Origin: an uncultured Bacteroidota bacterium | Lineage (GTDB): Bacteria; Bacteroidota; Bacteroidia; UBA7662; CAMTUB01 | DNA: 64,000 bases | Assembly (NCBI GenBank): GCA_947084835.1 | Contig: CAMTUB010000008.1 | Location: forward strand, 1,524-65,523 | Direction: 5' to 3' | In this document: positions 1-64,000 of the stretch, piece after piece | How the letters are laid out: each line of letters starts with the position of its first letter | How positions within the stretch are numbered: the stretch's first letter is position 1 | Notes under the pieces: generated by a model | What the model saw: the letters and a program-made list of their open reading frames with translations, nothing else | Databases searched by the model: none | What the model was told of the DNA's origin: nothing | Made by a program: the position numbers and the translations under genes

Positions 1-437
1 CGCCATTGGAACATGTAGGTAAAGCCTGTTAATGCTCCGGTATCTACACCAATTACCGAATTGCACACCAAATGGTCTGAAATGCGCGATAATTCCATGA
101 TGATAACACGCATATATTCGGCTCTTTTCGGAATTTCAACTCCTAAAAGCTTTTCAACTGTCATGTGCCATCCCATATTATTAATAGGAGATGAACAGTA
201 GTTTAACCTGTCGGTTAGCGGTGTTATTTGGTAAAACGGTCTGTGTTCTGCAATTTTTTCGAATGCACGGTGAATGTATCCAATCGTTGACTCTGCTTCA
301 ATGATTATTTCGCCATCCATTTTAAGCACATTCTGAAAAATACCGTGGGTTGCTGGATGTGTTGGCCCAAGGTTTAATATATTGTATTCCTTTTCAGCAG
401 TAGGTTTAGGAAATGCGTTGCTTAGTAATTCGTCCAT
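1..437 (-). CDS. nuoD: NADH-quinone oxidoreductase subunit D, N-terminal part; the gene runs off the left edge
   Basis: Own translation from ATG (complement of 435-437): MDELLSNAFPKPTAEKEYNILNLGPTHPATHGIFQNVLKMDGEIII. GPxHPxxHG is a NuoD signature. Starts 5 nt after the nuoC stop. Absent from the ORF track because it is truncated. Confidence 0.85.
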   Translation of the reverse strand, partial: MDELLSNAFPKPTAEKEYNILNLGPTHPATHGIFQNVLKMDGEIIIEAESTIGYIHRAFEKIAEHRPFYQITPLTDRLNYCSSPINNMGWHMTVEKLLGVEIPKRAEYMRVIIMELSRISDHLVCNSVIGVDTGALTGFTYMFQW

Positions 438-442
438 ACTTT

Positions 443-955
443 TTACCTACCGAAATAACGGTCATCTTTATCGGTTCTTGTTGCGTCTTCTAACGGATAT
501 TCTTTTCTCATCGGAAAATAATCCATATCATCTACATTCAAAATGCGTTTTAGGTTTGGATGCCCCTCGAACAGAATTCCATAAAAGTCAAATGTTTCTC
601 TTTCCATCCAATTGGCAGCGTTATAAACCGTTGTCATGGTATTTATGGTTGGATTAGCAACAGGGATGAATGCTTTCATGCGCATTCTGAAATTGTTTTC
701 AAAACTATGAAAGTGATAAACCACGCCTAATTCTTTGCCGGCATTATTTGGAAAATGTACTCCGCACAAATCGGTTAAAAACGTTACCTTCAGCTCTGGG
801 TGTTCAAACAACCAAGTAGCAATTTCGGTGTTTTTTGCCGGATTTATTTCGAATGATAACATGCCGTAGCTTTCCTCAGCGGCAAGAATTGCATCGCCAA
901 ATTGGGCTTGTAATGCTTCTAATACGTATTTATTTTCAAGCATACCTTTATTCAA
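443..955 (-). CDS. nuoC: NADH-quinone oxidoreductase subunit C
   Basis: 170 aa; NuoC-like WMERETFDFYGILFEGHP motif; lies between nuoB and nuoD. Confidence 0.9.
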   Translation of the reverse strand: MNKGMLENKYVLEALQAQFGDAILAAEESYGMLSFEINPAKNTEIATWLFEHPELKVTFLTDLCGVHFPNNAGKELGVVYHFHSFENNFRMRMKAFIPVANPTINTMTTVYNAANWMERETFDFYGILFEGHPNLKRILNVDDMDYFPMRKEYPLEDATRTDKDDRYFGR

Positions 956-1496
956 TTCCGTAAGAAGCCATTAAGTCTTTGTATTCATCAGAGTTACGCC
1001 TACGTAACGATTCGCTTTTAACAAGCTCTTGTATTTTCACAATCCCATCTATAATCTGCTCTGGTCTAGGAGGGCAACCTGGAACATAAACATCTACCGG
1101 AATTACTTTATCTATTCCTTGCAAAACGCTATACGTATCAAAAATACCGCCTGAGCAAGCACAAGCGCCTACCGATAATACCCAACGAGGTTCAGCCATT
1201 TGCAGATACACTTTTTTGAGTATTGGAGCCATTTTTTTAGAAATAGTGCCCATAACCATCAACAAATCAGCCTGACGAGGTGAAAAACTCAACCGCTCCG
1301 AGCCAAATCTTGCTAAATCGTAATCCGATGCCATGGTAGCCATAAATTCAATTCCGCAACATGAAGTGGCAAAAGGAAGAGGCCATATTGAATTTGCGCG
1401 CGCCAAACCCACCACTTTTTCTAACGAAGTAGCAAAAAAGCCTTCGCCTTTAAGCCCTTCGGGTTCTTCAGCTATATTTACTTTAGATTCTTTCAT
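948..1496 (-). CDS. nuoB: NADH-quinone oxidoreductase subunit B
   Basis: 182 aa; CCGIEFMA and GxCAxxGG...PGCPP N2-cluster cysteine motifs. Confidence 0.93.
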   Translation of the reverse strand: MKESKVNIAEEPEGLKGEGFFATSLEKVVGLARANSIWPLPFATSCCGIEFMATMASDYDLARFGSERLSFSPRQADLLMVMGTISKKMAPILKKVYLQMAEPRWVLSVGACACSGGIFDTYSVLQGIDKVIPVDVYVPGCPPRPEQIIDGIVKIQELVKSESLRRRNSDEYKDLMASYGIE

Positions 1497-1508
1497 AATT
1501 AATAAGGA

Positions 1509-1871
1509 TTACTCCCATTTAAACGCGCCTTTTTTGTATACGTAAAACAATCCTAATATGAAGGGCGCTAGAAAAATTAACATTTTAACAAATCCTTGAG
1601 TTCCAAGTGCATCGAAATTGACTGCCCATGGATACATAAATATAATCTCAACATCAAACAAAACAAAAAGTATTGCTGTTAAGAAATATTTAATTGAAAA
1701 AGGAGTTCTAGCGTTTCCTTGTGCTTCAACTCCGCACTCAAAACTCTCCAGTTTATCGTCAGTTTTTCGCGATGGCCCAATTAAATGGGTAATTGCCATA
1801 GTGCCCATTACGAAACCAATTGCAACTAAGAATTGCAAAAAGATTCCTATGTATTCGCCTGATGTAACCAT
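1509..1871 (-). CDS. nuoA: NADH-quinone oxidoreductase subunit A
   Basis: Three-TM small protein directly upstream of nuoB. The ORF track extends to 1916 through a TTG codon; the ATG at 1871 gives the usual length of about 120 aa. Confidence 0.8.
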   Translation of the reverse strand: MVTSGEYIGIFLQFLVAIGFVMGTMAITHLIGPSRKTDDKLESFECGVEAQGNARTPFSIKYFLTAILFVLFDVEIIFMYPWAVNFDALGTQGFVKMLIFLAPFILGLFYVYKKGAFKWE

Positions 1872-1955
1872 AATAATTTGCGCAAAATTATACAGAAAAA
1901 ATTGGTAAACGTGCAAAAATTCTATGATGTTCGTTTACTCAATTCTTGGGGTTTA

Positions 1956-2819
1956 TTACTTTGGAATAATTACATATTTATACGCAATGCCGTAGGCAGA
2001 AAAAGAGCCTGTTGCGCCTTTAATATTCGATTGCAATTTTAGCGGAGTTGCATACGGACCACCGTTGCCTTGAGCCGAAGAAAACGATTGCCAAAAGTTG
2101 TAAAGCGGCCTATCTAAACTTGCCATATAGTAGTGTAAAGTGTCGCTTTTTTCAAGCTTAACTCTCAATTGCCTGTCTCTATAAATACCATTAATCAATT
2201 CATCCGAAAACGTAAAATCCTGATTATCTGGAACTCCCCATAGGCTCGGTATGCTGTCGTTATTAATTCGGTAAATGATACGGTAATTGTTTCCTCTTTC
2301 TGGTGGATCATTATGATGAGCTACTCCGTTGTAACCTATTGATTTCCCATCAACATCAAACACTTCTTTGTAGGTTAAACTATCTAACAATGGCGCTGAT
2401 AATAATTCTGAATATCCAACTACGTTTTCGGTTGGAGTAGTTACTTGAAGTCGGTAAATTTTCCCGACAAATGCTTTAAAACCGTCTGCTACATATACTC
2501 CCGGCACTTTTGCTTTTAATACTTTTACAAACGACTCTTTAAATTGAACGGGTGTTTCCCAAATAGTATCGCTCCCGCTTTTCACTCCTTCTGTTATAAA
2601 AACCTGCGCATTAGAAACGGGTTGGATGTTTAAACCGGGATCAAAATATTTTACTACACGAGATAATATCACATAGTTCAAATCTGGAGACCACTGGTTT
2701 ACGGTTCCTTCAACTACCAAGGTATTGTCTACATCTGGCAAGGTTATAGGGAAATCTTTTTCGCATGAGGTACTTCCGTATAGTAAAGCAACGATGCTTA
2801 TGTATTTAAAAATCTGCAT
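1956..2819 (-). CDS. DUF4249-like lipoprotein, partner of the upstream TonB-dependent receptor
   Basis: Lipoprotein signal (LLYGSTSC). Sits 3 nt downstream of a CarboxypepD_reg-type TonB receptor, a recurrent Bacteroidota gene pair. Confidence 0.55.
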   Translation of the reverse strand: MQIFKYISIVALLYGSTSCEKDFPITLPDVDNTLVVEGTVNQWSPDLNYVILSRVVKYFDPGLNIQPVSNAQVFITEGVKSGSDTIWETPVQFKESFVKVLKAKVPGVYVADGFKAFVGKIYRLQVTTPTENVVGYSELLSAPLLDSLTYKEVFDVDGKSIGYNGVAHHNDPPERGNNYRIIYRINNDSIPSLWGVPDNQDFTFSDELINGIYRDRQLRVKLEKSDTLHYYMASLDRPLYNFWQSFSSAQGNGGPYATPLKLQSNIKGATGSFSAYGIAYKYVIIPK

Positions 2820-2822
2820 GGA

Positions 2823-5210
2823 TTAAAATTTAAAACTCCAGGTTACTGATGGCAAAATTGGAAACAAGTACACCATTCGCGATGAAACTTTACCGGTTTC
2901 TAAACTTGTATCGAAATAAATAAAATATGGATTGGCTCTGTTGTATATATTGTACACTGAAAAATTCCAGGTAGAAGTCCATTTATCGGTTTTCTTTTGG
3001 ATGTAGTTCAAAGAAATGTCTGCACGATGATACGCAGGCATTCGCAGCGTATTTATTTTGTCGTAATAATCAATTACAGAAAATACGGGTTCGTTTTTGG
3101 TTTGATTAGCCCCAATAAAATAGGCAAACCTGCCGGTAGGTAATGTAAATGCATTACCTGTTCCGTAAACAAACACAAAGTTGAACTTCCATTTGGCATT
3201 AATGTCGTGCATAAGCACTAAAGAAATATCGTGCCTTCTGTCGTAACGGTAATAGAACGATTGCCCATAATTTAATTGGTCAAAAGTACGTGTGGTTTTA
3301 CTCCAAGTGTAGCCAATCCAACCGGTGGTTTTGCCTTCATTTTTACGGAGTAAAAACTCGGCACCATAGGAGAGTCCTTTGCCTAAAATAACATCGCGTT
3401 CGATGTTTTGATTCAGAAACACTTGCGCTCCAGGCCTAAGCTCAACCTGATTATTCATGGGTTTATAATATAATTCAGAAGATGCTTCCCAATGCTGTTT
3501 ATTGAAATTTTTGAAATAACCTAAGGTATATTGATTCGAATTTTGTGGCTTTACTAACTGCGAGCTTGGAATCCATAAATCAGTAGGCAATGTTGCGCTT
3601 GAGCTTGAAGCTAAATGCAAAAACTGATTGGTTCGAGAGTAGGCCGCTTTTAAGCTTGAGCTTGGCGTTAGCGTATACCTCATGTTAATTCTTGGCTCAA
3701 GAACAGGATACATAACAATCGATTTCCCTGATTTAAAATAAGTTGTGCTGTCGGTTCTCTCGTTAAACTCGTTGTAGTAAACTTTATTGTAGGGTCCAAC
3801 CTGGTTAAAAAGAGTTGCTCTTAAACCGGTTTCAAACAAAAACCGTTCGCCTAAACTCCATTCTGCAGAACCATAAATGCTAGACTCGTGCGCGTATTGC
3901 TTGGGTGCTCCACCAATTACTGGAATTGAGTTGAAACTTGCAGCAAATTCGCCCGGTCGGAAAGTATGGTAAATGTGCTGAAATCCTGTTCTAACAATAA
4001 TATTATCAGCTACATATAAGGTATGATCTGATTTTAGAGTAAAATCCCTAATTCCAGAGCCAGAAGTAATATTTACACTTCCAAACTTGGCATTTGTTTC
4101 GAATCTGAAATCTGAAAACAAGAAACTGGTATTGCTAAACCAACGCGAGTTAAAAATATGGTTCCAACGCAATCCTGCTGTAGCATTTCCCCATTTTACT
4201 CCAAAAGTAAAATCAGAACCGGAGGTGCTTTTAAACGAAAATTCATCGCGACCAAAGTAACTCGAGAAAAACAAACGATCGTTTTTCCCTAATATCCAAT
4301 TTGCTTTGACGTTTAAATCGTAAAAATTATATCCATTTCCTTTGGCTTTTGATGGCAAAAAAGGCTGTGCTAATACATCTATATACGTTCTACGAGCAGC
4401 TACCATATACGATGCAACGTCTTTTTTAATTGGCCCTTCTAGCTGCAATTTGCTGGAAATTAATCCAATTCCGCCACTTCCCGAAAACTTTTTGAGGTTC
4501 CCTTCGCGTTGGGTAACATCTATGATAGAAGAGAGCCTTCCGCCATATTTTGCAGGCATTCCTCCGCCTTTAATAACCTCGATATTTCCGACAGCCTCTG
4601 CATTAAATACAGAGAAAAATCCTAATAAGTGCATCGGATTATAGAGCACGGCTTCATCTAGCAAAACTAAGTTTTGGTCTGGGCCGCCTCCCCGAACATA
4701 TAGGCCGCTATTTCCTTCTCCGCCCGATTTTATGCCGGGAAGCAAGGTTAACGTTTTTAAAATATCGGGTTCACCTAAAACTGCTGGAAGCGCTTTAACA
4801 ATGGCTGGTGATAACTCTATTTTGCCAATTTCTACCGACTGAACTTTTTCGTTTATCCGTTCAGCTACAATTTCTACCTCTTTTATTTGAATAGATAATG
4901 GCGCTAATACTAGATCAATGACCAAATCAGACCTCAAATCAATTTCTTTTTCAACCGAATTAAAGCCTACAAACGACCATTTGATACGGTGTTTGCCTGC
5001 GGGTAATCTAAAAGAGTAATACCCATACACATTGGCACGAACGCCTTTGGTAGTTCCAACTTTTACAACCGTTGCGCCAACAAGGGTTTCGCCCGAGGTT
5101 GAATCGGACAAAGTGCCACTAATGGTATAGGATTGACCCAGACTTAGAAATGGGATGCAAAAAAGAAAAAGGAGGATGACTAGGGTAAGCTTTGTTTTGT
5201 GATTTTGCAT
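2823..5210 (-). CDS. TonB-dependent outer-membrane receptor with an N-terminal carboxypeptidase-regulatory-like domain
   Basis: 795 aa; signal peptide; plug-domain motifs (GEPDILKTLTLLPG, GLYVRGGGPDQNLVLLDE); C-terminal beta-barrel ending in F. Confidence 0.85.
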   Translation of the reverse strand: MQNHKTKLTLVILLFLFCIPFLSLGQSYTISGTLSDSTSGETLVGATVVKVGTTKGVRANVYGYYSFRLPAGKHRIKWSFVGFNSVEKEIDLRSDLVIDLVLAPLSIQIKEVEIVAERINEKVQSVEIGKIELSPAIVKALPAVLGEPDILKTLTLLPGIKSGGEGNSGLYVRGGGPDQNLVLLDEAVLYNPMHLLGFFSVFNAEAVGNIEVIKGGGMPAKYGGRLSSIIDVTQREGNLKKFSGSGGIGLISSKLQLEGPIKKDVASYMVAARRTYIDVLAQPFLPSKAKGNGYNFYDLNVKANWILGKNDRLFFSSYFGRDEFSFKSTSGSDFTFGVKWGNATAGLRWNHIFNSRWFSNTSFLFSDFRFETNAKFGSVNITSGSGIRDFTLKSDHTLYVADNIIVRTGFQHIYHTFRPGEFAASFNSIPVIGGAPKQYAHESSIYGSAEWSLGERFLFETGLRATLFNQVGPYNKVYYNEFNERTDSTTYFKSGKSIVMYPVLEPRINMRYTLTPSSSLKAAYSRTNQFLHLASSSSATLPTDLWIPSSQLVKPQNSNQYTLGYFKNFNKQHWEASSELYYKPMNNQVELRPGAQVFLNQNIERDVILGKGLSYGAEFLLRKNEGKTTGWIGYTWSKTTRTFDQLNYGQSFYYRYDRRHDISLVLMHDINAKWKFNFVFVYGTGNAFTLPTGRFAYFIGANQTKNEPVFSVIDYYDKINTLRMPAYHRADISLNYIQKKTDKWTSTWNFSVYNIYNRANPYFIYFDTSLETGKVSSRMVYLFPILPSVTWSFKF

Positions 5211-5214
5211 GAAG

Positions 5215-6201
5215 TTAAATAACTCCCAAAATTACTTTACCCGTTTGTTTTTGCGAATCAATATATGTAAAAGCTTCGTTAATTTTATCTAAAGGGAAAA
5301 TTTGACTTACGTGTGGAATAATTTTTTTATCGGTTACTAATTTAAGCATGGCATCAAAATCCGTTGAGCTGCCCATTGTACTTCCTAATATTTTTATTTG
5401 TTTCCAAAAAAGTTTCTGTGGGTTAATTTCTATGTTGCCCAATGTACCGCCATATATTGCAATTCGGCAACCAAATGCTGCAATATCTAAGAAGTGTTTA
5501 AATTCTGGACCGCCAGCTGAATCAATTATTACATCGAACGATACCGTTGCAGATTTTTTCCAATCTTGAATTGTATAATTAAACCCGCCTTTTGCGCCCA
5601 TTTGGATAGCTTCAGCTATTTTATGGTCTGAACTAGACGTAACCCAAACTTCTGCACCAATTGCTAAGGCAAACTGAAATGCAAAAAAGGCAACCCCGCC
5701 ACCCATTCCAGAAATCAATACTTTTTCTCCTGATTTCAATTCTGCTTTTGATATTAAAGCCCGATACGCAGTTAAACCTGCAAGAGGAAGTGCTGCGGCT
5801 TCAGAATCGGTAAGAAAATCAGGGGCTTGATAAACATTTTCGATAGGAATGCTAAGATATTCTGCAAAAGTACCCGAAGTGGGCAATCCCAAAATGTGGT
5901 AAGCTTTACTTTGATGCGTTTCGCTATCTCCCCATAAAAAACCGGGCTGTATGATTACTCGCTTTCCAATCCAATGATTGTTTGAGTCATCAAATGCTTT
6001 TTCAATAACACCGCATCCATCAGAACCTAAAATAATTGGGCATTTAATGCCTGCATATTGTCCTTTTTGAATCCACAAATCGCGGTGATTGATAGATGCA
6101 GCACTTATTTTTATTAGAACATTACCAGCAGATAAAACTGGCATATCAACTTCTACAATTTGAATCGGTTCATTTATTTCAGTTAAAACAGCTGCTTTCA
6201 T
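5215..6201 (-). CDS. Medium-chain (zinc-type) alcohol dehydrogenase or quinone oxidoreductase family protein
   Basis: 328 aa; GroES-like N-terminal domain plus Rossmann GxGGxV motif (ISGMGGGVAFFA). Confidence 0.75.
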   Translation of the reverse strand: MKAAVLTEINEPIQIVEVDMPVLSAGNVLIKISAASINHRDLWIQKGQYAGIKCPIILGSDGCGVIEKAFDDSNNHWIGKRVIIQPGFLWGDSETHQSKAYHILGLPTSGTFAEYLSIPIENVYQAPDFLTDSEAAALPLAGLTAYRALISKAELKSGEKVLISGMGGGVAFFAFQFALAIGAEVWVTSSSDHKIAEAIQMGAKGGFNYTIQDWKKSATVSFDVIIDSAGGPEFKHFLDIAAFGCRIAIYGGTLGNIEINPQKLFWKQIKILGSTMGSSTDFDAMLKLVTDKKIIPHVSQIFPLDKINEAFTYIDSQKQTGKVILGVI

Positions 6202-6204
6202 GTA

Positions 6205-6789
6205 TTATTTTGGACTAACCCACCAAGCGTCTAACCCTTGCTGCGGCCGTTTTTCTAACATTTTCGAAATCAAATCAGAAATACTATCAGATACAACCAT
6301 TAACGACCGGTTTTGGGGATGTAAAAATCCTTCTTCTACCATCCTATCTAGTTGCTGCAACATCGGATCCCAAAATCCGCGTACGTTTAACAAACCGATT
6401 GGCTTATTGTGTAGCATTAATTGTTTCCAAGTAAGCATTTCGTAAAGTTCTTCTAGCGTTCCAAGTCCACCCGGAAGTGCAATAAAGCCCTCAGACAGCT
6501 GTGCCATTTTATCTTTGCGTTCGTGCATATTCTGAACCACAATTAGTTCCGAAACAGAGTTGTGACCAACCTCTTTCTCGATTAAAAACTGCGGACAAAT
6601 CCCTGTTACTTTTCCATTCGCCTCTAAACAAGCATCGGCTAATTTGCCCATTAGGCCAATACTGCCACCACCGTAAACTAAATGAATGTTGTTATTTGCA
6701 AAAAACTGCCCAGTTTCTATGGAAGCATCCGTGTATTCTGGGTAAAAGCCTCTATTTGCTCCGCAGTAAACAGCTAAAGATGAAAACAT
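6205..6789 (-). CDS. LOG family (TIGR00730) cytokinin riboside 5-prime-monophosphate phosphoribohydrolase-like protein
   Basis: 194 aa; PGGxGTxxE motif (ALPGGLGTLEEL) and GGGSIGLMG. Confidence 0.85.
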   Translation of the reverse strand: MFSSLAVYCGANRGFYPEYTDASIETGQFFANNNIHLVYGGGSIGLMGKLADACLEANGKVTGICPQFLIEKEVGHNSVSELIVVQNMHERKDKMAQLSEGFIALPGGLGTLEELYEMLTWKQLMLHNKPIGLLNVRGFWDPMLQQLDRMVEEGFLHPQNRSLMVVSDSISDLISKMLEKRPQQGLDAWWVSPK

Positions 6790-6798
6790 GTTTGTTAA

Positions 6799-7446
6799 TT
6801 AAAATGTTGCGATAACGGTTTCGCCTCCGCGTACTTTCTGCTCAAGGTTAACGTTAATTTTTGTTCCTACAGGCAAATAAATATCTATTCGAGAACCGAA
6901 TTTTATAAAACCGTACTCCTCGCCTTGCTTTACTTGATCGCCTGCTTTCACATAACATACAATTCTGCGTGCTAATGCTCCGGCAATTTGACGGTATAAC
7001 ACGGGAATACCCGCTTCGTTTTCTACAACAACAGATGTTCTTTCGTTTAACGTTGATGATTTTGGATGCCAAGCTACCAAATAAGCGCCCGGATGATATT
7101 TATAGTAAAGCACTTTGCCCGTAACTGGATTCCGATTTACATGCACGTTAATAGGCGACATAAAAATTGATACTTGAAGTCTTTTGCCTTTAAAATATTC
7201 GGGCTCTTCAACATCTTCAATAATTACCACTTTACCATCTGCTGGTGCTATAACATGCGATGGATTAACAACCGTATGCCTGCTCGGGTTTCTGAAAAAC
7301 TGTAATATCAGTACTAAAATGACTACACAAAGGGTGTATATGAAATATTGCAAGCCTTTTGGAGCATATGTATGTCCTAACCAAGCTAAAACTGCAACGA
7401 TAACTAGTGTAGTTGCAATAATGGTATATCCTTCTCTATGAAACAT
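6799..7446 (-). CDS. psd: Phosphatidylserine decarboxylase family protein (short type)
   Basis: N-terminal TM helices, a conserved decarboxylase core and FGSR near the C-terminus. The ATG at 7446 is preferred over the ORF-track start at 7470. Confidence 0.8.
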   Translation of the reverse strand: MFHREGYTIIATTLVIVAVLAWLGHTYAPKGLQYFIYTLCVVILVLILQFFRNPSRHTVVNPSHVIAPADGKVVIIEDVEEPEYFKGKRLQVSIFMSPINVHVNRNPVTGKVLYYKYHPGAYLVAWHPKSSTLNERTSVVVENEAGIPVLYRQIAGALARRIVCYVKAGDQVKQGEEYGFIKFGSRIDIYLPVGTKINVNLEQKVRGGETVIATF

Positions 7447-7504
7447 GGCAAATTTTATGCAAAGGTGCATATTTTAGCTCAAATTGCAGCACTTTTTAGT
7501 GCTG

Positions 7505-8734
7505 CTACTTTAAGCGAATAGTTAAAAGTGTTACATCATCGGTAAATGGCATGTTTCCTCTGAACTCGTTAAGGGTTTGTAAAAGCCTTGTATTTATGTC
7601 GTCAATTGGCTTGTCGAAGTTTTCCTTTATGCTTTTTACGAGCAATTCAATGGTAAAAAAATCGTTTTTATAGTTCTCTAGTTCGGTAATTCCATCGGTA
7701 AACACAGAAAGAACATCTTTCTTTAAAAAAGTAACTTTTTCTTCGTTTATAAAAGGCAGTTCATCAAATGCACCTAACATTGTTGTTCCCTTTTTTAGTG
7801 CACTACATTTCTCTTTATTTACAATTACCAAAGGCTGATGCCCACAATTTATGTAGGATAGAGATTGCTCATTGCAGTTAATTTTACCTAAAAACAAGGT
7901 TATAAAACGATCTCCTTTGGTCAGCTCAAACATACTTTTGTTTAGCTCAGTAACGATGTGCTTTAAATCGCGAGAAACTTTTACTAATGCGCGCATGTGT
8001 GCTTGAAAGTTCGACATTAATAAAGCAGCTGGAATTCCTTTTCCGGATACATCTGCAACGCAGAAAATAAACTCGCATTCAGAAATCTTTACGCAATCGT
8101 AATAATCGCCACCGATATTATTGTTGGGCACATATATAGCTGCCATTTCAATTTTATCGGTACTTGGGAGTGTTTCAGGAATTAACATTCCTTGGATTTG
8201 AGCGGCAACACTCAGTTCTTTCTTAAATAACTCTTGCTTTACCTGATTTTTAAAAAGCTTTTTGTTTTCGCTAGCAACAGCAACAATATTTGTGATTACT
8301 TGTATATAGTCTATAATTTCCTTTTTATACGTCTCGCTTTCAGAGTCAATTGCACTCATTAACAAATAGGCAAAAGGCTCTCTTTTATGAAAAACAGGAA
8401 TTACGGTTTGCAAATCAGGAAACATTTTGCTTAAACTGATATCAATTTTTGAAGGCCTTATAACCTCCGTAAATATTTTTGAAGGATCCACTTCTGCAAA
8501 AAAAGCAGTTCTATGATTTTGCGCTATGGTCCAATTCTTATCGTCTTTTAAAAAGAAAATAAATTGGTTGATATTTAGCTTTTCAGAAAGAATGTACGAG
8601 TAAATCGTTATTAGGCTATTATTCGAAAAATTATTATTGATAGATGAGGTTAAATCGAATAGTAACTCAAGCTTTAAGCTTTTCAATTCTAATTCGGTAA
8701 GTTGTTTTGAATCTATTTTGCTGATTGATTTCAA
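7505..8734 (-). CDS. PP2C/SpoIIE-family serine phosphatase with an N-terminal sensor (GAF-like) region
   Basis: 409 aa; GGDYYD and CVADVSGKGIPAALLM motifs typical of RsbU/SpoIIE phosphatases. Confidence 0.8.
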   Translation of the reverse strand: MKSISKIDSKQLTELELKSLKLELLFDLTSSINNNFSNNSLITIYSYILSEKLNINQFIFFLKDDKNWTIAQNHRTAFFAEVDPSKIFTEVIRPSKIDISLSKMFPDLQTVIPVFHKREPFAYLLMSAIDSESETYKKEIIDYIQVITNIVAVASENKKLFKNQVKQELFKKELSVAAQIQGMLIPETLPSTDKIEMAAIYVPNNNIGGDYYDCVKISECEFIFCVADVSGKGIPAALLMSNFQAHMRALVKVSRDLKHIVTELNKSMFELTKGDRFITLFLGKINCNEQSLSYINCGHQPLVIVNKEKCSALKKGTTMLGAFDELPFINEEKVTFLKKDVLSVFTDGITELENYKNDFFTIELLVKSIKENFDKPIDDINTRLLQTLNEFRGNMPFTDDVTLLTIRLK

Positions 8735-8810
8735 TGTTGTATGAATTATAAAACTAAAGATAACAATTAGCTTAGACTAACTGGGTTTATGGAAGTTATT
8801 TTAGAATGAT

Positions 8811-9860
8811 TTACCGTCTTTTTACAATATCGCTTAAGGTTAATCCAATGATATTAAATGCAAGCACTAAAAGCATAATTAAAACACCCGGATACAATGC
8901 CAAATGCGGTTTCCCAGCTATTAAAAATTGATAATTTTCGCGAATCATAATTCCTAATGTGGGTATGGGCGGTGCAACCCCTAAGCCTAAAAAGCTTAAT
9001 CCAGATTCTACCAATATGGCCGATGCAAAGTTTGAAGCAGCAACAATGCTTAATGGCGCAATGCAATTGGGCAAAATATGCTTCAGCATTATTCGGGTGT
9101 CGCTAAAACCAAGAGCAACAGCAGCCTCCACAAATTCTTTCTCCCTGATTTTCAACACTTCGCCTCTTACCATTCGGGCAACATCAACCCACATTGTTAA
9201 TCCAACTGCTAAAAAAATCTGACTAACTCCTTTTCCCAGCGCAAGGCTTATGGCAATTACAAGCAGCAACGATGGTATCGACCAAGTTACATTTACAGCA
9301 TACATGATTATAGCATCTGCTTTACCCCGAAAATACCCAGCAATTAACCCTAAAAAAGTGCCCACTAAAACGCTGATAATTACCGCACCAAACCCAACAC
9401 CAAGAGTAATTCTTAGTCCAATAATCAGGCGCGATAAAACATCACGGCCAAAAGTATCGGCTCCAAGCCAAAATGTAAACGATTTAATTTCGGTTTTATC
9501 TGCTAAAACTGCATCAAATTTTTGGTGATATCCACTTAAACTATTGTCAATAGACCGATAGTAAAGCGAGTCTTTTACTAAAAAAAATGAATCAACTGCT
9601 ATTTGAATTCGGTTTTTTTCGTTGCCATGATACCATTTCAACAAATCAAATGCTTCGTTTTTTTCAGCATTAACCTCAACCAGCTGAATGGTTGTACCTG
9701 GAGATGCGGCCGACTGACTGATAAACTGTGTGGCAGCGTAGGGCGCATCATCTGGAGTAATTCCATAACCAATAACGGCTAAAAGAATCATACAAGAAAT
9801 GAAAATTAGAGCGATAGCACCCACCGCATTTTTGCGTGCCAGCTTAATCAACTCACCCAT
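8811..9860 (-). CDS. ABC transporter permease, OppC/DppC-like
   Basis: 349 aa, six TM helices. EAA-loop EAAVALGFSDTRIMLKHILPN. No ATPase or binding-protein gene nearby. Confidence 0.8.
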   Translation of the reverse strand: MGELIKLARKNAVGAIALIFISCMILLAVIGYGITPDDAPYAATQFISQSAASPGTTIQLVEVNAEKNEAFDLLKWYHGNEKNRIQIAVDSFFLVKDSLYYRSIDNSLSGYHQKFDAVLADKTEIKSFTFWLGADTFGRDVLSRLIIGLRITLGVGFGAVIISVLVGTFLGLIAGYFRGKADAIIMYAVNVTWSIPSLLLVIAISLALGKGVSQIFLAVGLTMWVDVARMVRGEVLKIREKEFVEAAVALGFSDTRIMLKHILPNCIAPLSIVAASNFASAILVESGLSFLGLGVAPPIPTLGIMIRENYQFLIAGKPHLALYPGVLIMLLVLAFNIIGLTLSDIVKRR

Positions 9861-10121
9861 TTAATACGAATTGTGTGCAAAAAGCCCGGTTTTTGTACAT
9901 AAATAAGCGTGCTTTTCAATTTCTTCGATATTGGGCGTTTCGTATTTCAAAAAATCAATGCCGTTAAATTGCAACTGAACAACATAGCCTTTTTCCATCA
10001 AATCGCATAAGGTAGACTTAAGTTTAGGGGCCAATTCGGGAACTAAATCAACTAATTTCGAGTATGGGATTACGAAGTAAAGTTCGTCCATAACACAATA
10101 TTCGCGTTCAGAGAGGTTCAT
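9861..10121 (-). CDS. Hypothetical small protein
   Basis: 86-aa ORF abutting the permease start (stop at 9861, permease start at 9860). No recognisable motif. Confidence 0.45.
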   Translation of the reverse strand: MNLSEREYCVMDELYFVIPYSKLVDLVPELAPKLKSTLCDLMEKGYVVQLQFNGIDFLKYETPNIEEIEKHAYLCTKTGLFAHNSY

Positions 10122-10157
10122 TATGATAAATTAACAGTTGATAATCGGTTCAAATTT

Positions 10158-10811
10158 ATGTCAAATATTAAACAAATAGTTGAAAGTACACAAATTCCGT
10201 TCGAAGCCATGCAAGAAATGGTTGAGAAAGGATCGACCCGAAATTTCAAAACAGGCGATTTTGTTTTGCGAGCGGGTCAATCTTTTAAAACTGCTGTAAT
10301 CATTTTATCGGGCAGGGTAAACGTGAGCAGGTATGACGATGACGGAAATGAGTTCTTGTTGTATTATTTAGAAACAGGCCAAGCTTGCGCCTTATCTATA
10401 GTTTGCAGCAATTATTATGAATCGCGGGGAGTTCAAATGGTGGCCGAAACTGAAACCTCGGTGCTGCAAATTGCACATACCGATTTGCAAGGAATTATGC
10501 AAAAATATCCAGCCATGATGAATTTTGTTTTCACGAGTTATAGAGAAAGGTTTGAAGAAATCTTGACTTTGCTAAATCAAGTAGTTTTCAAAAGTTTGGA
10601 TGAACGCTTAGCCTTTTATTTAAAACGTGAAAAAACATCGAGAAACACGAATAAATTAGAAATCACACACGAGCAAATTGCTACGCATTTAAACTCGTCA
10701 AGAGTGGTTATTTCACGTTTATTAAAAACACTAGAACATCAAGGAGCCATTAAACTGCACCGAAACATGATTGAGATTCTAGAAAAAAACAAAGAAAAAT
10801 CATTAAAGTAA
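10158..10811 (+). CDS. Crp/Fnr-family transcriptional regulator
   Basis: 217 aa; cNMP-binding-like beta-roll plus C-terminal HTH (ITHEQIATHLNSSRVVISRLLKTLEHQG). No N-terminal Cys cluster. Confidence 0.85.
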   Translation: MSNIKQIVESTQIPFEAMQEMVEKGSTRNFKTGDFVLRAGQSFKTAVIILSGRVNVSRYDDDGNEFLLYYLETGQACALSIVCSNYYESRGVQMVAETETSVLQIAHTDLQGIMQKYPAMMNFVFTSYRERFEEILTLLNQVVFKSLDERLAFYLKREKTSRNTNKLEITHEQIATHLNSSRVVISRLLKTLEHQGAIKLHRNMIEILEKNKEKSLK

Positions 10812-10859
10812 CCCAAGTTACATACAAGTATATTTTGAAATCGGATATTTGTACAAGTT

Positions 10860-11657
10860 ATGGAAATAGCAGGATACATTGCTTCGATTTTAATTGGAAT
10901 TTCATTAGGGCTTATTGGGGGTGGTGGATCAACTTTAACAGTTCCTGTTCTCGTTTTTTTGTTCGGAATAAATCCTGTTTTATCTACTGCTTACTCTCTT
11001 TTTATTGTAGGATCTACCAGCTTAGTTGGCGTGATTTCTAAAATCAAACAGGGGCATGTACACTTCAAAACTGCTTTAATTTTTGGCATTCCATCCATAC
11101 TTACAGTTTTCATTACTCGTAAATGGATAATGCCTGCAGTTCCAGAAGAGATTTTTATATATTCATCCTTTGTACTAACAAAACCTGTACTTATCATGGT
11201 TTTGTTTGCGCTGCTGATGCTTGGTGCGGCTTACTCCATGATTCGATCTTCTAAAAAAGAAACCGAAGATGTTGCTGTTTCAAACCCTTATATTAATTAC
11301 CTTAGTGTAGTGTTAGATGGGTCAATAGTTGGGCTTTTAACTGGATTTGTAGGAGCTGGGGGTGGCTTTTTAATTATTCCTGCATTAAACCTGTTGTGTA
11401 AACTACCCATAAAGCAGGCTGTCGGAACATCGCTGTTGATAATTGCATCGAAATCACTAATCGGATTTATGGGAGATGTTACGGGAGATGTTATTATAGA
11501 TTGGAGTTTATTATTATCGGTAACTGGATTAGCCATTTTAGGAATACTTATTGGCAATAAGTATTCTAAAAAAATATCCTCAAAAAGAATTAAAAAAGGG
11601 TTCGGATGGTTTGTATTGGCCATGGGAATATACATTCTTGGAAAAGAACTCATTTAA
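10860..11657 (+). CDS. TauE/SafE family sulfite or organosulfur exporter
   Basis: 265 aa polytopic membrane protein with duplicated GGGGS/GAGGGF motifs. Confidence 0.8.
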   Translation: MEIAGYIASILIGISLGLIGGGGSTLTVPVLVFLFGINPVLSTAYSLFIVGSTSLVGVISKIKQGHVHFKTALIFGIPSILTVFITRKWIMPAVPEEIFIYSSFVLTKPVLIMVLFALLMLGAAYSMIRSSKKETEDVAVSNPYINYLSVVLDGSIVGLLTGFVGAGGGFLIIPALNLLCKLPIKQAVGTSLLIIASKSLIGFMGDVTGDVIIDWSLLLSVTGLAILGILIGNKYSKKISSKRIKKGFGWFVLAMGIYILGKELI

Positions 11658-11688
11658 AGTTAGTACCTTAAATCAAAAAGAAAACAAC

Positions 11689-13077
11689 ATGATAATAGAA
11701 CAAATTTATACCGGTTGCTTAGCACAAGGAGCATATTACATTGAATCTGAAGGCGAAGCTGTAGTTATTGATCCGTTACGCGATTCGGCTCCCTATTTAC
11801 AACGCTTAAATGCTTCAGGAGCAAAATTAAAATACGTTTTAGAAACGCATTTTCATGCTGATTTTGTTTCGGGCCATCTTGATTTGGCGCGTGAAGCCAA
11901 TGCAACCATTGTTTTTAGCGATGTTGCCAAACCTAAATATGCAATTCACGGTGCAAAAGATGGCGAAATATTAAAAGTGGGCAAAGTCAGTATAAAAGTT
12001 TTGCATACTCCTGGCCATACACTAGAAAGCGCGTGTTATTTGTTATTGGATGAAAACCAAAACCCGCATGCCATTTTTACGGGCGATACGCTGTTTTTAG
12101 GCGATGTTGGAAGACCCGATTTAGCTGCAAAGTCTGCGCTTACAGTGCAGGATTTAGCAGGTTTATTATACGATTCGTTACATTCTAAAATATTGCCATT
12201 GCCTGATGACCTTATTATTTACCCGGGTCACGGAGCTGGCTCTGCTTGCGGAAAAATGATGAGTAACGATACAGTTGACACGTTAGGAAGACAACGCGTT
12301 TCGAATTATGCGCTACAACCTCAAACCAAAGAGGCATTTGTTGAGGCTGTGACTGAAGGATTAAGTACTCCTCCTGCCTATTTTCCACTAAATGTGCGGT
12401 TAAATAAAGAAGGATACGACAAATTTTCAGATGTTAAAAAACGCGGCATGGTTGCTTTTAAACCAACTGCTTTTAAAGAGGCAGCTGAGTCTACCGATGC
12501 GCTTTTATTAGATACAAGAAGTCCACAATCATTTGCAGCTGGGCATATTCCTAGATCCATAAACATTGGCATCGATGGCGGTTTTGCGCCATGGGCTGGG
12601 GCTTTAATTTCGGATGAAAAGCACCCCATTTTAATTATTGCTGATGAGGGCAGAGCCGATGAAGTGGTGATGCGCTTATCTCGGGTTGGTTTTGATAACA
12701 CCATTGGTTTTTTAGAAGGCGGTTTTGATGCTTGGAAAAAAGAAGGCCTTGAAACTGATTTTGTAGAAACAATTACTGCGCAAGAATTTGCAGAAAAGTT
12801 ATCTCACGATAAGTCATTCCCAATTTTTGACGTGCGCAAACCCACTGAATACATTGCAGGACATATTGCGACAGGCATAAATTACCCGCTTGACGGTATC
12901 AATTTGCATATGCAACAGATTAACGAAAACTCAAAGGCATTTGTGCATTGTGCTGGCGGATATAGATCTATGATTTTTATCTCCATTTTAAAATCACGCG
13001 GATTTCATCACTTTATAGATATCAAAGGGGGTTATTCAGCTATAAAAGAGTCTAATTTATTTGAATTAAAAGCATAG
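11689..13077 (+). CDS. Persulfide-dioxygenase-like metallo-beta-lactamase fused to two rhodanese domains (CstB/PRF-like)
   Basis: MBL motif THFHADFVSGH. First rhodanese lacks the catalytic Cys (IIADEGRA); the second has HCAGGYRS. The ATG at 11689 (MIIEQIYTG) is preferred, because the ORF-track start at 11551 overlaps TauE. Confidence 0.8.
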   Translation: MIIEQIYTGCLAQGAYYIESEGEAVVIDPLRDSAPYLQRLNASGAKLKYVLETHFHADFVSGHLDLAREANATIVFSDVAKPKYAIHGAKDGEILKVGKVSIKVLHTPGHTLESACYLLLDENQNPHAIFTGDTLFLGDVGRPDLAAKSALTVQDLAGLLYDSLHSKILPLPDDLIIYPGHGAGSACGKMMSNDTVDTLGRQRVSNYALQPQTKEAFVEAVTEGLSTPPAYFPLNVRLNKEGYDKFSDVKKRGMVAFKPTAFKEAAESTDALLLDTRSPQSFAAGHIPRSINIGIDGGFAPWAGALISDEKHPILIIADEGRADEVVMRLSRVGFDNTIGFLEGGFDAWKKEGLETDFVETITAQEFAEKLSHDKSFPIFDVRKPTEYIAGHIATGINYPLDGINLHMQQINENSKAFVHCAGGYRSMIFISILKSRGFHHFIDIKGGYSAIKESNLFELKA

Positions 13078-13079
13078 TT

Positions 13080-13379
13080 ATGGCAGAGTCTTTTAACGAA
13101 ATTGTAAAAGGAGAAAAACCCGTTTTGGTAGATTTTTTTGCAGAATGGTGTGGCCCTTGCAAAATGATGCCGCCTATTTTATCCGAAGTTGCATCAACTT
13201 TGGGTGATAAAGTCCGCATTCTCAAAATTGACGTTGATAAAAACCCACAGCCTGCTCGAAGCTATAACGTGCAAGGCGTTCCGACATTAATCATTTTTAA
13301 AAATGGGGAAATTAAGTGGCGCCAATCGGGCGTAATTCAAGCTAAACAGCTTGTACAATTATTGCAGCAATATGTTTAA
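13080..13379 (+). CDS. trxA: Thioredoxin
   Basis: 99 aa; WCGPC active site. Confidence 0.92.
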   Translation: MAESFNEIVKGEKPVLVDFFAEWCGPCKMMPPILSEVASTLGDKVRILKIDVDKNPQPARSYNVQGVPTLIIFKNGEIKWRQSGVIQAKQLVQLLQQYV

Positions 13380-13419
13380 TTTTTTTTACGGCTTTTTTAA
13401 CTTTTATTCGAAACGCGAG

Positions 13420-13905
13420 ATGATTTTAACCGGATTTGGTCTATTATTAGGCGCATTGGGTGGATACCTGTATTGGAAATATATTGGGTGCGCAAGCGGA
13501 ACATGCCCAATTACTGCCAACAAATACATTATGATTGTGTATGGAATAATGGCTGGGGGCTTACTTTTCAGCACTTTTGCGTCTCGATCGTCAATGTTAA
13601 CACCCACAGCTTTAAAAACCGACACATTTAATGAGGCTATGGAATCTGGCACATATACGCTAATAGATTTGCGTCCGAAATCGGAATTTAACAAAGCTCA
13701 TTTTGGAAAAGCAACACATTTCACAGAATACGCTACAGACTTTAGCTCGCTTACCCAATCCTTTTCAGAAGGCAGTAATTTGCTTTTTTATTGTTCTGAT
13801 GGTAAAACGGCAGAAAAGGTGGGATTGTTGTTTAAACGCAAAGGATTCAGATATGTTTATTACTTGGATGGAGGCACGAAAGTAGCTGAAAACCCCATCT
13901 CTTAA
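13420..13905 (+). CDS. Membrane-anchored rhodanese-domain protein (N-terminal two-TM module with a GCxSGxC motif)
   Basis: N-terminus MILTGFGLLLGALGGYLYWKYIGCASGTCPI, followed by a rhodanese domain with active-site loop YCSDGKTA. The start is uncertain: 13372 or 13420. Confidence 0.65.
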   Translation: MILTGFGLLLGALGGYLYWKYIGCASGTCPITANKYIMIVYGIMAGGLLFSTFASRSSMLTPTALKTDTFNEAMESGTYTLIDLRPKSEFNKAHFGKATHFTEYATDFSSLTQSFSEGSNLLFYCSDGKTAEKVGLLFKRKGFRYVYYLDGGTKVAENPIS

Positions 13906-14957
13906 ACACAATCAAAAGCGGAAATATAAACTGGAGAACCTGCCATTGCATCTACCAAATTTTCATCAATATTTTCAGTTGCGATGTAAAAATAAGCTCC
14001 AGAGTTGCCCATAAACCTTTCGAGTATTCCTAATTTGCCCGACTTTTTAAGTCCGATGGTTATCGAAGAGCGTTCATCCATCCAGCTCATTCCCGCATTA
14101 ACGTTAAATTGAGCAAGACACGATTCTTTAAGTTTTATGAGATAATCTTCGTTGCCTTCGGGGCAATAAACTGAATCAAAGGAAATAAAGTGGAATTTTT
14201 TAGGATTAAAAACTCTATTTAGAATCGGAATTTTGGGTGCTACTCTTAAAATAAACTTGCCAGTCCTACCAGGTAAAGCTTTTACTACCCACCTCGAAAA
14301 AAACACCTGTGCTCCGGCTTTTATCTCGCCTTTATCACGAATAACAAAGTAATCGTTATTTTTAAAAGCACTTAAAAACTGAACAAAGTTGTAGTTTTCA
14401 TATTGTGCTGAAAGTTTATCTAAAATCAAAGGCTGTTCCGAGACGGGTAAACGTTCAAAACCATTTGCTTTTTTTGGAAAAAAACGGCTAAAGCCAATGG
14501 TAGAAATGGACGCTATAAGTTTAAAGTCTACCTTTTCAACATTCCGAATCGAACTTTTGTTTTTCTTTTCAACCAAGGCTTGATAAATAGTTGGCTCTTT
14601 TTCTCCAACACGAATCGTCTTCATGGTGGATGCACTGTATTTGCTTATCATTCCTGTTCCGCGGAGTTCAGGATCTGCTGCAAAATAACGAACAAAATAA
14701 GAAGAAAACTGTTTCCCGATACAAGTAACGACACGCTTACTAAACATGGCACAAGCATACACCTTGCCCTCTTTTTCAACCGTTAAAATGGTTGGGCCAT
14801 GCTGGTCTCGCAAATAAGAAATGGTATCTAGCCTATCGTAAAGGGTTTCTCGTGTTCCCCAAGTTACTTTTTTAAGTAAATTTTCGACATCATCGGAAAT
14901 GCGATCTTCACGAAAAATAGTAAAATCCTCAGCTACAACAATTATCTCTTTTTTCAT
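13902..14957 (-). CDS. Hypothetical protein, possibly a two-domain GNAT-like acyltransferase
   Basis: 351 aa. The only cue is an R-G-x-G motif-A-like stretch (AADPELRGTGMISKY). Confidence 0.35.
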   Translation of the reverse strand: MKKEIIVVAEDFTIFREDRISDDVENLLKKVTWGTRETLYDRLDTISYLRDQHGPTILTVEKEGKVYACAMFSKRVVTCIGKQFSSYFVRYFAADPELRGTGMISKYSASTMKTIRVGEKEPTIYQALVEKKNKSSIRNVEKVDFKLIASISTIGFSRFFPKKANGFERLPVSEQPLILDKLSAQYENYNFVQFLSAFKNNDYFVIRDKGEIKAGAQVFFSRWVVKALPGRTGKFILRVAPKIPILNRVFNPKKFHFISFDSVYCPEGNEDYLIKLKESCLAQFNVNAGMSWMDERSSITIGLKKSGKLGILERFMGNSGAYFYIATENIDENLVDAMAGSPVYISAFDCV

Positions 14958-15078
14958 TTGCAGTTCAAAGGTAATCTTTTAGATAAAATATCAAATCCGA
15001 CTTTAAGTATAAAGCAATTCATAGGTCATCTAATTCCTCAAAAATACGTACTTTACAAGCTAGTAGCAGAAATATACA

Positions 15079-15927
15079 ATGTCTGAAAATCCTATTGAAA
15101 TAATAAAATCATCTGGCGAAACCGCTTTATACGAAGAAAACTTATTAAGAAAATCGTTGCTACGCTCTGGCGCAAAAGAAGAAATTGTAACCGAAATTAT
15201 CGATGAAATTGAGCAACAATTATACTCAGGCATAAGTAGTAAAAAAATTTATACGCTTGCTTTTAAGCTTTTACGCAAACGTTCACGCTCTAAAGCTGCA
15301 CGTTACAAACTTAAAAATGCTATCCTTGAACTAGGCCCAACAGGGTTTCCGTTTGAAAATTTTATTTCGAAACTGATGGCAAACAACGGGTATTTTACAC
15401 AAACTGGCATTATTGCTGCAGGGGAGTGTATTACCCACGAAATTGACGTGGTTGCGTATAAAGAAAATGAATTGACGTTTGTTGAATGCAAATTTCACAT
15501 TCACCCTGAAAGCGTATCCGATATTAAGGTACCACTATACATTCATTCGAGGTTTAAAGATGTTGAAAAAACAATGCGCCAAGACCCAGAAAATGCTAAC
15601 AAAACTTTTAAATATTGGATTGTCACCAACACCCGATTTTCGTCCGATGCTTTAAAGTACAGCGAATGTGCTGGAATAAACTTAATTAGTTGGGATTATC
15701 CACGAAACGGAAGCCTCAAAAAAATGATAGATCAGTCTGGCTTGCATCCCATCACCAGCCTTTCATCTCTAACCAAATTAGAGAAGAGAAAACTGCTCGA
15801 TAAAAACATCGTTTTATGTAAAGAGATTGTGCTGCACCCTAAAATGTTAACAGAAATTGGCGTTCAACCTAAAAAAATAAACTTGGTTTTACAAGAAGCT
15901 AAAAGCCTATGCGAACCTTGTAATTAA
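15079..15927 (+). CDS. ATP-cone domain fused to a PD-(D/E)xK (Mrr-like) restriction-endonuclease-fold domain
   Basis: N-terminus IEIIKSSGETALYEENLLRKSLLRSGAKEEIVTEIIDEIEQQLY resembles an ATP-cone. The core THEIDVVAYKENELTFVECKF gives D...E-x-K. Confidence 0.6.
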   Translation: MSENPIEIIKSSGETALYEENLLRKSLLRSGAKEEIVTEIIDEIEQQLYSGISSKKIYTLAFKLLRKRSRSKAARYKLKNAILELGPTGFPFENFISKLMANNGYFTQTGIIAAGECITHEIDVVAYKENELTFVECKFHIHPESVSDIKVPLYIHSRFKDVEKTMRQDPENANKTFKYWIVTNTRFSSDALKYSECAGINLISWDYPRNGSLKKMIDQSGLHPITSLSSLTKLEKRKLLDKNIVLCKEIVLHPKMLTEIGVQPKKINLVLQEAKSLCEPCN

Positions 15928-18758
15928 TACCTTTTCTTGATTTCTCTTTGAGGTAAAACTGTCAATTTAAAGGTGTCTAACATTTCGTTTTTAAGGCTAA
16001 ACTCTACCGTATAACTTCCTTTGGTAAGAAAAGCGAGCGCACTCTCTGCGTTGGTTTTTAAAGCGTATCTCCAAAAATTGATGCCTTTTGAAAACGTTTC
16101 GGTTGATTTAAAAACTACTTTATTAGATGCATCTTTTACCAAAATTGAAACATCGCCATTTTCTTTCACGAATAAAGGAATGCTAATTTCTGGCTTAACG
16201 GTATCGCCCATTTCTATTTTCCCCCATTCAGAACTGAATCGGATTGAATCTTTGATTTCGAATAAAGTGATCGGTTTTTCTAAAACAGACGGAGTTATTT
16301 TATTCATCCATTCCAGAGAAGCTACATAAATCGACCTGCCGTGAGTTGCTACAACTAAATCATTTTCGCGCGATTGAATCGCTAAATCGTGCACCGGAAC
16401 ATGAGGCAAGGTATTTCCGTTTAACCCAAAAAACGTTTTTCCGTTATCGATGCTGCCGTATAAACCATGGTCAGAACCCACAAAAAGCATATTTTCGACT
16501 GATGGGTTTTCAATTATGCAATTCAACGGTTCATTAGGCAGGTTTAGACCTATGCGTTGCCATGTTTTCCCAAAATCTTCAGATACAAAAGCCAGTGCTT
16601 CAAAATTATCGTAAGTATGTCCGTTTAAAATGGCAAAAATTCGGGAGTCTGTGAAATTAGAAAATATCACTTTTCGCACCCAAAAACCCGTTGGCAATCC
16701 TTTAGCTATACTTGCCCAAGTTTCGCCACCATCGTGGGTTAGCTGAATTTGTCCATCATCGGTTCCTATACAAATTCTGCCGAATTTTTTGGCAGATTCA
16801 GCTATGCAAGTTATGGTTCCAAAAGGCACATTTCCAGGTTTTCCACCTAAAGTTAAATCGGGCGAAATGGCTATCATATCATCGCCTTTTTGCATGCTGC
16901 GATACAATTTATTTGCGCCAATGTATAAAATATCTCCATTGTGTTTCGATAACAAAATAGGCGTTTGCCAATTAAATCGGATAGCTTTTTCGCCCAACGT
17001 TATGGCTGGTGTAATGCGTTCCTGTTTATTTGAATTGTCGCGGTTTAAGCGGTAATAATTTCCAAATTGAAATCCGGTATACATGGTTTTGTTGTCACGC
17101 AAATCAACCTGAACTTGCATTCCATCGCCTCCCATTACAGAGCTCCACGCATTTTTACCTGTAGATATCCACCACGGGTTTTCGCCCTTTGCGGTTCCTA
17201 CCCATACTCCGTTATCTTGCAATCCTCCGTAAATATTGTAGGGCTTTGCATTATCTACTTGCACTGTATAAAATTGCCCAACGGGAGGTAATTGAACTTT
17301 GGTGAAATGCTCCCCTGCATCCCACGTTTCGTTAACTCCACCATCGTTTCCGTTTATCCAATGGCCTTCTTGCTTCGGATCCATCCACACAATATGATGA
17401 TCGGAATGCACATTGGTAGTGCTCACTTTTTTAAACGTTTTGCCACCATCTGTACTTTTCATGATAGGTACGCCCATAATTACGATATCAGAATCGGACT
17501 GCGGACTTACAGAAATTTGAGCAAAGTAATATCCATACGAAAAAAACAACTGATCAAAATATCCCGTGTGCGTTCGATTCCAATTTTTACCGCCATTATC
17601 GCTTCTATATACCTCAGCGCCAATTACATGCGTATCAAATAAATCGCGGTTGCCATCAGAAACATAATCAAACAATGCCGCTGGCTTAATTTCTCCTTGC
17701 TGTACCTTTGTTTTTATATCAGAAACCTTTAAATTGTCGGGAAAATCATAGGCATCTAAGTATTGGCCCAATTGAGAATCGGGCAAATTAAAAAATGCCT
17801 CAGCATTTAATTTTAAAAAATATGCTGGCTTTAATATGGTTTTAGATTTGGTCGATTTTTCTTCCTTTTTGCTATTTTGATTATCTAAAACGGCAAAAAT
17901 AAGTCCAGGTGTAAGTGTAGAAAATGTTACTCCAATTCTTCCTATTTTATTGCCCTGAGGAAAGCCTGAACTTTCTAATGAAGCCTTTTTCCATGTGTTT
18001 CCAGCATCAAAGGATTCGTAAATTCCAGATCCAATACCGTTTCCAGTAAAATTCCAAGGAGTGCGAATTCTTTCCCAAGTTGCAGATATGAGGTGATTAG
18101 GATTAAATGGATCGATGGCTAAATCTACCGCTCCAGTTTTATCGTTTACAAATAAGGTATGGCCCCACGTTTTTCCGAAATCGGTGGTTTTAAAAATACC
18201 TCTTTCTTTATTATTGGTAAATAAATGGCCTAAAGCTGCAACATAAGCTGTGCCTGCGTTTTCAGGGTCTAAAACAATTCTTCCTATATGCTGGGTTTCA
18301 GGAAGTCCAAGCCACTCCCAACTTTTGCCTTTGTTTTTGCTTAAATAAATACCGTTACCTGCATAGCTTGATCGGCTAGAGTTGCTTTCGCCTGTACCTA
18401 CCCAAATGGTTTCGTTATTTCTCCAATCAACGGCAATATCGCCAATAGTCATCACTGCTAAAGTGTCGAAAAGGGGCGTAAAAGATGCGCCATTATTGGT
18501 GGTTTTCCATAGCCCTCCGGATGCAAAAGCTACATAGTATTCTCTTGGATTGTTTGGATTTACATCAATATCAACCACTCTTCCGCCCATGATGCTCGGA
18601 CCAATATTGCGAAAAGAAAGGTGAGTTATATCTTCATTAATTAGCTTTTTGCGTGTTTCAGCAGCTTTTTGTTGGTTATTTTGAGGAGTTGAAAGCGTTT
18701 GAGAATGGATAGTTGAACCTCCCAAACATAGAACCAAAAAGAAAAACTTAAACCGCAT
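15924..18758 (-). CDS. Secreted BNR/Asp-box repeat protein (sortilin/VPS10-like, glycosyl-hydrolase-like beta-propellers)
   Basis: Signal peptide from the ATG at 18758. Multiple SxDxGxTW-type Asp-boxes (TTDFGKTWG, SFDAGNTWK, STDGGKTFK, THDGGETWA, SEDFGKTWQ, SIDNGKTFF). Confidence 0.75.
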   Translation of the reverse strand: MRFKFFFLVLCLGGSTIHSQTLSTPQNNQQKAAETRKKLINEDITHLSFRNIGPSIMGGRVVDIDVNPNNPREYYVAFASGGLWKTTNNGASFTPLFDTLAVMTIGDIAVDWRNNETIWVGTGESNSSRSSYAGNGIYLSKNKGKSWEWLGLPETQHIGRIVLDPENAGTAYVAALGHLFTNNKERGIFKTTDFGKTWGHTLFVNDKTGAVDLAIDPFNPNHLISATWERIRTPWNFTGNGIGSGIYESFDAGNTWKKASLESSGFPQGNKIGRIGVTFSTLTPGLIFAVLDNQNSKKEEKSTKSKTILKPAYFLKLNAEAFFNLPDSQLGQYLDAYDFPDNLKVSDIKTKVQQGEIKPAALFDYVSDGNRDLFDTHVIGAEVYRSDNGGKNWNRTHTGYFDQLFFSYGYYFAQISVSPQSDSDIVIMGVPIMKSTDGGKTFKKVSTTNVHSDHHIVWMDPKQEGHWINGNDGGVNETWDAGEHFTKVQLPPVGQFYTVQVDNAKPYNIYGGLQDNGVWVGTAKGENPWWISTGKNAWSSVMGGDGMQVQVDLRDNKTMYTGFQFGNYYRLNRDNSNKQERITPAITLGEKAIRFNWQTPILLSKHNGDILYIGANKLYRSMQKGDDMIAISPDLTLGGKPGNVPFGTITCIAESAKKFGRICIGTDDGQIQLTHDGGETWASIAKGLPTGFWVRKVIFSNFTDSRIFAILNGHTYDNFEALAFVSEDFGKTWQRIGLNLPNEPLNCIIENPSVENMLFVGSDHGLYGSIDNGKTFFGLNGNTLPHVPVHDLAIQSRENDLVVATHGRSIYVASLEWMNKITPSVLEKPITLFEIKDSIRFSSEWGKIEMGDTVKPEISIPLFVKENGDVSILVKDASNKVVFKSTETFSKGINFWRYALKTNAESALAFLTKGSYTVEFSLKNEMLDTFKLTVLPQREIKKRY

Positions 18759-18814
18759 CGCTATTTTTTTCACTAAGATGTGCAAAAATTGGAAAGAAAA
18801 CAGAGAATTGTTTG

Positions 18815-19939
18815 CTACAACTCCGCAATCATCGTTGGAAAATAGGCTGAATAATACCCCATAATACCTCCTTTTAAGCTAAAAACAGCATTTTTAAAGC
18901 CATTATCTAGAGTAATTTGTGCCGCTTTTTTGCTTCGTTGGCCTGCTTTACATACAAAAACTAGAGTTGCATTTTTCGGAATATCTTCCAATCTGTTAGC
19001 TAGATTCGCAAGCGGAATATGAAGGGCGTTTTCAAACGCATGGCGCAAAACTTCTTCTTTGGTTCGCACATCGATGATTTGAAACGGTTTTGCCTGCTCT
19101 ATCCACGAATAAAAACTAGGGGCATCGATTTCTGGAACTAGCGCTAGCTGGCACGCACTTGCTTGAATTGTGGGTATATCTTGCCCTGACCTATGCGGAT
19201 TTTTAGGATTTGGGGGTAACTCCCAAACTTGGGTATCAAAATTTAAGGCATTTAGGGTAAAAAGCTTGCCCGAAAATGTGCTTCCAATGCCAGTAATCAA
19301 CTTTATTGCTTCGTTGGCTTGCAAGGTTCCAATCATTCCGGGCAAAACACCCAGCACTCCGCCTTCTGTGCATGTAGGTACTGAGTTTGGGTCGGGCGAA
19401 AAGGGCCATAAATCGCGGTAATCGATTTTTACGGTATTCACTTCGTGATTAAAAACCGCAACTTGACCTTCGAATTGGTATACTGATCCGTAAACCCACG
19501 GTTTATTTTGAAGCACGCAAGCATCGTTAAGCGCATATCGGCTTTCGAAATTATCGGTACAATCAATTGCTAAATCTACATTAGAGAGGATATCGTGTAC
19601 ATTTTCAACGGTTAACAACCCAATATGCGCAGTGATTTTACAATCGGGATTTAACGCTTCCAGTTTTTGTTTAGCAGCGGCTGCTTTGTGTTTACCTACA
19701 TCGTTGGTATCGAATAAAATCTGGCGTTGAAGGTTGGATATTTCTACAACATCTGCATCAATAAGCGTAATATTCCCCACTCCGGCAGCAGCTAAATACA
19801 AAAGCACAGGGCTTCCTAACCCACCGCAGCCAACTACGAGCAGTTTTGCGTTCAGTAGTTTTTGTTGAGCTTCAATCCCAAATTCAGGTAAAATAAGTTG
19901 ACGGTTATACCGATACATGTCGGGAAATTGACTTTCCAT
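18815..19939 (-). CDS. moeB: Molybdopterin-synthase adenylyltransferase (ThiF/MoeB family) with a C-terminal rhodanese domain (MoeZ/MOCS3-like)
   Basis: VVGCGGLGS nucleotide loop; C-terminal rhodanese loop VFVCKAGQRS. Confidence 0.85.
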   Translation of the reverse strand: MESQFPDMYRYNRQLILPEFGIEAQQKLLNAKLLVVGCGGLGSPVLLYLAAAGVGNITLIDADVVEISNLQRQILFDTNDVGKHKAAAAKQKLEALNPDCKITAHIGLLTVENVHDILSNVDLAIDCTDNFESRYALNDACVLQNKPWVYGSVYQFEGQVAVFNHEVNTVKIDYRDLWPFSPDPNSVPTCTEGGVLGVLPGMIGTLQANEAIKLITGIGSTFSGKLFTLNALNFDTQVWELPPNPKNPHRSGQDIPTIQASACQLALVPEIDAPSFYSWIEQAKPFQIIDVRTKEEVLRHAFENALHIPLANLANRLEDIPKNATLVFVCKAGQRSKKAAQITLDNGFKNAVFSLKGGIMGYYSAYFPTMIAEL

Positions 19940-19962
19940 TGGCTCAAAAATACAACAGCCGT

Positions 19963-20418
19963 TTACTTTTCCGGTTTACTTTCGGTATTTTCAAAAATAC
20001 CTTCCTCTTCCCAAGTATAGGTTTTGGGAATGCCTAAGCCGAAAGCTGTAAAACTAAGCCTTTGCAACTTTATTTTATAAACGGGTTTCGATGAAAATGT
20101 GGTTATTGCCAACGATTTCTCTAGCATTTTTTTTGCTTGATTCAATTCTGAATCCTCTAATGGCGCCAAAATCCCTTCAAAATTTAATCCTTTTTGTTGA
20201 AACCAGTTTTTGCCCTGACGCAAAACAGTTCCAGAAATTCTTGGATTTTGTTGCATACTCAAAATCCAGCTTTTTTCTGGATTGGTTTGAAAATACAAGC
20301 CTTTTTCTGTTTCAGAAAAAGCAAAAAATACGATTACTGATTTCGATTTATTTACATCTACGTAAGAAAGAGTACAGATTTTCTCTTCATTTAAAAAAGT
20401 ACTTATATTGCTATTCAT
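19963..20418 (-). CDS. Hypothetical protein, possibly a PNPOx-like split barrel
   Basis: About 150 aa. The ATG at 20418 overlaps the thioesterase stop as ATGAATAG. The fold guess is based only on length and pattern. Confidence 0.35.
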   Translation of the reverse strand: MNSNISTFLNEEKICTLSYVDVNKSKSVIVFFAFSETEKGLYFQTNPEKSWILSMQQNPRISGTVLRQGKNWFQQKGLNFEGILAPLEDSELNQAKKMLEKSLAITTFSSKPVYKIKLQRLSFTAFGLGIPKTYTWEEEGIFENTESKPEK

Positions 20419-20908
20419 CGTTGTTTTGTAGTTCAATTGTAGCTTTTTTACGAGCCTCAGCTTTTATATAATCGTGCTTTTCTTCATCGGTTTCGGGTAC
20501 AATTTTTGGTACTTCGATGGGTATTTTCTCTTCATTTAAGGCTACAAAAGTGAAGAATGCTTCGTTGCAAGCATATTTCCGATGCTTTAAAATATTTTCT
20601 GCAACTACAATCACTTTTACTTCCATACTGGTACGGAAAGCGCGGGTTACTTTGGCGGTAATGGTTACTATATCTCCTTCTTGAATCGGGTTTTTAAACG
20701 ATACATTGTGTACAGATGCCGTAACTACAATTTGTGCGCAGTGTTTTTGTGCTGCAATCACCGAGGCAATGTCCATCCAATGCAACAGGGTGCCGCCCCG
20801 CAATACACGCAGCGGATTGGTATCATTGGGCAATACCATCTCGGTCATTACGGTTAGTGTATCCTTAGGGTGTTTTATTTCTCTTTCTTCTATCATTTTT
20901 AACTGCAT
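20411..20908 (-). CDS. Acyl-CoA thioesterase (hotdog fold, YciA/BFIT-like)
   Basis: 165 aa; LRGGTLLHWMDIASVIAAQKH motif typical of hotdog acyl-CoA hydrolases. Confidence 0.75.
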   Translation of the reverse strand: MQLKMIEEREIKHPKDTLTVMTEMVLPNDTNPLRVLRGGTLLHWMDIASVIAAQKHCAQIVVTASVHNVSFKNPIQEGDIVTITAKVTRAFRTSMEVKVIVVAENILKHRKYACNEAFFTFVALNEEKIPIEVPKIVPETDEEKHDYIKAEARKKATIELQNNDE

Positions 20909-23900
20909 CCTAAACTATTGCCGCAATTTAAACAGCGGTAACATGAACCTGATCTTATGGTAATGTGTCCGCAGGTAAAACAAAGGGGTGCATCACCCAT
21001 CATTTGCGATAAAAAGTCTTGAGATGTTCCTTTTTTTGTGTGATTTATTGCTTCGTTCTCTAATTTTTCTAAACTAGAAACAACCTCTTCCTGAATCTTT
21101 TTTACATGCACTAAATCTTGTGCATCTAAATATTCAAATGCCAGTAGTCTAAAAATAAAATCGATAACAGAAGTTGCTTGTTTAATGTTTGTATGGTCTA
21201 CTGGCCCAGAAGGGTCGAATCGGGTGAAAACAAATTTCTCTACAAATTCCTCTAACGGAACTCCATATTGTAAGCCAATACTTACTGCAATGGCAAAACA
21301 ATTCATTAACGACCTAAACGATGCTCCTTCTTTATGTATATCTACAAAAACCTCGCCCAAAGTGCCGTCTGAGTATTCTCCAGTACGTACAAATAACGTT
21401 TGTCCACCAACTTTTGCTTTTTGGGTAAACCCTCTGCGTTTTGCAGGTAAGGCTTTTTTTCGAATCAGTGCCGAAAGTTGGCTTTTGAAAATTGAATCTT
21501 CTGCGTTTACTAAAATGGTATGTGCAGCTTTTAATACTTCATCCATCGAGGGAGAATACTCTTTTAAAGTATCGCTTTCCTCAGAACCCTTTGAAGCATT
21601 TGACGACAATGGCTGAGACAATTTACATCCATCTCTGTATAAGGATATCGACTTAAGTCCATATTCCCACGATTTAACGTATGCTTCTTGAACATCTTTA
21701 ACGGTAGCTTCGTGGGGTAAATTAATTGTTTTTGAAATTGCTCCCGACAAAAACGGTTGAACTGCTGCCATCATTCGAATATGCCCATCCGAAGAAATAA
21801 ATCGTTTTCCTAAAACTCCGCACTTGTTGGCACAATCAAAAATATCAATGGTATCATGTGTAAGATATGGCGCGCCTTCAATAGTCATGGTTCCGAAAAC
21901 ATGCAAATCAATCTCTTCGAGTTGTTTTGTACTAAAACCTAATTCGTGAAGAATGTTGAATCCATTTTGCGGTGCTTTTTCAGCAGCTATTCCAATTCTT
22001 TTTAAACATTCATCTCCTAAAATGCCTGGATTAAATGCATTTGAAATCGAAAAAGAACCTGATATAGCGTTTTCTATATTTATAATGTCTTGCTCAATAA
22101 AGCCCAGTGCTAAAAGGGTATCCCAATTAATAAATGGAGCAGCCTTTAAACTGCCCGTTCCTAAAACGTATTGCGTAACTTCTTCAATTTGAGCATTTGT
22201 TAGCCCTACCTGTTTCAACGCTAAATGAACCGATTGATTTACAATTCTAAAGTAGCCACCACCAGCAAGTTTTTTAAATTTAACCAATGAAAAATCGGGT
22301 TCGATACCTGTAGTATCGCAATCCATTAATAATCCGATGGTGCCTGTTGGGGCCAAACAAGAAACTTGAGCATTGCGTAATCCATATTTATTTTCTAGAT
22401 CTATAGTTTCATCCCATGTTAAGCAGGCAGCTTTATAAATTTCATTGGGTGCATAGAATAAATCTTCAACATAAGGTGCAATATCTAACCCTTCGTATCC
22501 CGATTTCGTTTTTAAAAGCGCTTTTTTATGGTTTTTAAGGACTCTTTGTACGGCCTCCTTATTTTCAGGATATTGCATAAAAGTTCCTAAAACTGATGCT
22601 AATTCTGCAGATGTTTTGTACGCTTGGCCGGTTAGCAAAGCGGTTATTGAAGCGGCAAAGCCTCTTGCTTTTTTGCTATCGTAAGGCAATCCTAAAACCA
22701 TAAGTAAGGTGCCTAAATTTGCGTATCCTAATCCTATTGTTCTGTAATCGTATGATAGTTTTGCGATTTCTTTAGAGGGAAACTGCGCCATCAATACCGA
22801 TATTTCCAAAACTATTGTCCACAATCGAGATGCATGCTTAAATCCGTCAATATCAAATTCTTGAGTTTCAGCATTGTAAAATTTCATTAGATTTAACGAT
22901 GCTAAATTGCAAGCCGTATTGTCTAAAAACATGTACTCTGAGCAAGGATTTGAGGCATTTATTTTACCACCTTCAGGGCAAGTATGCCATTGATTAATGG
23001 TTGTTTCAAATTGCAAGCCCGGGTCAGCACATCTCCATGCGGCAAAGGCAATTTCATTCCATAGCTTTTCAGAAGGGACTTTATCGAGTATTTCTCCCGT
23101 ACTACGGGCTTTTAACGGCCACATTGATTTCGTTTGTAATGCATCCATAAATGCATTTGGAACCCTCAACGAGTTGTTAGAATTTTGCCCAGATACCGTT
23201 TGGTACGCTTCCCCTTCATAGTCGGATGAATATCCGGCTGCAATTAACGCTGCAACTTTCTTTTCTTCTTCAACTTTCCATTGAATGAACGATTCAATTT
23301 CTGGATGATCCAAGTCTATGCTCACCATCCGAGCAGCTCTCCGGGTTGTACCTCCAGACTTTATAGCACCAGCAGATCTATCGCCAATTTTCAAAAAAGA
23401 CATTAGGCCCGATGAATATCCTCCACCCGACAATTTCTCTCCTTTTCCCCTTATTTTTGAATAGTTAGTGCCAACTCCTGATCCATATTTAAAAATTCGT
23501 GCTTCTCTTGAAAGCAAATCCATAATTCCACCCTCGCTTAGTAAATCATCATTAACCGACAATATAAAACAAGCATGGGGCTGCGGCCTTTCATAAGCCG
23601 ATGTAGATTCTTTTACCTCTTCGCTGGATGGGTCAACATAAAAATGTCCTTGTGCTTTTCCCGATATACCGTATGAGTGATGAAGCCCTGTATTAAACCA
23701 TTGTGGAGAATTAGGTGCTGCCATTTGACCTAAAAGCATAAATGCAATTTCATCGTAAAAGGCATTTGCATCTTCAGGAGTATTAAAATACTTGTATTTC
23801 GTCCCCCAAAATTTCCAACAGTCTACCATACGGTGGACTACTTGTTTAATAGAAGTTTCAGACCCTAACGTTCCATCTGATTTCGGAACTCCTGCTTTCC

Positions 23901-24138
23901 GAAAGTACTTTTGTGCTAAAATATCGGTTGCAACTTGCGACCATTTTAGAGGCACCTCAACGCCTTCGGTTTCGTAAACGACTTCTCCCTCAGGTGTTTT
24001 TAAAATTGATTTTCTAATATCGTATGAGAATAGGTCGTAAACGCTCTTATTCTCTTTCGAAAAAAACCTATTAATAGACAACCCTTTTTGAGGGGTATCT
24101 ATTACGTTGTTCTGATTTTCGTTTAGCTCTTTTTTCAT
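20899..24138 (-). CDS. nrdJ: Adenosylcobalamin-dependent (class II) ribonucleotide reductase
   Basis: About 1079 aa from MKKELNENQ (ATG at 24138). Active-site NPCSEYMFLDNTACNLASLNL; C-terminal Cys-rich tail CFTCG...CYRCLNCGNSLGCS. The ORF-track start at 24213 adds an implausible leader. Confidence 0.88.
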   Translation of the reverse strand: MKKELNENQNNVIDTPQKGLSINRFFSKENKSVYDLFSYDIRKSILKTPEGEVVYETEGVEVPLKWSQVATDILAQKYFRKAGVPKSDGTLGSETSIKQVVHRMVDCWKFWGTKYKYFNTPEDANAFYDEIAFMLLGQMAAPNSPQWFNTGLHHSYGISGKAQGHFYVDPSSEEVKESTSAYERPQPHACFILSVNDDLLSEGGIMDLLSREARIFKYGSGVGTNYSKIRGKGEKLSGGGYSSGLMSFLKIGDRSAGAIKSGGTTRRAARMVSIDLDHPEIESFIQWKVEEEKKVAALIAAGYSSDYEGEAYQTVSGQNSNNSLRVPNAFMDALQTKSMWPLKARSTGEILDKVPSEKLWNEIAFAAWRCADPGLQFETTINQWHTCPEGGKINASNPCSEYMFLDNTACNLASLNLMKFYNAETQEFDIDGFKHASRLWTIVLEISVLMAQFPSKEIAKLSYDYRTIGLGYANLGTLLMVLGLPYDSKKARGFAASITALLTGQAYKTSAELASVLGTFMQYPENKEAVQRVLKNHKKALLKTKSGYEGLDIAPYVEDLFYAPNEIYKAACLTWDETIDLENKYGLRNAQVSCLAPTGTIGLLMDCDTTGIEPDFSLVKFKKLAGGGYFRIVNQSVHLALKQVGLTNAQIEEVTQYVLGTGSLKAAPFINWDTLLALGFIEQDIINIENAISGSFSISNAFNPGILGDECLKRIGIAAEKAPQNGFNILHELGFSTKQLEEIDLHVFGTMTIEGAPYLTHDTIDIFDCANKCGVLGKRFISSDGHIRMMAAVQPFLSGAISKTINLPHEATVKDVQEAYVKSWEYGLKSISLYRDGCKLSQPLSSNASKGSEESDTLKEYSPSMDEVLKAAHTILVNAEDSIFKSQLSALIRKKALPAKRRGFTQKAKVGGQTLFVRTGEYSDGTLGEVFVDIHKEGASFRSLMNCFAIAVSIGLQYGVPLEEFVEKFVFTRFDPSGPVDHTNIKQATSVIDFIFRLLAFEYLDAQDLVHVKKIQEEVVSSLEKLENEAINHTKKGTSQDFLSQMMGDAPLCFTCGHITIRSGSCYRCLNCGNSLGCS

Positions 24139-24178
24139 GATCTTTTTTACAATATCACTAGCTAACGTGTTTGAATAT

Positions 24179-24192
24179 ATGACAACCCTCAT
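24179..24192 (-). promoter_or_regulatory. Candidate Crp/Fnr-type box ATGACAACCCTCAT (TGA-N6-TCA)
   Basis: Near-palindrome centred about 47 nt upstream of the nrdJ ATG. Confidence 0.3.
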
Positions 24193-24239
24193 ACAAAAAA
24201 ATATTCGAAACAAAATCGAAACAAAGCTTCGAAATCTGC

Positions 24240-24959
24240 TTAAATATCAAGGTTACCTGCCAATTTGTTCAGTCCTTTTTCGTTTAAAATCACGATTTTT
24301 TTTCCACGTAAATCCACATAGCCTTCATTTTTCATTTCATACAACATTCGGATAATCGTTTCTAACGAAGTGCCCACAATGCCCGAAATATCTTCGCGTT
24401 TCAACCGCACACTTAAGGTTTCGTTGTCGGATTCGTATCCGTAAATATCTTTCAAAAGCAACAATGCATCTGCCAGCCTTTCTTTTACCAACTTTTGGGC
24501 AATATTTACAATGCGTTCTTCAGCATGCTTTAAATCAAGGGCTAAAATGCGAAGCAGGCGTTGAGCAAATTCAGGCTTTTCTTCTAAAAGTCTTTTTATC
24601 AATTCACTGTTGAAATAGCAAATTTCGCTATCGTCTAACGCAAAAGCAGAGCAGCTATATACATCGCTACCCAATAAAGCACGGTACCCAATAACATCGC
24701 CTTCGCGGGCCAGCCTAACAATTTGCTCTTTGCCATCAGAGCCAACCTTAGATATTTTTACTTTGCCTTTATGTATGCAAAATAGCCCTTGAGGATGTGT
24801 TCCTTCTTTAAAAATAATTTGATTTTTTTTAAACTGAGCAACCCCTTTTTGCGCACTAATTTCTTCCAGTTCAGGTGCATGAAATACCCCTAAAACAGAT
24901 TGGCCTTTGTGTTTGCAATTCGCACAGTCAACCGATGGAACATGCCTTTTGTACATCAT
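24240..24959 (-). CDS. Crp/Fnr-family transcriptional regulator with an N-terminal CxxC
   Basis: 239 aa; N-terminus VDCANCKHKG, cNMP-like beta-roll, C-terminal HTH (REDISGIVGTSLETIIRMLYEM). Confidence 0.85.
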   Translation of the reverse strand: MMYKRHVPSVDCANCKHKGQSVLGVFHAPELEEISAQKGVAQFKKNQIIFKEGTHPQGLFCIHKGKVKISKVGSDGKEQIVRLAREGDVIGYRALLGSDVYSCSAFALDDSEICYFNSELIKRLLEEKPEFAQRLLRILALDLKHAEERIVNIAQKLVKERLADALLLLKDIYGYESDNETLSVRLKREDISGIVGTSLETIIRMLYEMKNEGYVDLRGKKIVILNEKGLNKLAGNLDI

Positions 24960-25026
24960 AACTTAGTAATTGCATAAATTTCACTTTTTAGCGCTTCAAT
25001 AAATAAAACAATTGAAAGCTAAAAGG

Positions 25027-25040
25027 TTGATTTATATCAT
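25027..25040 (-). promoter_or_regulatory. Candidate FNR-type box TTGATTTATATCAT (9/10 to TTGAT-N4-ATCAA)
   Basis: Centred about 74 nt upstream of the Crp/Fnr gene start at 24959. Confidence 0.4.
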
Positions 25041-25061
25041 TTTACTACAAAAAAAACAGCA

Positions 25062-26066
25062 TTAAAAAGGATTACTCAACGCTGGATTATTAAGAAAAGA
25101 GGTATCGGTTAGTGTTTCTAAAAATTTAAGAAGGGCGTTTTTTTCAATTGCCGATAAATTCAACTGGCGAATGCCGCCCGTTTTGTACATTATTGGGTCT
25201 ACGGTAGATGATGATTGTATTCCTGAATTGTAAAACTCGATAACATCGTTCAGATTTTTAAACCGCCCATCGTGCATAAACGATTTACGAAGCGCAACAT
25301 TTCGTAGCGATGCGGTTCTGAATAATCCCATGTCTGAGGTTTCTCCGGTTACCAAATATCGGCCTCTGCCCGCTCCTATAAATGTGGTGTCTAGTCCAAT
25401 GTTATGGAAGGCATAATCGCTCATTAAAGGCATGGAGTGGCAATGAAAGCAGTCGCCTTTTTCAGAAAAAAACAGGTTGAATCCCATAATTTCATCTTGG
25501 GTAAAGATCGTCTCTTTGCGTAAAAACTTATCAAATTTCGAGTTTCCCGAAATCATGGTCCTGAAAAATTGTGCTAATGCTTTGGCAGCAATTTCGTTGG
25601 TAATTTCAGTAGTACCAAAAGCAGTTTTTGATAATTCGAGGTATTTTGGGCGTGTTTTTAAGTGGGTAGGATTTGCTGCAAAAAACTCGTTTACTTCAAA
25701 ACGCATAATATCTTCCATCGTACCCGAGATTTTTCCATTCCATAAAAAGTTCGAACTCCAACCTAAGTTGGCATGATGCAAAACCGGAGTGCCGTTGGTT
25801 GGAATGGTAAACCCTTGATTTTGAAAATGACACGATGAACAAGACATCCCTTGCATGGGTCCGCCTTTGGATAGCAAAGTATCGTAATACAACATTCTGC
25901 CAATGGCTACGCCCTCAACCGTTAAGGGATTGGTTGGCGAAACTTTCATTTCGGGAAAATGAGGGGGTATCACTAATGGATACGGTGTTGCTTGTTTAAT
26001 AGGCTCTTGAGATGTTGGATTACAAGCGCATAAACCAATTGCTGTTGCTATTATCCAGCCTCTCAT
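25062..26066 (-). CDS. Di-haem cytochrome c peroxidase family lipoprotein (MauG/MbnH-like)
   Basis: 334 aa; lipobox (GLCAC); two CxxCH motifs (CSSCH, CFHCH). Confidence 0.8.
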   Translation of the reverse strand: MRGWIIATAIGLCACNPTSQEPIKQATPYPLVIPPHFPEMKVSPTNPLTVEGVAIGRMLYYDTLLSKGGPMQGMSCSSCHFQNQGFTIPTNGTPVLHHANLGWSSNFLWNGKISGTMEDIMRFEVNEFFAANPTHLKTRPKYLELSKTAFGTTEITNEIAAKALAQFFRTMISGNSKFDKFLRKETIFTQDEIMGFNLFFSEKGDCFHCHSMPLMSDYAFHNIGLDTTFIGAGRGRYLVTGETSDMGLFRTASLRNVALRKSFMHDGRFKNLNDVIEFYNSGIQSSSTVDPIMYKTGGIRQLNLSAIEKNALLKFLETLTDTSFLNNPALSNPF

Positions 26067-26068
26067 TT

Positions 26069-26794
26069 TTACTTTTTAAACTTGAATACTGAAACTCCGT
26101 TTGCTGCAATTTTAGCCATGGCAGAATCAACACTCATGATATACTGCCCATCGGTATCGAAATTAAATGGGTTTGGATTTCTAAACCATTCGTTGATATT
26201 CATGGTTAAGCTTGCCGTTTCGTTGGTATAGGTTAACAAAAACTGGGCAGGAATTTTTACCCGAACCGCATTTTTTGTTTTTCCTAAATGCATGGCGTAC
26301 CCCGATTTTACTGCGTTTATATCAGTATAATACCCTTCAAGTTTCAGGAAATGATACCCACCACCCATCGGGGTGGGCCAAGCCATATTTTGGTTTTCTT
26401 GCGTGTTTGGCAAAAAGTTGGTTTGATTTTGTGCAGAATCTAACCCAATATAAAACGAAAGCGTATCGTAGTTTCCTACCGGAATCGAGTCGAGTTTGAT
26501 GGTGTTTTTAGAAGACACAAACGCATCTACATACCAAACGCCTTTAATTTTAATGCGTTTTCCATCGTTTTTAAGTAATTCAAAATTCGAAAGGAAATAT
26601 TCTAATCGATTGATAGAATATCGATTTCCTGCTGCATTTTGATATATGCTAGAGTCGGACAATAACGGATTTCCATCTACATTATATTGTATCGAGACAT
26701 TTAATGAGCCTTGTGTAGGCATAATTTCAACGGGTTTACATTGGCTTAGCGCAATTGCAAAGCCAAATACTAATCCGATTCTAGGGTAGTTCAT
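26069..26794 (-). CDS. Lipoprotein, possibly an MbnP-like partner of the di-haem peroxidase
   Basis: 241 aa; lipobox (ALSQC). Ends 2 nt before the peroxidase start. The assignment rests mostly on the conserved pairing, not on a motif I can verify. Confidence 0.4.
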   Translation of the reverse strand: MNYPRIGLVFGFAIALSQCKPVEIMPTQGSLNVSIQYNVDGNPLLSDSSIYQNAAGNRYSINRLEYFLSNFELLKNDGKRIKIKGVWYVDAFVSSKNTIKLDSIPVGNYDTLSFYIGLDSAQNQTNFLPNTQENQNMAWPTPMGGGYHFLKLEGYYTDINAVKSGYAMHLGKTKNAVRVKIPAQFLLTYTNETASLTMNINEWFRNPNPFNFDTDGQYIMSVDSAMAKIAANGVSVFKFKK

Positions 26795-26802
26795 ATCAGT
26801 TT

Positions 26803-28197
26803 TTAAAATTTAAGTCCAGTAAAACGGTTTTTCATATTCGGGCGAATCAACAAGGCAACATAAGCCCAATTGTTGTTTGATGCTGCATTCATTGTTCCGC
26901 GTAACGATTCAAGCGTTGAAGTGGCAAACATCTGTGAATATCCTCCTTGTATCGATACTGCGTTGGATAAGATGTACCCAACTGTGAAATCAATTTCAGT
27001 TCCTAGTTTTGAATCCAAACTTTGAGAAGTATTACCTGCACTTTTGTCTAGCACATTTGCTGCTGCAGAAAAACTATGTCCATTAACCGAAACAAATAAC
27101 TTGTTGTTTACATCGTATTTCGCTTTCAAATACACATCCATCAATCCTACCGAGTTTACTTGGCGACCTCCCACATAGAAGTAATCCATATACCCGTTGT
27201 GGCGGTGATTGGTTCCATACAATGGATTAAAAGAGCTGTTTGTTGTACTCGCCTGTGTTTGGCTAGTACCCGATAAGCGCTCAAAACCTCCTGAAAAACG
27301 TAATTTATTGCCTTTATCTGCATCTAATTTATGAGTATAAACTAACTCAGCGTGGACATCAGAAGCATTTACATCTTTATTTGTACCATCTTTCCCTATT
27401 TGTCGGTAATAAAACGCATTGGCAGTAAAGGCATCGTTTATTTTATATTCAACCATTGGCAATCCAATAGTGGTCATATACAAAATCTCTTCTTTGCGCA
27501 CCCCTTGGGTATTGGTAGAAGCATATTGCAAGCCATTATTCCACATCAAAAACGAGGTGTTTAATTTACCAAACTGCCTGCCATACCAAACCATTTGGGC
27601 GGCTTTGTACTGGTTTGCTAAGCCATAAAAGTTACCAGCAAGCTGGTTTTGTTGTTGTTGATTATAGGCCAAACCTACATGCAAGGTGTTTTTGCCATCG
27701 GCATATTTCATTAAAGCAATGTCATGCGCTCTCGCTTGTAGTGCCCAGTCTAAGTTTCCTAAGAAACGAGCATCATCGTAGTCTAGCTCTTGTCGTCCAA
27801 CTTTAAAGGTTAGGTTTTTAGTAAAATACACCTCTGCAAAAGCTTCGTGCATCGATAAAAAACCATCGGTTAGTTTGATCTGTGGCGTACTTCCCCAAGT
27901 TCTTATGTCTTGTGGAGACATGTAAATTCTAAACTTATCGTCTTTATATTCAACCTGTAAGCGTGTTCTTTGGCCGGTGTAAAAAGCAGGTGTAGTATCT
28001 TTTACTGCAGGATTTCCAAAGCCATTTAAATATTCGGTACGCTGTAATATTTGCCCACCCACATTAAAGGTTTGCGCATGAGTTAATTGAGAAAGGGTTG
28101 ATACTCCTACAAATGCTGCAAAAGCTACCAACTTTCTCCCCATCAAGGGTTTAATTTTTATGGATAATTTCATCAGAAATGATTTTTTTTGGTTCAA
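26803..28197 (-). CDS. Outer-membrane beta-barrel porin (alginate-export-like)
   Basis: 464 aa; signal peptide ending THAQT; alternating amphipathic strands; C-terminal ...TGLKF. Confidence 0.5.
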   Translation of the reverse strand: MNQKKSFLMKLSIKIKPLMGRKLVAFAAFVGVSTLSQLTHAQTFNVGGQILQRTEYLNGFGNPAVKDTTPAFYTGQRTRLQVEYKDDKFRIYMSPQDIRTWGSTPQIKLTDGFLSMHEAFAEVYFTKNLTFKVGRQELDYDDARFLGNLDWALQARAHDIALMKYADGKNTLHVGLAYNQQQQNQLAGNFYGLANQYKAAQMVWYGRQFGKLNTSFLMWNNGLQYASTNTQGVRKEEILYMTTIGLPMVEYKINDAFTANAFYYRQIGKDGTNKDVNASDVHAELVYTHKLDADKGNKLRFSGGFERLSGTSQTQASTTNSSFNPLYGTNHRHNGYMDYFYVGGRQVNSVGLMDVYLKAKYDVNNKLFVSVNGHSFSAAANVLDKSAGNTSQSLDSKLGTEIDFTVGYILSNAVSIQGGYSQMFATSTLESLRGTMNAASNNNWAYVALLIRPNMKNRFTGLKF

Positions 28198-28425
28198 TAA
28201 AGGTAAATTGGTCTAATTTTAAAAAAACTGCTAGACTTCAGTTCAAACCATGTTATTTGTCATATTGAAAACAGGGTTTACATACACTTTTTTTATGCTT
28301 CCTAAATATCTTTGTATTTAAAAAGCAAGGTACAATTTGATTTACTAAACCAATAATTTGTGGCATATTTAGCAATCAAATTTACCCTAACAATTGGTTT
28401 TTAATAGTACGTAAACAACTAAAAA

Positions 28426-29643
28426 ATGCACAACTCTTCTTCTGTTCAGGCTTTAAATTTTATGATTTCTGTTCAAGATGCGCTTGCTATTCTTCAGGAA
28501 AAAACTCCAAAAACAGTTACTCAAGAAGTTGATTTAAAACAGGCTTTGGGATATGTATTGGCTGAAGATGTTTACGCTACCCTTTCGCTACCGCCTTTTG
28601 CGCAATCGGCTATGGATGGGTATGCTTTGTGTTTGCATGAAGCCAATACCTATGCTTTTAAGGGCGAAGTTAAAGCAGGAGATAATTCAACACATACGCT
28701 GCTCCCGGGAGAAGCATTCCGCATTTTTACTGGTGCAAAAATTCCATCAGGTGCAAATTGTGTAGTGATGCAAGAGTATGTTGAACGAACTAACGACACC
28801 GTTTGCATTCCAAATCACTCCATTAACGAAAACGACAATATACGTCCTGTCGGTTCGCATATTTCAGCGGGCGAAGTAGCTGTAGCTAAGCATCACATAT
28901 TAAATCCAGCAACTGTTGGCTTATTGGCATCTATAGGCGTTAGCTCTGTAAAGGTGTATGCAAAGCCCAAAATTTCGATACTGATAAGCGGAAACGAACT
29001 TACCAAAGCAGGTGAACCGTTGCTCGAAGGCAAAATTTACGAGTCTAACTCGTGGATGTTGGATGCTGCCATACAAAAACTCGGTATTCAAACGTATGCC
29101 ATAAGCTATTGCGAAGATAATTTAGAGGAAATAAAAACTCAGGTGGATAAACTGCTCGAAGTTTCCGATGTGGTGTTAATCTCAGGTGGCATTTCTGTGG
29201 GCGATTACGATTTTGTGTACCAAGCCTTAGAAGATTGTGGCGTATCTCCCTTATTCTATAAAATTAGGCAGAAACCCGGAAAACCCTTGTTCGCTGGTAA
29301 AAAAGAGAATAAAATGGTCTTTGGATTACCCGGAAACCCGGCTTCCTCGTTGGTTTGTTTTTACCTCTATTGCTATCCTACCCTTTTACAAATGATGGGA
29401 TACCCAGTTATAAACTTACCCCAAATAAAAGTGCGCTTAACCTCCGAAATCAAAAAAGGCAACCCAAAACTCGATCAGTTTTTAAAAGCTTTTGTTAGTG
29501 GCAACGAGGTTTCGCTATTAACCGGTCAAGAATCGTATAAAATAAACTCGTTTTCGAGTGCTAACGCCCTTATACACCTGCCACCTCAAGAAAATGGATG
29601 CGCGGCAGGAGATTTAGTTGACGTAATTATGCTGCCGTGGTAA
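28426..29643 (+). CDS. moeA: Molybdopterin molybdotransferase
   Basis: SAMDGYAL and ISGGISVGDYDF motifs. The start may instead be the ATG at 28462 (MISVQDAL). Confidence 0.9.
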   Translation: MHNSSSVQALNFMISVQDALAILQEKTPKTVTQEVDLKQALGYVLAEDVYATLSLPPFAQSAMDGYALCLHEANTYAFKGEVKAGDNSTHTLLPGEAFRIFTGAKIPSGANCVVMQEYVERTNDTVCIPNHSINENDNIRPVGSHISAGEVAVAKHHILNPATVGLLASIGVSSVKVYAKPKISILISGNELTKAGEPLLEGKIYESNSWMLDAAIQKLGIQTYAISYCEDNLEEIKTQVDKLLEVSDVVLISGGISVGDYDFVYQALEDCGVSPLFYKIRQKPGKPLFAGKKENKMVFGLPGNPASSLVCFYLYCYPTLLQMMGYPVINLPQIKVRLTSEIKKGNPKLDQFLKAFVSGNEVSLLTGQESYKINSFSSANALIHLPPQENGCAAGDLVDVIMLPW

Positions 29644-30215
29644 ATCCAAACGATATAACTGCGTGTATTTTAGCTGGAGGCAAAAGCTCTCGAATGGGAA
29701 CAGATAAAGGTTTACTCTTATTAAATCAGAAACCGCTAATTCAACACATAATTGATGCAATCCCAAATTCAATTATCAACCAAATTATTATTGCAAATTC
29801 TGACTCATACAGCCCTTTTTCAATTCCAGTTTATAGCGATATAATCCCAGACTGTGGTCCTTTAGGCGGTATATTTACCGCTTTAAAGCATGCCAAAACA
29901 GATTGGATTTTATTGTTATCGTGCGATATTCCACTTATCAACTCATCGATTATTGAAAATTTAATGCACACACAAACCGATAAAAAAGGCATTGTTTACG
30001 CATCTAACCAAAAGCTGCACCCGCTATGCGGTTTTTACCATGTTTCTATTTTATCTGAAGTTGAAACCCGTTTGATTGCAGGTGAGCTTAAAATGCAAGA
30101 ACTTTGCCATACTATACCTGTTTTTGCCGTTGATTTACCGCAGCAATGGGCAAATAACTTCAAAAACATTAACACGCCAACCGATTATAATACCTTACAA
30201 CATGAGTACGCATAA
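29637..30215 (+). CDS. mobA: Molybdenum cofactor guanylyltransferase
   Basis: ILAGGKSSRMGTDKG motif. GTG start overlapping the moeA stop. Confidence 0.85.
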   Translation: MVNPNDITACILAGGKSSRMGTDKGLLLLNQKPLIQHIIDAIPNSIINQIIIANSDSYSPFSIPVYSDIIPDCGPLGGIFTALKHAKTDWILLLSCDIPLINSSIIENLMHTQTDKKGIVYASNQKLHPLCGFYHVSILSEVETRLIAGELKMQELCHTIPVFAVDLPQQWANNFKNINTPTDYNTLQHEYA

Positions 30216-30438
30216 AATACGTTTATTTGGTTTTTTGGTGGATAGCCTTAAAAACTATCACCTAGAAATACCTTTACAAACCGATTCGGATGCAGTTTTA
30301 AACTACCTCAAGCAAACCTATCCACAGCTTGAAGGTTTATCGTATTCGTTAGCCATCAACAAAAAAATTGTACACCAAAATCACCCTTTAAACGCCTCTT
30401 CAGAGTTGGCATTGTTGCCGCCTTTTGCAGGAGGATAG
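30202..30438 (+). CDS. moaD: Molybdopterin synthase sulfur-carrier subunit
   Basis: 78 aa from the ATG at 30202, ending in the diagnostic C-terminal GG. The ORF-track start at 30076 lies inside mobA. Confidence 0.8.
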   Translation: MSTHKIRLFGFLVDSLKNYHLEIPLQTDSDAVLNYLKQTYPQLEGLSYSLAINKKIVHQNHPLNASSELALLPPFAGG

Positions 30439-30447
30439 TAATCCGAA

Positions 30448-30891
30448 ATGGAAACAAAACCGAAAAAAACAATTTGGGTCGAAGGGCCAATTTCTGCCGA
30501 TAAAATTGCCAAAAGCATTGCTGCACATCAAACCAAAAAAGATATTGGCGCACACAGTATTTTCTTAGGTCAGGTTCGAGCCGATACTATCAACGGACAA
30601 ACGGTTGCCGGAATCGAATACTCTGCCTACACCGAAATGGCCGATGAAGCCATTGCCGAAATTCGCGAAAAAGCATTTTCGAAATTCGATTTAACCTGCA
30701 TGCACATTTACCACAGTGTAGGCATGGTAAAATCGGGCGAAATATGCTTGTTTGTTTTTACCTCATCGACCCACCGCAAAGCTGCAATAGATGCTTGCGA
30801 TTGGATTGTAGAATCGATAAAAGAATTAACCCCAATCTTTGGCAAAGAATGGTTCGAAAACGAAGAATATACCTGGAAAGTAAATAAATAA
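30448..30891 (+). CDS. moaE: Molybdopterin synthase catalytic subunit
   Basis: 147 aa directly after moaD; typical MoaE length and conserved core. Confidence 0.85.
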   Translation: METKPKKTIWVEGPISADKIAKSIAAHQTKKDIGAHSIFLGQVRADTINGQTVAGIEYSAYTEMADEAIAEIREKAFSKFDLTCMHIYHSVGMVKSGEICLFVFTSSTHRKAAIDACDWIVESIKELTPIFGKEWFENEEYTWKVNK

Positions 30892-30892
30892 C

Positions 30893-31804
30893 ATGGTTGA
30901 TATCACCTTTAAAAGCAATACGCTCCGCATTGCAATTGCAGAAGCTACTATCTTGGCGAGTTTGCCTGCTACCATAGATGCTATAAAAAATAAAACCGTA
31001 CCCAAAGGCGATGTGCTGGAATGCGCGCGTGTAGCTGCGCTTTTCGGGGTAAAACGCACCAGCGATATGATACCTGATTGCCACCCCATGCCTGTAGAAA
31101 AAACAGAAGTTCGGTACGATATTTTGGATAAAAGCATACGAATAGAAGTGGAAGTGCATACCATTTACAAAACCGGAGTAGAGGTTGAAGCCATGCATGG
31201 GGCATCGGTAGCCGCTATTACTATGTACGACATGCTTAAACCGATTGACAAAGGCGTTGAGATTTGCAACATCCGTTTGGTGGAGAAAAAAGGAGGCAAA
31301 TCTGATTTCGCAAATGCGTTCAGAACCGACTTAACGGCTGCGGTTATTGTTTGCTCCGATAGCATTTCTGCAGGTAAAAAACAGGATAGAGCTGGAAAAG
31401 CCATCATCGAAAAACTTGAAAAATCGAAAGTTGCGGTAACCAAGTATTTTGTGATTCCGGATAACATAGAAGCCATACAAAACAACGTGCGTATGCTTTG
31501 CGACCAAGGCATAAACATGGTAATACTTACAGGCGGCACTGGTTTATCGTACACCGATGTTACCCCAGAAGCTTTAAAGCCACTTATTGACCGCGAAATT
31601 CCGGGAATTTCAGAAGCCATACGCAACTACGGGCAAGAAAGAACTCCATATTCTATGCTTTCGCGCAGTGTTGCTGGGCTTTGCAACAAAACACTGATTT
31701 TAGCACTGCCAGGCTCTACCCGCGGTGCCAGCGAATCTATGGATGCGGTGTTTCCATCGGTGTTGCATTTATTCAAAATTATGGGTGGCGGTAGCCACGA
31801 TTAA
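30893..31804 (+). CDS. moaC: Bifunctional cyclic pyranopterin monophosphate synthase accessory protein MoaC fused to a MoaB/MogA domain
   Basis: N-terminal half is MoaC-like (KGDVLECARVAALFGVKRTSDMIPDCHP). C-terminal half is MogA/MoaB-like (TGGTGLSYTDVTPEA ... LPGS). Confidence 0.85.
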   Translation: MVDITFKSNTLRIAIAEATILASLPATIDAIKNKTVPKGDVLECARVAALFGVKRTSDMIPDCHPMPVEKTEVRYDILDKSIRIEVEVHTIYKTGVEVEAMHGASVAAITMYDMLKPIDKGVEICNIRLVEKKGGKSDFANAFRTDLTAAVIVCSDSISAGKKQDRAGKAIIEKLEKSKVAVTKYFVIPDNIEAIQNNVRMLCDQGINMVILTGGTGLSYTDVTPEALKPLIDREIPGISEAIRNYGQERTPYSMLSRSVAGLCNKTLILALPGSTRGASESMDAVFPSVLHLFKIMGGGSHD

Positions 31805-31999
31805 AAATAAACCAATTGGTTTACCAACAGTATATGTTAACCGAAGATGAAAATGAAAGGCGCAGAGGGGCAAAATCATAATAGAACAAAATAAACAAAT
31901 TGGTTTACCAACCGTACAATTTAATCGAATATGAAAATAAAATTGTTGAGGGATAATAAAGCCCCAGAGGGGCGAAATATCAATAGAACAAAATAAACA

Positions 32000-32675
32000 A
32001 ATTCGCATCAAGCTCCATACGAGCGGAATAAATTACAAAAACAAAACAACAAACACATAATTATTAATTGTTGATTTTGTTGAATAATATCGCTCCTACG
32101 GAGCTGAATACATTTACTATTCAATCATTCTATTATTATGTTGCTCCTACGGAGCTGAAAAAACCAAATCTTGTTCCGTTCTATTATGATATTGCTCCTA
32201 CGGAGCTATATTTCGACCTAGAAAAACAAATAGACCAATTGGTTTACAAACTTTACAATTTAACCGAAGATGAAAATAAAATTGTTGAGGGAAAATAAAG
32301 CCCCAGAGGGGTGAAATATCAATAGAACAAAATAAAACAAACTCGCACCAAGCTCCGTAGGAGCGGAATAAATTACAAAAACAAAACAACAAATACATAA
32401 ATATTAAATGTTGACTTTGTGGTATAATATCGCTCCTACGGAGCTGATTACATTTCATATTCAATCATTCTATTATTATGTTGCTCCTACGGAGCTGAAA
32501 AAACCAAATCTTGTTCCGTTCTATTATGATGTTGCTCCTACGGAGCTATATTTAAAAATAGAAAAACAGACCAATTGGTTTACCAACTGTACGAGTTAAC
32601 CGAAGAAGAAAATAAAATTGTGGGCGAAAATAAAGCCCCAGAGAGGCAAAATCATAATAGATAATAATTTTGTTT
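32000..32675 (+). repeat. Tandem direct duplication, period 340 bp (two copies, high identity by eye)
   Basis: Hairpins at 32012, 32092, 32143 and 32194 recur at 32352, 32432, 32483 and 32534, exactly +340. The flanking text is collinear, with a small deletion near 32565. Confidence 0.85.
32212..32298 (+). pseudogene. Isolated 3-prime-terminal remnant resembling the C-terminal tail of restriction-modification/N6-methyltransferase proteins
   Basis: Translates as DLEKQIDQLVYKLYNLTEDENKIVEGK*. This resembles the xIDxLVYxLYGLTEEEIxIVEG tail seen on Eco57I/PglX-type enzymes. No upstream catalytic domain. Related decayed copies lie at about 31809, 31896, 32569 and 32669. Confidence 0.35.
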
Positions 32676-32962
32676 ACCAACTATACAATTTAACCGAAGA
32701 TGAAATTAAAAATGAAGAAGAAAATGAAAGCTCCAGCGGGGCAAAATCATAATAGAAAACAGAAGAAGAAATTAAAATTGCAGACGAAAACAAAGCCCCA
32801 GCGGGGCAAAATATCAATAGAAAATAAAAGCAATACCCATCCAGCTCCGTAGGAGCGGAATAAATTACAAAAACAAAAAACCTAACCCGCAGTTTAAACC
32901 GTGGGCTATAATCAACCTCATCAATCCAAATAAATGCAATTTCAAACATGCAATCAAAACAG

Positions 32963-32990
32963 AAAAGAGGAGCCAATTGGCTCCTCTTTT
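32963..32990 (-). terminator. Rho-independent, bidirectional-looking terminator downstream of the RIC gene
   Basis: Perfect palindrome AAAAGAGGAGCC-AATT-GGCTCCTCTTTT, with an A-run and a T-run on either side. Confidence 0.7.
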
Positions 32991-33023
32991 ATTAGTATTA
33001 GGGTTGTCTTAAACCTAAATAAA

Positions 33024-33944
33024 TTATTGAGCTAAATTTCTGAATTTAACAAAAAGTAAATTGTTTTCGAGGTTGATGTGCATATGCAAATCGGCTTCTA
33101 GTTCTTTAAGCGCATTATATGCAATTACATAACTGTTGCATGCACCATTTGGTGTTTTGTAATTATCGGTAAGGCCACTCATGGCGCGTAGCGCTTCGCC
33201 AGCTCCATCGTGGTCCATTTCCATTTGCGCTAAAATTTCTTGGATATGCGGAGGCTTTTCGCCTGTTTTCTCAAAATGCTTAATTATCGGGAACAACACT
33301 TGCTCTTCTGCTCCCATGTGGTTGGTAAGTTCTAGCATTAAGTCGTCAAAAATATTGAAAACATCAATGGTTTCGGGGTGCTCAATGCCATGCACACGCG
33401 ATACCTTATTCAACAACTGATGTATGGCAGGCATGTTTTCTTTCAAAAACTTATGGTGCGTATCTACAATATAATCGCATAAGAAAGCCAAGTTCCAGTT
33501 AGTAGGGTTATCGCTTTTTAGGTCGTTTACTTTGTCCAGTGCGGCAAGTTCATCGCGTAGTGCAAACACATCTACATCTCTTTCAATGCATGCTTTTTCT
33601 ACCGATTTTTTACCACCGCAGCAATAATCAATGCCGTGTTTTCCAAAAACCATGGCTTTACGAATATCGCTAGCAGCAATTTCGCCAACTGTTTCTGCTT
33701 TTATGTCTTTGCTTAATTTCGAAACCCTTACTAAAGATGTTTCAGGCAACCTTTCGATAAAAGTCCATTTAAACACCGGACCATGTGCCTCGATTAGCGT
33801 ATAAAAAAGGGCTTTGCCATCGCCCGAAATGAAAATATCAAACGATTCTCCGGTTTTTATTTCTGAAAAAAGTTGAAGAATTTTATCTTGTTGATCTGAA
33901 ACACTCATTTGAATAAACGAGCTTGATTCTTTTAAAACAGTCAT
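33024..33944 (-). CDS. ric: Repair-of-iron-centres di-iron protein (ScdA/YtfE/DnrN family) with an N-terminal DUF2249-like extension
   Basis: ScdA_N motif HGIDYCCGG. Hemerythrin-like His/Glu motifs (HHKFLKE, HMGAEEQVLFP, EMDHD). About 85 extra N-terminal residues. Confidence 0.8.
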   Translation of the reverse strand: MTVLKESSSFIQMSVSDQQDKILQLFSEIKTGESFDIFISGDGKALFYTLIEAHGPVFKWTFIERLPETSLVRVSKLSKDIKAETVGEIAASDIRKAMVFGKHGIDYCCGGKKSVEKACIERDVDVFALRDELAALDKVNDLKSDNPTNWNLAFLCDYIVDTHHKFLKENMPAIHQLLNKVSRVHGIEHPETIDVFNIFDDLMLELTNHMGAEEQVLFPIIKHFEKTGEKPPHIQEILAQMEMDHDGAGEALRAMSGLTDNYKTPNGACNSYVIAYNALKELEADLHMHINLENNLLFVKFRNLAQ

Positions 33945-33995
33945 AATAACGTTGGTTTTCTTTTACAAATTTCAAGAAAACTATAGGTTTAAAAC

Positions 33996-34009
33996 CTGAC
34001 CATAGTCAA
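33996..34009 (-). promoter_or_regulatory. Candidate Crp/Fnr-type box; reads TTGACTATGGTCAG on the minus strand
   Basis: TGAC-N4-GTCA palindrome centred about 58 nt upstream of the RIC ATG, in the 76-nt gap after the preceding gene. Confidence 0.4.
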
Positions 34010-34020
34010 GTAAAGAGTAC

Positions 34021-35232
34021 TTATAAATCAGTCTTACGTGTTCTAAAAAATGAAAATACGATGACAAAAATCCCAACCAACATCCCACTCGATGCTAAGA
34101 ATAATAATTTGGGTTGATGGGCTAAACTCCACCAATGAAACGCTTGCATTAATCCTTGCCAAACCAGTATTTTTTCAGAAACAATAAAGCTTACTAAAAA
34201 TGTAAGTATGCCAACGTTGAAAATTCTTGAGTTCGGGAATTGGGTATTTTTCAGCAATAACAAAGCGCTCAAGCTGGCAAAACCCAACAATATCAAATGC
34301 AAATGCGCAATAATAAATACCGGAAAAGCCTCTGCTAAAACAGCCACAACCGGCACCGATGACACCAACTGAAGCATCAATTTTAAAACCAGCGCCAATA
34401 TCAACGAACTTAGGATTAATCGATTTATTAAATTCTTTTTTTGATGTACGATGTATTTAAAAAAGGGTCGGATAAACAAATGAAAAAGCGCATAAAACTG
34501 AATCAGCGCTGCAAAACCACTTAGTATATGCACAACAATGGGTGGATTTAGCCACAAAGTGGAGAGAAAATAGGTCAACAATACAGATACTGCCAACCAC
34601 AAAACATTTCTTTTATCGTGAATCGGTGGCGTAAAAATTTCGCTGTAATGTTGGCGTAAAAGCGCTACAAAAGCAACCACAAGCCATCCGTTAATGATAA
34701 AATGCAAGAAAAAATAAATGCTTAACCGATAAATGGTCGTATGCTTTAAACCCATTGCCATAATTGGGCCTAAACCCCATGCGCCTAAAGTAGAAAGCGC
34801 TAAAAAGAATACCGAACACAGCGCAAGCGTTTTATTTATTGGGCTGATGCCGCTATTTTGCTTTACATCGGTATAAAACCGGATTGCAAACACATAGCTG
34901 CAAATGATGTAAAGCGCTGAAAACGAGATGGAGAAAAAACCGTAGCCCTGCACTGGAAAACCCAACAACATACCCACATTTGCAACCTGAATTGCGTTAA
35001 ACAACTTTGTATATCGATCGTGTTTTTCGAGATGTACAAAGTATCTTAACATAAAAACATAAAGGACTGTAAAAAGCCACCCCAATAAGGCTAAATGCGA
35101 ATGGGCGTGTACCCAAAATCTATATTCGAAAAGTAAAGGATAAAAGTCTAAGGGCAAACCGCGCAAATAAACTCCGATTAAACCAACGATAATAAACCAC
35201 AAAAAAACACAGTTGAGCTTGCTGTTTCCCAT
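34021..35232 (-). CDS. Polytopic membrane protein with HxHxH/HxH-LLG(W/F) motifs; NnrS-like by context only
   Basis: 403 aa, about 12 predicted TM helices. Motifs VHAHSHLALLGW and AHLHLILLGF. Lies next to RIC, a position often held by nnrS in NO regulons. Confidence 0.35.
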   Translation of the reverse strand: MGNSKLNCVFLWFIIVGLIGVYLRGLPLDFYPLLFEYRFWVHAHSHLALLGWLFTVLYVFMLRYFVHLEKHDRYTKLFNAIQVANVGMLLGFPVQGYGFFSISFSALYIICSYVFAIRFYTDVKQNSGISPINKTLALCSVFFLALSTLGAWGLGPIMAMGLKHTTIYRLSIYFFLHFIINGWLVVAFVALLRQHYSEIFTPPIHDKRNVLWLAVSVLLTYFLSTLWLNPPIVVHILSGFAALIQFYALFHLFIRPFFKYIVHQKKNLINRLILSSLILALVLKLMLQLVSSVPVVAVLAEAFPVFIIAHLHLILLGFASLSALLLLKNTQFPNSRIFNVGILTFLVSFIVSEKILVWQGLMQAFHWWSLAHQPKLLFLASSGMLVGIFVIVFSFFRTRKTDL

Positions 35233-35247
35233 GTATGCTATGCCATA

Positions 35248-35282
35248 AAAAACCCCGATTGAAACTAAATACCAATCGGGGC
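35248..35282 (-). terminator. Rho-independent terminator after the tyrosine phenol-lyase gene
   Basis: Minus strand: CCCCGATTG-(11 nt loop)-CAATCGGGG followed by TTTTTT. The T-run ends about 16 nt before the next ATG (35232). Confidence 0.65.
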
Positions 35283-35333
35283 AATCCTAAAAACTGACTC
35301 AAAAGCCAGTGTACAAATGATAATTCTAAGATA

Positions 35334-36740
<1,407 letters not shown>

Positions 36741-36766
36741 TTAAGTAAAAAAAGAGGATAGCTTTG

Positions 36767-37741
36767 CTACCCTCCAATAGAAATCATGCTTCTGTTTTTC
36801 ATAGCTGAAGCGTCAATATCGGCATTAATAACTTGTCCGCCTTGCTGAAAATGTTTGGCTTGTATGTTTTCTGAAATGAGAGTAACAATGTCTTTGCCTT
36901 CGCGCAAAGGCGTTAACAAATCGGCTTCACCGTTCGAGAACAGGCAGTTTTTTAGCTTTCCATCGGCAGTTAACCGAATCCGATTGCAGCTGCCGCAAAA
37001 TGGGTGCGACATGGTGGTTATTACTGCAAAAGTTCCTTTTGAATTGGCTATTCTATATTTACGAGAAGTATCGTGCGCTTTGTCTTGCAGCTTTTCAACG
37101 GTGAAAATATTGCTAACCGTTTCTAAAATCTGATCGTGCGATATTACTTTGTGCCATTCCCATTTGTTGCCATCAAACGGCATAAACTCGATAAAACGAA
37201 CATGCAGTGGTAAGTCTTTGGTTAGCGCTACAAAATCAATGATTTCAGCATCGGTTTCGCCTTTCATTACTACCATATTCACTTTTACATGAAAGCCGTT
37301 TTCGAGCAAAAGCAACATGTTGTTATACACTTGCTGAAAATTATTTCTGCGGGTTATGGCGTTAAATTTTGTCTCTTGAAGCGTATCTAAACTCAGGTTT
37401 ACTTTTTTTAACCCTGCATTTTTAAATACATCGATAAAATTATGCACCAAAACACCGTTGGTAGTTATGGCTAACTCTACTGGCAATTTGCCCAACTCAG
37501 CAATAATTTCGGCTGCATCGCGGCAAACAAGCGGTTCTCCGCCCGTTAGCCGAATTTTGGTTACGCCAAGTTCAACGAAAGATCTAGCCAAACTCACCAC
37601 TTCCTCTTTGCGCATAAATAACGCACTTGGGCGGAGTTGTATACCCTCGGCAGGCATGCAATACACGCATCTCAAGTTGCACTTTTCTGTTAAAGAAATG
37701 CGCAGGTAGTTGTGAGTTCGGCCAAATTTATCTTTCAGCAT
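36767..37741 (-). CDS. moaA: GTP 3-prime,8-cyclase (radical SAM)
   Basis: CNLRCVYCMP radical-SAM motif; C-terminal CGSCNRIRLTADGKLKNC auxiliary cluster; ends in GG. Confidence 0.92.
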   Translation of the reverse strand: MLKDKFGRTHNYLRISLTEKCNLRCVYCMPAEGIQLRPSALFMRKEEVVSLARSFVELGVTKIRLTGGEPLVCRDAAEIIAELGKLPVELAITTNGVLVHNFIDVFKNAGLKKVNLSLDTLQETKFNAITRRNNFQQVYNNMLLLLENGFHVKVNMVVMKGETDAEIIDFVALTKDLPLHVRFIEFMPFDGNKWEWHKVISHDQILETVSNIFTVEKLQDKAHDTSRKYRIANSKGTFAVITTMSHPFCGSCNRIRLTADGKLKNCLFSNGEADLLTPLREGKDIVTLISENIQAKHFQQGGQVINADIDASAMKNRSMISIGG

Positions 37742-37929
37742 TACTTTTTATCTTCATTATCGGATTTGATATCGGAAACTCCTTTTTTAAACTCACTAAT
37801 GCCTTCTCCAAGACCTTTCATGAGTTGTGGAAGTTTAGAGCCTCCAAAAAAAAGTAGTATCACTACACCAATCACTAACAATTCTTGCATGCCTAAGGCT
37901 GCTAAAAAAATATGATTTAACGTTTCCAT
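37741..37929 (-). CDS. tatA: Twin-arginine translocase TatA/E family protein
   Basis: 62 aa; single TM helix followed by [23 protein letters not shown]. Its stop overlaps the moaA ATG (TAATG). Confidence 0.88.
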
Positions 37930-37936
37930 ATCGGTT

Positions 37937-38503
37937 TTATTTAACTAAATATAGCATTAAACTAGCTACATTTCTGGTATAATCGCTTGCAGGCATTTCG
38001 TCTAATTTCTCGCAAAATTTTTCGACAAAGCTCTTTACATGATCTTTAATAAACTTGTTATACGCATCAATTCCAATTTCTGCTTGATCTGTATTTGAAG
38101 CGAGTGCAATTTTAGTTAATAAAATTGAGGTAAACTCCAATTCGTAATTTAACGCATCGGGCGAATCGCCACTTTTTGGGGTTATTCCAAATGCTTTATA
38201 GAAAGCCGATACATCTGTAACCGCTTGCATGTTGTTTGTGCAATAGCTTTCGGTTTGTGGAATTCCTTTTTGGATATATAACCTTGAGTAATCGGCTAAA
38301 ATTTCTTCTGGCAAATAACTTTCGTTAATTGCAGCAATCAATTTTTCTTGCTCATCATTCAACGATTTGGAGGCTAACAATTCCTGAACTAACGTTTTGC
38401 GTTGCGCTAAACTTGCATCATCAGGATAAGAAAAACCCATGCTAGCAATGCGGAACAAATCTGCTAAAACCAGCCAATTATTTTCAATTTGTGTAGTAGT
38501 CAT
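37937..38503 (-). CDS. TorD/NarJ-family molybdoenzyme maturation chaperone
   Basis: 188 aa helical protein between the haem-b subunit gene and tatA. The assignment rests mainly on position and size. Confidence 0.6.
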
Positions 38504-38507
38504 GTTT

Positions 38508-39383
38508 TTACTTTTGGATTTCTAAATCGGTCCACATACTGTAATGCTTACGACCACTAATGTTGTTTTTATTACCATCCCAAACTGCAAAAGCAACTTT
38601 CGACTTTCCACTGGTTAAGTTTGAATCGTTTGGATCTGGAGAGGTTATCGGGCGAACAAACATTACGCGCCACGTGTTCTTATTCCATGACCCCCAAGAG
38701 GTTGCATTCTGATACTTTTGTGTTTCTAACGTACCGTAACCTTCTGCATTTTCTTCTTCGCAAGGAATCTTACGGTTCATTATAGACATTGGGTTTTTAG
38801 AATACGTTCCGTGCATACTTGATGCCGCTTTGCCTCCAGAAACTTGGGCTGCAGAAATATCCGTTGCAAACGCACCTTCAAAGTTGACCACTTGTTCTTG
38901 TCCAGGGTATAAGTCGGTCCAATAGTTTGGATATGCATCTTTAACATCTCTAAATCCAAATTCGATATCTTGTTGCCAAACTGCTTTCCAGTGTATGATA
39001 TGCACTTTGCCGTTTTTATTTCCCATCATAAAACTTGGGGTACCACCACTTGTAACCGGGAATTGTATTGCAACTTGATCGCAGAATTTATCGGCATCTA
39101 CAATCACATCTTTGGTGGCATCATCCCACTCAATCATGATGGCTAAGTTTATACCATCGTTCATGCTTCTAACTCTTACCGAACCAATGCTTGCCATATC
39201 AAGCATTGGTGGGGTAACTTTTTGAGCAAATACAGGCATGGCAACCGGTTCTATAGCATCCCATTCGCCTGAAAAAACTTGTTTTTGAGCGATAGATGTC
39301 GTTTTCTTGGATTTTATAACTCCTTGCGCATACGTAAAGTTTAACGCAATTGAAGCTATTATAAGGGCGAAAATTCTTTTCAT
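38508..39383 (-). CDS. Periplasmic haem-b subunit of a type II DMSO-reductase-family enzyme (EbdC/DdhC/SerC-like)
   Basis: 291 aa with a Sec signal peptide. Sits directly downstream of the Fe-S subunit gene. Soluble beta-rich protein, not a NarI-type membrane protein. Confidence 0.6.
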   Translation of the reverse strand: MKRIFALIIASIALNFTYAQGVIKSKKTTSIAQKQVFSGEWDAIEPVAMPVFAQKVTPPMLDMASIGSVRVRSMNDGINLAIMIEWDDATKDVIVDADKFCDQVAIQFPVTSGGTPSFMMGNKNGKVHIIHWKAVWQQDIEFGFRDVKDAYPNYWTDLYPGQEQVVNFEGAFATDISAAQVSGGKAASSMHGTYSKNPMSIMNRKIPCEEENAEGYGTLETQKYQNATSWGSWNKNTWRVMFVRPITSPDPNDSNLTSGKSKVAFAVWDGNKNNISGRKHYSMWTDLEIQK

Positions 39384-39402
39384 GGCCTTTTATTCTTTCC
39401 GT

Positions 39403-40536
39403 TTATGGGGTGTTGTGTCTGAATGTACCTAGTTGTGTATCTTCGAACGATCTTACAAAAATTGGTTCGGTGAAAGGTACTTTTACTATCACTTCTTTCT
39501 TCTCGTTGTATCCTACTGCAAAATCATCTTCTGCTTTTACAGAGTGCACAATTTTTGGAGTATTCCCAAACATTAAGAACGATGCCAACGATTTAGGATC
39601 GTTTTTCGCATTTTTATAGTTTGTTATCGCTTCATCAACTCCTGGTCCAAACATTTGGTTAAGGAACTCTTTCGGAACGTGAACCGGTGGGATATAATAT
39701 ACGTTTGGTTCTGTACCGTATTGCGGATAAAGCGGCAAAGCAACTTTTTTAATGCGTACTAAATAGTCGATAGGGTTATCTTCTCTTTCTTCGCCTGGCT
39801 TGCTCAAGAAACCTTGCATGCGTATTTTACCGATACAGGTTTGAACGCAACGCGGTTGCTCGCCTTTTTCGATAAGTGGGTAACATCCAATACATTTTTC
39901 AGAAACACGCGTGATCATGTTATAAAATGTCTTTTTGTATGGACACGCTTTTACGCACTCTTTATACCCGCGGCAACGCGATTGGTCGATAAGTACAATG
40001 CCGTCTTCAGGGCGTTTGTAAATCGCTTTTCTTGGACAAGCTGCTACGCAACCCGGATATGTACAGTGATTACAAATACGTGCAAGATAAAACATCCAAA
40101 CATCGTGTATTCCGTTAAAAAATGCACCTTTGTCTACTGTTCCTGAGCACTCATCTTCGCCAATATTTGGGAAAGCGTAATCTCTTTCTTCGGGTCTCCA
40201 ACCTTTGGCTAGTTCTCCATTAGGTTTATCTTCAAAAATGGTTTTTCCTTTGTAAACGCCTGTTTTTTTATCCCAAATTTGGTTAGGCATTTCTTTCAGA
40301 AGATTTACGTCCCAACGCATGGGGTATGAGCCGTAAGGTTTGGTTTCGACATTGTTCCAGAACATGGTTTCTTGCCCTTTACCGGCAGTCCACGTGGTTT
40401 TACATGCAACCGTACAGGTTTGACATGCGATACATTTGTTGGTGTCGAATATATATGCGATCTGTTTGTTCGGACGGTTTTCCTCGTAAGGATATTCCAT
40501 CTCACGCTTTAGATGCCAATTTTTAACTTTTGCCAT
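39403..40536 (-). CDS. narH: Fe-S (beta) subunit of a Nar/type II DMSO-reductase-family enzyme
   Basis: 377 aa with four Cys clusters: CIACQTCTVACK, CNHCTYPGCVAACP, CRGYKECVKACP, CIGCYPLIEKGEQPRCVQTC. Confidence 0.85.
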   Translation of the reverse strand: MAKVKNWHLKREMEYPYEENRPNKQIAYIFDTNKCIACQTCTVACKTTWTAGKGQETMFWNNVETKPYGSYPMRWDVNLLKEMPNQIWDKKTGVYKGKTIFEDKPNGELAKGWRPEERDYAFPNIGEDECSGTVDKGAFFNGIHDVWMFYLARICNHCTYPGCVAACPRKAIYKRPEDGIVLIDQSRCRGYKECVKACPYKKTFYNMITRVSEKCIGCYPLIEKGEQPRCVQTCIGKIRMQGFLSKPGEEREDNPIDYLVRIKKVALPLYPQYGTEPNVYYIPPVHVPKEFLNQMFGPGVDEAITNYKNAKNDPKSLASFLMFGNTPKIVHSVKAEDDFAVGYNEKKEVIVKVPFTEPIFVRSFEDTQLGTFRHNTP

Positions 40537-40569
40537 TGTCTTTTCTTTTAATGTGCTTTCTACTCTTAA

Positions 40570-43500
40570 CTATGCCTTTTTTACGAATCCGCCTTTGATG
40601 TAGTTTAAGAAATCTTCTGATTCGTACGTTGGGCGGATTTTCTTTTTAGCCGCTTCCCACAATCCTTTTCCATCTAAACCGCCTTTTTCGGCAAATTCAA
40701 TTTTAACGAATGACTCGCGTGGTGCACCGGTTGCGCCATGAACATCAATCTCAAACCCTTTATCGATACCTTGTCCGAAATTATTTTTACGGATTAATGA
40801 ATCTGTTAATAAGGTTGGTTTTAGCCAAGCACGTGTACAACTTTGATGCGAACCTCTGCGAAACATAGCCTGATAGTTTGTAAACTTGTTTTTAGCTAAA
40901 CCATTTGCATTTTCTTCGGTTGCTTTTACCGAACCATAAGTTGCTCCGTACGCATTGTGCCACATACGCGTTATGCCTCTTGGTGTTCCAGGGTAGTATC
41001 GAGCGCGGCATAATAAACGGGCAAGTTTGTATTCTTCGCTGTTTTTGTCTTTCTGCCAACCTCTGTACGGGCGATCTTCTGGATCTGCATCAATCCAAAC
41101 ATAATCTCCATCTTCAACGCCTAATTCTTTGGCATCTTTCGGGTTGATATCTACATATAATTCTGAGATATACGGATTACGTTTATCGTGGCGGTGCATG
41201 TCGCCAAAAGGACCAAACCAAACTGCAACGATATCTGTGTCAATTGGCGTGGTGTGCGCTCCATGACGATATTTAGGCGTATGGAATATGAATTTAAAAT
41301 CTTTGTTTGCTGCTGTTAATGGGTGTTGGGTTTTCTTTAAATCTGCCCAAGATTTTACCACGTGGCGACTTTGGCGCACATCACCAGAAAGATTATCGAT
41401 AGAAACCCCGTAGTCTTGTGGCGATTTAGGTTTAATTGCTGCGTGCGGTTTCCCTACAATGACATTCGGTTCATAGAACGTTGAATCAATAGGCTCGCGG
41501 TGAACTACCATATTTTCTCCTGAATCTCTGAACTCAATTTCATCGCGGTAAAACTCAAGTCTGCCCGATTTGGTATACCATTGTTTGTCTTCTTTATCTT
41601 GTTCGTACCCTACAAATTTTGGCGTGGTACGGGTCATCAATAAAGCTGGAATTCCTTTTTTAGCTTTCTCTTCTAAATCAGCGAATTTATACCCTTTTGT
41701 TGCTTGGCTATTGTCGATAATACGCTGTAAGTAAACGTCAACACGGTTTTCTCCTACAAATTTGAAGTAATCTTTAAAACGGTTATCGCCTGTTAAATCG
41801 CCAAAAGCATCGCACAATCCAGCAAGAATTTCAATATCCGCTTTGGTATCAAATATCCGCTTTAAAGGAGTGCGAGGATAGATGTATAAGAAAGGATTGG
41901 TAACTGAAATTGTAGCATCAGGATGCTTAAACTCACCCCAAGAATCTACCGGAAATACGATATCAGAATATTCGCAAGTACCTGTCCACCACCACTCTAA
42001 ACACGTAATAAACTCAACTTTTGGATAAGCGTTTACTACTGCCTCATAGTGCCCCTTGTTATTTGCAAGCAACGAATTTCCATTACTAACTAAAACCGAC
42101 TTAGTAGGCGTAGGCATGTGCGTGCTGCCCGTCATGTTGGTTTTGCCCATTCTTAACGGCCTGTCGCTGTTGTTAAAGAAGTGAGCTGATTCGTAACTGA
42201 AATACTTTTTAAGGGTTGCCGGCTTATTTTCTTCTAACTGAATATTAAACGGATCTTCAATAATGTAGGTTGGCAATCCCGACATGTATGCTCCGCGGTA
42301 ATTCCCTGCGTAGCTTCCAACGTTTCCGCCTACGCGTCCAATGTTTTGCGTAAGTGCTGCTAAGAAAAATACTGCACGGTCTTTCAAGTCGTTGTTAAAA
42401 AATTGATTAGGCCCCATTCCCATTGCAAAAAGTGTTTTGCCTGCATTTTTAGCAATTTCTTTGGCAATTTCTTCAATTCCTTTAACTGGCGCCCACGTTA
42501 ATTCTTCAACCGTTTTAGGATCGTAATTTTCCATCACGTATTCCGACATCATGTCGAAAACAGTACGTACTTCTACGGTATTTCCATCGGCTAATTTTAT
42601 GCTGAATTTACCTTCTAATGCAGGCATAAACCCTTTTTTAACCATGTTATTACCATAGTCATCGCGATTTACAGGAACTGCAGTTTTTTTAACGGTATCA
42701 TAAATCATGAAATCGCCCCATTTATCTCTCATTTTTTGAGTGATGAAAGGCATGTTTTGTTTTAATCCGCCCGGTGCTTTTTCGCCATCTTTTACAACTT
42801 TGATGTAACCCGAAATTTCGCCTAATTTATAGGATGCATCTACCTCGTTTGGACGTAAGAATTCGTTGGTATCCATTCTAACCAACAAAGGCATATCCGT
42901 ATATTTCTTTAGGTAATCCGCATTGTATTTTTTATCGCGGATAATAACGTGTGAAAATCCTAATGCTAATGCTGGAGTAACTCCAGGACGAACGATAAGT
43001 ACATTATCTCCTTTGTTTGCTGTTGCAGAATATTCGCACGCGATTACGGTAACTTTTGCTCCTTTAATTCTTGCTTCTGTTAGCCAGTGCGACTCGGGCA
43101 TTTTGGTAGTAATCCAGTTCATACCCCACACAATTATGTGGTTTGAATGCTCTACGCAAGATAAATCCCAATCTACAGTTTGTGTACCTGTTACCATTGG
43201 ATGCCCAGGAGGTAAGTCGGTGTGCCATGCATAACTATCCCAACAGCGAGCAGCTTTTGCTTTATCGGCACCTACATTATTTATTTTAGCATCTAACAAT
43301 GCTAAAGAATTTGCTAATCTGTTTACTCCAAAAATTCGGGTAATACCTAACGGTGCCATTCCACCACGGAATTTTAACGTTTGAACGCCTTTTTCGTGCA
43401 TGGCTTCAACCATATCGTGGTCGTAGCCTTGTTTCAATAGCTTTTCAGAGCCTTCTTTTCCGTTATATGCGCGAGCGATATTATCTAACGCTTTTGCTGA

Positions 43501-44052
43501 AAACTCAAATGCTTCTTCCCAAGTTAGGCGTAAGAATGGCTCCTTACCGCGTTGCATATACATTGCCGGAACTCTTCCGTCTAATTCGCGAGGCATTCCA
43601 TCTTTCAACCACTTTAAGAAACCTTCGCGGATAACTGGATGTTTAACTCTACGGTCTCCGTAAAATCTACGTGCCAATGCAAGGCCTTTTTGGCAGCATC
43701 TTGGTTCCCAACGTGCCGTGGCTTTGTTGCCGTATAAATCCTCAGCTTGTCCATAACCATAACTAGGTGCAATACGCACCACTGTATCGTTTTTGACATG
43801 TGCTTTTAACAAACAGTTATGGGTATCGTTAGGAGCGCATAAAAATGTAAACTCACTGTCATAATTCCATAAATCTCTGTAGGTTTTTTCCCACTCACGA
43901 TCGGGGTATGCTGCTAATGGATTCGTAATATCCAATGGTTCAAAGAAGCTGAACGCTTCAGCGAATCCCCCCAATTGCATTTTGGATAGTATCACCCCCC
44001 CTGTCAATGACAGTGAAGCCGATTTTAAAAAGTCTCTTCTATTCGTTCCCAT
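40570..44052 (-). CDS. narG: Tat-exported molybdopterin catalytic (alpha) subunit, NarG/NxrA-like type II DMSO-reductase family
   Basis: 1160 aa. Twin-arginine signal [12 protein letters not shown]0-type motif C-APN-D-THN-C...EPRCC. HTDLPPG aligns with the YCDLPPA segment that carries the Mo-ligand Asp of E. coli NarG. Confidence 0.8.
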
Positions 44053-44121
44053 GGCTGGAGTATTTAGCCGTTTATGATTTCAATAATTTCTCAAAAATCG
44101 ATACGAATAGCAACTTGCTTT

Positions 44122-44135
44122 ATGATGGGTGTCAT
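44122..44135 (-). promoter_or_regulatory. Candidate Crp/Fnr-type box ATGATGGGTGTCAT
   Basis: TGA-N6-TCA near-palindrome centred about 76 nt upstream of the narG-like ATG. A second half-site-like element, GTTATTTGTCAA, lies at 44146-44157. Confidence 0.35.
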
Positions 44136-44188
44136 ACGTAAAGCAGTTATTTGTCAAATACTGAAATATTTATTTAGAATGCTTTTAA

Positions 44189-45547
44189 TTAAGCGGCTGG
44201 CAGCTTCTTATTTGCTTTGCTATCAAATAGAAAGGCATAAATAACCAATAAAATACCAACAAATATACCTAGACCGGATAGGCCAACAATAGAGTAATAA
44301 GACCGAATTGTATTCATCCAAACAGCATGATTTTGCTCAAATGGATAATTGGGTTGAGCTCCTTTTATCCAGCCAGAAACTATGATGGAAACCCAAAAAA
44401 CTGCTAAAGAACTGTTAAAAAGCCAAAAACCTACGCGAATGGATTTCCTATTGACATCGACTCTATCTCTAAAAATATAAGCAAGTGATGCAAACAAAAT
44501 GCTTGTGTTAATTCCAATTGTAGTGCCCATGGAATGGGCAACCGTTATGTGTGTGCCGTGGGTAAATAAATTAATGTATGGAATTGACATAAGTACCGCC
44601 AAAACAAGATTCAGAAAAATCCAAATATCTGCAGAGGTCATAAAACGCACCGAAAAATCATAGTTTAGCAATTCTGATTTCGATAAGGTTTTTCGCCATT
44701 GTAAAATCATGTTTCCAATCAGAATCCATTCCGTCATGCTAATAGCATAAGATATCATCTTAACATAATGTGAGGCAGGAACAATATAAGTATGATGTCC
44801 CCAATTAAACATGAGGTTGGTTAATCCCAAAAAATAGAAAAGGAAACTGGTTTTAGAAAAACCGATGGTTGAATCTTTTTTAATTTTCGACATCAAAAAT
44901 ATACCTGTACCATACACCAACATATTCCACGAGCCAACCATTGCACCCAATGCTTTCCATTGTATGGCAACATCGCGCACCGGGTTGTTGCCAACCTCTG
45001 GTATCATCCATAAATAAGATTCTATGTACGTATATGCAAAGGCTATAAAACCTGTTCCCCACATCCATACATAAACGGGATATTTTGAAAAGCTAAAGCC
45101 TGTTGTTTTAAAGAAATTAAAAAGTGTAAAAAGCCACCCTCCTAAAACCAAAACACCTAGAACTGGTGGGTATTCTAAATATTCTCTACCTCCAAACCAG
45201 CCTAAAAACTGGCAGAACATTATCAGCAAAAATGCGCTACCATATAATAAAGTATGCGCTAAAATTGCTTTAACTGAAAACCACTCTCGCTTTACAATAC
45301 CGGGCAGATAAATAAACACTCCACCAATTGCTGCCATAAAAATCCATCCAATAACAAAACTCACATGCAATGGGCGTAAAGATTGAAAAGGAATCCATTT
45401 TAGCACTTCAGCATAACTTTTACTGTATGCTAAACTCCCAATTAATCCAAAAATCATCCCGAAAACAAGAGCTCCTAAACCGCAATGAATCCAAAATTTG
45501 CCTATTTTATCGGTTGAAGATTCAACTATTTTTGTTTGCGATTCCAT
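44189..45547 (-). CDS. Haem-copper-oxidase superfamily subunit I homologue (NorB/CcoN-like) with a non-canonical active site
   Basis: 452 aa, 12 TM helices. H61 (LRPLHVSF), HH251-252 (NWGHHTY) and H338 (TVAHSMG) are collinear with H60, H258/259 and H347 of cNOR. No His anywhere in residues 99-250. Confidence 0.7.
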   Translation of the reverse strand: MESQTKIVESSTDKIGKFWIHCGLGALVFGMIFGLIGSLAYSKSYAEVLKWIPFQSLRPLHVSFVIGWIFMAAIGGVFIYLPGIVKREWFSVKAILAHTLLYGSAFLLIMFCQFLGWFGGREYLEYPPVLGVLVLGGWLFTLFNFFKTTGFSFSKYPVYVWMWGTGFIAFAYTYIESYLWMIPEVGNNPVRDVAIQWKALGAMVGSWNMLVYGTGIFLMSKIKKDSTIGFSKTSFLFYFLGLTNLMFNWGHHTYIVPASHYVKMISYAISMTEWILIGNMILQWRKTLSKSELLNYDFSVRFMTSADIWIFLNLVLAVLMSIPYINLFTHGTHITVAHSMGTTIGINTSILFASLAYIFRDRVDVNRKSIRVGFWLFNSSLAVFWVSIIVSGWIKGAQPNYPFEQNHAVWMNTIRSYYSIVGLSGLGIFVGILLVIYAFLFDSKANKKLPAA

Positions 45548-45559
45548 ATTAATTGCTGT

Positions 45560-45970
45560 CTATTCACTTTCAGTTATAGTATTTCCCAAAACAAATTTTG
45601 GTCTTTTATTGTATGTAGAGGCAGAAGAGTCAATATTTGTTAAATAGGCTATCAAATCAGAAACTTCAGGCTCACTAAAGTTGAATTTGGGCATAATAAG
45701 CCCTCCATTTTGAATAAAAGCACGAGTATAAGGGACTCCTTTTTGAGAAATCACTTTGGTTAGTTCAGGGCCGAGATATCCGCCCAGCCCATAAATTTGA
45801 TGGCAAGAAAAACAGTTGTTCTTCTGCCAAATTTTTCTGCCGTTACTAACAGAACTTTCGCTTAAGGCAGCACTGTGTTTAATATTGCGTGTTGCATTGG
45901 TGTAAATCCACCATGAATAGGGCAAAAAAGCCACTATTAAAACAGATAAAACTTTTTTTGGCCAATGCAT
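45560..45970 (-). CDS. Membrane-anchored mono-haem cytochrome c (NorC/CcoO-like partner)
   Basis: 136 aa; N-terminal TM helix; CFSCH haem motif followed by GGYLGPELT. Lies immediately upstream of the HCO-like gene. Confidence 0.7.
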   Translation of the reverse strand: MHWPKKVLSVLIVAFLPYSWWIYTNATRNIKHSAALSESSVSNGRKIWQKNNCFSCHQIYGLGGYLGPELTKVISQKGVPYTRAFIQNGGLIMPKFNFSEPEVSDLIAYLTNIDSSASTYNKRPKFVLGNTITESE

Positions 45971-45981
45971 TTTTGTTATCT

Positions 45982-46012
45982 AAAAAACAAGCCCTCATTT
46001 TTTAATGAAGGC
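45982..46012 (-). terminator. Rho-independent terminator after the soluble cytochrome c gene
   Basis: Minus strand: GCCTTCATT-AAAA-AATGAGGGC followed by TTGTTTTTT. It ends about 12 nt before the ATG at 45970. Confidence 0.6.
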
Positions 46013-46035
46013 TATAAAAAAAGGTTTGGGAAAAG

Positions 46036-46392
46036 TTATTTTTTTGCTCCGCTCTGAGATTTCACATAAGCCATTACAGCTTTGATATCAGCATCGGACA
46101 TTGACTCGAATGGAGGCATTGGTATTTGATTAAATTGATTAAAAATGGCAACCGCTTTTGGATCTTTTGCTTTTACCATAGCTTGAGAATTTTTAATCCA
46201 TTTAATTATCCATGCTTCAGGATATTTAGCGCCAACTCCTTTTAAATCTGGGCCAACAGTATTGCCTTTCCCAATTGTATGGCAACTTTGGCAATTATCC
46301 TCGTATAATTTTTTGCCTTGCTGAGCATATGTATTTGATGCAAATAATAACACTAAAGCAACAACTACAAGTCTAAAAAATGTTTTGTTCAT
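46036..46392 (-). CDS. Class I c-type cytochrome, periplasmic
   Basis: Signal peptide from the ATG at 46392 (MNKTFFRLVVVALVLLFASNTYAQ); CQSCH motif. The ORF-track start at 46437 adds 15 unlikely residues. Confidence 0.8.
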   Translation of the reverse strand: MNKTFFRLVVVALVLLFASNTYAQQGKKLYEDNCQSCHTIGKGNTVGPDLKGVGAKYPEAWIIKWIKNSQAMVKAKDPKAVAIFNQFNQIPMPPFESMSDADIKAVMAYVKSQSGAKK

Positions 46393-46439
46393 AATGGTAA
46401 TTTCTGCTTCAAAAGTATATCTGTGAAACAAAACCAATT

Positions 46440-46453
46440 ATGACCCAAGTCAG
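46440..46453 (-). promoter_or_regulatory. Candidate Crp/Fnr-type box; reads CTGACTTGGGTCAT on the minus strand
   Basis: TGAC-N4-GTCA palindrome centred about 54 nt upstream of the ATG at 46392. Confidence 0.4.
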
Positions 46454-46480
46454 CCTAACGGCTATTTAATGTCAATATGT

Positions 46481-46924
46481 TTAAAAATAGAGTTTTTTAA
46501 TTTTTTTGATAGGCCCAACACAATACTCTTGATGGCACGATATGCATGAAGTTACTACAGCATTAAAACTAGCCGTATCTGCTTTTGTTTGGGTGGCTAA
46601 TCTGTTTTTTACAGCTTCCCAACGACTGGCACGTTCAAAAAAATCGGGCACTAAAACAGCAGAATCTGTTGGAGTAAGCACCCAAAAAGCTTCGCTAGGC
46701 AAGCTATCCGCAATAAAACTGCCACGTTCCATGGTATGTTTGGTAGCCATCATTTGGTCAAACATCTGGCGCATCGAAATTGCCATGGGTGCTCTTTTAA
46801 GCCCAACCACTACTTCTGGCTTTACACATTCTTTCTCAGAAACTACTTTTTTATTATCGCAAGAAGCCATAAAAAACGCCCCACTAAAAAGTAGGGCGAT
46901 ATAAAAACGTTTAATAAACTTCAT
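46481..46924 (-). CDS. Lipoprotein with a single C-terminal CxxCH, possibly a class II (cytochrome c-prime/c556-like) cytochrome
   Basis: 147 aa; lipobox (FFMASC). The only haem motif, CISCH, lies 17 residues from the C-terminus, the class II arrangement. Confidence 0.4.
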   Translation of the reverse strand: MKFIKRFYIALLFSGAFFMASCDNKKVVSEKECVKPEVVVGLKRAPMAISMRQMFDQMMATKHTMERGSFIADSLPSEAFWVLTPTDSAVLVPDFFERASRWEAVKNRLATQTKADTASFNAVVTSCISCHQEYCVGPIKKIKKLYF

Positions 46925-47407
46925 TTACTGTATTAAAACGCCCTTTGCTTCAAAAGTAAGTGCTGTTTCTGGAGCTACAATAGAATCAATTTGAGCTTGA
47001 GTTTTTCCTGCATCTTTTGCGTAATGCTTTAAATCTTCAAGTGAGGTAGTTTCCATTCTTGCAATACCATGTAAAATTGCTCTTTTCCCAGAAGCATCTT
47101 TGGGTACAAAAAAACCATAGTCTTTAAACGAAACACGAACGGTTTCTCCGTTATTTAATTCCATTTTCATCCAGCAGCCTTTTTTCTGGCAACATTCTTT
47201 AATGGTTCCTTCAACTGTTAAATTATCCAAAGAATCAGCGCCACCCATCATTGATACTAAATCAGCAATAGGTTTTGCGTTTGCAGTGTCAATTTTCTCT
47301 CCAAAATACTCTCCTACTTGTGTGGTAGATTCTGCATTTTTATCTGCTGAGTTACATGCTGAAATTGAAAGCGTTATGCCAAGGGCAATTATTAGGTTTT
47401 TATTCAT
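46925..47407 (-). CDS. DUF4920-like lipoprotein
   Basis: 160 aa; lipobox (SISAC); CCQKKGCWM motif. Its stop abuts the next start (46925/46924). Confidence 0.6.
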   Translation of the reverse strand: MNKNLIIALGITLSISACNSADKNAESTTQVGEYFGEKIDTANAKPIADLVSMMGGADSLDNLTVEGTIKECCQKKGCWMKMELNNGETVRVSFKDYGFFVPKDASGKRAILHGIARMETTSLEDLKHYAKDAGKTQAQIDSIVAPETALTFEAKGVLIQ

Positions 47408-47480
47408 TTTAAAAATTTATGTAAAAATATACAGTTGTCACTAATTTATATAGCTTTAAGATTAGAATCATGTAAAATGG

Positions 47481-47942
47481 TTACATTTCTAACGACTCTA
47501 AAATCTGCTCAGTGTGGTTTTTTGTTGATACTTTAGTTATGTGCGAAATAATTATTCCCTTTTCGTCTATAACAAATGTTTCTCTCTTGATGCCTTGATA
47601 CGCTACTCCAAACATGGATTTCTCTCCCCAAACGCGGTAATCGTTTACTGCTTTTTTGTCTTCATCAGCAAGTAAATCGAAAGGCAAATCGTATTTGGTT
47701 GCAAATTTTTCGTGCGATTTTACCCCATCCGTACTAACACCGATAATGGAGAACCCTTTTTCTTGCAACAAGGCATAATTATCGCGAAGATTACATGATT
47801 GTGTAGTACACCCTGGCGTATTATCTTTCGGATAAAAATATAACACCAATTTTTTGCCTTCAAAATCACCCAAGCTAATTTCTTTTCCGTGCTGATTTAA
47901 ACCCGAAAAATCCGGAGCTTGTTTTCCTATCATGTTGCTCAT
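47481..47942 (-). CDS. bcp: Thioredoxin-dependent thiol peroxidase (peroxiredoxin Bcp)
   Basis: 153 aa; YFYPKDNTPGCTTQ peroxidatic Cys motif. Confidence 0.9.
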   Translation of the reverse strand: MSNMIGKQAPDFSGLNQHGKEISLGDFEGKKLVLYFYPKDNTPGCTTQSCNLRDNYALLQEKGFSIIGVSTDGVKSHEKFATKYDLPFDLLADEDKKAVNDYRVWGEKSMFGVAYQGIKRETFVIDEKGIIISHITKVSTKNHTEQILESLEM

Positions 47943-49729
47943 ATGGTTCTAAATAGTATTTCGACTTTGTTTTGATTTCCTACCTCGTCTACAACGATAA
48001 TTTTCAAAACATGTTCCCCAACAGGTAAGTTTTTATCGAGGGTATGAACTATTAACGAGCGTTTCCCATCAAAATCAAACAAAACCCATTTGTCGTCTAT
48101 ATAACTTTTAAAGGATTTAACCCCTGATAAATTATCGCCAATAACAAGGCGAAGTTGTCCATTTTGAGGCAAACTTTTTCCGGTAGTAAAATTTATAGGC
48201 TTTACGTAGGGCTTAATTGAATCTACAATTAACTGGAATTCTCCGAAACTCCGCATCGAAAAATGGAAATAGTTGCCTTTCCAAGTTCCACCTTGAACCC
48301 CTTTTCGCTTGCCAAATTCATAAATAGCTGCAATTGTTCTAGCTTTAATATCATCAGAAACATGATTTGCCTTTATGGCAAAATCGCAATAGGTTTGCAA
48401 TGGCGTTGTTGGCTCGCCAAAAGAGTGGTAATCAGAAATTGAGCCGGGCTTTTGAGGCGATACCTCATGATAAAACATCATGGTATCGTACAGCGCCCCG
48501 GATGGCACATCAACTTTGCAGCTTTCGCCTTTAAACGAGTTGTTTTTTAACGGATAAAAAACATCCGATGGCTTTTTATATGGATCGGCCGGGCCAACTT
48601 CGTAATTTCCTTGATGCGTTGAAGAAATTTTGAATCGGACTACTGATTCATTTTGATTGAAATCTTTTACGCTTATTTCAAAATCAGCCTCTGTTCGAGG
48701 AGCTAAATTTATTAATCCGTTGTTTACAATTGTATCGTAAACCTTTAATAAGTTCCCGGGCGATTTATATAATTTGTAAATATTTTGCCCTGAAGTTACC
48801 CGAAGTTTAAAATCGCCCAGCGCATTTGCATACCGCGCTTCTTTGTATAAAAACTGGTCCATTTTAAAACTCATGATGGTTTTCTGATTCATTTTTACTT
48901 GAATTGAAAAAACACCATTCTGATTAAAACCCATGTTGTGCTGATCTAAACAGGATATTCCCAAATAAAATGGGCCACTTACCTCCTGATTTTTTACCCC
49001 TAAATGGTAATCGCCATACGCTCCTAAAACTTTAATTTGGTTCATGCGTGACGTTGCATTTACCCGCGATAGATGATTATAGGGATAAATAGCAACCGTT
49101 CTGACTTGGGGTTTTACATTATCTGCAATTTTATATCCAAAATACAATGGATTAATAGGTGCTTCGGTGCGCTCATCTCGTATTTCGAAATGCAGATGGG
49201 GCCCTGCAGAGCCTCCACTATTGCCAGAAAGTGCAATAATTTCGCCTTTTTTTATGGGCATTTGTCCTGGTGGCATAAAGTATTCTACCTCAAACGACTC
49301 TTTTAAACGCTGTTGTTCAAGCGTTTTATCGGCTATTTTGCCTACATATTTTTGCAGATGCCCGTAAACAGAAGTGTATCCGTTTTTATGGTTGATATAA
49401 ATAACCTTTCCATAGCCATGGGGCGATACTTTTACACGCACCACAAACCCATCAGCAACGGCATATACTGGCAATCCTTCTTGTCCTTTGGTTTGAATAT
49501 CTAAACCGGTGTGCAAATGATTCGGTCGCAGCTCGCCAAAAGTGCCAGACAATTGCAACGGAATATCTAAAGGTGATCTAAAATAATTGGTGGGATGGAG
49601 CAACTGCCCATAAATAGACGATGGCATACAAAATGCCATCATCATAAGTAAAAAAATGTATTTAAATGTACTTTTAAACAATCCCTTAAAAGTTTGGAGC
49701 AATAATATATTTCGAATAAAATTCATCAA
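47939..49729 (-). CDS. M23-family metallopeptidase
   Basis: 596 aa; HTGLDI and GNSGGSAGPHLHFEI zinc-site motifs. N-terminal signal or anchor. Its 5-prime end overlaps the LOG gene stop by about 40 nt, so the start is uncertain. Confidence 0.8.
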   Translation of the reverse strand: MMNFIRNILLLQTFKGLFKSTFKYIFLLMMMAFCMPSSIYGQLLHPTNYFRSPLDIPLQLSGTFGELRPNHLHTGLDIQTKGQEGLPVYAVADGFVVRVKVSPHGYGKVIYINHKNGYTSVYGHLQKYVGKIADKTLEQQRLKESFEVEYFMPPGQMPIKKGEIIALSGNSGGSAGPHLHFEIRDERTEAPINPLYFGYKIADNVKPQVRTVAIYPYNHLSRVNATSRMNQIKVLGAYGDYHLGVKNQEVSGPFYLGISCLDQHNMGFNQNGVFSIQVKMNQKTIMSFKMDQFLYKEARYANALGDFKLRVTSGQNIYKLYKSPGNLLKVYDTIVNNGLINLAPRTEADFEISVKDFNQNESVVRFKISSTHQGNYEVGPADPYKKPSDVFYPLKNNSFKGESCKVDVPSGALYDTMMFYHEVSPQKPGSISDYHSFGEPTTPLQTYCDFAIKANHVSDDIKARTIAAIYEFGKRKGVQGGTWKGNYFHFSMRSFGEFQLIVDSIKPYVKPINFTTGKSLPQNGQLRLVIGDNLSGVKSFKSYIDDKWVLFDFDGKRSLIVHTLDKNLPVGEHVLKIIVVDEVGNQNKVEILFRTI

Positions 49730-50408
49730 TATGGTTCACGGCTTCATCGGCAGTATCTACTACTTTCATCAAATTCATGTCTTCAAGATAAATGTTTCCT
49801 TCTGCTGCCATAGTTTTTACCAACCAATCAACCAAACCAGACCAATATTCTTTACCTACTAATGCAATCGGGAAACGGCCAATTTTATTTGTTTGGATTA
49901 GGGTTAATGCTTCAAAAAGCTCATCCATGGTGCCAAAACCACCAGGCAAAACCACATACCCTTGCGAATATTTCATAAACATTACCTTACGTACAAAGAA
50001 GTAATCGAAGTGTAAAAGTTTATCTTGATCGATATATGGGTTGTTAAATTGCTCGTGAGGTAAATCGATATTTAATCCTACTGATTTCCCTTCATTTTCG
50101 AAAGCGCCTTTGTTTCCCGCTTCCATAATACCAGGTCCGCCACCAGTTATAACACCAAAGCCGCGTTGGGTAAGTTTTTTGCCAATTTCTTCAGCTAATG
50201 TGTAATATTTATTGTCGTTTTTTGTACGCGCAGATCCAAATATGGAAACGCAAGGACCAATTTTCGCAAGCTTTTCAAATCCTTCTACAAATTCAGCTAT
50301 GATTTTGAAAATCTGCCAAGACGATGACGCTTTGATTTCGGTCCAATCTTTAGGCTCAAATGCGCGTTTTATCCGCTCTTGGTTTAAATCATCTAATTCG
50401 TTTTTCAT
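49686..50408 (-). CDS. LOG family (TIGR00730) protein, second paralogue
   Basis: 240 aa; GGGPGIMEA and LPGGFGTMDELFE motifs. Confidence 0.85.
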   Translation of the reverse strand: MKNELDDLNQERIKRAFEPKDWTEIKASSSWQIFKIIAEFVEGFEKLAKIGPCVSIFGSARTKNDNKYYTLAEEIGKKLTQRGFGVITGGGPGIMEAGNKGAFENEGKSVGLNIDLPHEQFNNPYIDQDKLLHFDYFFVRKVMFMKYSQGYVVLPGGFGTMDELFEALTLIQTNKIGRFPIALVGKEYWSGLVDWLVKTMAAEGNIYLEDMNLMKVVDTADEAVNHIDEFYSKYIIAPNF

Positions 50409-50505
50409 AATACTTCTAATTTCGAACCTGCGAAATTGCTATAAACAATTTGTAATGCCGAACTTTATTTTCATTTTTAACAAAAAAGTGCTTTAATCCT
50501 TCAGA

Positions 50506-51702
50506 ATGATAGCTGAGCTCCGCAAATTTATAAACGACACCTATAACTCAACTAGATATAAAAACGCTTTACTTTATTTAAGTGAAAATGCCGGTGGATT
50601 ACCCAAATTTAAAATTTCAGAAACTCCTGTTTTCATATCCCAGAATTTACTAAATTCTTTAAAGGAGGTTTCTAATTATATTATTGATGAAATTAAAAAA
50701 GACAGTTTTATAGCCCTTACAAACGCTGCAATCCCTGCTAAAAAAAGAGTTTGTGGCGAAGAATCACATCCAAATTTTTTAGCCATAGATTATGCTATTT
50801 GTGAAAACGAAAAGGGGGAGTTAATTCCTAGGTTAATAGAATTACAAGGATTCCCTTCGGTATTTGCCTATCAATATTTTTTATCTGAAGCTTATGCTTC
50901 TGCCTATGAAATCCCTAAAAATTTGACCCCCTTTTTTAGTGATTTGGATATCGATTCATACATCAAATTATTCGAGAAAACAGTGCTGGGTGATTATTCA
51001 GCAGATGAGGTTATCTTATTAGAAATATATCCAACGCAGCAAAAAACGGAAATTGACTTTATCATAACCCAAAAAATAATAGGAATAAAAACGGTTTGTG
51101 TTACCCAATTACGTGCTGAAGACAAAACTCTATACTATTTATTAAACGGAAAAAAAATCATTGTTAAACGGATATACAATAGGCTAATATTGGAAGAGCT
51201 AACCCCTCAGCAACTTTCTGAAATTAGCATTTCCTTAGATTTTGATTACGACATAGAATGGGCTACGCATCCCAATCATTTTTACCGAATAAGTAAGTTT
51301 CTGATGCCCTTTTTAAATCATCGACTTATCCCAAAAAGCTATTTCGCAGATCAAATCCCAAGCCACATATTGGATTTCGGAAATTATATATTGAAGCCTT
51401 TGTTTGCATTTGCCGGACAAGGAGTAAAATTGAATATTACTGTCAAAGACATTCGTGAAATTAACGATAAACAGGATTGGATAATACAAGAAAAGGTGAA
51501 ATATGCGGGCGCTATAAAAATGCCCGAGGAAGCCATTAAATGCGAAATACGTTTGATGTATTTATGGCCTGATGAAAACGAAAATCCAACACTAGCTATA
51601 AATATGTGCCGATTAAGCAACACACGCTTTATGAATGTAGGGCAAAACGCAGTTCACAAATGGGTTGGAAGTTCAATTGGGTTTATCAAAACAGATAATT
51701 AA
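50506..51702 (+). CDS. Hypothetical protein, possibly ATP-grasp-like
   Basis: 398 aa. The only cue is an ILKPLFAFAGQGV segment resembling the KP-x-GG-G strand of ATP-grasp enzymes. Confidence 0.35.
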   Translation: MIAELRKFINDTYNSTRYKNALLYLSENAGGLPKFKISETPVFISQNLLNSLKEVSNYIIDEIKKDSFIALTNAAIPAKKRVCGEESHPNFLAIDYAICENEKGELIPRLIELQGFPSVFAYQYFLSEAYASAYEIPKNLTPFFSDLDIDSYIKLFEKTVLGDYSADEVILLEIYPTQQKTEIDFIITQKIIGIKTVCVTQLRAEDKTLYYLLNGKKIIVKRIYNRLILEELTPQQLSEISISLDFDYDIEWATHPNHFYRISKFLMPFLNHRLIPKSYFADQIPSHILDFGNYILKPLFAFAGQGVKLNITVKDIREINDKQDWIIQEKVKYAGAIKMPEEAIKCEIRLMYLWPDENENPTLAINMCRLSNTRFMNVGQNAVHKWVGSSIGFIKTDN

Positions 51703-51923
51703 TTCTAGAAACAGACAAATTAAAGGGGTTTGCTGCTCAATTAATACGCAGTTTTTAAAGAAAAACGCTCCGATTTTATTGAAATTTTGGAGGTGAGTTA
51801 AAAAAAAACAAAAGTCTAATGCATATCACTTCTAAAGTGCATAAAAAATGGCTTTTTTGTGGTTACTTTTGCACACGCTAAAAAAGAATTCATTTTAGCT
51901 TATTAGACATTTGTACATCACAT

Positions 51924-53270
51924 ATGGGCAAAAAGATATTGCTAGAACACGCAAAATTGCCGGGCATTCGCTCGTATGACGTTTACCGATCAACCGGTGG
52001 ATACGCATCAGTAGAAAAAGCCCTTCGAAATATGACACCTAATGAGGTTGTCGAAGAAGTGAAAAAATCTGGTCTTCGTGGTCGTGGAGGAGCTGGTTTT
52101 CCTACGGGCATGAAGTGGGGTTTCATCGATAAAAAATCGGGCAAACCACGATATTTACTTTGCAATGCAGACGAATCAGAGCCTGGGACTTTCAAAGACA
52201 GGTATTTGATGGAGTATTTGCCGCATTTATTAATTGAAGGCATGATTACTTCGAGCTATGCGCTAGAGTGCAAGGTCGCTTATATTTATATACGTGGAGA
52301 GTACAAATGGATTTACAAAATCCTACAACACGCTATTAAAGAAGCCTACGCCAACGGATGGTTAGGTAAAAATATATTAGGAACCGATTTCTCGTTAGAT
52401 CTTTATGTACATTGCGGTGCAGGTGCATATATCTGTGGCGAAGAAACTGCACTTATCGAATCTTTAGAAGGAAAGCGTGGAAATCCGCGCATTAAACCTC
52501 CTTTCCCAGCAATACAAGGTTTATACAATTGTCCAACGGTAGTAAATAACGTTGAAACTTTAGCAGCAGTTTGTTGGATTGTAAACAACGGTGGCGATGA
52601 ATACGCTAAAGTAGGCATTGGCCGTTCTACCGGCACCAAACTAATTTCTGCATCTGGAAACATCAAAAATCCAGGAGTTTACGAAATAGAAATGGGCATT
52701 ACTGTTCGTGAATTTATCTACTCGGATGAATATTGCGGTGGAATTACCGATGATTTAGAAATGAAAGCGGTTGTTGCTGGAGGCTCTTCTGTTCCAATTC
52801 TTCCAAAAAACTTAATTCTAACAACAAGTGATGGTTTGGATCGTTTAATGAGCTACGAATCATTGAGCGAAGGCGGTTTTCAAACGGGAAGCATGCTTGG
52901 CTCTGGTGGATTTATAGTTTACGATGAAAAACAATGTATTGTTCGCAATACTTGGAACTTTACTCGCTTTTACCACCACGAAAGTTGTGGCCAATGCAGC
53001 CCTTGCCGTGAAGGCACAGGCTGGATGGAGCGCGTATTGCACAAAATAGAAAACGGTCACGGCTCTATTGAAGACATTGATTTGTTATGGGATATCCAAA
53101 GCAAAATTGAAGGAAACACCATTTGCCCATTAGGAGATGCTGCAGCTTGGCCAGTAGCAAGTGCTATTCGCCATTTCCGCCACGAATTTGAATATCACAT
53201 CAATAATCCTCATAAGGTATTTGATGCAGATCATGTATATCAACCCAACCAAAAAACGGTTAACGTTTAA
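51924..53270 (+). CDS. nuoF: NADH-quinone oxidoreductase subunit F
   Basis: GLRGRGGAGFPTGMKW FMN/NADH motif; N3 cluster cysteines ESCGQCSPCREG. Confidence 0.95.
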   Translation: MGKKILLEHAKLPGIRSYDVYRSTGGYASVEKALRNMTPNEVVEEVKKSGLRGRGGAGFPTGMKWGFIDKKSGKPRYLLCNADESEPGTFKDRYLMEYLPHLLIEGMITSSYALECKVAYIYIRGEYKWIYKILQHAIKEAYANGWLGKNILGTDFSLDLYVHCGAGAYICGEETALIESLEGKRGNPRIKPPFPAIQGLYNCPTVVNNVETLAAVCWIVNNGGDEYAKVGIGRSTGTKLISASGNIKNPGVYEIEMGITVREFIYSDEYCGGITDDLEMKAVVAGGSSVPILPKNLILTTSDGLDRLMSYESLSEGGFQTGSMLGSGGFIVYDEKQCIVRNTWNFTRFYHHESCGQCSPCREGTGWMERVLHKIENGHGSIEDIDLLWDIQSKIEGNTICPLGDAAAWPVASAIRHFRHEFEYHINNPHKVFDADHVYQPNQKTVNV

Positions 53271-53290
53271 CCCCAATTCAATAGCTAGTT

Positions 53291-54253
53291 ATGAGCAAAT
53301 TTAGGGTAACCATTGACGGAATAACCACCGAAGTAGAACCGGGAACAACCATATTGCAAGCAGCCAGAAATATTGGCGAAAATGTTCCACCGGCTATGTG
53401 CTACTATTCTAAATTAGAAGGTAGTGGCGGTAAATGCCGTACTTGTTTAGTAAAAGTAACCAAAGGTTCTGAAGCAGATCCAAGGCCAATGCCAAAACTG
53501 GTTGCATCGTGCCGCACCACAGTTATGGACGGCATGGAAGTGGCTAACACCACCAGCCCAGAAGTTACCGATGCACGCAAAGCAGTGGTTGAATTTTTAT
53601 TGATAAATCATCCACTTGATTGTCCGGTTTGCGACCAAGCGGGAGAGTGCAAATTGCAAGATTTATCCTACGAGCACGGGAAAGCGCATTCTCGCTACGA
53701 ATTTGAGCGTAGAATTTTCGATAAAATAGACATTGGTCCGTTCATTAAATTAAACATGAACCGTTGCATATTGTGCTACCGTTGCACGTATGTTGCCGAC
53801 CAACTTACCGATAGCCGTTCGCACGGAATTTTAAATAGAGGCGACCATTCTGAAATCAGCACACATATTTCAAAAGCAATCGAAAACGATTTTTCTGGAA
53901 ATATGATTGATGTTTGTCCGGTAGGCGCATTAACCGATAACACATTCCGATTCAAAAGCCGTGTTTGGTTTACTAAACCTTACGATGCACATCGCAATTG
54001 CGATAAATGTTGCGGAAAAACTGTGGTTTGGTATAAAGGAGATGATATTTTACGTGTTACTGCTCGCAAAGACAAGTGGGCAGAGGTTGAAGAATTTATC
54101 TGCAATACTTGCCGCTTTGAAAAGAAAAAAACGTCTGATTGGGTTATCGAAAAACCAACAGAGATTTCGCATCAATCCGTAATTTCTGCCAATCATTATG
54201 AGTCTGGAACAGTTGATCCATTCGAAAACCTTCGCGTTAAAAAATTATTATAA
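53291..54253 (+). CDS. nuoG: NADH-quinone oxidoreductase subunit G (short form)
   Basis: 320 aa; 2Fe-2S and 4Fe-4S motifs (CYYS...CRTCLV, HPLDCPVCDQAGEC, CILCYRC). Lacks the molybdopterin-like C-terminal domain. Confidence 0.9.
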   Translation: MSKFRVTIDGITTEVEPGTTILQAARNIGENVPPAMCYYSKLEGSGGKCRTCLVKVTKGSEADPRPMPKLVASCRTTVMDGMEVANTTSPEVTDARKAVVEFLLINHPLDCPVCDQAGECKLQDLSYEHGKAHSRYEFERRIFDKIDIGPFIKLNMNRCILCYRCTYVADQLTDSRSHGILNRGDHSEISTHISKAIENDFSGNMIDVCPVGALTDNTFRFKSRVWFTKPYDAHRNCDKCCGKTVVWYKGDDILRVTARKDKWAEVEEFICNTCRFEKKKTSDWVIEKPTEISHQSVISANHYESGTVDPFENLRVKKLL

Positions 54254-55284
54254 TGTTCTCAGCCATATTTTTAGATAAAGCAATTTTAGTAGTTATACTA
54301 TTTTTGGTTACGTTGGGGATTGCAGCATATAGCACTTATTTCGAGCGTAAAGTAGCTGCATTTTTACAAGACCGTTTGGGTCCGGATCGCGCAGGTCCTT
54401 TTGGATTGCTGCAACCTTTGGCCGATGGGGTAAAAATGTTCTTTAAAGAAGAAATCATACCAAACACATCCAACAAATTCTTGTTTTTAATAGGTCCAGG
54501 CTTATTTATGATAACGGCTTTGATGAGTGCAGCCGCTATACCTTGGGGTAAAGACCTAATGATTGGCGAACATGCATTTAAACTGCAAGTTGCTGATATT
54601 AACATAGGAATTTTATACGTATTTGGCGTAGTTTCTATTGGTGTTTATGGAATTATGATTGGCGGTTGGGCATCGAACAATAAGTTTGCATTGCTTGGCG
54701 CGGTTCGTGCATCGTCACAAATGATTAGTTACGAGTTGCCCATGGGGCTTGCTGTAATTGCAATCATTATGTTAACTGGTTCGTTAAGTCTGCGCGAAAT
54801 TGTTGAAGGGCAATCAGGCTCATTATTTAATTGGAATGTATTTAATCAACCTCTAGGCTTTCTTATATTTTTAATTTGTGCCTTTGCAGAATGTAACCGA
54901 ACACCTTTCGATTTACCAGAGTGCGAAACCGAATTAGTGGGTGGTTATCATACCGAGTATAGCTCCATGAAATTGGGCTTATTCTTATTTGCAGAATACA
55001 TCAACATGTTTATATCATCTGCTATCATATCTGTTTTATATTTTGGTGGATACAATATTCCTTGGGCCGAGCAAATGGGCCTATCGGGCAATTTAGAAGC
55101 TATTTTAGGAATTGGATTCTTTTTCACTAAAATCTTATTCTTTATTTTCTTCTTTATGTGGATTCGTTGGACCATTCCTCGTTTCCGTTACGACCAACTT
55201 ATGCGTTTAGGTTGGCAATATTTACTACCACTTGCTCTTGCTAATATGATTATTACAGGCGCAGTGTTAACCTATTTCCGTTAA
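54253..55284 (+). CDS. nuoH: NADH-quinone oxidoreductase subunit H
   Basis: 343 aa polytopic membrane protein; RKVAAFLQDRLGPDRAGPFGLLQPLADG signature. Confidence 0.95.
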   Translation: MFSAIFLDKAILVVILFLVTLGIAAYSTYFERKVAAFLQDRLGPDRAGPFGLLQPLADGVKMFFKEEIIPNTSNKFLFLIGPGLFMITALMSAAAIPWGKDLMIGEHAFKLQVADINIGILYVFGVVSIGVYGIMIGGWASNNKFALLGAVRASSQMISYELPMGLAVIAIIMLTGSLSLREIVEGQSGSLFNWNVFNQPLGFLIFLICAFAECNRTPFDLPECETELVGGYHTEYSSMKLGLFLFAEYINMFISSAIISVLYFGGYNIPWAEQMGLSGNLEAILGIGFFFTKILFFIFFFMWIRWTIPRFRYDQLMRLGWQYLLPLALANMIITGAVLTYFR

Positions 55285-55294
55285 TCTTATTACT

Positions 55295-55846
55295 ATGAAA
55301 CAACTCACAGACAGAGCTATAATAGTTAGTAAAAAAGAGATGACTTTGGCAGAACAGCTGTATCTGCCGGCTATTTTTTCAGGACTTGGGATAACTTTTA
55401 GGCACTTCTTTAAAAAGAAACCTACGTTAAGATATCCTGAAGTTAAGAAAGCATTCAGTAAAGTTTATCGTGGTCATCATGTGTTAAAGCGCGATGAAGA
55501 AGGCCGCGAACGTTGTACCGCTTGCGGATTATGCGCAGTTGCATGCCCGGCAGAAGCTATTACAATGATAGCTGCTGAGCGTACAAAAGCAGAAGAGAAC
55601 TTATACCGCGAAGAAAAATATGCATCAACCTATGAAATAAATATGCTGCGTTGCATATTCTGCGGTTTGTGCGAAGAAGCTTGTCCAAAGGAAGCCATTT
55701 ATCTTACTCCAGAGTTGGTAAGCTCAGAATTCGACCGCAAAAGTTTTATTTATGGAAAAGACGTTTTGGTTGAACCCTTAGATTTAAACAAGCGCATCGA
55801 TGTAAGTCTACGTGTAATAGATTATAACCAAATTAGCGACAAATAA
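55295..55846 (+). CDS. nuoI: NADH-quinone oxidoreductase subunit I
   Basis: Two ferredoxin motifs: CTACGLCAVACP and CIFCGLCEEACP. Confidence 0.95.
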   Translation: MKQLTDRAIIVSKKEMTLAEQLYLPAIFSGLGITFRHFFKKKPTLRYPEVKKAFSKVYRGHHVLKRDEEGRERCTACGLCAVACPAEAITMIAAERTKAEENLYREEKYASTYEINMLRCIFCGLCEEACPKEAIYLTPELVSSEFDRKSFIYGKDVLVEPLDLNKRIDVSLRVIDYNQISDK

Positions 55847-55847
55847 A

Positions 55848-56348
55848 ATGGGAGATTATATATTTTATTTCTTAGCCTTTTTAAGCATAATAAGTGCTTT
55901 AATGGTTGTTTTTTCTAAAAACCCGATGTACAGTGTACTTTATTTAGTGCTTTGCTTTTTTTCGATTGCAGGACACTATATTTTACTTAGCGCAGAGTTT
56001 TTAGCATTCGTGCACATCATTGTTTATGCAGGGGCCATTATGGTTTTATTCTTATTTGTGTTGATGCTATTGAATTTGAATAGCAAAACCGAATCGTTTA
56101 AAACTCCATTATGGAAGTTTGCAGCTATCTGCTCAGGAAGCGCACTTATGCTTGTTATTTTAGCAAGTTTCAAAGAAACACAAAACTTCATCACACCAGG
56201 ATCGCCACCAGCTACCACAATTGGAACGGTTAAGAATCTTGGTACGATTTTATTTAACGAATATATTTTACCTTTCGAAATATCGTCTGTGTTGTTTATT
56301 TCAGCAATGGTAGGCGCAGTTATTCTCGCTAAAAAAGAATTAGATTAA
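55848..56348 (+). CDS. nuoJ: NADH-quinone oxidoreductase subunit J
   Basis: 166 aa, five TM helices; position in the operon. Confidence 0.88.
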
Positions 56349-56677
56349 TGGAAGAACTGGAACAAATTGTCCGCATCCTTCCGATTGAAAACTATTTGGT
56401 ACTTTCTACCATTCTTTTTTCTATTGGAGTTTTAGGCGTGTTAATGCGCAGAAATGCGATTATCATTTTCATGTCTATTGAATTAATGTTGAACTCAGTA
56501 AACTTATTGCTGGTGGCTTTTTCGACCTATATGCAAAATGCAACCGCTCAGGTTTTTGTATTTTTTATCATGGTGGTTGCTGCGGCTGAAGTAGCTGTTG
56601 GCTTAGCCATTTTGGTAATGATATTCCGAAATACACGCTCAACCGATATCGAATCACTTAAAAAACTGAAATGGTAA
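56348..56677 (+). CDS. nuoK: NADH-quinone oxidoreductase subunit K
   Basis: 109 aa, three TM helices; [12 protein letters not shown] motif. Confidence 0.9.
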
Positions 56678-56690
56678 TCATCCAAAACTA

Positions 56691-58613
56691 ATGAACATGT
56701 ATACCATATTTCATCAAATATCCGGAAATGCGCTGTTGTTGGTTTTAATACCACTTTTGCCATTAATCGGTTTCTTTATAAACGGTATTTTTGGAAAAAG
56801 CCTTTCCAAAACATTATCTGGAGCAATCGGAACTTTAACCGTTGCTATTTCATTTATTATAGCTTTAACTCTTTTTTGGGGGTTAGATGCTAGTTTTTCT
56901 CCGTTTGTAGTTAACCTGTTCGAATGGTTTTCTGTTGGAACCTTCAAAGTTTCAATGGGCTTCCAATACGATCAATTATCTGCACTCATGTTGTTGATAA
57001 TTACAGGTGTAGGAACACTAATTCATTTATATTCATCGGGTTACATGCACAATGACGATGGGTTTCAGCGCTTTTTTGCCTACCTAAACTTATTTATCTT
57101 CTTCATGTTGGTATTGGTTTTGGGAAGCAATTTTTTAGTAAGTTTTATAGGTTGGGAAGGCGTAGGATTATGCTCTTACTTGTTAATTGGTTTCTGGTTT
57201 AAAAATCCAGCATATAACGATGCCGCTAAAAAGGCGTTTGTTATGAATAGAATTGGCGATTTAGGATTCTTGATTGCTGTATTCATGATTTTTTTCCAGT
57301 TCAACTCCATCAATTATATTGATGTAATGGAAAGCGCTAAAGGAATGGCATCAAATTCTCCTATTTTAATTGCTATAACCTTGTTACTTTTTGTAGGCGC
57401 GACTGGCAAAAGTGCTCAACTTCCACTTTACACCTGGTTACCCGATGCAATGGCTGGTCCAACTCCCGTTTCGGCATTAATACACGCTGCAACCATGGTA
57501 ACTGCTGGTATATTTTTAGTGGTTAGATCTAATGTATTGTTTTCATTAGCTCCTTATACTTCAGAAATTGTTGCCATTGTAGGTTTGATAACTGCATTAT
57601 TTGCTGCTAGTATTGGTCTTCGTCAAAACGATATCAAAAAAGTATTAGCTTACTCCACTGTGAGTCAGTTAGGATATATGTTTGTTGCTTTAGGCGTTGG
57701 CGCTTACTCAACAGCCATGTTCCATGTAACAACCCACGCGTTTTTTAAAGCCTTATTATTCTTAGGATCAGGAAGCGTAATACATGCAATGAGTGGCGAA
57801 CAAGACATCAGATTCATGGGCGGGTTAAAGAAAAAATTGCCCATTACACATATTACTTTCTTAATAGGAACTTTAGCAATTGCTGGTTTACCGCCATTTG
57901 CTGGTTTCTTTTCTAAGGATGAAATTTTAGCAAAGGTGTTTATGCACAATCCAATTATGTTTTGGGCATTGGCATTTACATCCGCTTTAACCGCATTTTA
58001 TATGTTCCGATTATACTTCCTAACATTTCATGGAAACTTCAGAGGAACAGAAAAGCAAGCGCATCATTTGCACGAATCACCGTTAAGTATGACGCTGCCT
58101 TTAATGGTTTTGGCAGTTGCTTCAACCCTAGGAGGTTTTTTAGGAATGCCTGCAATAATGAGCAATTATAATGGTTTTGAATCATATTTATCTCCAATTG
58201 TGAGTCCATCGCACGGAGAGCATCCATCCCATATGTTTGAATATACCATGATGGGTGTATCGGTAATTTTACTTTTTATCATAATTGGGTACACTAGAAA
58301 TCGATTTGCAACCAAACAGGTTATTCCAGTGGATGTTTCAGAAGAAAGTGGTTTTGCAAAAACCTTGGCAAACAAATATTGGGTGGATGAAATTTATGAT
58401 ACCATTATAGTAAAGCCAATGCTTTTTATCTCACAAAAACTACATCAGTTTTTTGAGTTGCAAGTTATTGATGGCGCTGTAAATGGAATTGGCCGCTTAA
58501 CCAACTATGGATCTCAAGCGTTGCGTTTGATACAAACCGGAAACACAGGAATGTATTTAATATTCATGGTAGTAAGTATAGTATTGATTTTACTTTTTAA
58601 TATAATCAGCTAA
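56691..58613 (+). CDS. nuoL: NADH-quinone oxidoreductase subunit L
   Basis: 640 aa antiporter-like subunit; WEGVGLCSYLLIGFW and SALIHAATMVTAG motifs. Confidence 0.93.
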   Translation: MNMYTIFHQISGNALLLVLIPLLPLIGFFINGIFGKSLSKTLSGAIGTLTVAISFIIALTLFWGLDASFSPFVVNLFEWFSVGTFKVSMGFQYDQLSALMLLIITGVGTLIHLYSSGYMHNDDGFQRFFAYLNLFIFFMLVLVLGSNFLVSFIGWEGVGLCSYLLIGFWFKNPAYNDAAKKAFVMNRIGDLGFLIAVFMIFFQFNSINYIDVMESAKGMASNSPILIAITLLLFVGATGKSAQLPLYTWLPDAMAGPTPVSALIHAATMVTAGIFLVVRSNVLFSLAPYTSEIVAIVGLITALFAASIGLRQNDIKKVLAYSTVSQLGYMFVALGVGAYSTAMFHVTTHAFFKALLFLGSGSVIHAMSGEQDIRFMGGLKKKLPITHITFLIGTLAIAGLPPFAGFFSKDEILAKVFMHNPIMFWALAFTSALTAFYMFRLYFLTFHGNFRGTEKQAHHLHESPLSMTLPLMVLAVASTLGGFLGMPAIMSNYNGFESYLSPIVSPSHGEHPSHMFEYTMMGVSVILLFIIIGYTRNRFATKQVIPVDVSEESGFAKTLANKYWVDEIYDTIIVKPMLFISQKLHQFFELQVIDGAVNGIGRLTNYGSQALRLIQTGNTGMYLIFMVVSIVLILLFNIIS

Positions 58614-60049
58614 TGGTAACAGTATTATTATTGCTTTTACCCGTTGCAGGAGCACTTTTGCTTTTGCCATTAAAGGGCGAAAAAGCAAAACAATTTGCGC
58701 TTATTACAGCGTTAATTCAACTTTTAGTAACCGCTTATGCTTGGTCGGGAATTACCGATTATTCAAAAGTAAATTTCTTATTTGATGCTTCATGGATTCC
58801 ATCAATGGGAGTTCATTTTAAAGTGGGTATGGATGGATTAAGTTTCATGTTGGTTTTACTTACCAATCTGTTGGTGCCTTTCATCATAGCAAGCACTCAA
58901 TCCGAAAAATTTAAAAAAGCGTCTAGTTTTTATGCTTTAATCTTATTAATGCAAAGCGCAATGCTTGGCGTTTTCACGGCATTAGACGGTTTTGCTTTTT
59001 ATATTTTCTGGGAATTAGCTCTAATCCCTATTTTCTTTATCCTTTTAATTTGGGGCGGAGAAAATCGTGTGAAGGTTACCACCAAATTCTTTATTTATAC
59101 CATAGCAGGTTCTATTTTCATGCTAATTGGTTTGATAACGCTTTATCTAAATGCTCCTGAGCGCTCATGGGATATTGCCAATTTATACCAAGCTAATTTA
59201 GATGCAGACACCCAGTGCATGGTTTTTTGGTTTATCTTTTTAGCATTTGCTATCAAAATTCCAATTTTCCCTTTTCATACTTGGCAACCATCAACGTATA
59301 CTCAAGCGCCTGCTGCTGGCACAATGGTGCTTTCTGGCATCATGCTTAAAATGGGAATTTACTCATTGTTCCGTTGGTTGCTCCCAGTTGCTCCGCAAGC
59401 CGTTGCAGATTACAGTCAACTGATTATGATTTTAGCAATCGTGGGTGTGATTTACGCATCGTGGATTGCCATGCAACAACGCGATTTAAAAACGCTTTTA
59501 GCTTACTCATCCATGGCACACGTTGGTTTAATAGCTGCTGGTGCTTTTTCTGGGCAATTAATTGGAATACAAGGTGCTATGTACCAAATGTTTTCGCACG
59601 GTATCATAGTTGTAGGATTATTTATTGGTGTAGATATTATTGAAAGAAGAACTAACCTCAGAGATATCACCCTTTTAGGAGGAATACGTAATACTGCTCC
59701 TTGGTTTTCAGCTTTCTTTTTAATTATTGTACTTGGAAGCATTGCGTTGCCAATTACCAGCGGATTTGTGGGCGAGATTATGCTTTTGTTAGGTATCTTT
59801 TTACATAATCAATGGATGGCAGCAGTTGCTGGAGTTTCAGTAATTCTTGGCGCAGTTTATATGCTTCGTATGTATCAAAAAGCAATCCTTGGACCTGAAA
59901 ACGAAACCAATGGCTCTTTTAAAGACCTTACTACTTCTGAAATGTTACTTATTGTTCCGATTGTTCTATTAATACTTGGACTAGGAGTTTATCCAAAACC
60001 CATTTTAGATCTTACCGAATCAATTGCTACAAACTTTTTAATCAAATAA
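58613..60049 (+). CDS. nuoM: NADH-quinone oxidoreductase subunit M
   Basis: 478 aa antiporter-like subunit; position and FPFHTWQP motif. Confidence 0.92.
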   Translation: MVTVLLLLLPVAGALLLLPLKGEKAKQFALITALIQLLVTAYAWSGITDYSKVNFLFDASWIPSMGVHFKVGMDGLSFMLVLLTNLLVPFIIASTQSEKFKKASSFYALILLMQSAMLGVFTALDGFAFYIFWELALIPIFFILLIWGGENRVKVTTKFFIYTIAGSIFMLIGLITLYLNAPERSWDIANLYQANLDADTQCMVFWFIFLAFAIKIPIFPFHTWQPSTYTQAPAAGTMVLSGIMLKMGIYSLFRWLLPVAPQAVADYSQLIMILAIVGVIYASWIAMQQRDLKTLLAYSSMAHVGLIAAGAFSGQLIGIQGAMYQMFSHGIIVVGLFIGVDIIERRTNLRDITLLGGIRNTAPWFSAFFLIIVLGSIALPITSGFVGEIMLLLGIFLHNQWMAAVAGVSVILGAVYMLRMYQKAILGPENETNGSFKDLTTSEMLLIVPIVLLILGLGVYPKPILDLTESIATNFLIK

Positions 60050-60052
60050 CGC

Positions 60053-61438
60053 ATGAAGGCCATAATAGCACTATCAATTGTAGGAATTGCTACCTTATTT
60101 ACCGGGGTTTTCAATATGAAAAACCGCGCAGTATGGGTAGCAATTACTGGCTTATTTGTAGCATTAACATTTACCGTTCAAGATTGGAACACTTCTGTTC
60201 GCTATTTCAGCGATATGATTTATTTCAACAATTATGCAGTTGCGTTTACAAGCATCATCATTGTAATTACTGGACTTATACTGCTTTTATGCAGCGATCA
60301 TTATAGAACTGCCAACAATACTATTGCCGATATTTACGGTTTGATATTGTTTGCCGTTGTTGGTGCAATAATCATGGTTTCGTATCAAAACCTAGCCATG
60401 CTTTTTTTAGGAATAGAAATACTTTCTATTCCACTGTATATACTAGCCGGAAGTAACAGAAATGATCTTTCATCCAACGAAGCCTCGTTAAAGTATTTCC
60501 TAATGGGTGCTTTTGCGAGCGGCTTTTTACTTTTTGGAATTGCCTTGGTTTTTGGTGCAACCAATTCGTTTAATTTAGACGAAATTCATGCAGCAATTGT
60601 ACATAATGGCGGAACCATAAGCCCAATGCTTAGTATTGGTGTATTGCTGATTTTAGTTGGTTTTTTGTTCAAAGTTTCTGCTGCTCCTTTTCATTTTTGG
60701 GCTCCTGATGTTTACGAAGGTTCTCCAACTGTGATTACAGCATTTATGGCAACTGTAGTTAAAACTGCTGGTTTTGCTGCGTTTTTCCGTTTATTCTCCG
60801 GGTCATTCTTAGAAATTGAATCGGTTTGGTTCAACATTCTTTGGGTAGTAACCGTGCTAACATTATCCGTTGGAAATCTAACTGCTTTATTTCAAAAAGG
60901 AATGAAGCGTTTGCTTGCATATTCAAGTATTTCTCATGCTGGATTTTTAATGCTTGCATTGCTTGTACTTTCTGATAAAGCAACCAATGCCTTAATTTAT
61001 TACTCGGCAGCCTATGGTCTTTCAACCATTTGTGCTTTTGCGGTATTATTAGCTGTAAAAGAAAAAAGGGGGAACGATTCTATCGAATCCTTTAAAGGAT
61101 TAGGTAAAGAGAATCCGTTTTTAGGGTTTTTCTTTACCATTGCATTGCTTTCTTTAGCCGGAATTCCTCCATTGGCAGGTTTCTTTGGTAAATATTATAT
61201 GTTTGCTTCTGCACTAGAAGTTAACTTAAAAGTTATTGTTATCATCGCTGTAATCAATGCTATTATCGGAATTTATTATTACCTAAGAGTTATAAACATC
61301 ATATGGAGTTCGCCTGACGAAAGCACAGCTGACCATACCATTCAAATTGGTTTTACCTATAAAACCGTGATATTTGTAAGTGCTTTACTTATTATTTTGA
61401 TAGGCATACTACCTGAATTTCTTATTACCCTAATTTAA
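60053..61438 (+). CDS. nuoN: NADH-quinone oxidoreductase subunit N
   Basis: 461 aa antiporter-like subunit; APFHFWAPDVYEG motif. Confidence 0.92.
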   Translation: MKAIIALSIVGIATLFTGVFNMKNRAVWVAITGLFVALTFTVQDWNTSVRYFSDMIYFNNYAVAFTSIIIVITGLILLLCSDHYRTANNTIADIYGLILFAVVGAIIMVSYQNLAMLFLGIEILSIPLYILAGSNRNDLSSNEASLKYFLMGAFASGFLLFGIALVFGATNSFNLDEIHAAIVHNGGTISPMLSIGVLLILVGFLFKVSAAPFHFWAPDVYEGSPTVITAFMATVVKTAGFAAFFRLFSGSFLEIESVWFNILWVVTVLTLSVGNLTALFQKGMKRLLAYSSISHAGFLMLALLVLSDKATNALIYYSAAYGLSTICAFAVLLAVKEKRGNDSIESFKGLGKENPFLGFFFTIALLSLAGIPPLAGFFGKYYMFASALEVNLKVIVIIAVINAIIGIYYYLRVINIIWSSPDESTADHTIQIGFTYKTVIFVSALLIILIGILPEFLITLI

Positions 61439-61475
61439 TATTAGGGTATCCATTCTTTTTTGATAAAGAGTCGAC

Positions 61476-61511
61476 TAACACTTATAAATTTGCATTGATT
61501 TATAAGTGTTA
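61476..61511 (+). terminator. 14-bp perfect hairpin after nuoN; a candidate nuo terminator without a U-tract, or a kup leader structure
   Basis: TAACACTTATAAAT-(8 nt loop TTGCATTG)-ATTTATAAGTGTTA. It ends 2 nt before the TTG start of kup. Confidence 0.4.
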
Positions 61512-61513
61512 CG

Positions 61514-63466
61514 TTGAATTCGCACGAAAAAAACTTTGACAAACTCAAACTAGCGGGACTTTTCTTAAGTCTCGGTATTGTTTTTGGGGATATTGGTACT
61601 TCGCCCCTGTATGTACTGAAAGCAATTATCGGAGATAATCTCATAAGCAAAGACCTTGTGTATGGCGGTATATCCTGTATCTTCTGGACCCTTACTTTTC
61701 AAACTACTTTAAAGTATATCATAATTACCCTTAATGCAGATAACAAAGGTGAAGGTGGGATATTTTCGCTTTATGCATTAGTTCGTAGAAAAGCAAAATG
61801 GTTGGTAGTGCCTGCTGTAATTGGCGGTAGTACTCTTTTAGCCGATGGTATTATAACTCCTCCAATTACAGTAACATCTGCAATTGAAGGTTTGAGAATT
61901 ATCAACCCTGATATTCAGGTAATTCCTATCGTAATTAGTATTATTGTTGCCCTTTTTGTATTTCAACAATACGGTACACGTGTTGTAGGAAACAGTTTTG
62001 GAGGCATAATGTTTCTGTGGTTTTTAATGCTGGGCGCACTGGGTGTAGGGCAGTTAGTATATCACCCTGAAATTTTTGCAGCTTTCAACCCGTACTACGG
62101 GTACAAATTATTAACCGAATTTCCCCAAGGTTTTTGGATACTAAGCGCTGTTTTCCTCTGTACAACTGGAGCAGAAGCCCTCTATTCTGATTTGGGACAT
62201 TGCGGAAGAAAAAATATACGTATAAGCTGGATTTATGTGAAAATCTGCTTAATGCTAAACTATTTGGGGCAAGGCGCATGGCTAATGCTAAACGAAGGTC
62301 AATCGCTTAGTGAGCGTAACCCTTTCTACTTTATCATGCCTGATTGGTTTACAATTTATGGAATTTTATTAGCAACCTTAGCCGCAGTTATTGCATCTCA
62401 AGCTTTAATTAGCGGTTCATTTACGCTTATTAGCGAGGCAATGCGCTTAAATTTTTGGCCTAAAGTAACCATTGAATATCCTACAGATCAAAAAGGGCAA
62501 CTGTATATCCCATCATTAAACTGGCTTTTAATGTTTGGATGCATTAGTGTAGTACTTTACTTTAAAGAATCAGCAGCAATGGAGGCCGCTTACGGCCTCG
62601 CCATCACCATGACCATGATGATGACCACATTGTTGTTGATGTACTTCTTAAAACGCGTAAAAACCAACAATTACTTAATCGCTTTTCTATTCTTATTATT
62701 TGTGGGGATCGAAGGTTCATTTTTGATTGCAAATCTTCAAAAATTTAAACATGGTGGTTGGGTTTCCCTTTTTATAAGTTCGATAATTATAATAATAATG
62801 TTTACGTGGTTTAAAGCACGTAAAATCAAAAACAAGTTCACAGAATTTGTACCTATCAAAAAGTACCTTCCAATGCTTAGCGATTTATGCGTTGATGAAA
62901 CAGTACCTAAATACGCAACACATTTAGTGTTTTTAACCAGTGCCGATTTTGAACATGAAATCGAGGCAAAAATAATGTACTCCATTTTCAACAAACAGCC
63001 TAAACGAGCGGATGTTTTTTGGTTAGTACACGTCCACGTTATTGACGAGCCTTATACCAAGGAGTACAAAGTTACTCCGATGGTAGATGACAAAGTTATA
63101 CGCATTGAATTCAGACTTGGTTTCCGTATCGAACCGAAAATAAATGTTTTCATCCGAAAGGTAATTGAAGACATGGTTGAGAAGAATGAAATCAATGTCT
63201 TTAGTCGGTATAAATCACTAAAGAAATACAACATCACAGGCGACTTTAGATTTGTGGTCATAAAACGGGTGTTGACTTACGATATCGATTTTAGTTTTAT
63301 CGAAAGGCTTGTAATGAACATCTACTTTTTATTGCACAGCGTAAGCTTATCTGAAGAAAAAGAATTCAGTTTAGATACTAGCTCTGTAACTATTGAGAAG
63401 GTTCCGTTGGTAGTTGCAAAACCAAAGAGTGTTGAACTAAAACGAATTTTCACACAAGGATATTAA
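61514..63466 (+). CDS. kup: KUP/HAK/KT family potassium transporter
   Basis: 650 aa; GDIGTSPLYV signature. Apparent TTG start; no in-frame ATG nearby. Confidence 0.92.
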   Translation: MNSHEKNFDKLKLAGLFLSLGIVFGDIGTSPLYVLKAIIGDNLISKDLVYGGISCIFWTLTFQTTLKYIIITLNADNKGEGGIFSLYALVRRKAKWLVVPAVIGGSTLLADGIITPPITVTSAIEGLRIINPDIQVIPIVISIIVALFVFQQYGTRVVGNSFGGIMFLWFLMLGALGVGQLVYHPEIFAAFNPYYGYKLLTEFPQGFWILSAVFLCTTGAEALYSDLGHCGRKNIRISWIYVKICLMLNYLGQGAWLMLNEGQSLSERNPFYFIMPDWFTIYGILLATLAAVIASQALISGSFTLISEAMRLNFWPKVTIEYPTDQKGQLYIPSLNWLLMFGCISVVLYFKESAAMEAAYGLAITMTMMMTTLLLMYFLKRVKTNNYLIAFLFLLFVGIEGSFLIANLQKFKHGGWVSLFISSIIIIIMFTWFKARKIKNKFTEFVPIKKYLPMLSDLCVDETVPKYATHLVFLTSADFEHEIEAKIMYSIFNKQPKRADVFWLVHVHVIDEPYTKEYKVTPMVDDKVIRIEFRLGFRIEPKINVFIRKVIEDMVEKNEINVFSRYKSLKKYNITGDFRFVVIKRVLTYDIDFSFIERLVMNIYFLLHSVSLSEEKEFSLDTSSVTIEKVPLVVAKPKSVELKRIFTQGY

Positions 63467-64000
63467 CTAGGCTCTTGGTTTGGTTTCGATTTCGAAATTG
63501 CTACGATAACAGGAATTGACGTTATTAAAATCAAACCAAGAATTACGTAACCCAAATATTTTTCAGAATTAGGGAAATACTCCCCAAAAAGATAGCCGAT
63601 TGTTATAAAACTACCGGTCCAAGAAATTGCGCCAACGGCATTGTATCCCACAAATTTAAAAAAGGGCATATTAATTAGCCCTCCAAAAATGGGGGCAAAT
63701 GTTCTAATTATCGGTAAAAACTTGCTCACAATAAGCGTTCTGCCACCATATTTATGGTAATAATTTTTTGCCATATGCAAATGCTTTTGTTTGAAAAACA
63801 AACTGTCTTTACGGGTATAAAGAGCATCTCCAGCCTTAACGCCAAACAAATAACCAAATACATTACCTACCAAGGCAGCGCAAGTAACAAGCAGAATAAC
63901 AGCAATTAATGAATATTGTAGAACACCAGTGCTTATTAACAATCCAGTTGTAAACATTAACGAATCGCCAGGCAGAAAGAAACCAAAAAACAACCCATTT
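63463..64000 (-). CDS. dedA: DedA/SNARE-associated family membrane protein; 5-prime end probably outside the window
   Basis: FLPGDSLMFTTG motif and VSKFLPIIRTFAPIFGG. The frame stays open to the window edge upstream of the TTG at 63993. Confidence 0.8.
   Translation of the reverse strand, partial: NGLFFGFFLPGDSLMFTTGLLISTGVLQYSLIAVILLVTCAALVGNVFGYLFGVKAGDALYTRKDSLFFKQKHLHMAKNYYHKYGGRTLIVSKFLPIIRTFAPIFGGLINMPFFKFVGYNAVGAISWTGSFITIGYLFGEYFPNSEKYLGYVILGLILITSIPVIVAISKSKPNQEPS

Follow-up and report, generated by a model that had tools for sequence, protein, structure and literature searches.

The 1.15-kb stretch that separates a moaC/mog gene from a RIC gene in an uncultured Bacteroidota bacterium is probably the non-coding debris of a transposase module. 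This Bacteroidota module, Y1a, comprises a Y1 gene, its own 13-nt hairpin repeats (REPs) and a copy of a type IIG gene tail. The array described here lacks the type IIG gene, retains only short ghosts of the Y1 ORF and has a 340-bp unit duplicated in tandem. The array lies in a window of 64,000 nt, by which we mean the whole stretch of DNA analysed. L-numbers (L004, L017, L170 etc.) denote related loci that were compared; C2 and C5 are contigs of the source genome.

A gene-less array between convergent genes

The array sits between convergent genes. On its left is a moaC/mog fusion gene (30893-31804, plus strand), taken from the ORF list and assigned by Pfam matches to MoaC and MoCF_biosynth in an identical protein. 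On its right is a RIC/ScdA gene (33024-33944, minus strand) with Pfam domains ScdA_N and Hemerythrin. The fusion gene is outside the element. So is a hairpin with a 12-bp stem (32963-32990), which resembles a bidirectional terminator of the convergent genes. The sequence and the ORF list contain no long ORF from the moaC/mog stop codon (31802-31804) to the RIC gene. Among the array's small ORFs, the largest (76, 63, 80, 88 and 100 aa) matched no Pfam family, and the small ORFs are not kept between tandem copies. For instance, the 76-aa ORF at 32068-32298 is frameshifted in the second tandem copy. The original observation that the stretch holds no credible gene agrees with both the ORF list and Pfam. 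No recombinase ORF is listed inside the array or in its immediate flanks.

Both array junctions recur in independent Logan assemblies. The left junction matched at 168/169 bases in one assembly and the right junction at 175/175 in three. Logan contigs break inside repeats, so the internal repeat number rests on one assembly. Sequencing runs ERR3478703, ERR3478706 and ERR3478709 of the source sample contain the flanks.

As a control set we used 80 loci (620 kb) with moaC-mog homologues, 55-71% identical and without synteny with RIC. No relatives were found at 90% identity. The control set contained 0 tails and 0 REPs. The array appears not to be ancestral at the site in these 80 loci, and the comparison shows no more than this.

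REP-like hairpins and their Y1 gene

Fifteen hairpins in both orientations had been counted in the array, and our count is the same. Eleven match GCYCC-NNN-GGRGC and four (31859, 32012, 32300 and 32635) are decayed. Six are forward and follow tails, three (REP2) precede ghosts and six are inverted. The forward hairpins, on the plus strand, were located by sequence inspection, pattern search or a flank-anchored list. They lie at 31859-31871 (GGCGC-AGA-GGGGC, decayed, then flank AAAATCATAATAGAA; sequence and flank-anchored list), 31961-31973 (GCCCC-AGA-GGGGC, 1 nt past a relic stop codon; pattern search), 32300-32312 (GCCCC-AGA-GGGGT; flank-anchored list), 32635-32647 (GCCCC-AGA-GAGGC, decayed; sequence), 32730-32742 (GCTCC-AGC-GGGGC; pattern search) and 32795-32807 (GCCCC-AGC-GGGGC; pattern search). 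REP2 is the hairpin found ahead of the Y1 start in intact modules. Its plus-strand copies are at 32012-32024 (GCTCC-ATA-CGAGC, decayed; repeat family D4), 32352-32364 (GCTCC-GTA-GGAGC) and 32844-32856, the last two from the pattern search. The inverted hairpins occupy the minus strand as two sets of three. One set (GCTCC-TAC-GGAGC) starts at 32092, 32143 and 32194, with a period of 51, and spans 32092-32206; the other starts at 32432, 32483 and 32534 and spans 32432-32546.

All five stem pairs vary on both sides, and the observed values were reached by 0/500 shuffles. Hence, the hairpins are structurally constrained, as had been argued from the stem changes. GCTCC and GCCCC were then thought to be compensatory variants. 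Pairing is indeed kept, but the two are not merely variants; they are orientation-specific classes. Inverted hairpins have GCTCC in 11/11 cases, and forward hairpins mostly have GCCCC. The REP has a consensus 5′ flank of AAA, and GTAG appears only where the loop meets the stem in GCTCC-GTA-GGAGC variants.

The hairpin with its flank occurs 19 times in the 2.2 Mb genome, confined to two loci, and the total number of repeats at these loci is about 36. All REP copies lie in two arrays of this 2.2-Mb draft genome, whose contig ends could conceal more. The only other array, at C2:48250-49916, surrounds an intact 153-aa Y1 gene and has the same REPs and tails. The repeat unit is therefore not unique to its locus, with relatives on C2 and in other genomes.

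The Y1a protein scored 95.9 bits against Pfam Y1_Tnp and 68 bits against the NCBIfam IS200 model (NF033573; cut-off 55). Its score against the TnpA_REP/RAYT model NF047646 was 25.7 bits, below the cut-off of 80. We compared its motifs with the text of PMC6006769, which defines TnpA_Y1 subclass 1.2 by DH[IV]H, WQ and Y---Q--HH in about 148 aa. The Y1a motifs DHLH, WQ (as HWQ) and YINNQEMHH are those of subclass 1.2. The array hairpins thus appear to be REP-like repeats cognate to an IS200-like HUH/Y1 gene of this subclass. The genome has one Y1a copy, and its three other stand-alone Y1 genes are only 32-40% identical to it. Across orders, Y1 proteins are 76-84% identical and single-copy per lineage. 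In a plasmid collection, only two distant Y1 matches were found, both on megaplasmids.

Relics of type IIG gene tails

A DNA profile (nhmmer) identified five tail copies in the window, with E values of 5.5e-19 to 7.6e-8 and spans of 31803-31880, 31883-31972, 32219-32310, 32560-32641 and 32672-32741. It also matches (E 2e-12) the only intact type IIG gene of the genome that has the tail, at the 3′ end of that gene. A protein profile was built from seven intact type IIG C-termini only and searched against 84,500 six-frame genome peptides. Its matches were the intact type IIG gene, the C2 copies and, in the window, five fragments (E 2e-14 to 7e-4); apart from these, no peptide among the 84,500 fell below E = 1.

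All relics are on the plus strand; E values are given for nhmmer and then for the protein profile. T1 (31805-31858; 1.7e-12, 7e-4) has an internal deletion of ~18 nt, and T2 lies at 31889-31960 (1.3e-14, 1e-4). T3 (32215-32298; 5.5e-19, 2.3e-14) is the best preserved and reads EKQIDQLVYKLYNLTEDENKIVEGK before its stop. T4 (32556-32634; 2.7e-16, 5e-10) is frameshifted by a 4-nt deletion, and T5 (32669-32729; 7.6e-8, 6e-6) lacks its 5′ end. The original prediction had five to six copies. Five are significant; the sixth, T6 (32758-32794), is a 3′ half only, recognised as repeat family D2 (83% to the reference copy), and is not significant alone (protein profile E 4.1).

The encoded peptide had been likened to the C-terminus of type IIG and BREX PglX methyltransferases. 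The type IIG part is borne out by the profile search and by 95/120 homologues of one type IIG enzyme that end in the tail motif. The PglX part is not: the tail profile matched no PDB chain at E <= 1, leaving the likeness to PglX/MmeI structures unsupported. In L008, L011, L017, L020 and L176, the tail ends a type IIG ORF with MmeI/Eco57I domains. Copies thus do occur at the 3′ ends of intact methyltransferase genes in relatives. There, too, a hairpin follows the tail at once, the REP starting 1-5 nt past the stop codon. Beside the window array, the ORF list has no ORF with MmeI/Eco57I methyltransferase domains that ends in the tail.

Ghosts of the Y1 gene and the tandem unit

Tandem Repeats Finder reported a period of 340 with 2.3 copies and 89% matches at 31889-32661 (plus strand, one assembly), in agreement with the 340-bp duplication first noticed in the sequence. 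One unit consists of a tail, a REP, REP2, a ghost and three inverted REPs.

Ghosts were compared with Y1 genes by short local matches, global alignment to the full gene being too noisy. Ghost 1 (32025-32091, plus strand) contains the Y1 leader, ~45 nt, and then the final Y1 codons (TTGAATAA). It matches the L017 Y1 leader up to the ATG at 14/14 bases, and the L011 Y1 3′ end with the first inverted REP at 26/26. With REP2 on one side and the first inverted REP on the other, ghost 2 (32365-32431, plus strand) makes up a long, REPIN-like hairpin. Here, a 16-nt perfect inverted repeat (I17/I20) surrounds a 65-nt ghost, and the DNA fold has an energy of -26.8 kcal/mol (z -7.9). Ghost 3 (32857-32883, plus strand) retains the Y1 leader only, and the array ends there. 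Perfect inverted REPs flank the ghosts, which makes them REPIN-like. Judged by these matches, the ghost of the 340-bp unit is a Y1 ORF deleted to ~65 nt, with the leader to the ATG and the last two codons kept. The 340-bp unit is a Y1a module minus its Y1 ORF.

The module in relatives and its link to type IIG genes

The module always has the order forward REPs, Y1, inverted REPs, tail relic, forward REPs, and this applies to Alkalitalea, Hydrotalea, Niabella and many MAGs. One cultured strain whose module is intact is Alkalitalea saponilacus DSM 24412. Hairpins flank Y1 in the source genome and in most close homologues, and in C2, L002, L008, L011 and L017 the gene lies between inverted copies of its own palindrome. 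Hairpins at the upstream module end are of the GCCCC type and forward; those at the downstream end are GCTCC and inverted. The downstream end also bears a copy of the last ~25 codons of a type IIG gene.

In about half of the closest relatives, the module is immediately 3′ of an intact type IIG gene and always co-oriented with it. Tail matches in Y1 loci are on the Y1 strand in 27/27 cases, all in loci of the closest homologues (>=77% identity). An intact or cut type IIG ORF ending in the tail is directly upstream of Y1 in L008, L010, L011, L017, L020 and L021. PADLOC and Pfam confirmed the type IIG assignment of the five scanned, all but the 240-aa fragment L010. These genes represent at least three lineages, 25-37% identical, while the Y1 proteins behind them share 77-82% identity with the query Y1. 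When sampling started from type IIG genes instead, 3/6 independent homologues had a subclass-1.2 Y1 gene or the REP immediately behind the tail.

The tail marks the joint between gene and module. Between L020 and L021, nucleotide identity rises from ~45% over the gene bodies to 80% where the tail begins, and reaches 93-100% over the stretch that starts at acggatgacgaaat and includes the stop codon and the REPs. Between-module similarity thus begins inside the tail. Hence, the last ~10 codons of the gene, its stop codon and the first REP come from the module. The opposite module end bears the 5′ part of a tail.

Neither array in the source genome adjoins a type IIG gene or body fragment, so the window array's origin behind an RM gene is drawn from relatives only. 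The compared loci included no empty/occupied pair of orthologous loci that would show insertion at the tail directly. Where other Y1 lineages adjoin type IIG genes (L170 and L173), a second tail is missing downstream, and the use of the tail as a module end may be peculiar to Y1a. The C5 type IIG gene was compared with its L008 orthologue as an empty site, and their flanks proved unrelated. L124, another candidate, was ruled out as its type IIG gene is truncated.

Proposed origin of the array

From its homology to TnpA of IS608 and to TnpA_REP, the Y1 enzyme is most likely to bind REP hairpins in single-stranded DNA and to nick them. We propose that the module would enter type IIG genes by recombination within the conserved tail, without disrupting the RM reading frame. 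Arrays could then grow and decay through repeated rounds of entry, through deletions and through unequal crossing-over, the last between tails or between REPs. The tails are broken at different points (L007, L010, L022, T5 and T6 in the window), which does not fit one precise enzymatic cut. Therefore, homologous recombination is favoured over Y1 for the tail join. A single precise cleavage site in the tail, such as TTAC, was rejected because the break points vary and the codon is often TAT. At present, the array is most likely inert except for effects of secondary structure; the C2 copy of Y1 could still act on it in trans.

Two origins had been offered for the array. The first, an amplified element with a captured gene end and a hairpin, is largely right and missed the link to a transposase. 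The second was a recombination hot spot littered with the 3′ stubs of RM or defence cassettes. This is partly right, in that the tail joins the module to type IIG genes of at least three lineages. The spaces between tails, however, are emptied Y1 modules and not RM or defence cassettes.

We consider it unlikely that the last ~25 codons of type IIG genes are a dedicated attachment site of subclass-1.2 Y1/REP modules. On this view the modules would come and go as circles, their joined ends would restore the full tail and the host gene would stay unbroken throughout. If so, the HUH enzyme or the hairpins would drive integron-like stacking of cassettes behind restriction genes. In-frame Y1 domains within type IIG genes would be a fused form of the partnership.

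Alternative explanations

The strongest alternative, possible and in our view distinctly less probable than debris of the Y1a module, is that type IIG 3′ ends simply recombine. Any cassette could then stack there; the Y1/REP module would be a mere passenger and its enzyme uninvolved. The variable break points are consistent with this. So is L020, where the host tail recurs on the far side of the insert; the two tails share 53/54 nt and then diverge, the shape seen in PMC2853133. In L017, an AAA_14 gene and a TonB-receptor/AhpC pair likewise lie between tail-plus-REP joints. However, the tail relic travels with Y1a even where there is no type IIG gene (C2, L004, L007, L013 and L015), and REPs are present at every joint. 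Moreover, type IIG tails are directly followed by subclass-1.2 Y1 genes of three lineages, with a separate palindrome for each lineage, far above expectation for one cassette family. Behind the type IIG gene of L175 lie RES and RhuM genes, without further tails.

It is improbable that Y1 and its hairpins are functional accessories of type IIG RM loci, for example in control or diversification of the enzyme gene or in action on foreign single-stranded DNA. The array would then be the remnant of a lost operon. Such a role would suit the neighbourhood, which recurs in about half of the loci whether sampled from Y1 or from type IIG genes and is co-oriented in every case, and the conservation of single-copy Y1 proteins across orders. 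In the source genome, a different Y1 domain is even fused in frame within a type IIG gene, whose insert-free orthologue, L008, has a Y1a module at its tail. Against this, many Y1a modules are far from any RM gene and no PADLOC model matched Y1. Ghosts, tandem amplification and contig breaks resemble the dynamics of selfish repeats.

A working RNA or regulatory element (a bank of terminators or insulators, or small RNAs) or a small protein is very unlikely. The array has 12 terminator-like sites where 1.6 are expected, several on the minus strand at REPs, and its place between convergent genes would be apt. However, the REP stems are only 5 bp and the 80 moaC-mog loci have no homologous array at the site. 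Rfam 15 returned nothing at or near the gathering threshold for the window and six related loci; the best score was 29.5 bits against 47, and Acido-Lenti-1 scored 18.9 bits against 37. The small-protein version is opposed by small ORFs that match no family and change between tandem copies.

Finally, an ordinary REP cluster whose RM likeness is a chance product of AT-rich sequence is refuted, short though the peptide is and A-rich the DNA, by the specificity of the DNA and protein profiles, the 95/120 homologues ending in the motif and the use of the same DNA as the real 3′ end of intact type IIG genes.

Relation to known systems

REP and REPIN repeats are believed to have originated as flanking sequences of IS200-like genes. 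Integrative elements such as tRNA-gene islands insert at a gene's 3′ end, which they restore, and integron cassettes carry attC.

As in REPtrons and RAYT-REP/BIME systems (Nunvar 2010, PMC2817692; Bertels and Rainey 2011, PMC3116915; Di Nocera 2013, PMC3733652), a single-copy Y1 HUH gene is bracketed by its own short, GC-rich palindrome in inverted copies. Elsewhere, these palindromes form clusters that lack the gene and in which orientation alternates. Two inverted palindromes with a short spacer fold into a long hairpin, as in REPINs. Unlike RAYTs, the Y1a protein is class 1 (IS200-like) and not class 2. Its ~36 repeats are at two loci, whereas RAYT-REP repeats are dispersed over tens to hundreds of extragenic sites, and the array REPs have no 5′ GTAG or CGTC tag. 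Unlike in REPtrons and REPINs, the repeat unit includes the relic of a protein-coding gene end, and in the spacer of the doublet, unlike that of a REPIN, both ends of the deleted Y1 ORF, its start and its stop, can still be recognised.

TnpA_Y1 subclass 1.2 was listed without terminal hairpins or REPs (Quentin, Siguier, Chandler, Fichant 2018, PMC6006769). Y1a agrees with this subclass in its DHxH, WQ and Y---Q--HH motifs, ~150 aa length, low copy number and Bacteroidota host. It differs in being bracketed by conserved hairpins, often behind a type IIG gene. The hairpins are a difference from the published description and not from the protein family. With IS200/IS605 elements, Y1a shares the catalytic domain and internally deleted, non-autonomous copies; its orientation-specific stem types may correspond to the distinct left-end and right-end hairpins that are recognised on one strand in those elements. 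In contrast to them, it has neither multiple identical copies nor tnpB, its end hairpins are inverted and not direct, and its arrays are tandem and not dispersed insertions.

Insertion with long target duplication is known at RM loci (Furuta et al. 2010, PMC2853133). There, a direct repeat of >30 bp of the target flanks the insert, and the 53/54-nt repeat around the L020 insert may be of this kind. Here, however, the insert is a Y1/REP module and not an RM system, and the target is always the same conserved gene end. Like elements that integrate at gene 3′ ends, the module brings a substitute 3′ end and would leave its target gene intact; as with these and with integron cassettes, successive entries would give arrays with a repeated joint. 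It differs from both in having no linked tyrosine or serine integrase, a coding joint of ~75 nt and variable break points. The link between Y1 and type IIG tails is not mentioned in the literature that we searched.

An intermediate becomes visible on the route from transposase gene to repeat doublet, with a spacer that still holds the start and stop of the deleted gene. Subclass 1.2, published as repeat-less, gains cognate hairpins of two orientation-specific types. The conserved 3′ end of type IIG restriction genes, to which the modules are tied, appears to be a preferred site. A site beside an addictive, horizontally mobile gene could explain the persistence and spread of the module, as well as the accumulation of tail relics at the ends of RM genes. 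For annotation, such arrays break assemblies and give spurious small ORFs (recurrent 'APTEL' peptides) and stray methyltransferase-like fragments.

A second palindrome family

The array also contains a decayed copy of a second palindrome family, AGCCCACGGTTTAAACCGTGGGCTATA, at 32884-32910 (24/27 bases match). In other genomes this family accompanies another Y1 lineage, and in L006 and L170 it adjoins the Y1b gene.

The array hairpins belong to a Y1 gene

Between the moaC/mog stop codon (31802-31804) and the terminator of RIC, a convergent gene (terminator at 32963-32990), there is no credible gene. ORFs do not exceed 100 aa, and Pfam returned no match for the small ORFs of the array (31809-32960). 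The 76-aa ORF named in the original prediction has a frameshift in the second tandem copy. The array begins 1-5 nt past the moaC/mog stop codon. As described before, it contains 15 hairpins (REPs), each with a 5-bp stem and a 3-nt loop; 11 fit GCYCC-NNN-GGRGC and the remaining four are decayed. The 340-bp unit was also recovered, in 2.3 tandem copies of 89% identity, an internal copy number that rests on one assembly because Logan contigs all stop within repeats. Junctions with unique DNA were reproduced independently by Logan assemblies, for 168/169 bases on the left and, in three runs, for 175/175 bases on the right.

Across the genome there are 19 copies of the hairpin joined to its conserved 3' flank, RAHATNNYAATAGAA, at two places only: the window array and positions 48250-49916 of contig C2. 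The C2 array encloses an intact 153-aa Y1 (IS200-like HUH) gene, of the lineage Y1a. Its protein, our query Y1, scores 95.9 bits against Pfam Y1_Tnp and 68 bits against the NCBIfam IS200/IS605 transposase (cut-off 55). The RAYT model gives just 25.7 bits (cut-off 80). Length and motifs (DHLH, WQ, YINNQEMHH) are those of TnpA_Y1 subclass 1.2. Homologues number thousands, and the best, 76-84% identical, are spread across several Bacteroidota orders. We conclude that the array hairpins belong to a Y1 gene.

Both REP/RAYT systems and TnpA_Y1 subclass 1.2 are already known. The latter is low-copy, occurs in Bacteroidetes and Cyanobacteria and generally lacks REPs and terminal secondary structures (Quentin et al. 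2018, PMC6006769). Conversely, the hairpins here are cognate and orientation-specific. No such hairpins were found for subclass 1.2 in the literature searched.

Y1 modules share one architecture

We examined loci around Y1 homologues from named genomes and MAGs. All have the same order: forward REPs (mostly with GCCCC stems), Y1, one to three inverted REPs (GCTCC-TAC-GGAGC), a relic of the last ~25 codons of a type IIG restriction-modification (RM) gene, hereafter the tail, and forward REPs. Tail matches are all on the Y1 strand (27/27) and confined to loci of the closest Y1 homologues (at least 77% identity). As a control, 80 moaC-mog homologue loci (620 kb) gave no tail matches.

For stem analysis, REPs were picked by flank only, ignoring pairing. 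Five Watson-Crick pairs are present in 43 of 63, with at least six distinct fully paired stems. All five pairs have two-sided changes, at a level reached by 0/500 shuffles. Judged by this covariation, REP stems are shown to be under structural constraint. Stem type goes with orientation: inverted REPs have GCTCC (11/11), while forward REPs have GCCCC (20/32) or, less often, GCTCC (4/32). Given this dependence, the two stem variants originally reported look like differentiated module ends. Pure REP arrays of 24-nt period are present at L010:905-1160 (~10 inverted REPs) and L011:6555-6830 (at least nine forward REPs). Both contain runs of N; hence, REPs break assemblies.

The array contains emptied Y1 modules

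The 340-bp unit comprises a tail, a forward REP, REP2 (the hairpin preceding the Y1 start), a ~65-nt spacer and three inverted REPs. The left part of the spacer corresponds to the Y1 leader, as far as the ATG (14/14 with L017, 12/12 with C2). The right part corresponds to the last Y1 codons, stop codon and first inverted REP (26/26 with L011). On these matches, the spacer is a Y1 gene that has lost its ORF, hereafter a ghost. The ghost is bounded by a perfect 16-nt inverted repeat, made up of REP2 and the first inverted REP, and folds as a single long hairpin (-26.8 kcal/mol, z -7.9). Hence, it is REPIN-like: in REPINs, too, an inverted REP doublet forms one long hairpin. Ghosts of this kind are also present in C2, L007, L010, L017 and L022, along with truncated Y1 copies and tandem units. 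The literature searched held no ghosts keeping gene start and stop. Toward the array edges, units are reduced to a tail and one REP.

Tail copies match type IIG C-termini

For a protein profile, only C-termini were used, taken from seven intact type IIG enzymes; the search covered the full six-frame set of 84,500 peptides from the 2.2-Mb genome. In agreement with the proposed resemblance to RM methyltransferase C-termini, the profile matched the genome's single intact type IIG gene with a tail, five array fragments and the C2 copies, and no other peptide with E < 1. A tail DNA profile likewise found five array copies (E 5.5e-19 to 7.6e-8). The sixth copy originally suggested is a 3' half only. 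No type IIG gene body lies near the window array. The IDQLVY codons at each relic start form a perfect 14-16-nt palindrome, TAAACCAATTGGTTTA (for example, window 31808-31823), broken in several intact type IIG genes by CAAATGG (coding QM). Tail relics may be under selection at the DNA level.

Type IIG genes of several lineages are followed by Y1 modules

Immediately 5' of Y1, and co-oriented with it, is a long ORF with the tail at its end in five loci: L008, L011, L017 (Alkalitalea saponilacus), L020 and L021. A 240-aa tail-ending fragment has this position in L010. The first REP starts 1-5 nt past the stop codon of these ORFs. The long ORFs are type IIG enzymes (PADLOC and Pfam; the scan covered these five, the L010 fragment aside). 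They represent at least three lineages, with 25-37% identity outside the tail, and the adjacent Y1 proteins are 77-82% identical to the query.

L020 and L021 share ~45% nucleotide identity over their gene bodies. Identity climbs to 80% at the tail start and to 93-100% from 'acggatgacgaaat' onward, stop codon and REPs included. This alignment shows the sequence common to both modules starting inside the tail. In L020, 53/54 nt are common to the tail upstream of the module and the downstream relic, after which the two diverge; the relic C-terminus is AIIENS, as in the nearest homologue, P0126. Partial tails also adjoin unrelated DNA: 3' parts at the left module end (L006, L010) and 5' parts at the right (L007, L010, L022). 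Hence, the module ends are two halves of a tail, with break points that are not fixed.

The tail motif ends 95 of 120 homologues of the L020 enzyme. Six independent homologue genes were inspected, and in three the tail is followed at once by a subclass-1.2 module. P0126 has a second Y1 lineage there, with long GGTTTAAACC-centred palindromes, and P0139 a third, with GACCC-stem REPs. In P0137, a GCCCC-type REP lies 3 nt past the stop codon, where the contig stops. No tie of Y1 modules to the type IIG tail was found in published work searched. The tail may instead be a general cassette joint and Y1 only one passenger cassette, a view that fits the module's shape, an insertion with long target duplication in the terms of Furuta et al. 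2010 (PMC2853133), but not readily the recurrence of three Y1 lineages at the type IIG tail or the tails that accompany Y1a also away from RM genes.

For a Y1 module with its own tail, recombination within the tail would join it to a type IIG gene. The module would provide a substitute gene end, so that the RM gene is kept intact. Further entries, unequal crossing-over and deletion could then generate arrays. Because tail break points vary, host homologous recombination is favoured for the join itself. By analogy with its relatives, the Y1 enzyme would target the hairpins in DNA that is single-stranded; acting in trans, the C2 copy could do so at the window array as well. As evolutionary rationale rather than result, RM genes are costly to lose and often transferred; a small element would be well sheltered next to one.

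In-frame inserts in type IIG genes

The genome's only intact tail-bearing type IIG gene (C5:122676-126170, minus strand; 1160 aa) has a Y1_Tnp domain fused in frame at aa 591-701 (Pfam 54 bits), with methyltransferase motif I on one side and NPPY on the other. Precisely this 175-aa segment is missing from the L008 orthologue (75% and 67% identity either side), whose 3' end instead adjoins the Y1a module. Such a pair could point to a functional partnership of Y1 and type IIG RM, which we consider unlikely. A DUF559 (Vsr-like endonuclease) insert occupies the same Eco57I-domain loop in the L011 enzyme (L011:1601-5932, aa 713-817) and in P0131, P0134, P0136 and P0138. This loop is apparently a hot spot of in-frame domain insertion. 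Behind another type IIG gene (L175:6897-8991) are a RES-domain gene, with a 4-nt overlap with the stop codon, and a RhuM gene, with no further tail copies. RES-domain and RhuM genes are typical defence-island passengers.

Other Y1 genes and a second palindrome family

Rfam and Pfam searches gave no support for the array as an RNA gene or coding function. REP2 with its flank (window 32352-32375 and 32844-32867 (minus)) weakly matches Rfam Acido-Lenti-1 at model positions 22-45 only; at 18.9 bits, the match is far under the gathering score of 37. The array closes with a Y1 leader, then a decayed copy of a second palindrome family (32884-32910). At L006:1230-2070 and L170:6830-7120, this family, AGCCCACGGTTTAAACCGTGGGCT, neighbours Y1 of a second subclass-1.2 lineage (YIKNQKxHH). 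The genome has five Y1 sequences in total; besides Y1a, the stand-alone genes are C5:8362-8802, C17:28275-28697 and C40:10324-10722, 32-40% identical to Y1a. On contig C14, the second family occurs twice (16358 and 16521) within a repeat of ~160 nt, where the stem has changed in a compensatory way, from GCCCA/TGGGC to GTCCA/TGGAC.

What the first reader, a model, noticed from the sequence alone, without database searches (positions are those of the whole stretch)
44189..45970. NorC/NorB-like pair whose haem-copper-oxidase subunit lacks a canonical active-site histidine and has HxM instead of HxH
Seen directly: the 452-aa subunit I homologue keeps H61 (helix II), HH251-252 (NWGHHTY) and H338. 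These line up with cNOR NorB H60, H258/H259 and H347, and with cbb3 CcoN H60, H257/H258 and H345. There is no histidine at all between residues 99 and 250. The helix-VI ligand of the non-haem metal (H207 in both reference enzymes) therefore cannot exist, and the corresponding segment reads IQWKALGAMVGSW. The helix-X motif is TVAHSMG rather than GHxH, which puts Met340 where the second low-spin haem ligand should be. E273 (MTEWIL) aligns with the cNOR-type Glu280, but the HLWVEG glutamates are absent. No norQ, norD or norE genes are present. Inference: this is either a divergent NO or O2 reductase with a two-His metal site and His/Met haem b, or a redox module that is no longer a reductase. It could, for example, act as an electron entry or sensor unit for the adjacent periplasmic molybdoenzyme, which has no membrane anchor of its own.
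Basis: partly seen in the sequence, partly recalled or inferred. Interest (0 to 1): 0.75.

Follow-up and report, generated by a model that had tools for sequence, protein, structure and literature searches.

The report
NorB-like oxidoreductase with remodelled active site
This is an intact two-gene membrane enzyme from a large Bacteroidota family, usually annotated as nitric oxide reductase, that has lost two of the four residues normally holding the catalytic metal, so what it really reduces is still unknown.

Summary
The 452-aa protein (44189-45547, minus strand) has the 12-helix haem-copper oxidoreductase fold. It keeps His61, His251/His252 and His338. It has Gly201 at the helix-VI metal-ligand histidine, lacks the cNOR Glu211, and has Met340 at the second haem-b ligand. 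This is not decay. The same residues are invariant or nearly so across 65 family representatives, thousands of homologues and at least 578 species genomes, nearly all Bacteroidota. A 136-aa membrane-anchored cytochrome c gene is almost always adjacent. A sister subfamily has His198/Asp201/Ala273 where this one has Lys198/Gly201/Glu273.

Recurrent neighbours are Crp/Fnr and Rrf2 regulators, the Fe-S repair protein RIC, class II ribonucleotide reductase and nos genes. They share a TGAY-N4-RTCA palindrome.

My best reading is a cytochrome-c-dependent reductase of an anaerobic/NO-stress regulon, probably a low-activity NO reductase with a His/His/Glu metal site.

The adjacent molybdoenzyme is an NXR-type periplasmic nitrate/nitrite oxidoreductase. 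Its link to this protein is not conserved.

The clade is probably the uncharacterised "N2O red" family that Murali et al. 2024 mention in one sentence. I could not verify that.

The parts
44189..45547 (-). Catalytic subunit, 452 aa, with the 12-helix haem-copper oxidoreductase fold. It belongs to a Bacteroidota clade nearest to cNOR NorB.
   Evidence: Pfam COX1, 95 bits. The family profile scores 99.5 bits against 3o0r_B NorB and 57-65 bits against cbb3 CcoN. AF2 model pLDDT 84, pTM 0.89. Foldseek TM 0.83-0.85 to cNOR and cbb3.
45560..45970 (-). Small subunit, 136 aa: an N-terminal membrane helix and one haem-c domain (C53xxC56H57). Met93 in the conserved MP motif is the likely distal ligand.
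   Evidence: Pfam Cytochrom_C and Cytochrome_CBB3. Found upstream of the HCO gene in 77 of 80 loci. NC..CHQ.GLGG.GP.LT and G...MP are conserved in at least 90% of 78 sequences.
45365..45367 (-). Codon His61, proposed first axial ligand of the low-spin haem b (cNOR His60).
   Evidence: 64/65 in subfamily 1, 24/24 in subfamily 2.
44528..44536 (-). Codons His338-Ser339-Met340. His338 is the proximal ligand of the high-spin haem (cNOR His347). Met340 sits where the second haem-b His (cNOR His349) should be.
   Evidence: M340 59/65 and 24/24.
44792..44797 (-). Codons His251-His252, the two retained ligands of the non-haem metal (cNOR His258/His259).
44945..44962 (-). Codons Q196-W197-K198-A-L-G201 in helix VI. 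Gly201 occupies the position of the missing metal-ligand His (cNOR/cbb3 His207). Lys198 is invariant.
   Evidence: The sister subfamily has His198 and Asp201 here.
44729..44731 (-). Codon Glu273 (cNOR Glu280), the candidate replacement carboxylate ligand. It is Ala in the sister subfamily.
   Evidence: The role as a ligand is inference.
45182..45184 (-). Codon Glu122 in the GGREYLE loop, which aligns with the cNOR Ca2+-site Glu135.
46036..46437 (-). Monohaem cytochrome c with a signal peptide, the likely electron donor. The real start is probably the ATG near 46392.
   Evidence: Pfam. Public gene call of 118 aa. Sequence.
46441..46452 (.). TGACTTGGGTCA palindrome (minus-strand reading) about 50 bp upstream of the cytochrome c ATG. 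Probable Crp/Fnr-type operator for the cytochrome c, norC-like and HCO genes.
   Evidence: The motif is about 30-fold enriched in upstream regions of the 80 related loci.
44122..44135 (.). ATGATGGGTGTCAT palindrome between the HCO stop codon and the NxrA-like start codon. It suggests a separate but co-regulated transcription unit.
   Evidence: the only exact match in the window. No terminator-like site on the minus strand in this gap.
24240..24959 (-). Crp/Fnr-family regulator with an N-terminal CxxC. A TGATTTATATCA palindrome lies at 25028-25039 just upstream. Candidate regulator of the regulon.
   Evidence: Pfam. Best NCBIfam model is Fnr, below its cut-off. Sequence. Site.
33024..33944 (-). 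RIC/ScdA-type iron-sulfur cluster repair di-iron protein, a regulon member. Palindrome at 33997-34008 upstream.
   Evidence: TIGR03652, 226.5 bits against a cut-off of 204.7. Site. RIC lies within 6 kb of the HCO gene in 14 of 76 loci.

Best explanation
The pair encodes a two-subunit, cytochrome-c-dependent membrane reductase. It belongs to a compact Bacteroidota clade of the haem-copper oxidoreductase superfamily that branches next to cNOR.

Proposed electron path: a periplasmic cytochrome c passes electrons to the haem c of the 136-aa subunit, then to a low-spin haem b ligated by His61 and Met340 (which should raise its potential), then to a high-spin haem on His338 facing a remodelled non-haem metal site.

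That site keeps His251 and His252 but has lost the helix-VI His and the cNOR Glu211. I propose that Glu273 completes a 2-His-1-carboxylate site, with Lys198 and Asn208 lining the pocket.

The operon belongs to a Crp/Fnr-type anaerobic/NO-stress regulon. The enzyme most likely reduces NO to N2O at a modest rate, for detoxification or as the NO step of truncated denitrification.

Shown: fold, residue mapping, family-wide conservation, partner gene, gene neighbourhoods and the shared palindrome. Inferred: cofactor content, the role of Glu273 and Lys198, the substrate, and which protein binds the palindrome.
For: Fold and nearest relatives.

Conservation of the unusual residues in 65 representatives, and a compact family (336 hits among 1.84 billion representatives).

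Partner cytochrome c in 77 of 80 loci, and some members fused to FixO-like and cytochrome c domains.

Neighbours: a Crp/Fnr regulator, an Rrf2 regulator or RIC lies within 6 kb in 40 of 76 loci, and nosZ/nosDFY in 10. RIC sits directly upstream in one operon in L011, L019, L026 and L071.

Shared palindrome TGAY-N4-RTCA: 182 sites against 5.7 +/- 2.3 in shuffles. It lies upstream of Crp, RIC, cytochrome c, MbnP, RNR and norC-like genes. Window sites lie upstream of the cytochrome c, NxrA-like, RIC and Crp genes.

Physiology: Cloacibacterium caeni and C. normanense carry family members with all the signature motifs. [quoted passage not shown] Cloacibacterium cnorB is expressed under microoxic conditions and repressed at high O2 (PMC11879220).

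Precedents from Murali et al. 2024 (PMC11214002): gNOR has replaced one metal-ligand His with Asp and is still considered NO-reduction competent, and a His/Met low-spin haem is proposed for nNOR.
Against: Two of the four cNOR FeB ligands are absent, and no NorB model in NCBIfam recognises the protein.

The only physiological datum points to weak NO reduction, and I did not verify that strain CB-01's 'cNor' is this gene.

Many carriers are reported to lack nitrite reductase, so NO would have to come from outside the cell.

The ligand role of Glu273 rests on a two-clade covariation (one evolutionary event) and on homology to cNOR Glu280, not on coordinates.

MbnP/MbnH-like copper-acquisition genes and a CcoI-like ATPase beside some members could mean the metal is copper, not iron.

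Murali et al. suggest a different substrate, N2O, for what is probably this family.
Confidence: 0.5

Rival explanations
1. It is a haem-based, membrane-bound nitrous oxide reductase, the enzyme behind the sulfide- and acetylene-insensitive N2O reduction of Flexibacter canadensis. Murali et al. 2024 suggested this for an HCO family 'closely related to cNOR'.
For: PMC11214002 names such a family ('N2O red', 293 GTDB genomes). This clade fits the description: it is nearest to cNOR, lacks the active-site Tyr, is almost only in Bacteroidota including Sphingobacteriales, and is of similar size. The pair sits directly downstream of nosZ-nosDFY in several loci. A remodelled active site would be expected for a new substrate.
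Against: At least 10 of 76 loci carry NosZ genes next to it, so it is not a substitute for NosZ there. The tightest partners (RIC, Rrf2, Crp/Fnr) point to NO, not to inert N2O. In Cloacibacterium, N2O respiration is attributed to NosZ clade II (PMC11168931). I found no named Solitalea/Flexibacter homologue. The paper's datasets are not held, so I could not confirm that the two families are the same.
Confidence: 0.12
2. It catalyses another reduction at a haem/two-His site, such as O2, H2O2, peroxynitrite or nitrite. It would serve microaerobic scavenging or nitrosative/oxidative defence and not NO respiration.
For: The His/Met haem b implies a higher-potential electron path. The invariant Tyr254, Lys198 and Asn208 differ from cNOR. 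Neighbours include peroxidase-like CCP_MauG proteins, a Bcp peroxiredoxin-like ORF (47481-47942; so named in my script; public call AhpC-TSA/Redoxin) and cbb3 clusters. Expression is microoxic (PMC11879220). NO reduction in CB-01 is weak (PMC11168931).
Against: The His-Tyr cross-link needed for four-electron O2 reduction cannot form: the His is absent and the position of the cbb3 cross-link Tyr251 falls in the LTNLMF segment (by eye at Leu245). No direct evidence exists for any of these substrates.
Confidence: 0.15
3. It is a non-catalytic redox module: a membrane electron-entry or sensor unit that serves the adjacent periplasmic NXR-type molybdoenzyme.
For: In the window the HCO gene is followed 136 bp later, on the same strand and with no terminator-like site, by the NxrA-like operon, which encodes no membrane anchor. 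Both units carry the same type of palindrome. Other Mo enzymes follow the HCO gene in L018 and L039.
Against: The NXR-type enzyme is near a family member in only 2 of the 80 other loci, and there it is on the opposite strand. The Mo enzymes in L039 and L018 are of a different type. Carriers such as Cloacibacterium are reported to lack nitrate reductase. The high-spin haem ligand, two metal ligands and the pocket residues are under strict conservation, which a pure electron wire would not need.
Confidence: 0.06
4. It is a decaying copy of an ordinary cNOR or cbb3 gene.
For: Canonical ligands are missing in this one sequence.
Against: The ORF is intact. The same substitutions are fixed in thousands of homologues at 45-50% identity, with 67 invariant columns among 27 diverse sequences. 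The AF2 model is confident.
Confidence: 0.01

Closest known systems
cNOR (NorCB), e.g. Pseudomonas aeruginosa 3O0R and Roseobacter denitrificans 4XYD
   Same: Best sequence and structure match. It has a 12-helix subunit with haem-b and haem-b3 sites, the HH pair of helix VII, Glu280 (E273 here), the GRE(F/Y)LE Ca2+-site loop and the THGT motif before helix X. It also has a membrane-anchored monohaem cytochrome c partner encoded just upstream.
   Different: The FeB ligands His207 and Glu211 are absent (Gly201, no counterpart). Glu215 is Asn208. The second haem-b ligand is Met, not His. The cytochrome c subunit lacks the long NorC/FixO loop after CxxCH (judged by eye from memory of the NorC sequence, not aligned with a tool). 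There are no norQ/norD genes. No NCBIfam NorB model matches.
cbb3 oxidase subunit CcoN (C-family), e.g. P. stutzeri 3MK7
   Same: Same fold (TM about 0.84). The helix-VI segment aligns without gaps (QWWYGHNAVG against QWKALGAMVG). Some family members are fused to FixO-like and cytochrome c domains. NCBI's pipeline names these proteins 'cbb3-type cytochrome c oxidase subunit I'.
   Different: No third CuB histidine, no cross-link Tyr251 equivalent, His/Met in place of bis-His haem b, and no CcoO/CcoP/CcoQ genes.
'N2O red' HCO family of Murali, Hemp, Gennis et al. 2024 (PMC11214002)
   Same: That family is described only as closely related to cNOR, lacking the active-site Tyr and linked to a Bacteroidetes organism (Flexibacter canadensis), with 293 GTDB genomes. 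This clade matches all of that and is of comparable size.
   Different: I could not test identity: the datasets and HMMs are not held and no named Solitalea homologue was found. The accessible text gives no active-site description, and no biochemistry exists.
gNOR, nNOR and NOD (non-canonical HCO families in the same paper)
   Same: They are precedents for the two oddities. gNOR has replaced one metal-ligand His (with Asp). nNOR is proposed to have a His/Met low-spin haem.
   Different: gNOR and nNOR derive from the B-family and have cupredoxin-type subunits. NOD derives from the fused qNOR. This clade lies in the C/cNOR branch with a cytochrome c partner, and the missing His is replaced by Gly. 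Only the sister subfamily has Asp there.

Membership tests
Haem-copper oxidoreductase superfamily (Pfam COX1) | 12-helix subunit I fold that scores above the Pfam threshold | tested here: met
   95.3 bits against a cut-off of 34.8. AF2 model with 12 long helices. Foldseek TM 0.83-0.85 to NorB and CcoN.
cNOR NorB | FeB ligated by three His (H207, H258, H259) and Glu211 | tested here: not met
   H207->G201, E211 has no counterpart, only H251/H252 are kept.
cNOR NorB | Bis-His low-spin haem b (H60/H349) and His-ligated haem b3 (H347) | tested here: not met
   H61 and H338 are present, but H349->M340.
cNOR NorB | Conserved glutamates E215 and E280, and Ca2+-site E135 | tested here: inconclusive
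   E280->E273 and E135->E122 are kept. E215->N208.
cNOR NorB | Recognition by curated NorB models, and norQ/norD accessory genes | tested here: not met
   No NCBIfam family matches. No AAA or VWA genes appear among the window ORFs I annotated or among the recurrent neighbours.
cNOR NorC partner | Membrane-anchored monohaem cytochrome c encoded next to the catalytic subunit | tested here: met
   136 aa, N-terminal hydrophobic helix, CxxCH, conserved MP. Present in 77 of 80 loci. Only generic cytochrome c Pfam models match.
cbb3 oxidase CcoN | CuB with three His, and a His207-Tyr251 cross-link | tested here: not met
   G201 at His207. The position of Tyr251 falls in the LTNLMF segment (by eye at Leu245).
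cbb3 oxidase CcoN | ccoO, ccoP (and ccoQ) genes in the operon | tested here: not met
   Only the 136-aa cytochrome c is present. A separate CcoNO-type gene lies further downstream in L056 and L071.
'N2O red' HCO family (Murali et al. 2024) | Clade in the C/cNOR branch without the active-site Tyr | tested here: met
   The profile scores best against cNOR, then cbb3. No Tyr at the cross-link position.
'N2O red' HCO family (Murali et al. 2024) | Match to the authors' HMM or tree leaves, and presence in Flexibacter (Solitalea) canadensis | not testable with these tools
   Supplements are not held. No Solitalea name appears among the listed homologues.
gNOR | His-to-Asp replacement at a metal ligand, a cupredoxin-type subunit II, and B-family ancestry | tested here: not met
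   Gly, not Asp, at position 201. Cytochrome c partner. Nearest to cNOR/cbb3.
NOD / qNOR | Single fused polypeptide of about 750 aa with an N-terminal NorC-like domain | tested here: not met
   452 aa with a separate cytochrome c. No qNOR sequence hit at E<=1. qNOR appears only as a weaker fold match.

The most novel reading that the evidence does not exclude
This Bacteroidota clade, together with its His198/Asp201 sister clade, is a new catalytic type within the haem-copper superfamily. Its metal site would be built from two His plus a carboxylate supplied from a different helix. Its physiological reaction would not be the NO reduction it is annotated for. It could, for example, be the long-sought non-NosZ, acetylene-insensitive membrane N2O reductase, or another nitrogen-oxide or peroxide reaction. 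In that case metagenomic 'norB' counts for Bacteroidota, and the predicted N2O-source potential of N2O-mitigation strains such as Cloacibacterium CB-01, would be wrong.
Probability: 0.25. Interest if true: 0.85.

Novelty: new variant of a known kind. Interest (0 to 1): 0.58.

Why it matters
Public pipelines name these genes 'nitric oxide reductase subunit B' (JGI) or 'cbb3-type cytochrome c oxidase subunit I' (NCBI). Surveys that count Bacteroidota norB genes therefore probably include them (inference). Yet the proteins fail the defining active-site tests of both enzymes.

Bacteroidota are reported to make up the majority (53%) of the nosZ-carrying, nir-lacking 'terminator' genomes in one 61,293-genome survey (PMC12569097). 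A carrier of this family, Cloacibacterium, is being applied to fields to cut N2O emissions. Whether the enzyme makes N2O, consumes it or does something else bears directly on N2O budgets.

Biochemically it would show how far the haem/non-haem binuclear site can be rebuilt: His replaced by Gly, a possible carboxylate from helix VIII, and a His/Met haem b.

It also offers a concrete candidate for testing a proposal about the membrane-bound N2O reductase of Flexibacter canadensis, reported in 1992.

Tried and rejected
1. Pseudogene or decay: rejected, because the residues are conserved family-wide.

2. A compensating His from another helix: none in this subfamily. It exists only in the sister subfamily, as His198.

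3. A conserved functional link to the molybdoenzyme: rejected from the contexts of 80 loci.

4. Classical FNR box TTGAT-N4-ATCAA in the window: 7 matches against 5.9 expected, so not enriched.

5. Enrichment of TGAY-N4-RTCA upstream of norC-like genes compared with other intergenic DNA of the same loci: not significant (P=0.11). The neighbours share the motif, and the test against shuffles is strong.

6. Confirming that this clade is Murali's 'N2O red' family: the supplements are not held, the preprint adds nothing, and a search seeded with a Sphingobacteriaceae member listed no Solitalea protein.

7. Ducluzeau et al. 2014 is not held.

8. Other literature searches for a description of this active site found nothing.

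9. Contexts of the sister subfamily were uninformative apart from UbiD, U32-peptidase and SCP2 genes in L087 and L088.

10. Measuring distances between Lys198, Glu273 and His251/His252 in the AF2 model: the coordinates are not exposed.

11. The organism of the window could not be named.
Full report
**Observation**

The window carries two co-directional ORFs on the minus strand. One is a 136-aa protein (45560-45970) with one CxxCH motif. The other is a 452-aa protein (44189-45547) that matches Pfam COX1 at 95 bits.
- Its histidines are at 21, 61, 98, 251, 252, 260, 330, 333, 338 and 407, so there is none between 99 and 250.
- I aligned a profile of 27 homologues to solved structures and made a wider alignment with P. 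aeruginosa NorB, R. denitrificans NorB and P. stutzeri CcoN.
- Both give the same map: cNOR His60->His61, His207->Gly201, Glu211->no counterpart, Glu215->Asn208, His258/His259->His251/His252, Glu280->Glu273, His347->His338, His349->Met340.
- The Ca2+-site Glu135 corresponds to Glu122 in a conserved GGREYLE loop.
- Helix VI aligns without gaps to cbb3 (QWWYGHNAVG against QWKALGAMVG). Trp197 matches the first Trp of the cbb3 QWW motif, so the register is secure and Gly201 sits exactly at the ligand position.

**A family, not an accident**

- A word-indexed search returned at least 2,724 homologues, mostly 44-53% identical.
- A scan of one genome per species found at least 578 loci, nearly all Bacteroidota.
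- An exhaustive phmmer search of 1.84 billion cluster representatives found only 336 hits at E<=0.001 and 115 at E<=1e-30. The clade is therefore compact and well separated from the mass of cNOR and cbb3 sequences.
- Among 27 diverse members, 67 columns are invariant, including His61, His251, His252, His330, His333, His338, Met340, Glu273, Gln196-Trp197-Lys198, Gly201 and Asn208.
- Among 90 full-length representatives two subfamilies appear.
- Subfamily 1 (n=65, includes the window) has Lys198, Gly201, Asn244 and Glu273.
- Subfamily 2 (n=24, 25-30% identical) has His198, Asp201, Gly/Ser244 and Ala273.
- Both keep His61, His251/His252, His338 and Met340.
- Positions 198, 201 and 273 switch together. 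I read this as a sign that they line one site. It is a single evolutionary event, so the evidence is weak.
- Subfamily 2 could rebuild a 3-His-plus-carboxylate site like that of cNOR. Subfamily 1 can offer at most His/His/Glu273.

**Fold and nearest relatives**

- The family profile scores 99.5 bits (E=1.7e-27) against P. aeruginosa NorB and 57-65 bits against the best-matching cbb3 CcoN chains. It does not hit qNOR at E<=1.
- An AF2 model built on the alignment is confident (pLDDT 84, pTM 0.89, 12 long helices).
- The model superposes on cNOR and cbb3 subunits with TM 0.83-0.85. qNOR, A-type and B-type oxidases match less well.
- No NCBIfam model recognises the protein.

**Partner and electron path**

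- The 136-aa cytochrome c gene lies upstream in 77 of 80 loci. Two of the three exceptions, L053 and L057, are contigs cut off at that point.
- Its conserved core is NC..CHQ.GLGG.GP.LT...G...MP. By eye it is much shorter after CxxCH than NorC or FixO.
- Some family members are about 800 aa and are fused to FixO-like and cytochrome c domains.
- In the window a further signal-peptide cytochrome c (46036-46437) lies just upstream.
- I infer this path: periplasmic cytochrome c, then haem c, then haem b (His61/Met340), then high-spin haem (His338) and the non-haem site.

**Genomic context**

I clustered all ORFs of the 80 loci and named the recurrent ones. Only the cytochrome c gene is constant.

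Counts within 6 kb of the HCO gene, out of 76 loci:

| Neighbour | Loci |
|---|---|
| Crp/Fnr regulators | 21 |
| Rrf2 regulators with three Cys | 14 |
| RIC/ScdA Fe-S repair protein | 14 |
| NadA / NadB | 13 / 11 |
| nosZ-nosL-nosDFY genes | 10 |
| Class II ribonucleotide reductase | 8 |
| MbnP plus a MauG-like peroxidase | 8 |
| CcoI-like P-type ATPase with a cbb3 cluster | 8 |

- Forty of the 76 loci have Crp/Fnr, Rrf2 or RIC within 6 kb.
- RIC is directly upstream in the same operon in L011, L019, L026 and L071.
- A palindrome, TGAY-N4-RTCA, occurs 182 times in 83.7 kb of upstream intergenic DNA of these loci, against 5.7 +/- 2.3 in shuffles.
- It precedes Crp (17/23), RIC (9/14), cytochrome c (8/8), MbnP (7/7), RNR (4/5) and norC-like genes (15/43).
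- In seven loci two sites lie 22 bp apart.
- In the window four of the five matches lie upstream of minus-strand genes of this cluster: the cytochrome c gene ahead of the pair (46441-46452), the NxrA-like gene (44122-44135), RIC (33997-34008) and Crp (25028-25039).
- The pair therefore belongs to an anaerobic/NO-stress type regulon. Which regulator binds the palindrome, and what signal it senses, are inferences.

**The molybdoenzyme**

- The 1,160-aa protein downstream is not a classical NarG. It matches Kuenenia nitrite oxidoreductase subunit A over its full length (844 bits, E=1e-252).
- It is followed by NxrB-like, haem-b EB_dh (NxrC-like) and NarJ-like genes and by MoaA. This is a periplasmic NXR-type enzyme, presumably working here as a nitrate reductase.
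- A close homologue (71% identity) is near a family member only in L044 and L046, on the opposite strand about 4 kb away.
- L018 and L039 have a different Mo enzyme after the HCO gene.
- These look like anaerobic-respiration islands, not a dedicated complex.

**Literature**

- Murali et al. [quoted passage not shown] They cite work on Flexibacter canadensis and count 293 GTDB genomes.
- The accessible text gives no active-site description, and the datasets are not held.
- This clade fits on branch position, phylum and size. I put the identity at about 0.7. A search for a named Solitalea member failed.
- The same paper gives precedents: gNOR replaces a ligand His with Asp, and nNOR has a His/Met low-spin haem said to raise the potential by about 150 mV.
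- Cloacibacterium caeni (WP_213189771.1) and C. normanense carry family members with all the signature motifs.
- For Cloacibacterium strain CB-01, Hiis et al. [quoted passage not shown]
- Cloacibacterium cnorB is expressed under microoxic conditions and repressed at high O2, in genomes reported to lack nir and nar genes (PMC11879220).
- I did not verify that the CB-01 gene is this one. No canonical cNOR surfaced in my Cloacibacterium searches.

**Mechanism and rivals**

- Best reading (0.5): a cytochrome-c-dependent reductase with a His/Met haem b and a His/His/Glu273 non-haem site. It reduces NO slowly, for detoxification or in truncated denitrification, and is switched on with RIC and the other regulon members.
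- N2O reduction (0.12) is what the only published comment suggests. It fits the nos adjacency. However, NosZ is present beside the pair in at least 10 loci, and the tightest partners point to NO.
- Another reaction, such as O2, peroxide, peroxynitrite or nitrite reduction (0.15), cannot be excluded. Four-electron O2 reduction is unlikely without the His-Tyr cofactor.
- A redox module for the NXR-type enzyme (0.06) and gene decay (0.01) are poorly supported.
- The remaining probability is unassigned.

**Novelty**

- The protein fails defining tests for cNOR and for cbb3, so I do not file it under either.
- It is a variant of the cytochrome-c-linked C/cNOR branch. It has probably been catalogued, but it has not been described at residue level or characterised.
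- New here, as far as the held literature shows:
  - the residue-level definition of the site;
  - the sister subfamily with the switched triad;
  - the regulon motif;
  - the link to cultured Cloacibacterium;
  - the finding that the molybdoenzyme link is incidental.

**Limits**

- I had no coordinates for distance checks.
- There is no genome-wide co-occurrence analysis with nir, nor and nos genes.
- The family identity with 'N2O red' is unverified.
- All functional statements are inference from sequence, context and one indirect physiological report.

Noticed in passing
window 37937-44052 (minus strand), plus moaA at 36767-37741: The adjacent 'NarG-like' cluster is an NXR-type periplasmic enzyme in a Bacteroidota genome. 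The Tat-signal alpha subunit matches Kuenenia nitrite oxidoreductase NxrA at 844 bits over its full length. It comes with NxrB-like, EB_dh haem-b (NxrC-like) and NarJ-like genes. Homologues at 71% identity occur in L044 and L046.
   Followed up: partly
L001 4968-9502; also L002, L003, L010, L011, L014, L019, L020, L026; window 35334-36728: In nine related loci two PLP beta-eliminating lyase genes sit between the norC-like and HCO genes, with spacers of 3-50 bp in L001. One is a close homologue (74-80% identity) of the window's tyrosine phenol-lyase. The other, checked in L001, is tryptophanase-like. L003 and L020 also have a cystathionine gamma-synthase-family gene there. The window's own lyase passes the tyrosine phenol-lyase equivalog cut-off (778.7 bits against 720.7) and lies further downstream in the same gene string. 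I have no explanation for this.
   Followed up: partly
80 related loci; window 46441-46452, 44122-44135, 33997-34008, 25028-25039: A palindrome, TGAY-N4-RTCA, often extended to ATGAY-N4-RTCAT, is about 30-fold enriched in upstream regions. It marks a regulon of Crp/Fnr, RIC, cytochrome c, MbnP, class II RNR and norC-like genes. In seven loci two sites lie exactly 22 bp apart.
   Followed up: partly
window 25062-28197 (minus strand); L003, L011, L014, L020, L026 downstream of the HCO gene: An MbnP-like protein and a MauG/CCP-like dihaem peroxidase (an MbnH-like copper-acquisition pair) lie here, in the window next to an alginate-export-type porin. They directly follow the HCO gene in several loci and always carry the palindrome (7/7). 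This might mean the enzyme, or NosZ in the same cells, needs copper.
   Followed up: no
proteins P0203, P0208, P0215 and others; loci L083, L086, L087, L088: A sister subfamily (25-30% identity) has His198, Asp201 and Ala273 where this family has Lys198, Gly201 and Glu273. It also has a cytochrome c gene of about 135 aa (134-164 aa in the loci examined) upstream. In L087 and L088 it follows two U32-peptidase genes, UbiD and an SCP2 gene, which resemble the O2-independent ubiquinone pathway genes.
   Followed up: partly
proteins P0130, P0143, P0159, P0181: Family members of about 800 aa are fused at the C-terminus to FixO-like and cytochrome c domains.
   Followed up: no
window 34021-35232 (minus strand): A 403-aa polytopic membrane protein with several His-rich helix motifs lies between the tyrosine phenol-lyase and RIC genes. 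It has no Pfam or NCBIfam match.
   Followed up: no
window 46481-47407 (minus strand): Upstream of the cytochrome c gene lie a 147-aa putative lipoprotein with a single C-terminal CxxCH and no Pfam match, and a DUF4920 protein. Neither recurs in the 80 related loci.
   Followed up: no
window 45990-46013 (minus strand): A terminator-like hairpin with a T-run sits in the 65-bp gap between the upstream cytochrome c gene and the norC-like gene. It could attenuate read-through into the pair.
   Followed up: no
L039 3790-8096 and L018 7880 onward: In two loci the HCO gene is followed by a TtrB/NrfC-like Fe-S protein. In L039 a 935-aa molybdopterin oxidoreductase with an Fe4S4 domain comes next, a different type from the window's NXR-like enzyme.
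   Followed up: no
L044 17518-19332 and 9 other loci: A conserved protein of about 604 aa with no Pfam match recurs near the pair. It carries the regulon palindrome upstream in 8 of 10 cases.
   Followed up: no
window 20899-24213 (minus strand): A class II (B12-dependent) ribonucleotide reductase lies next to the Crp/Fnr gene. The same gene follows the HCO operon in several loci and usually carries the palindrome. This fits an anaerobic or NO-resistant replacement function.
   Followed up: no
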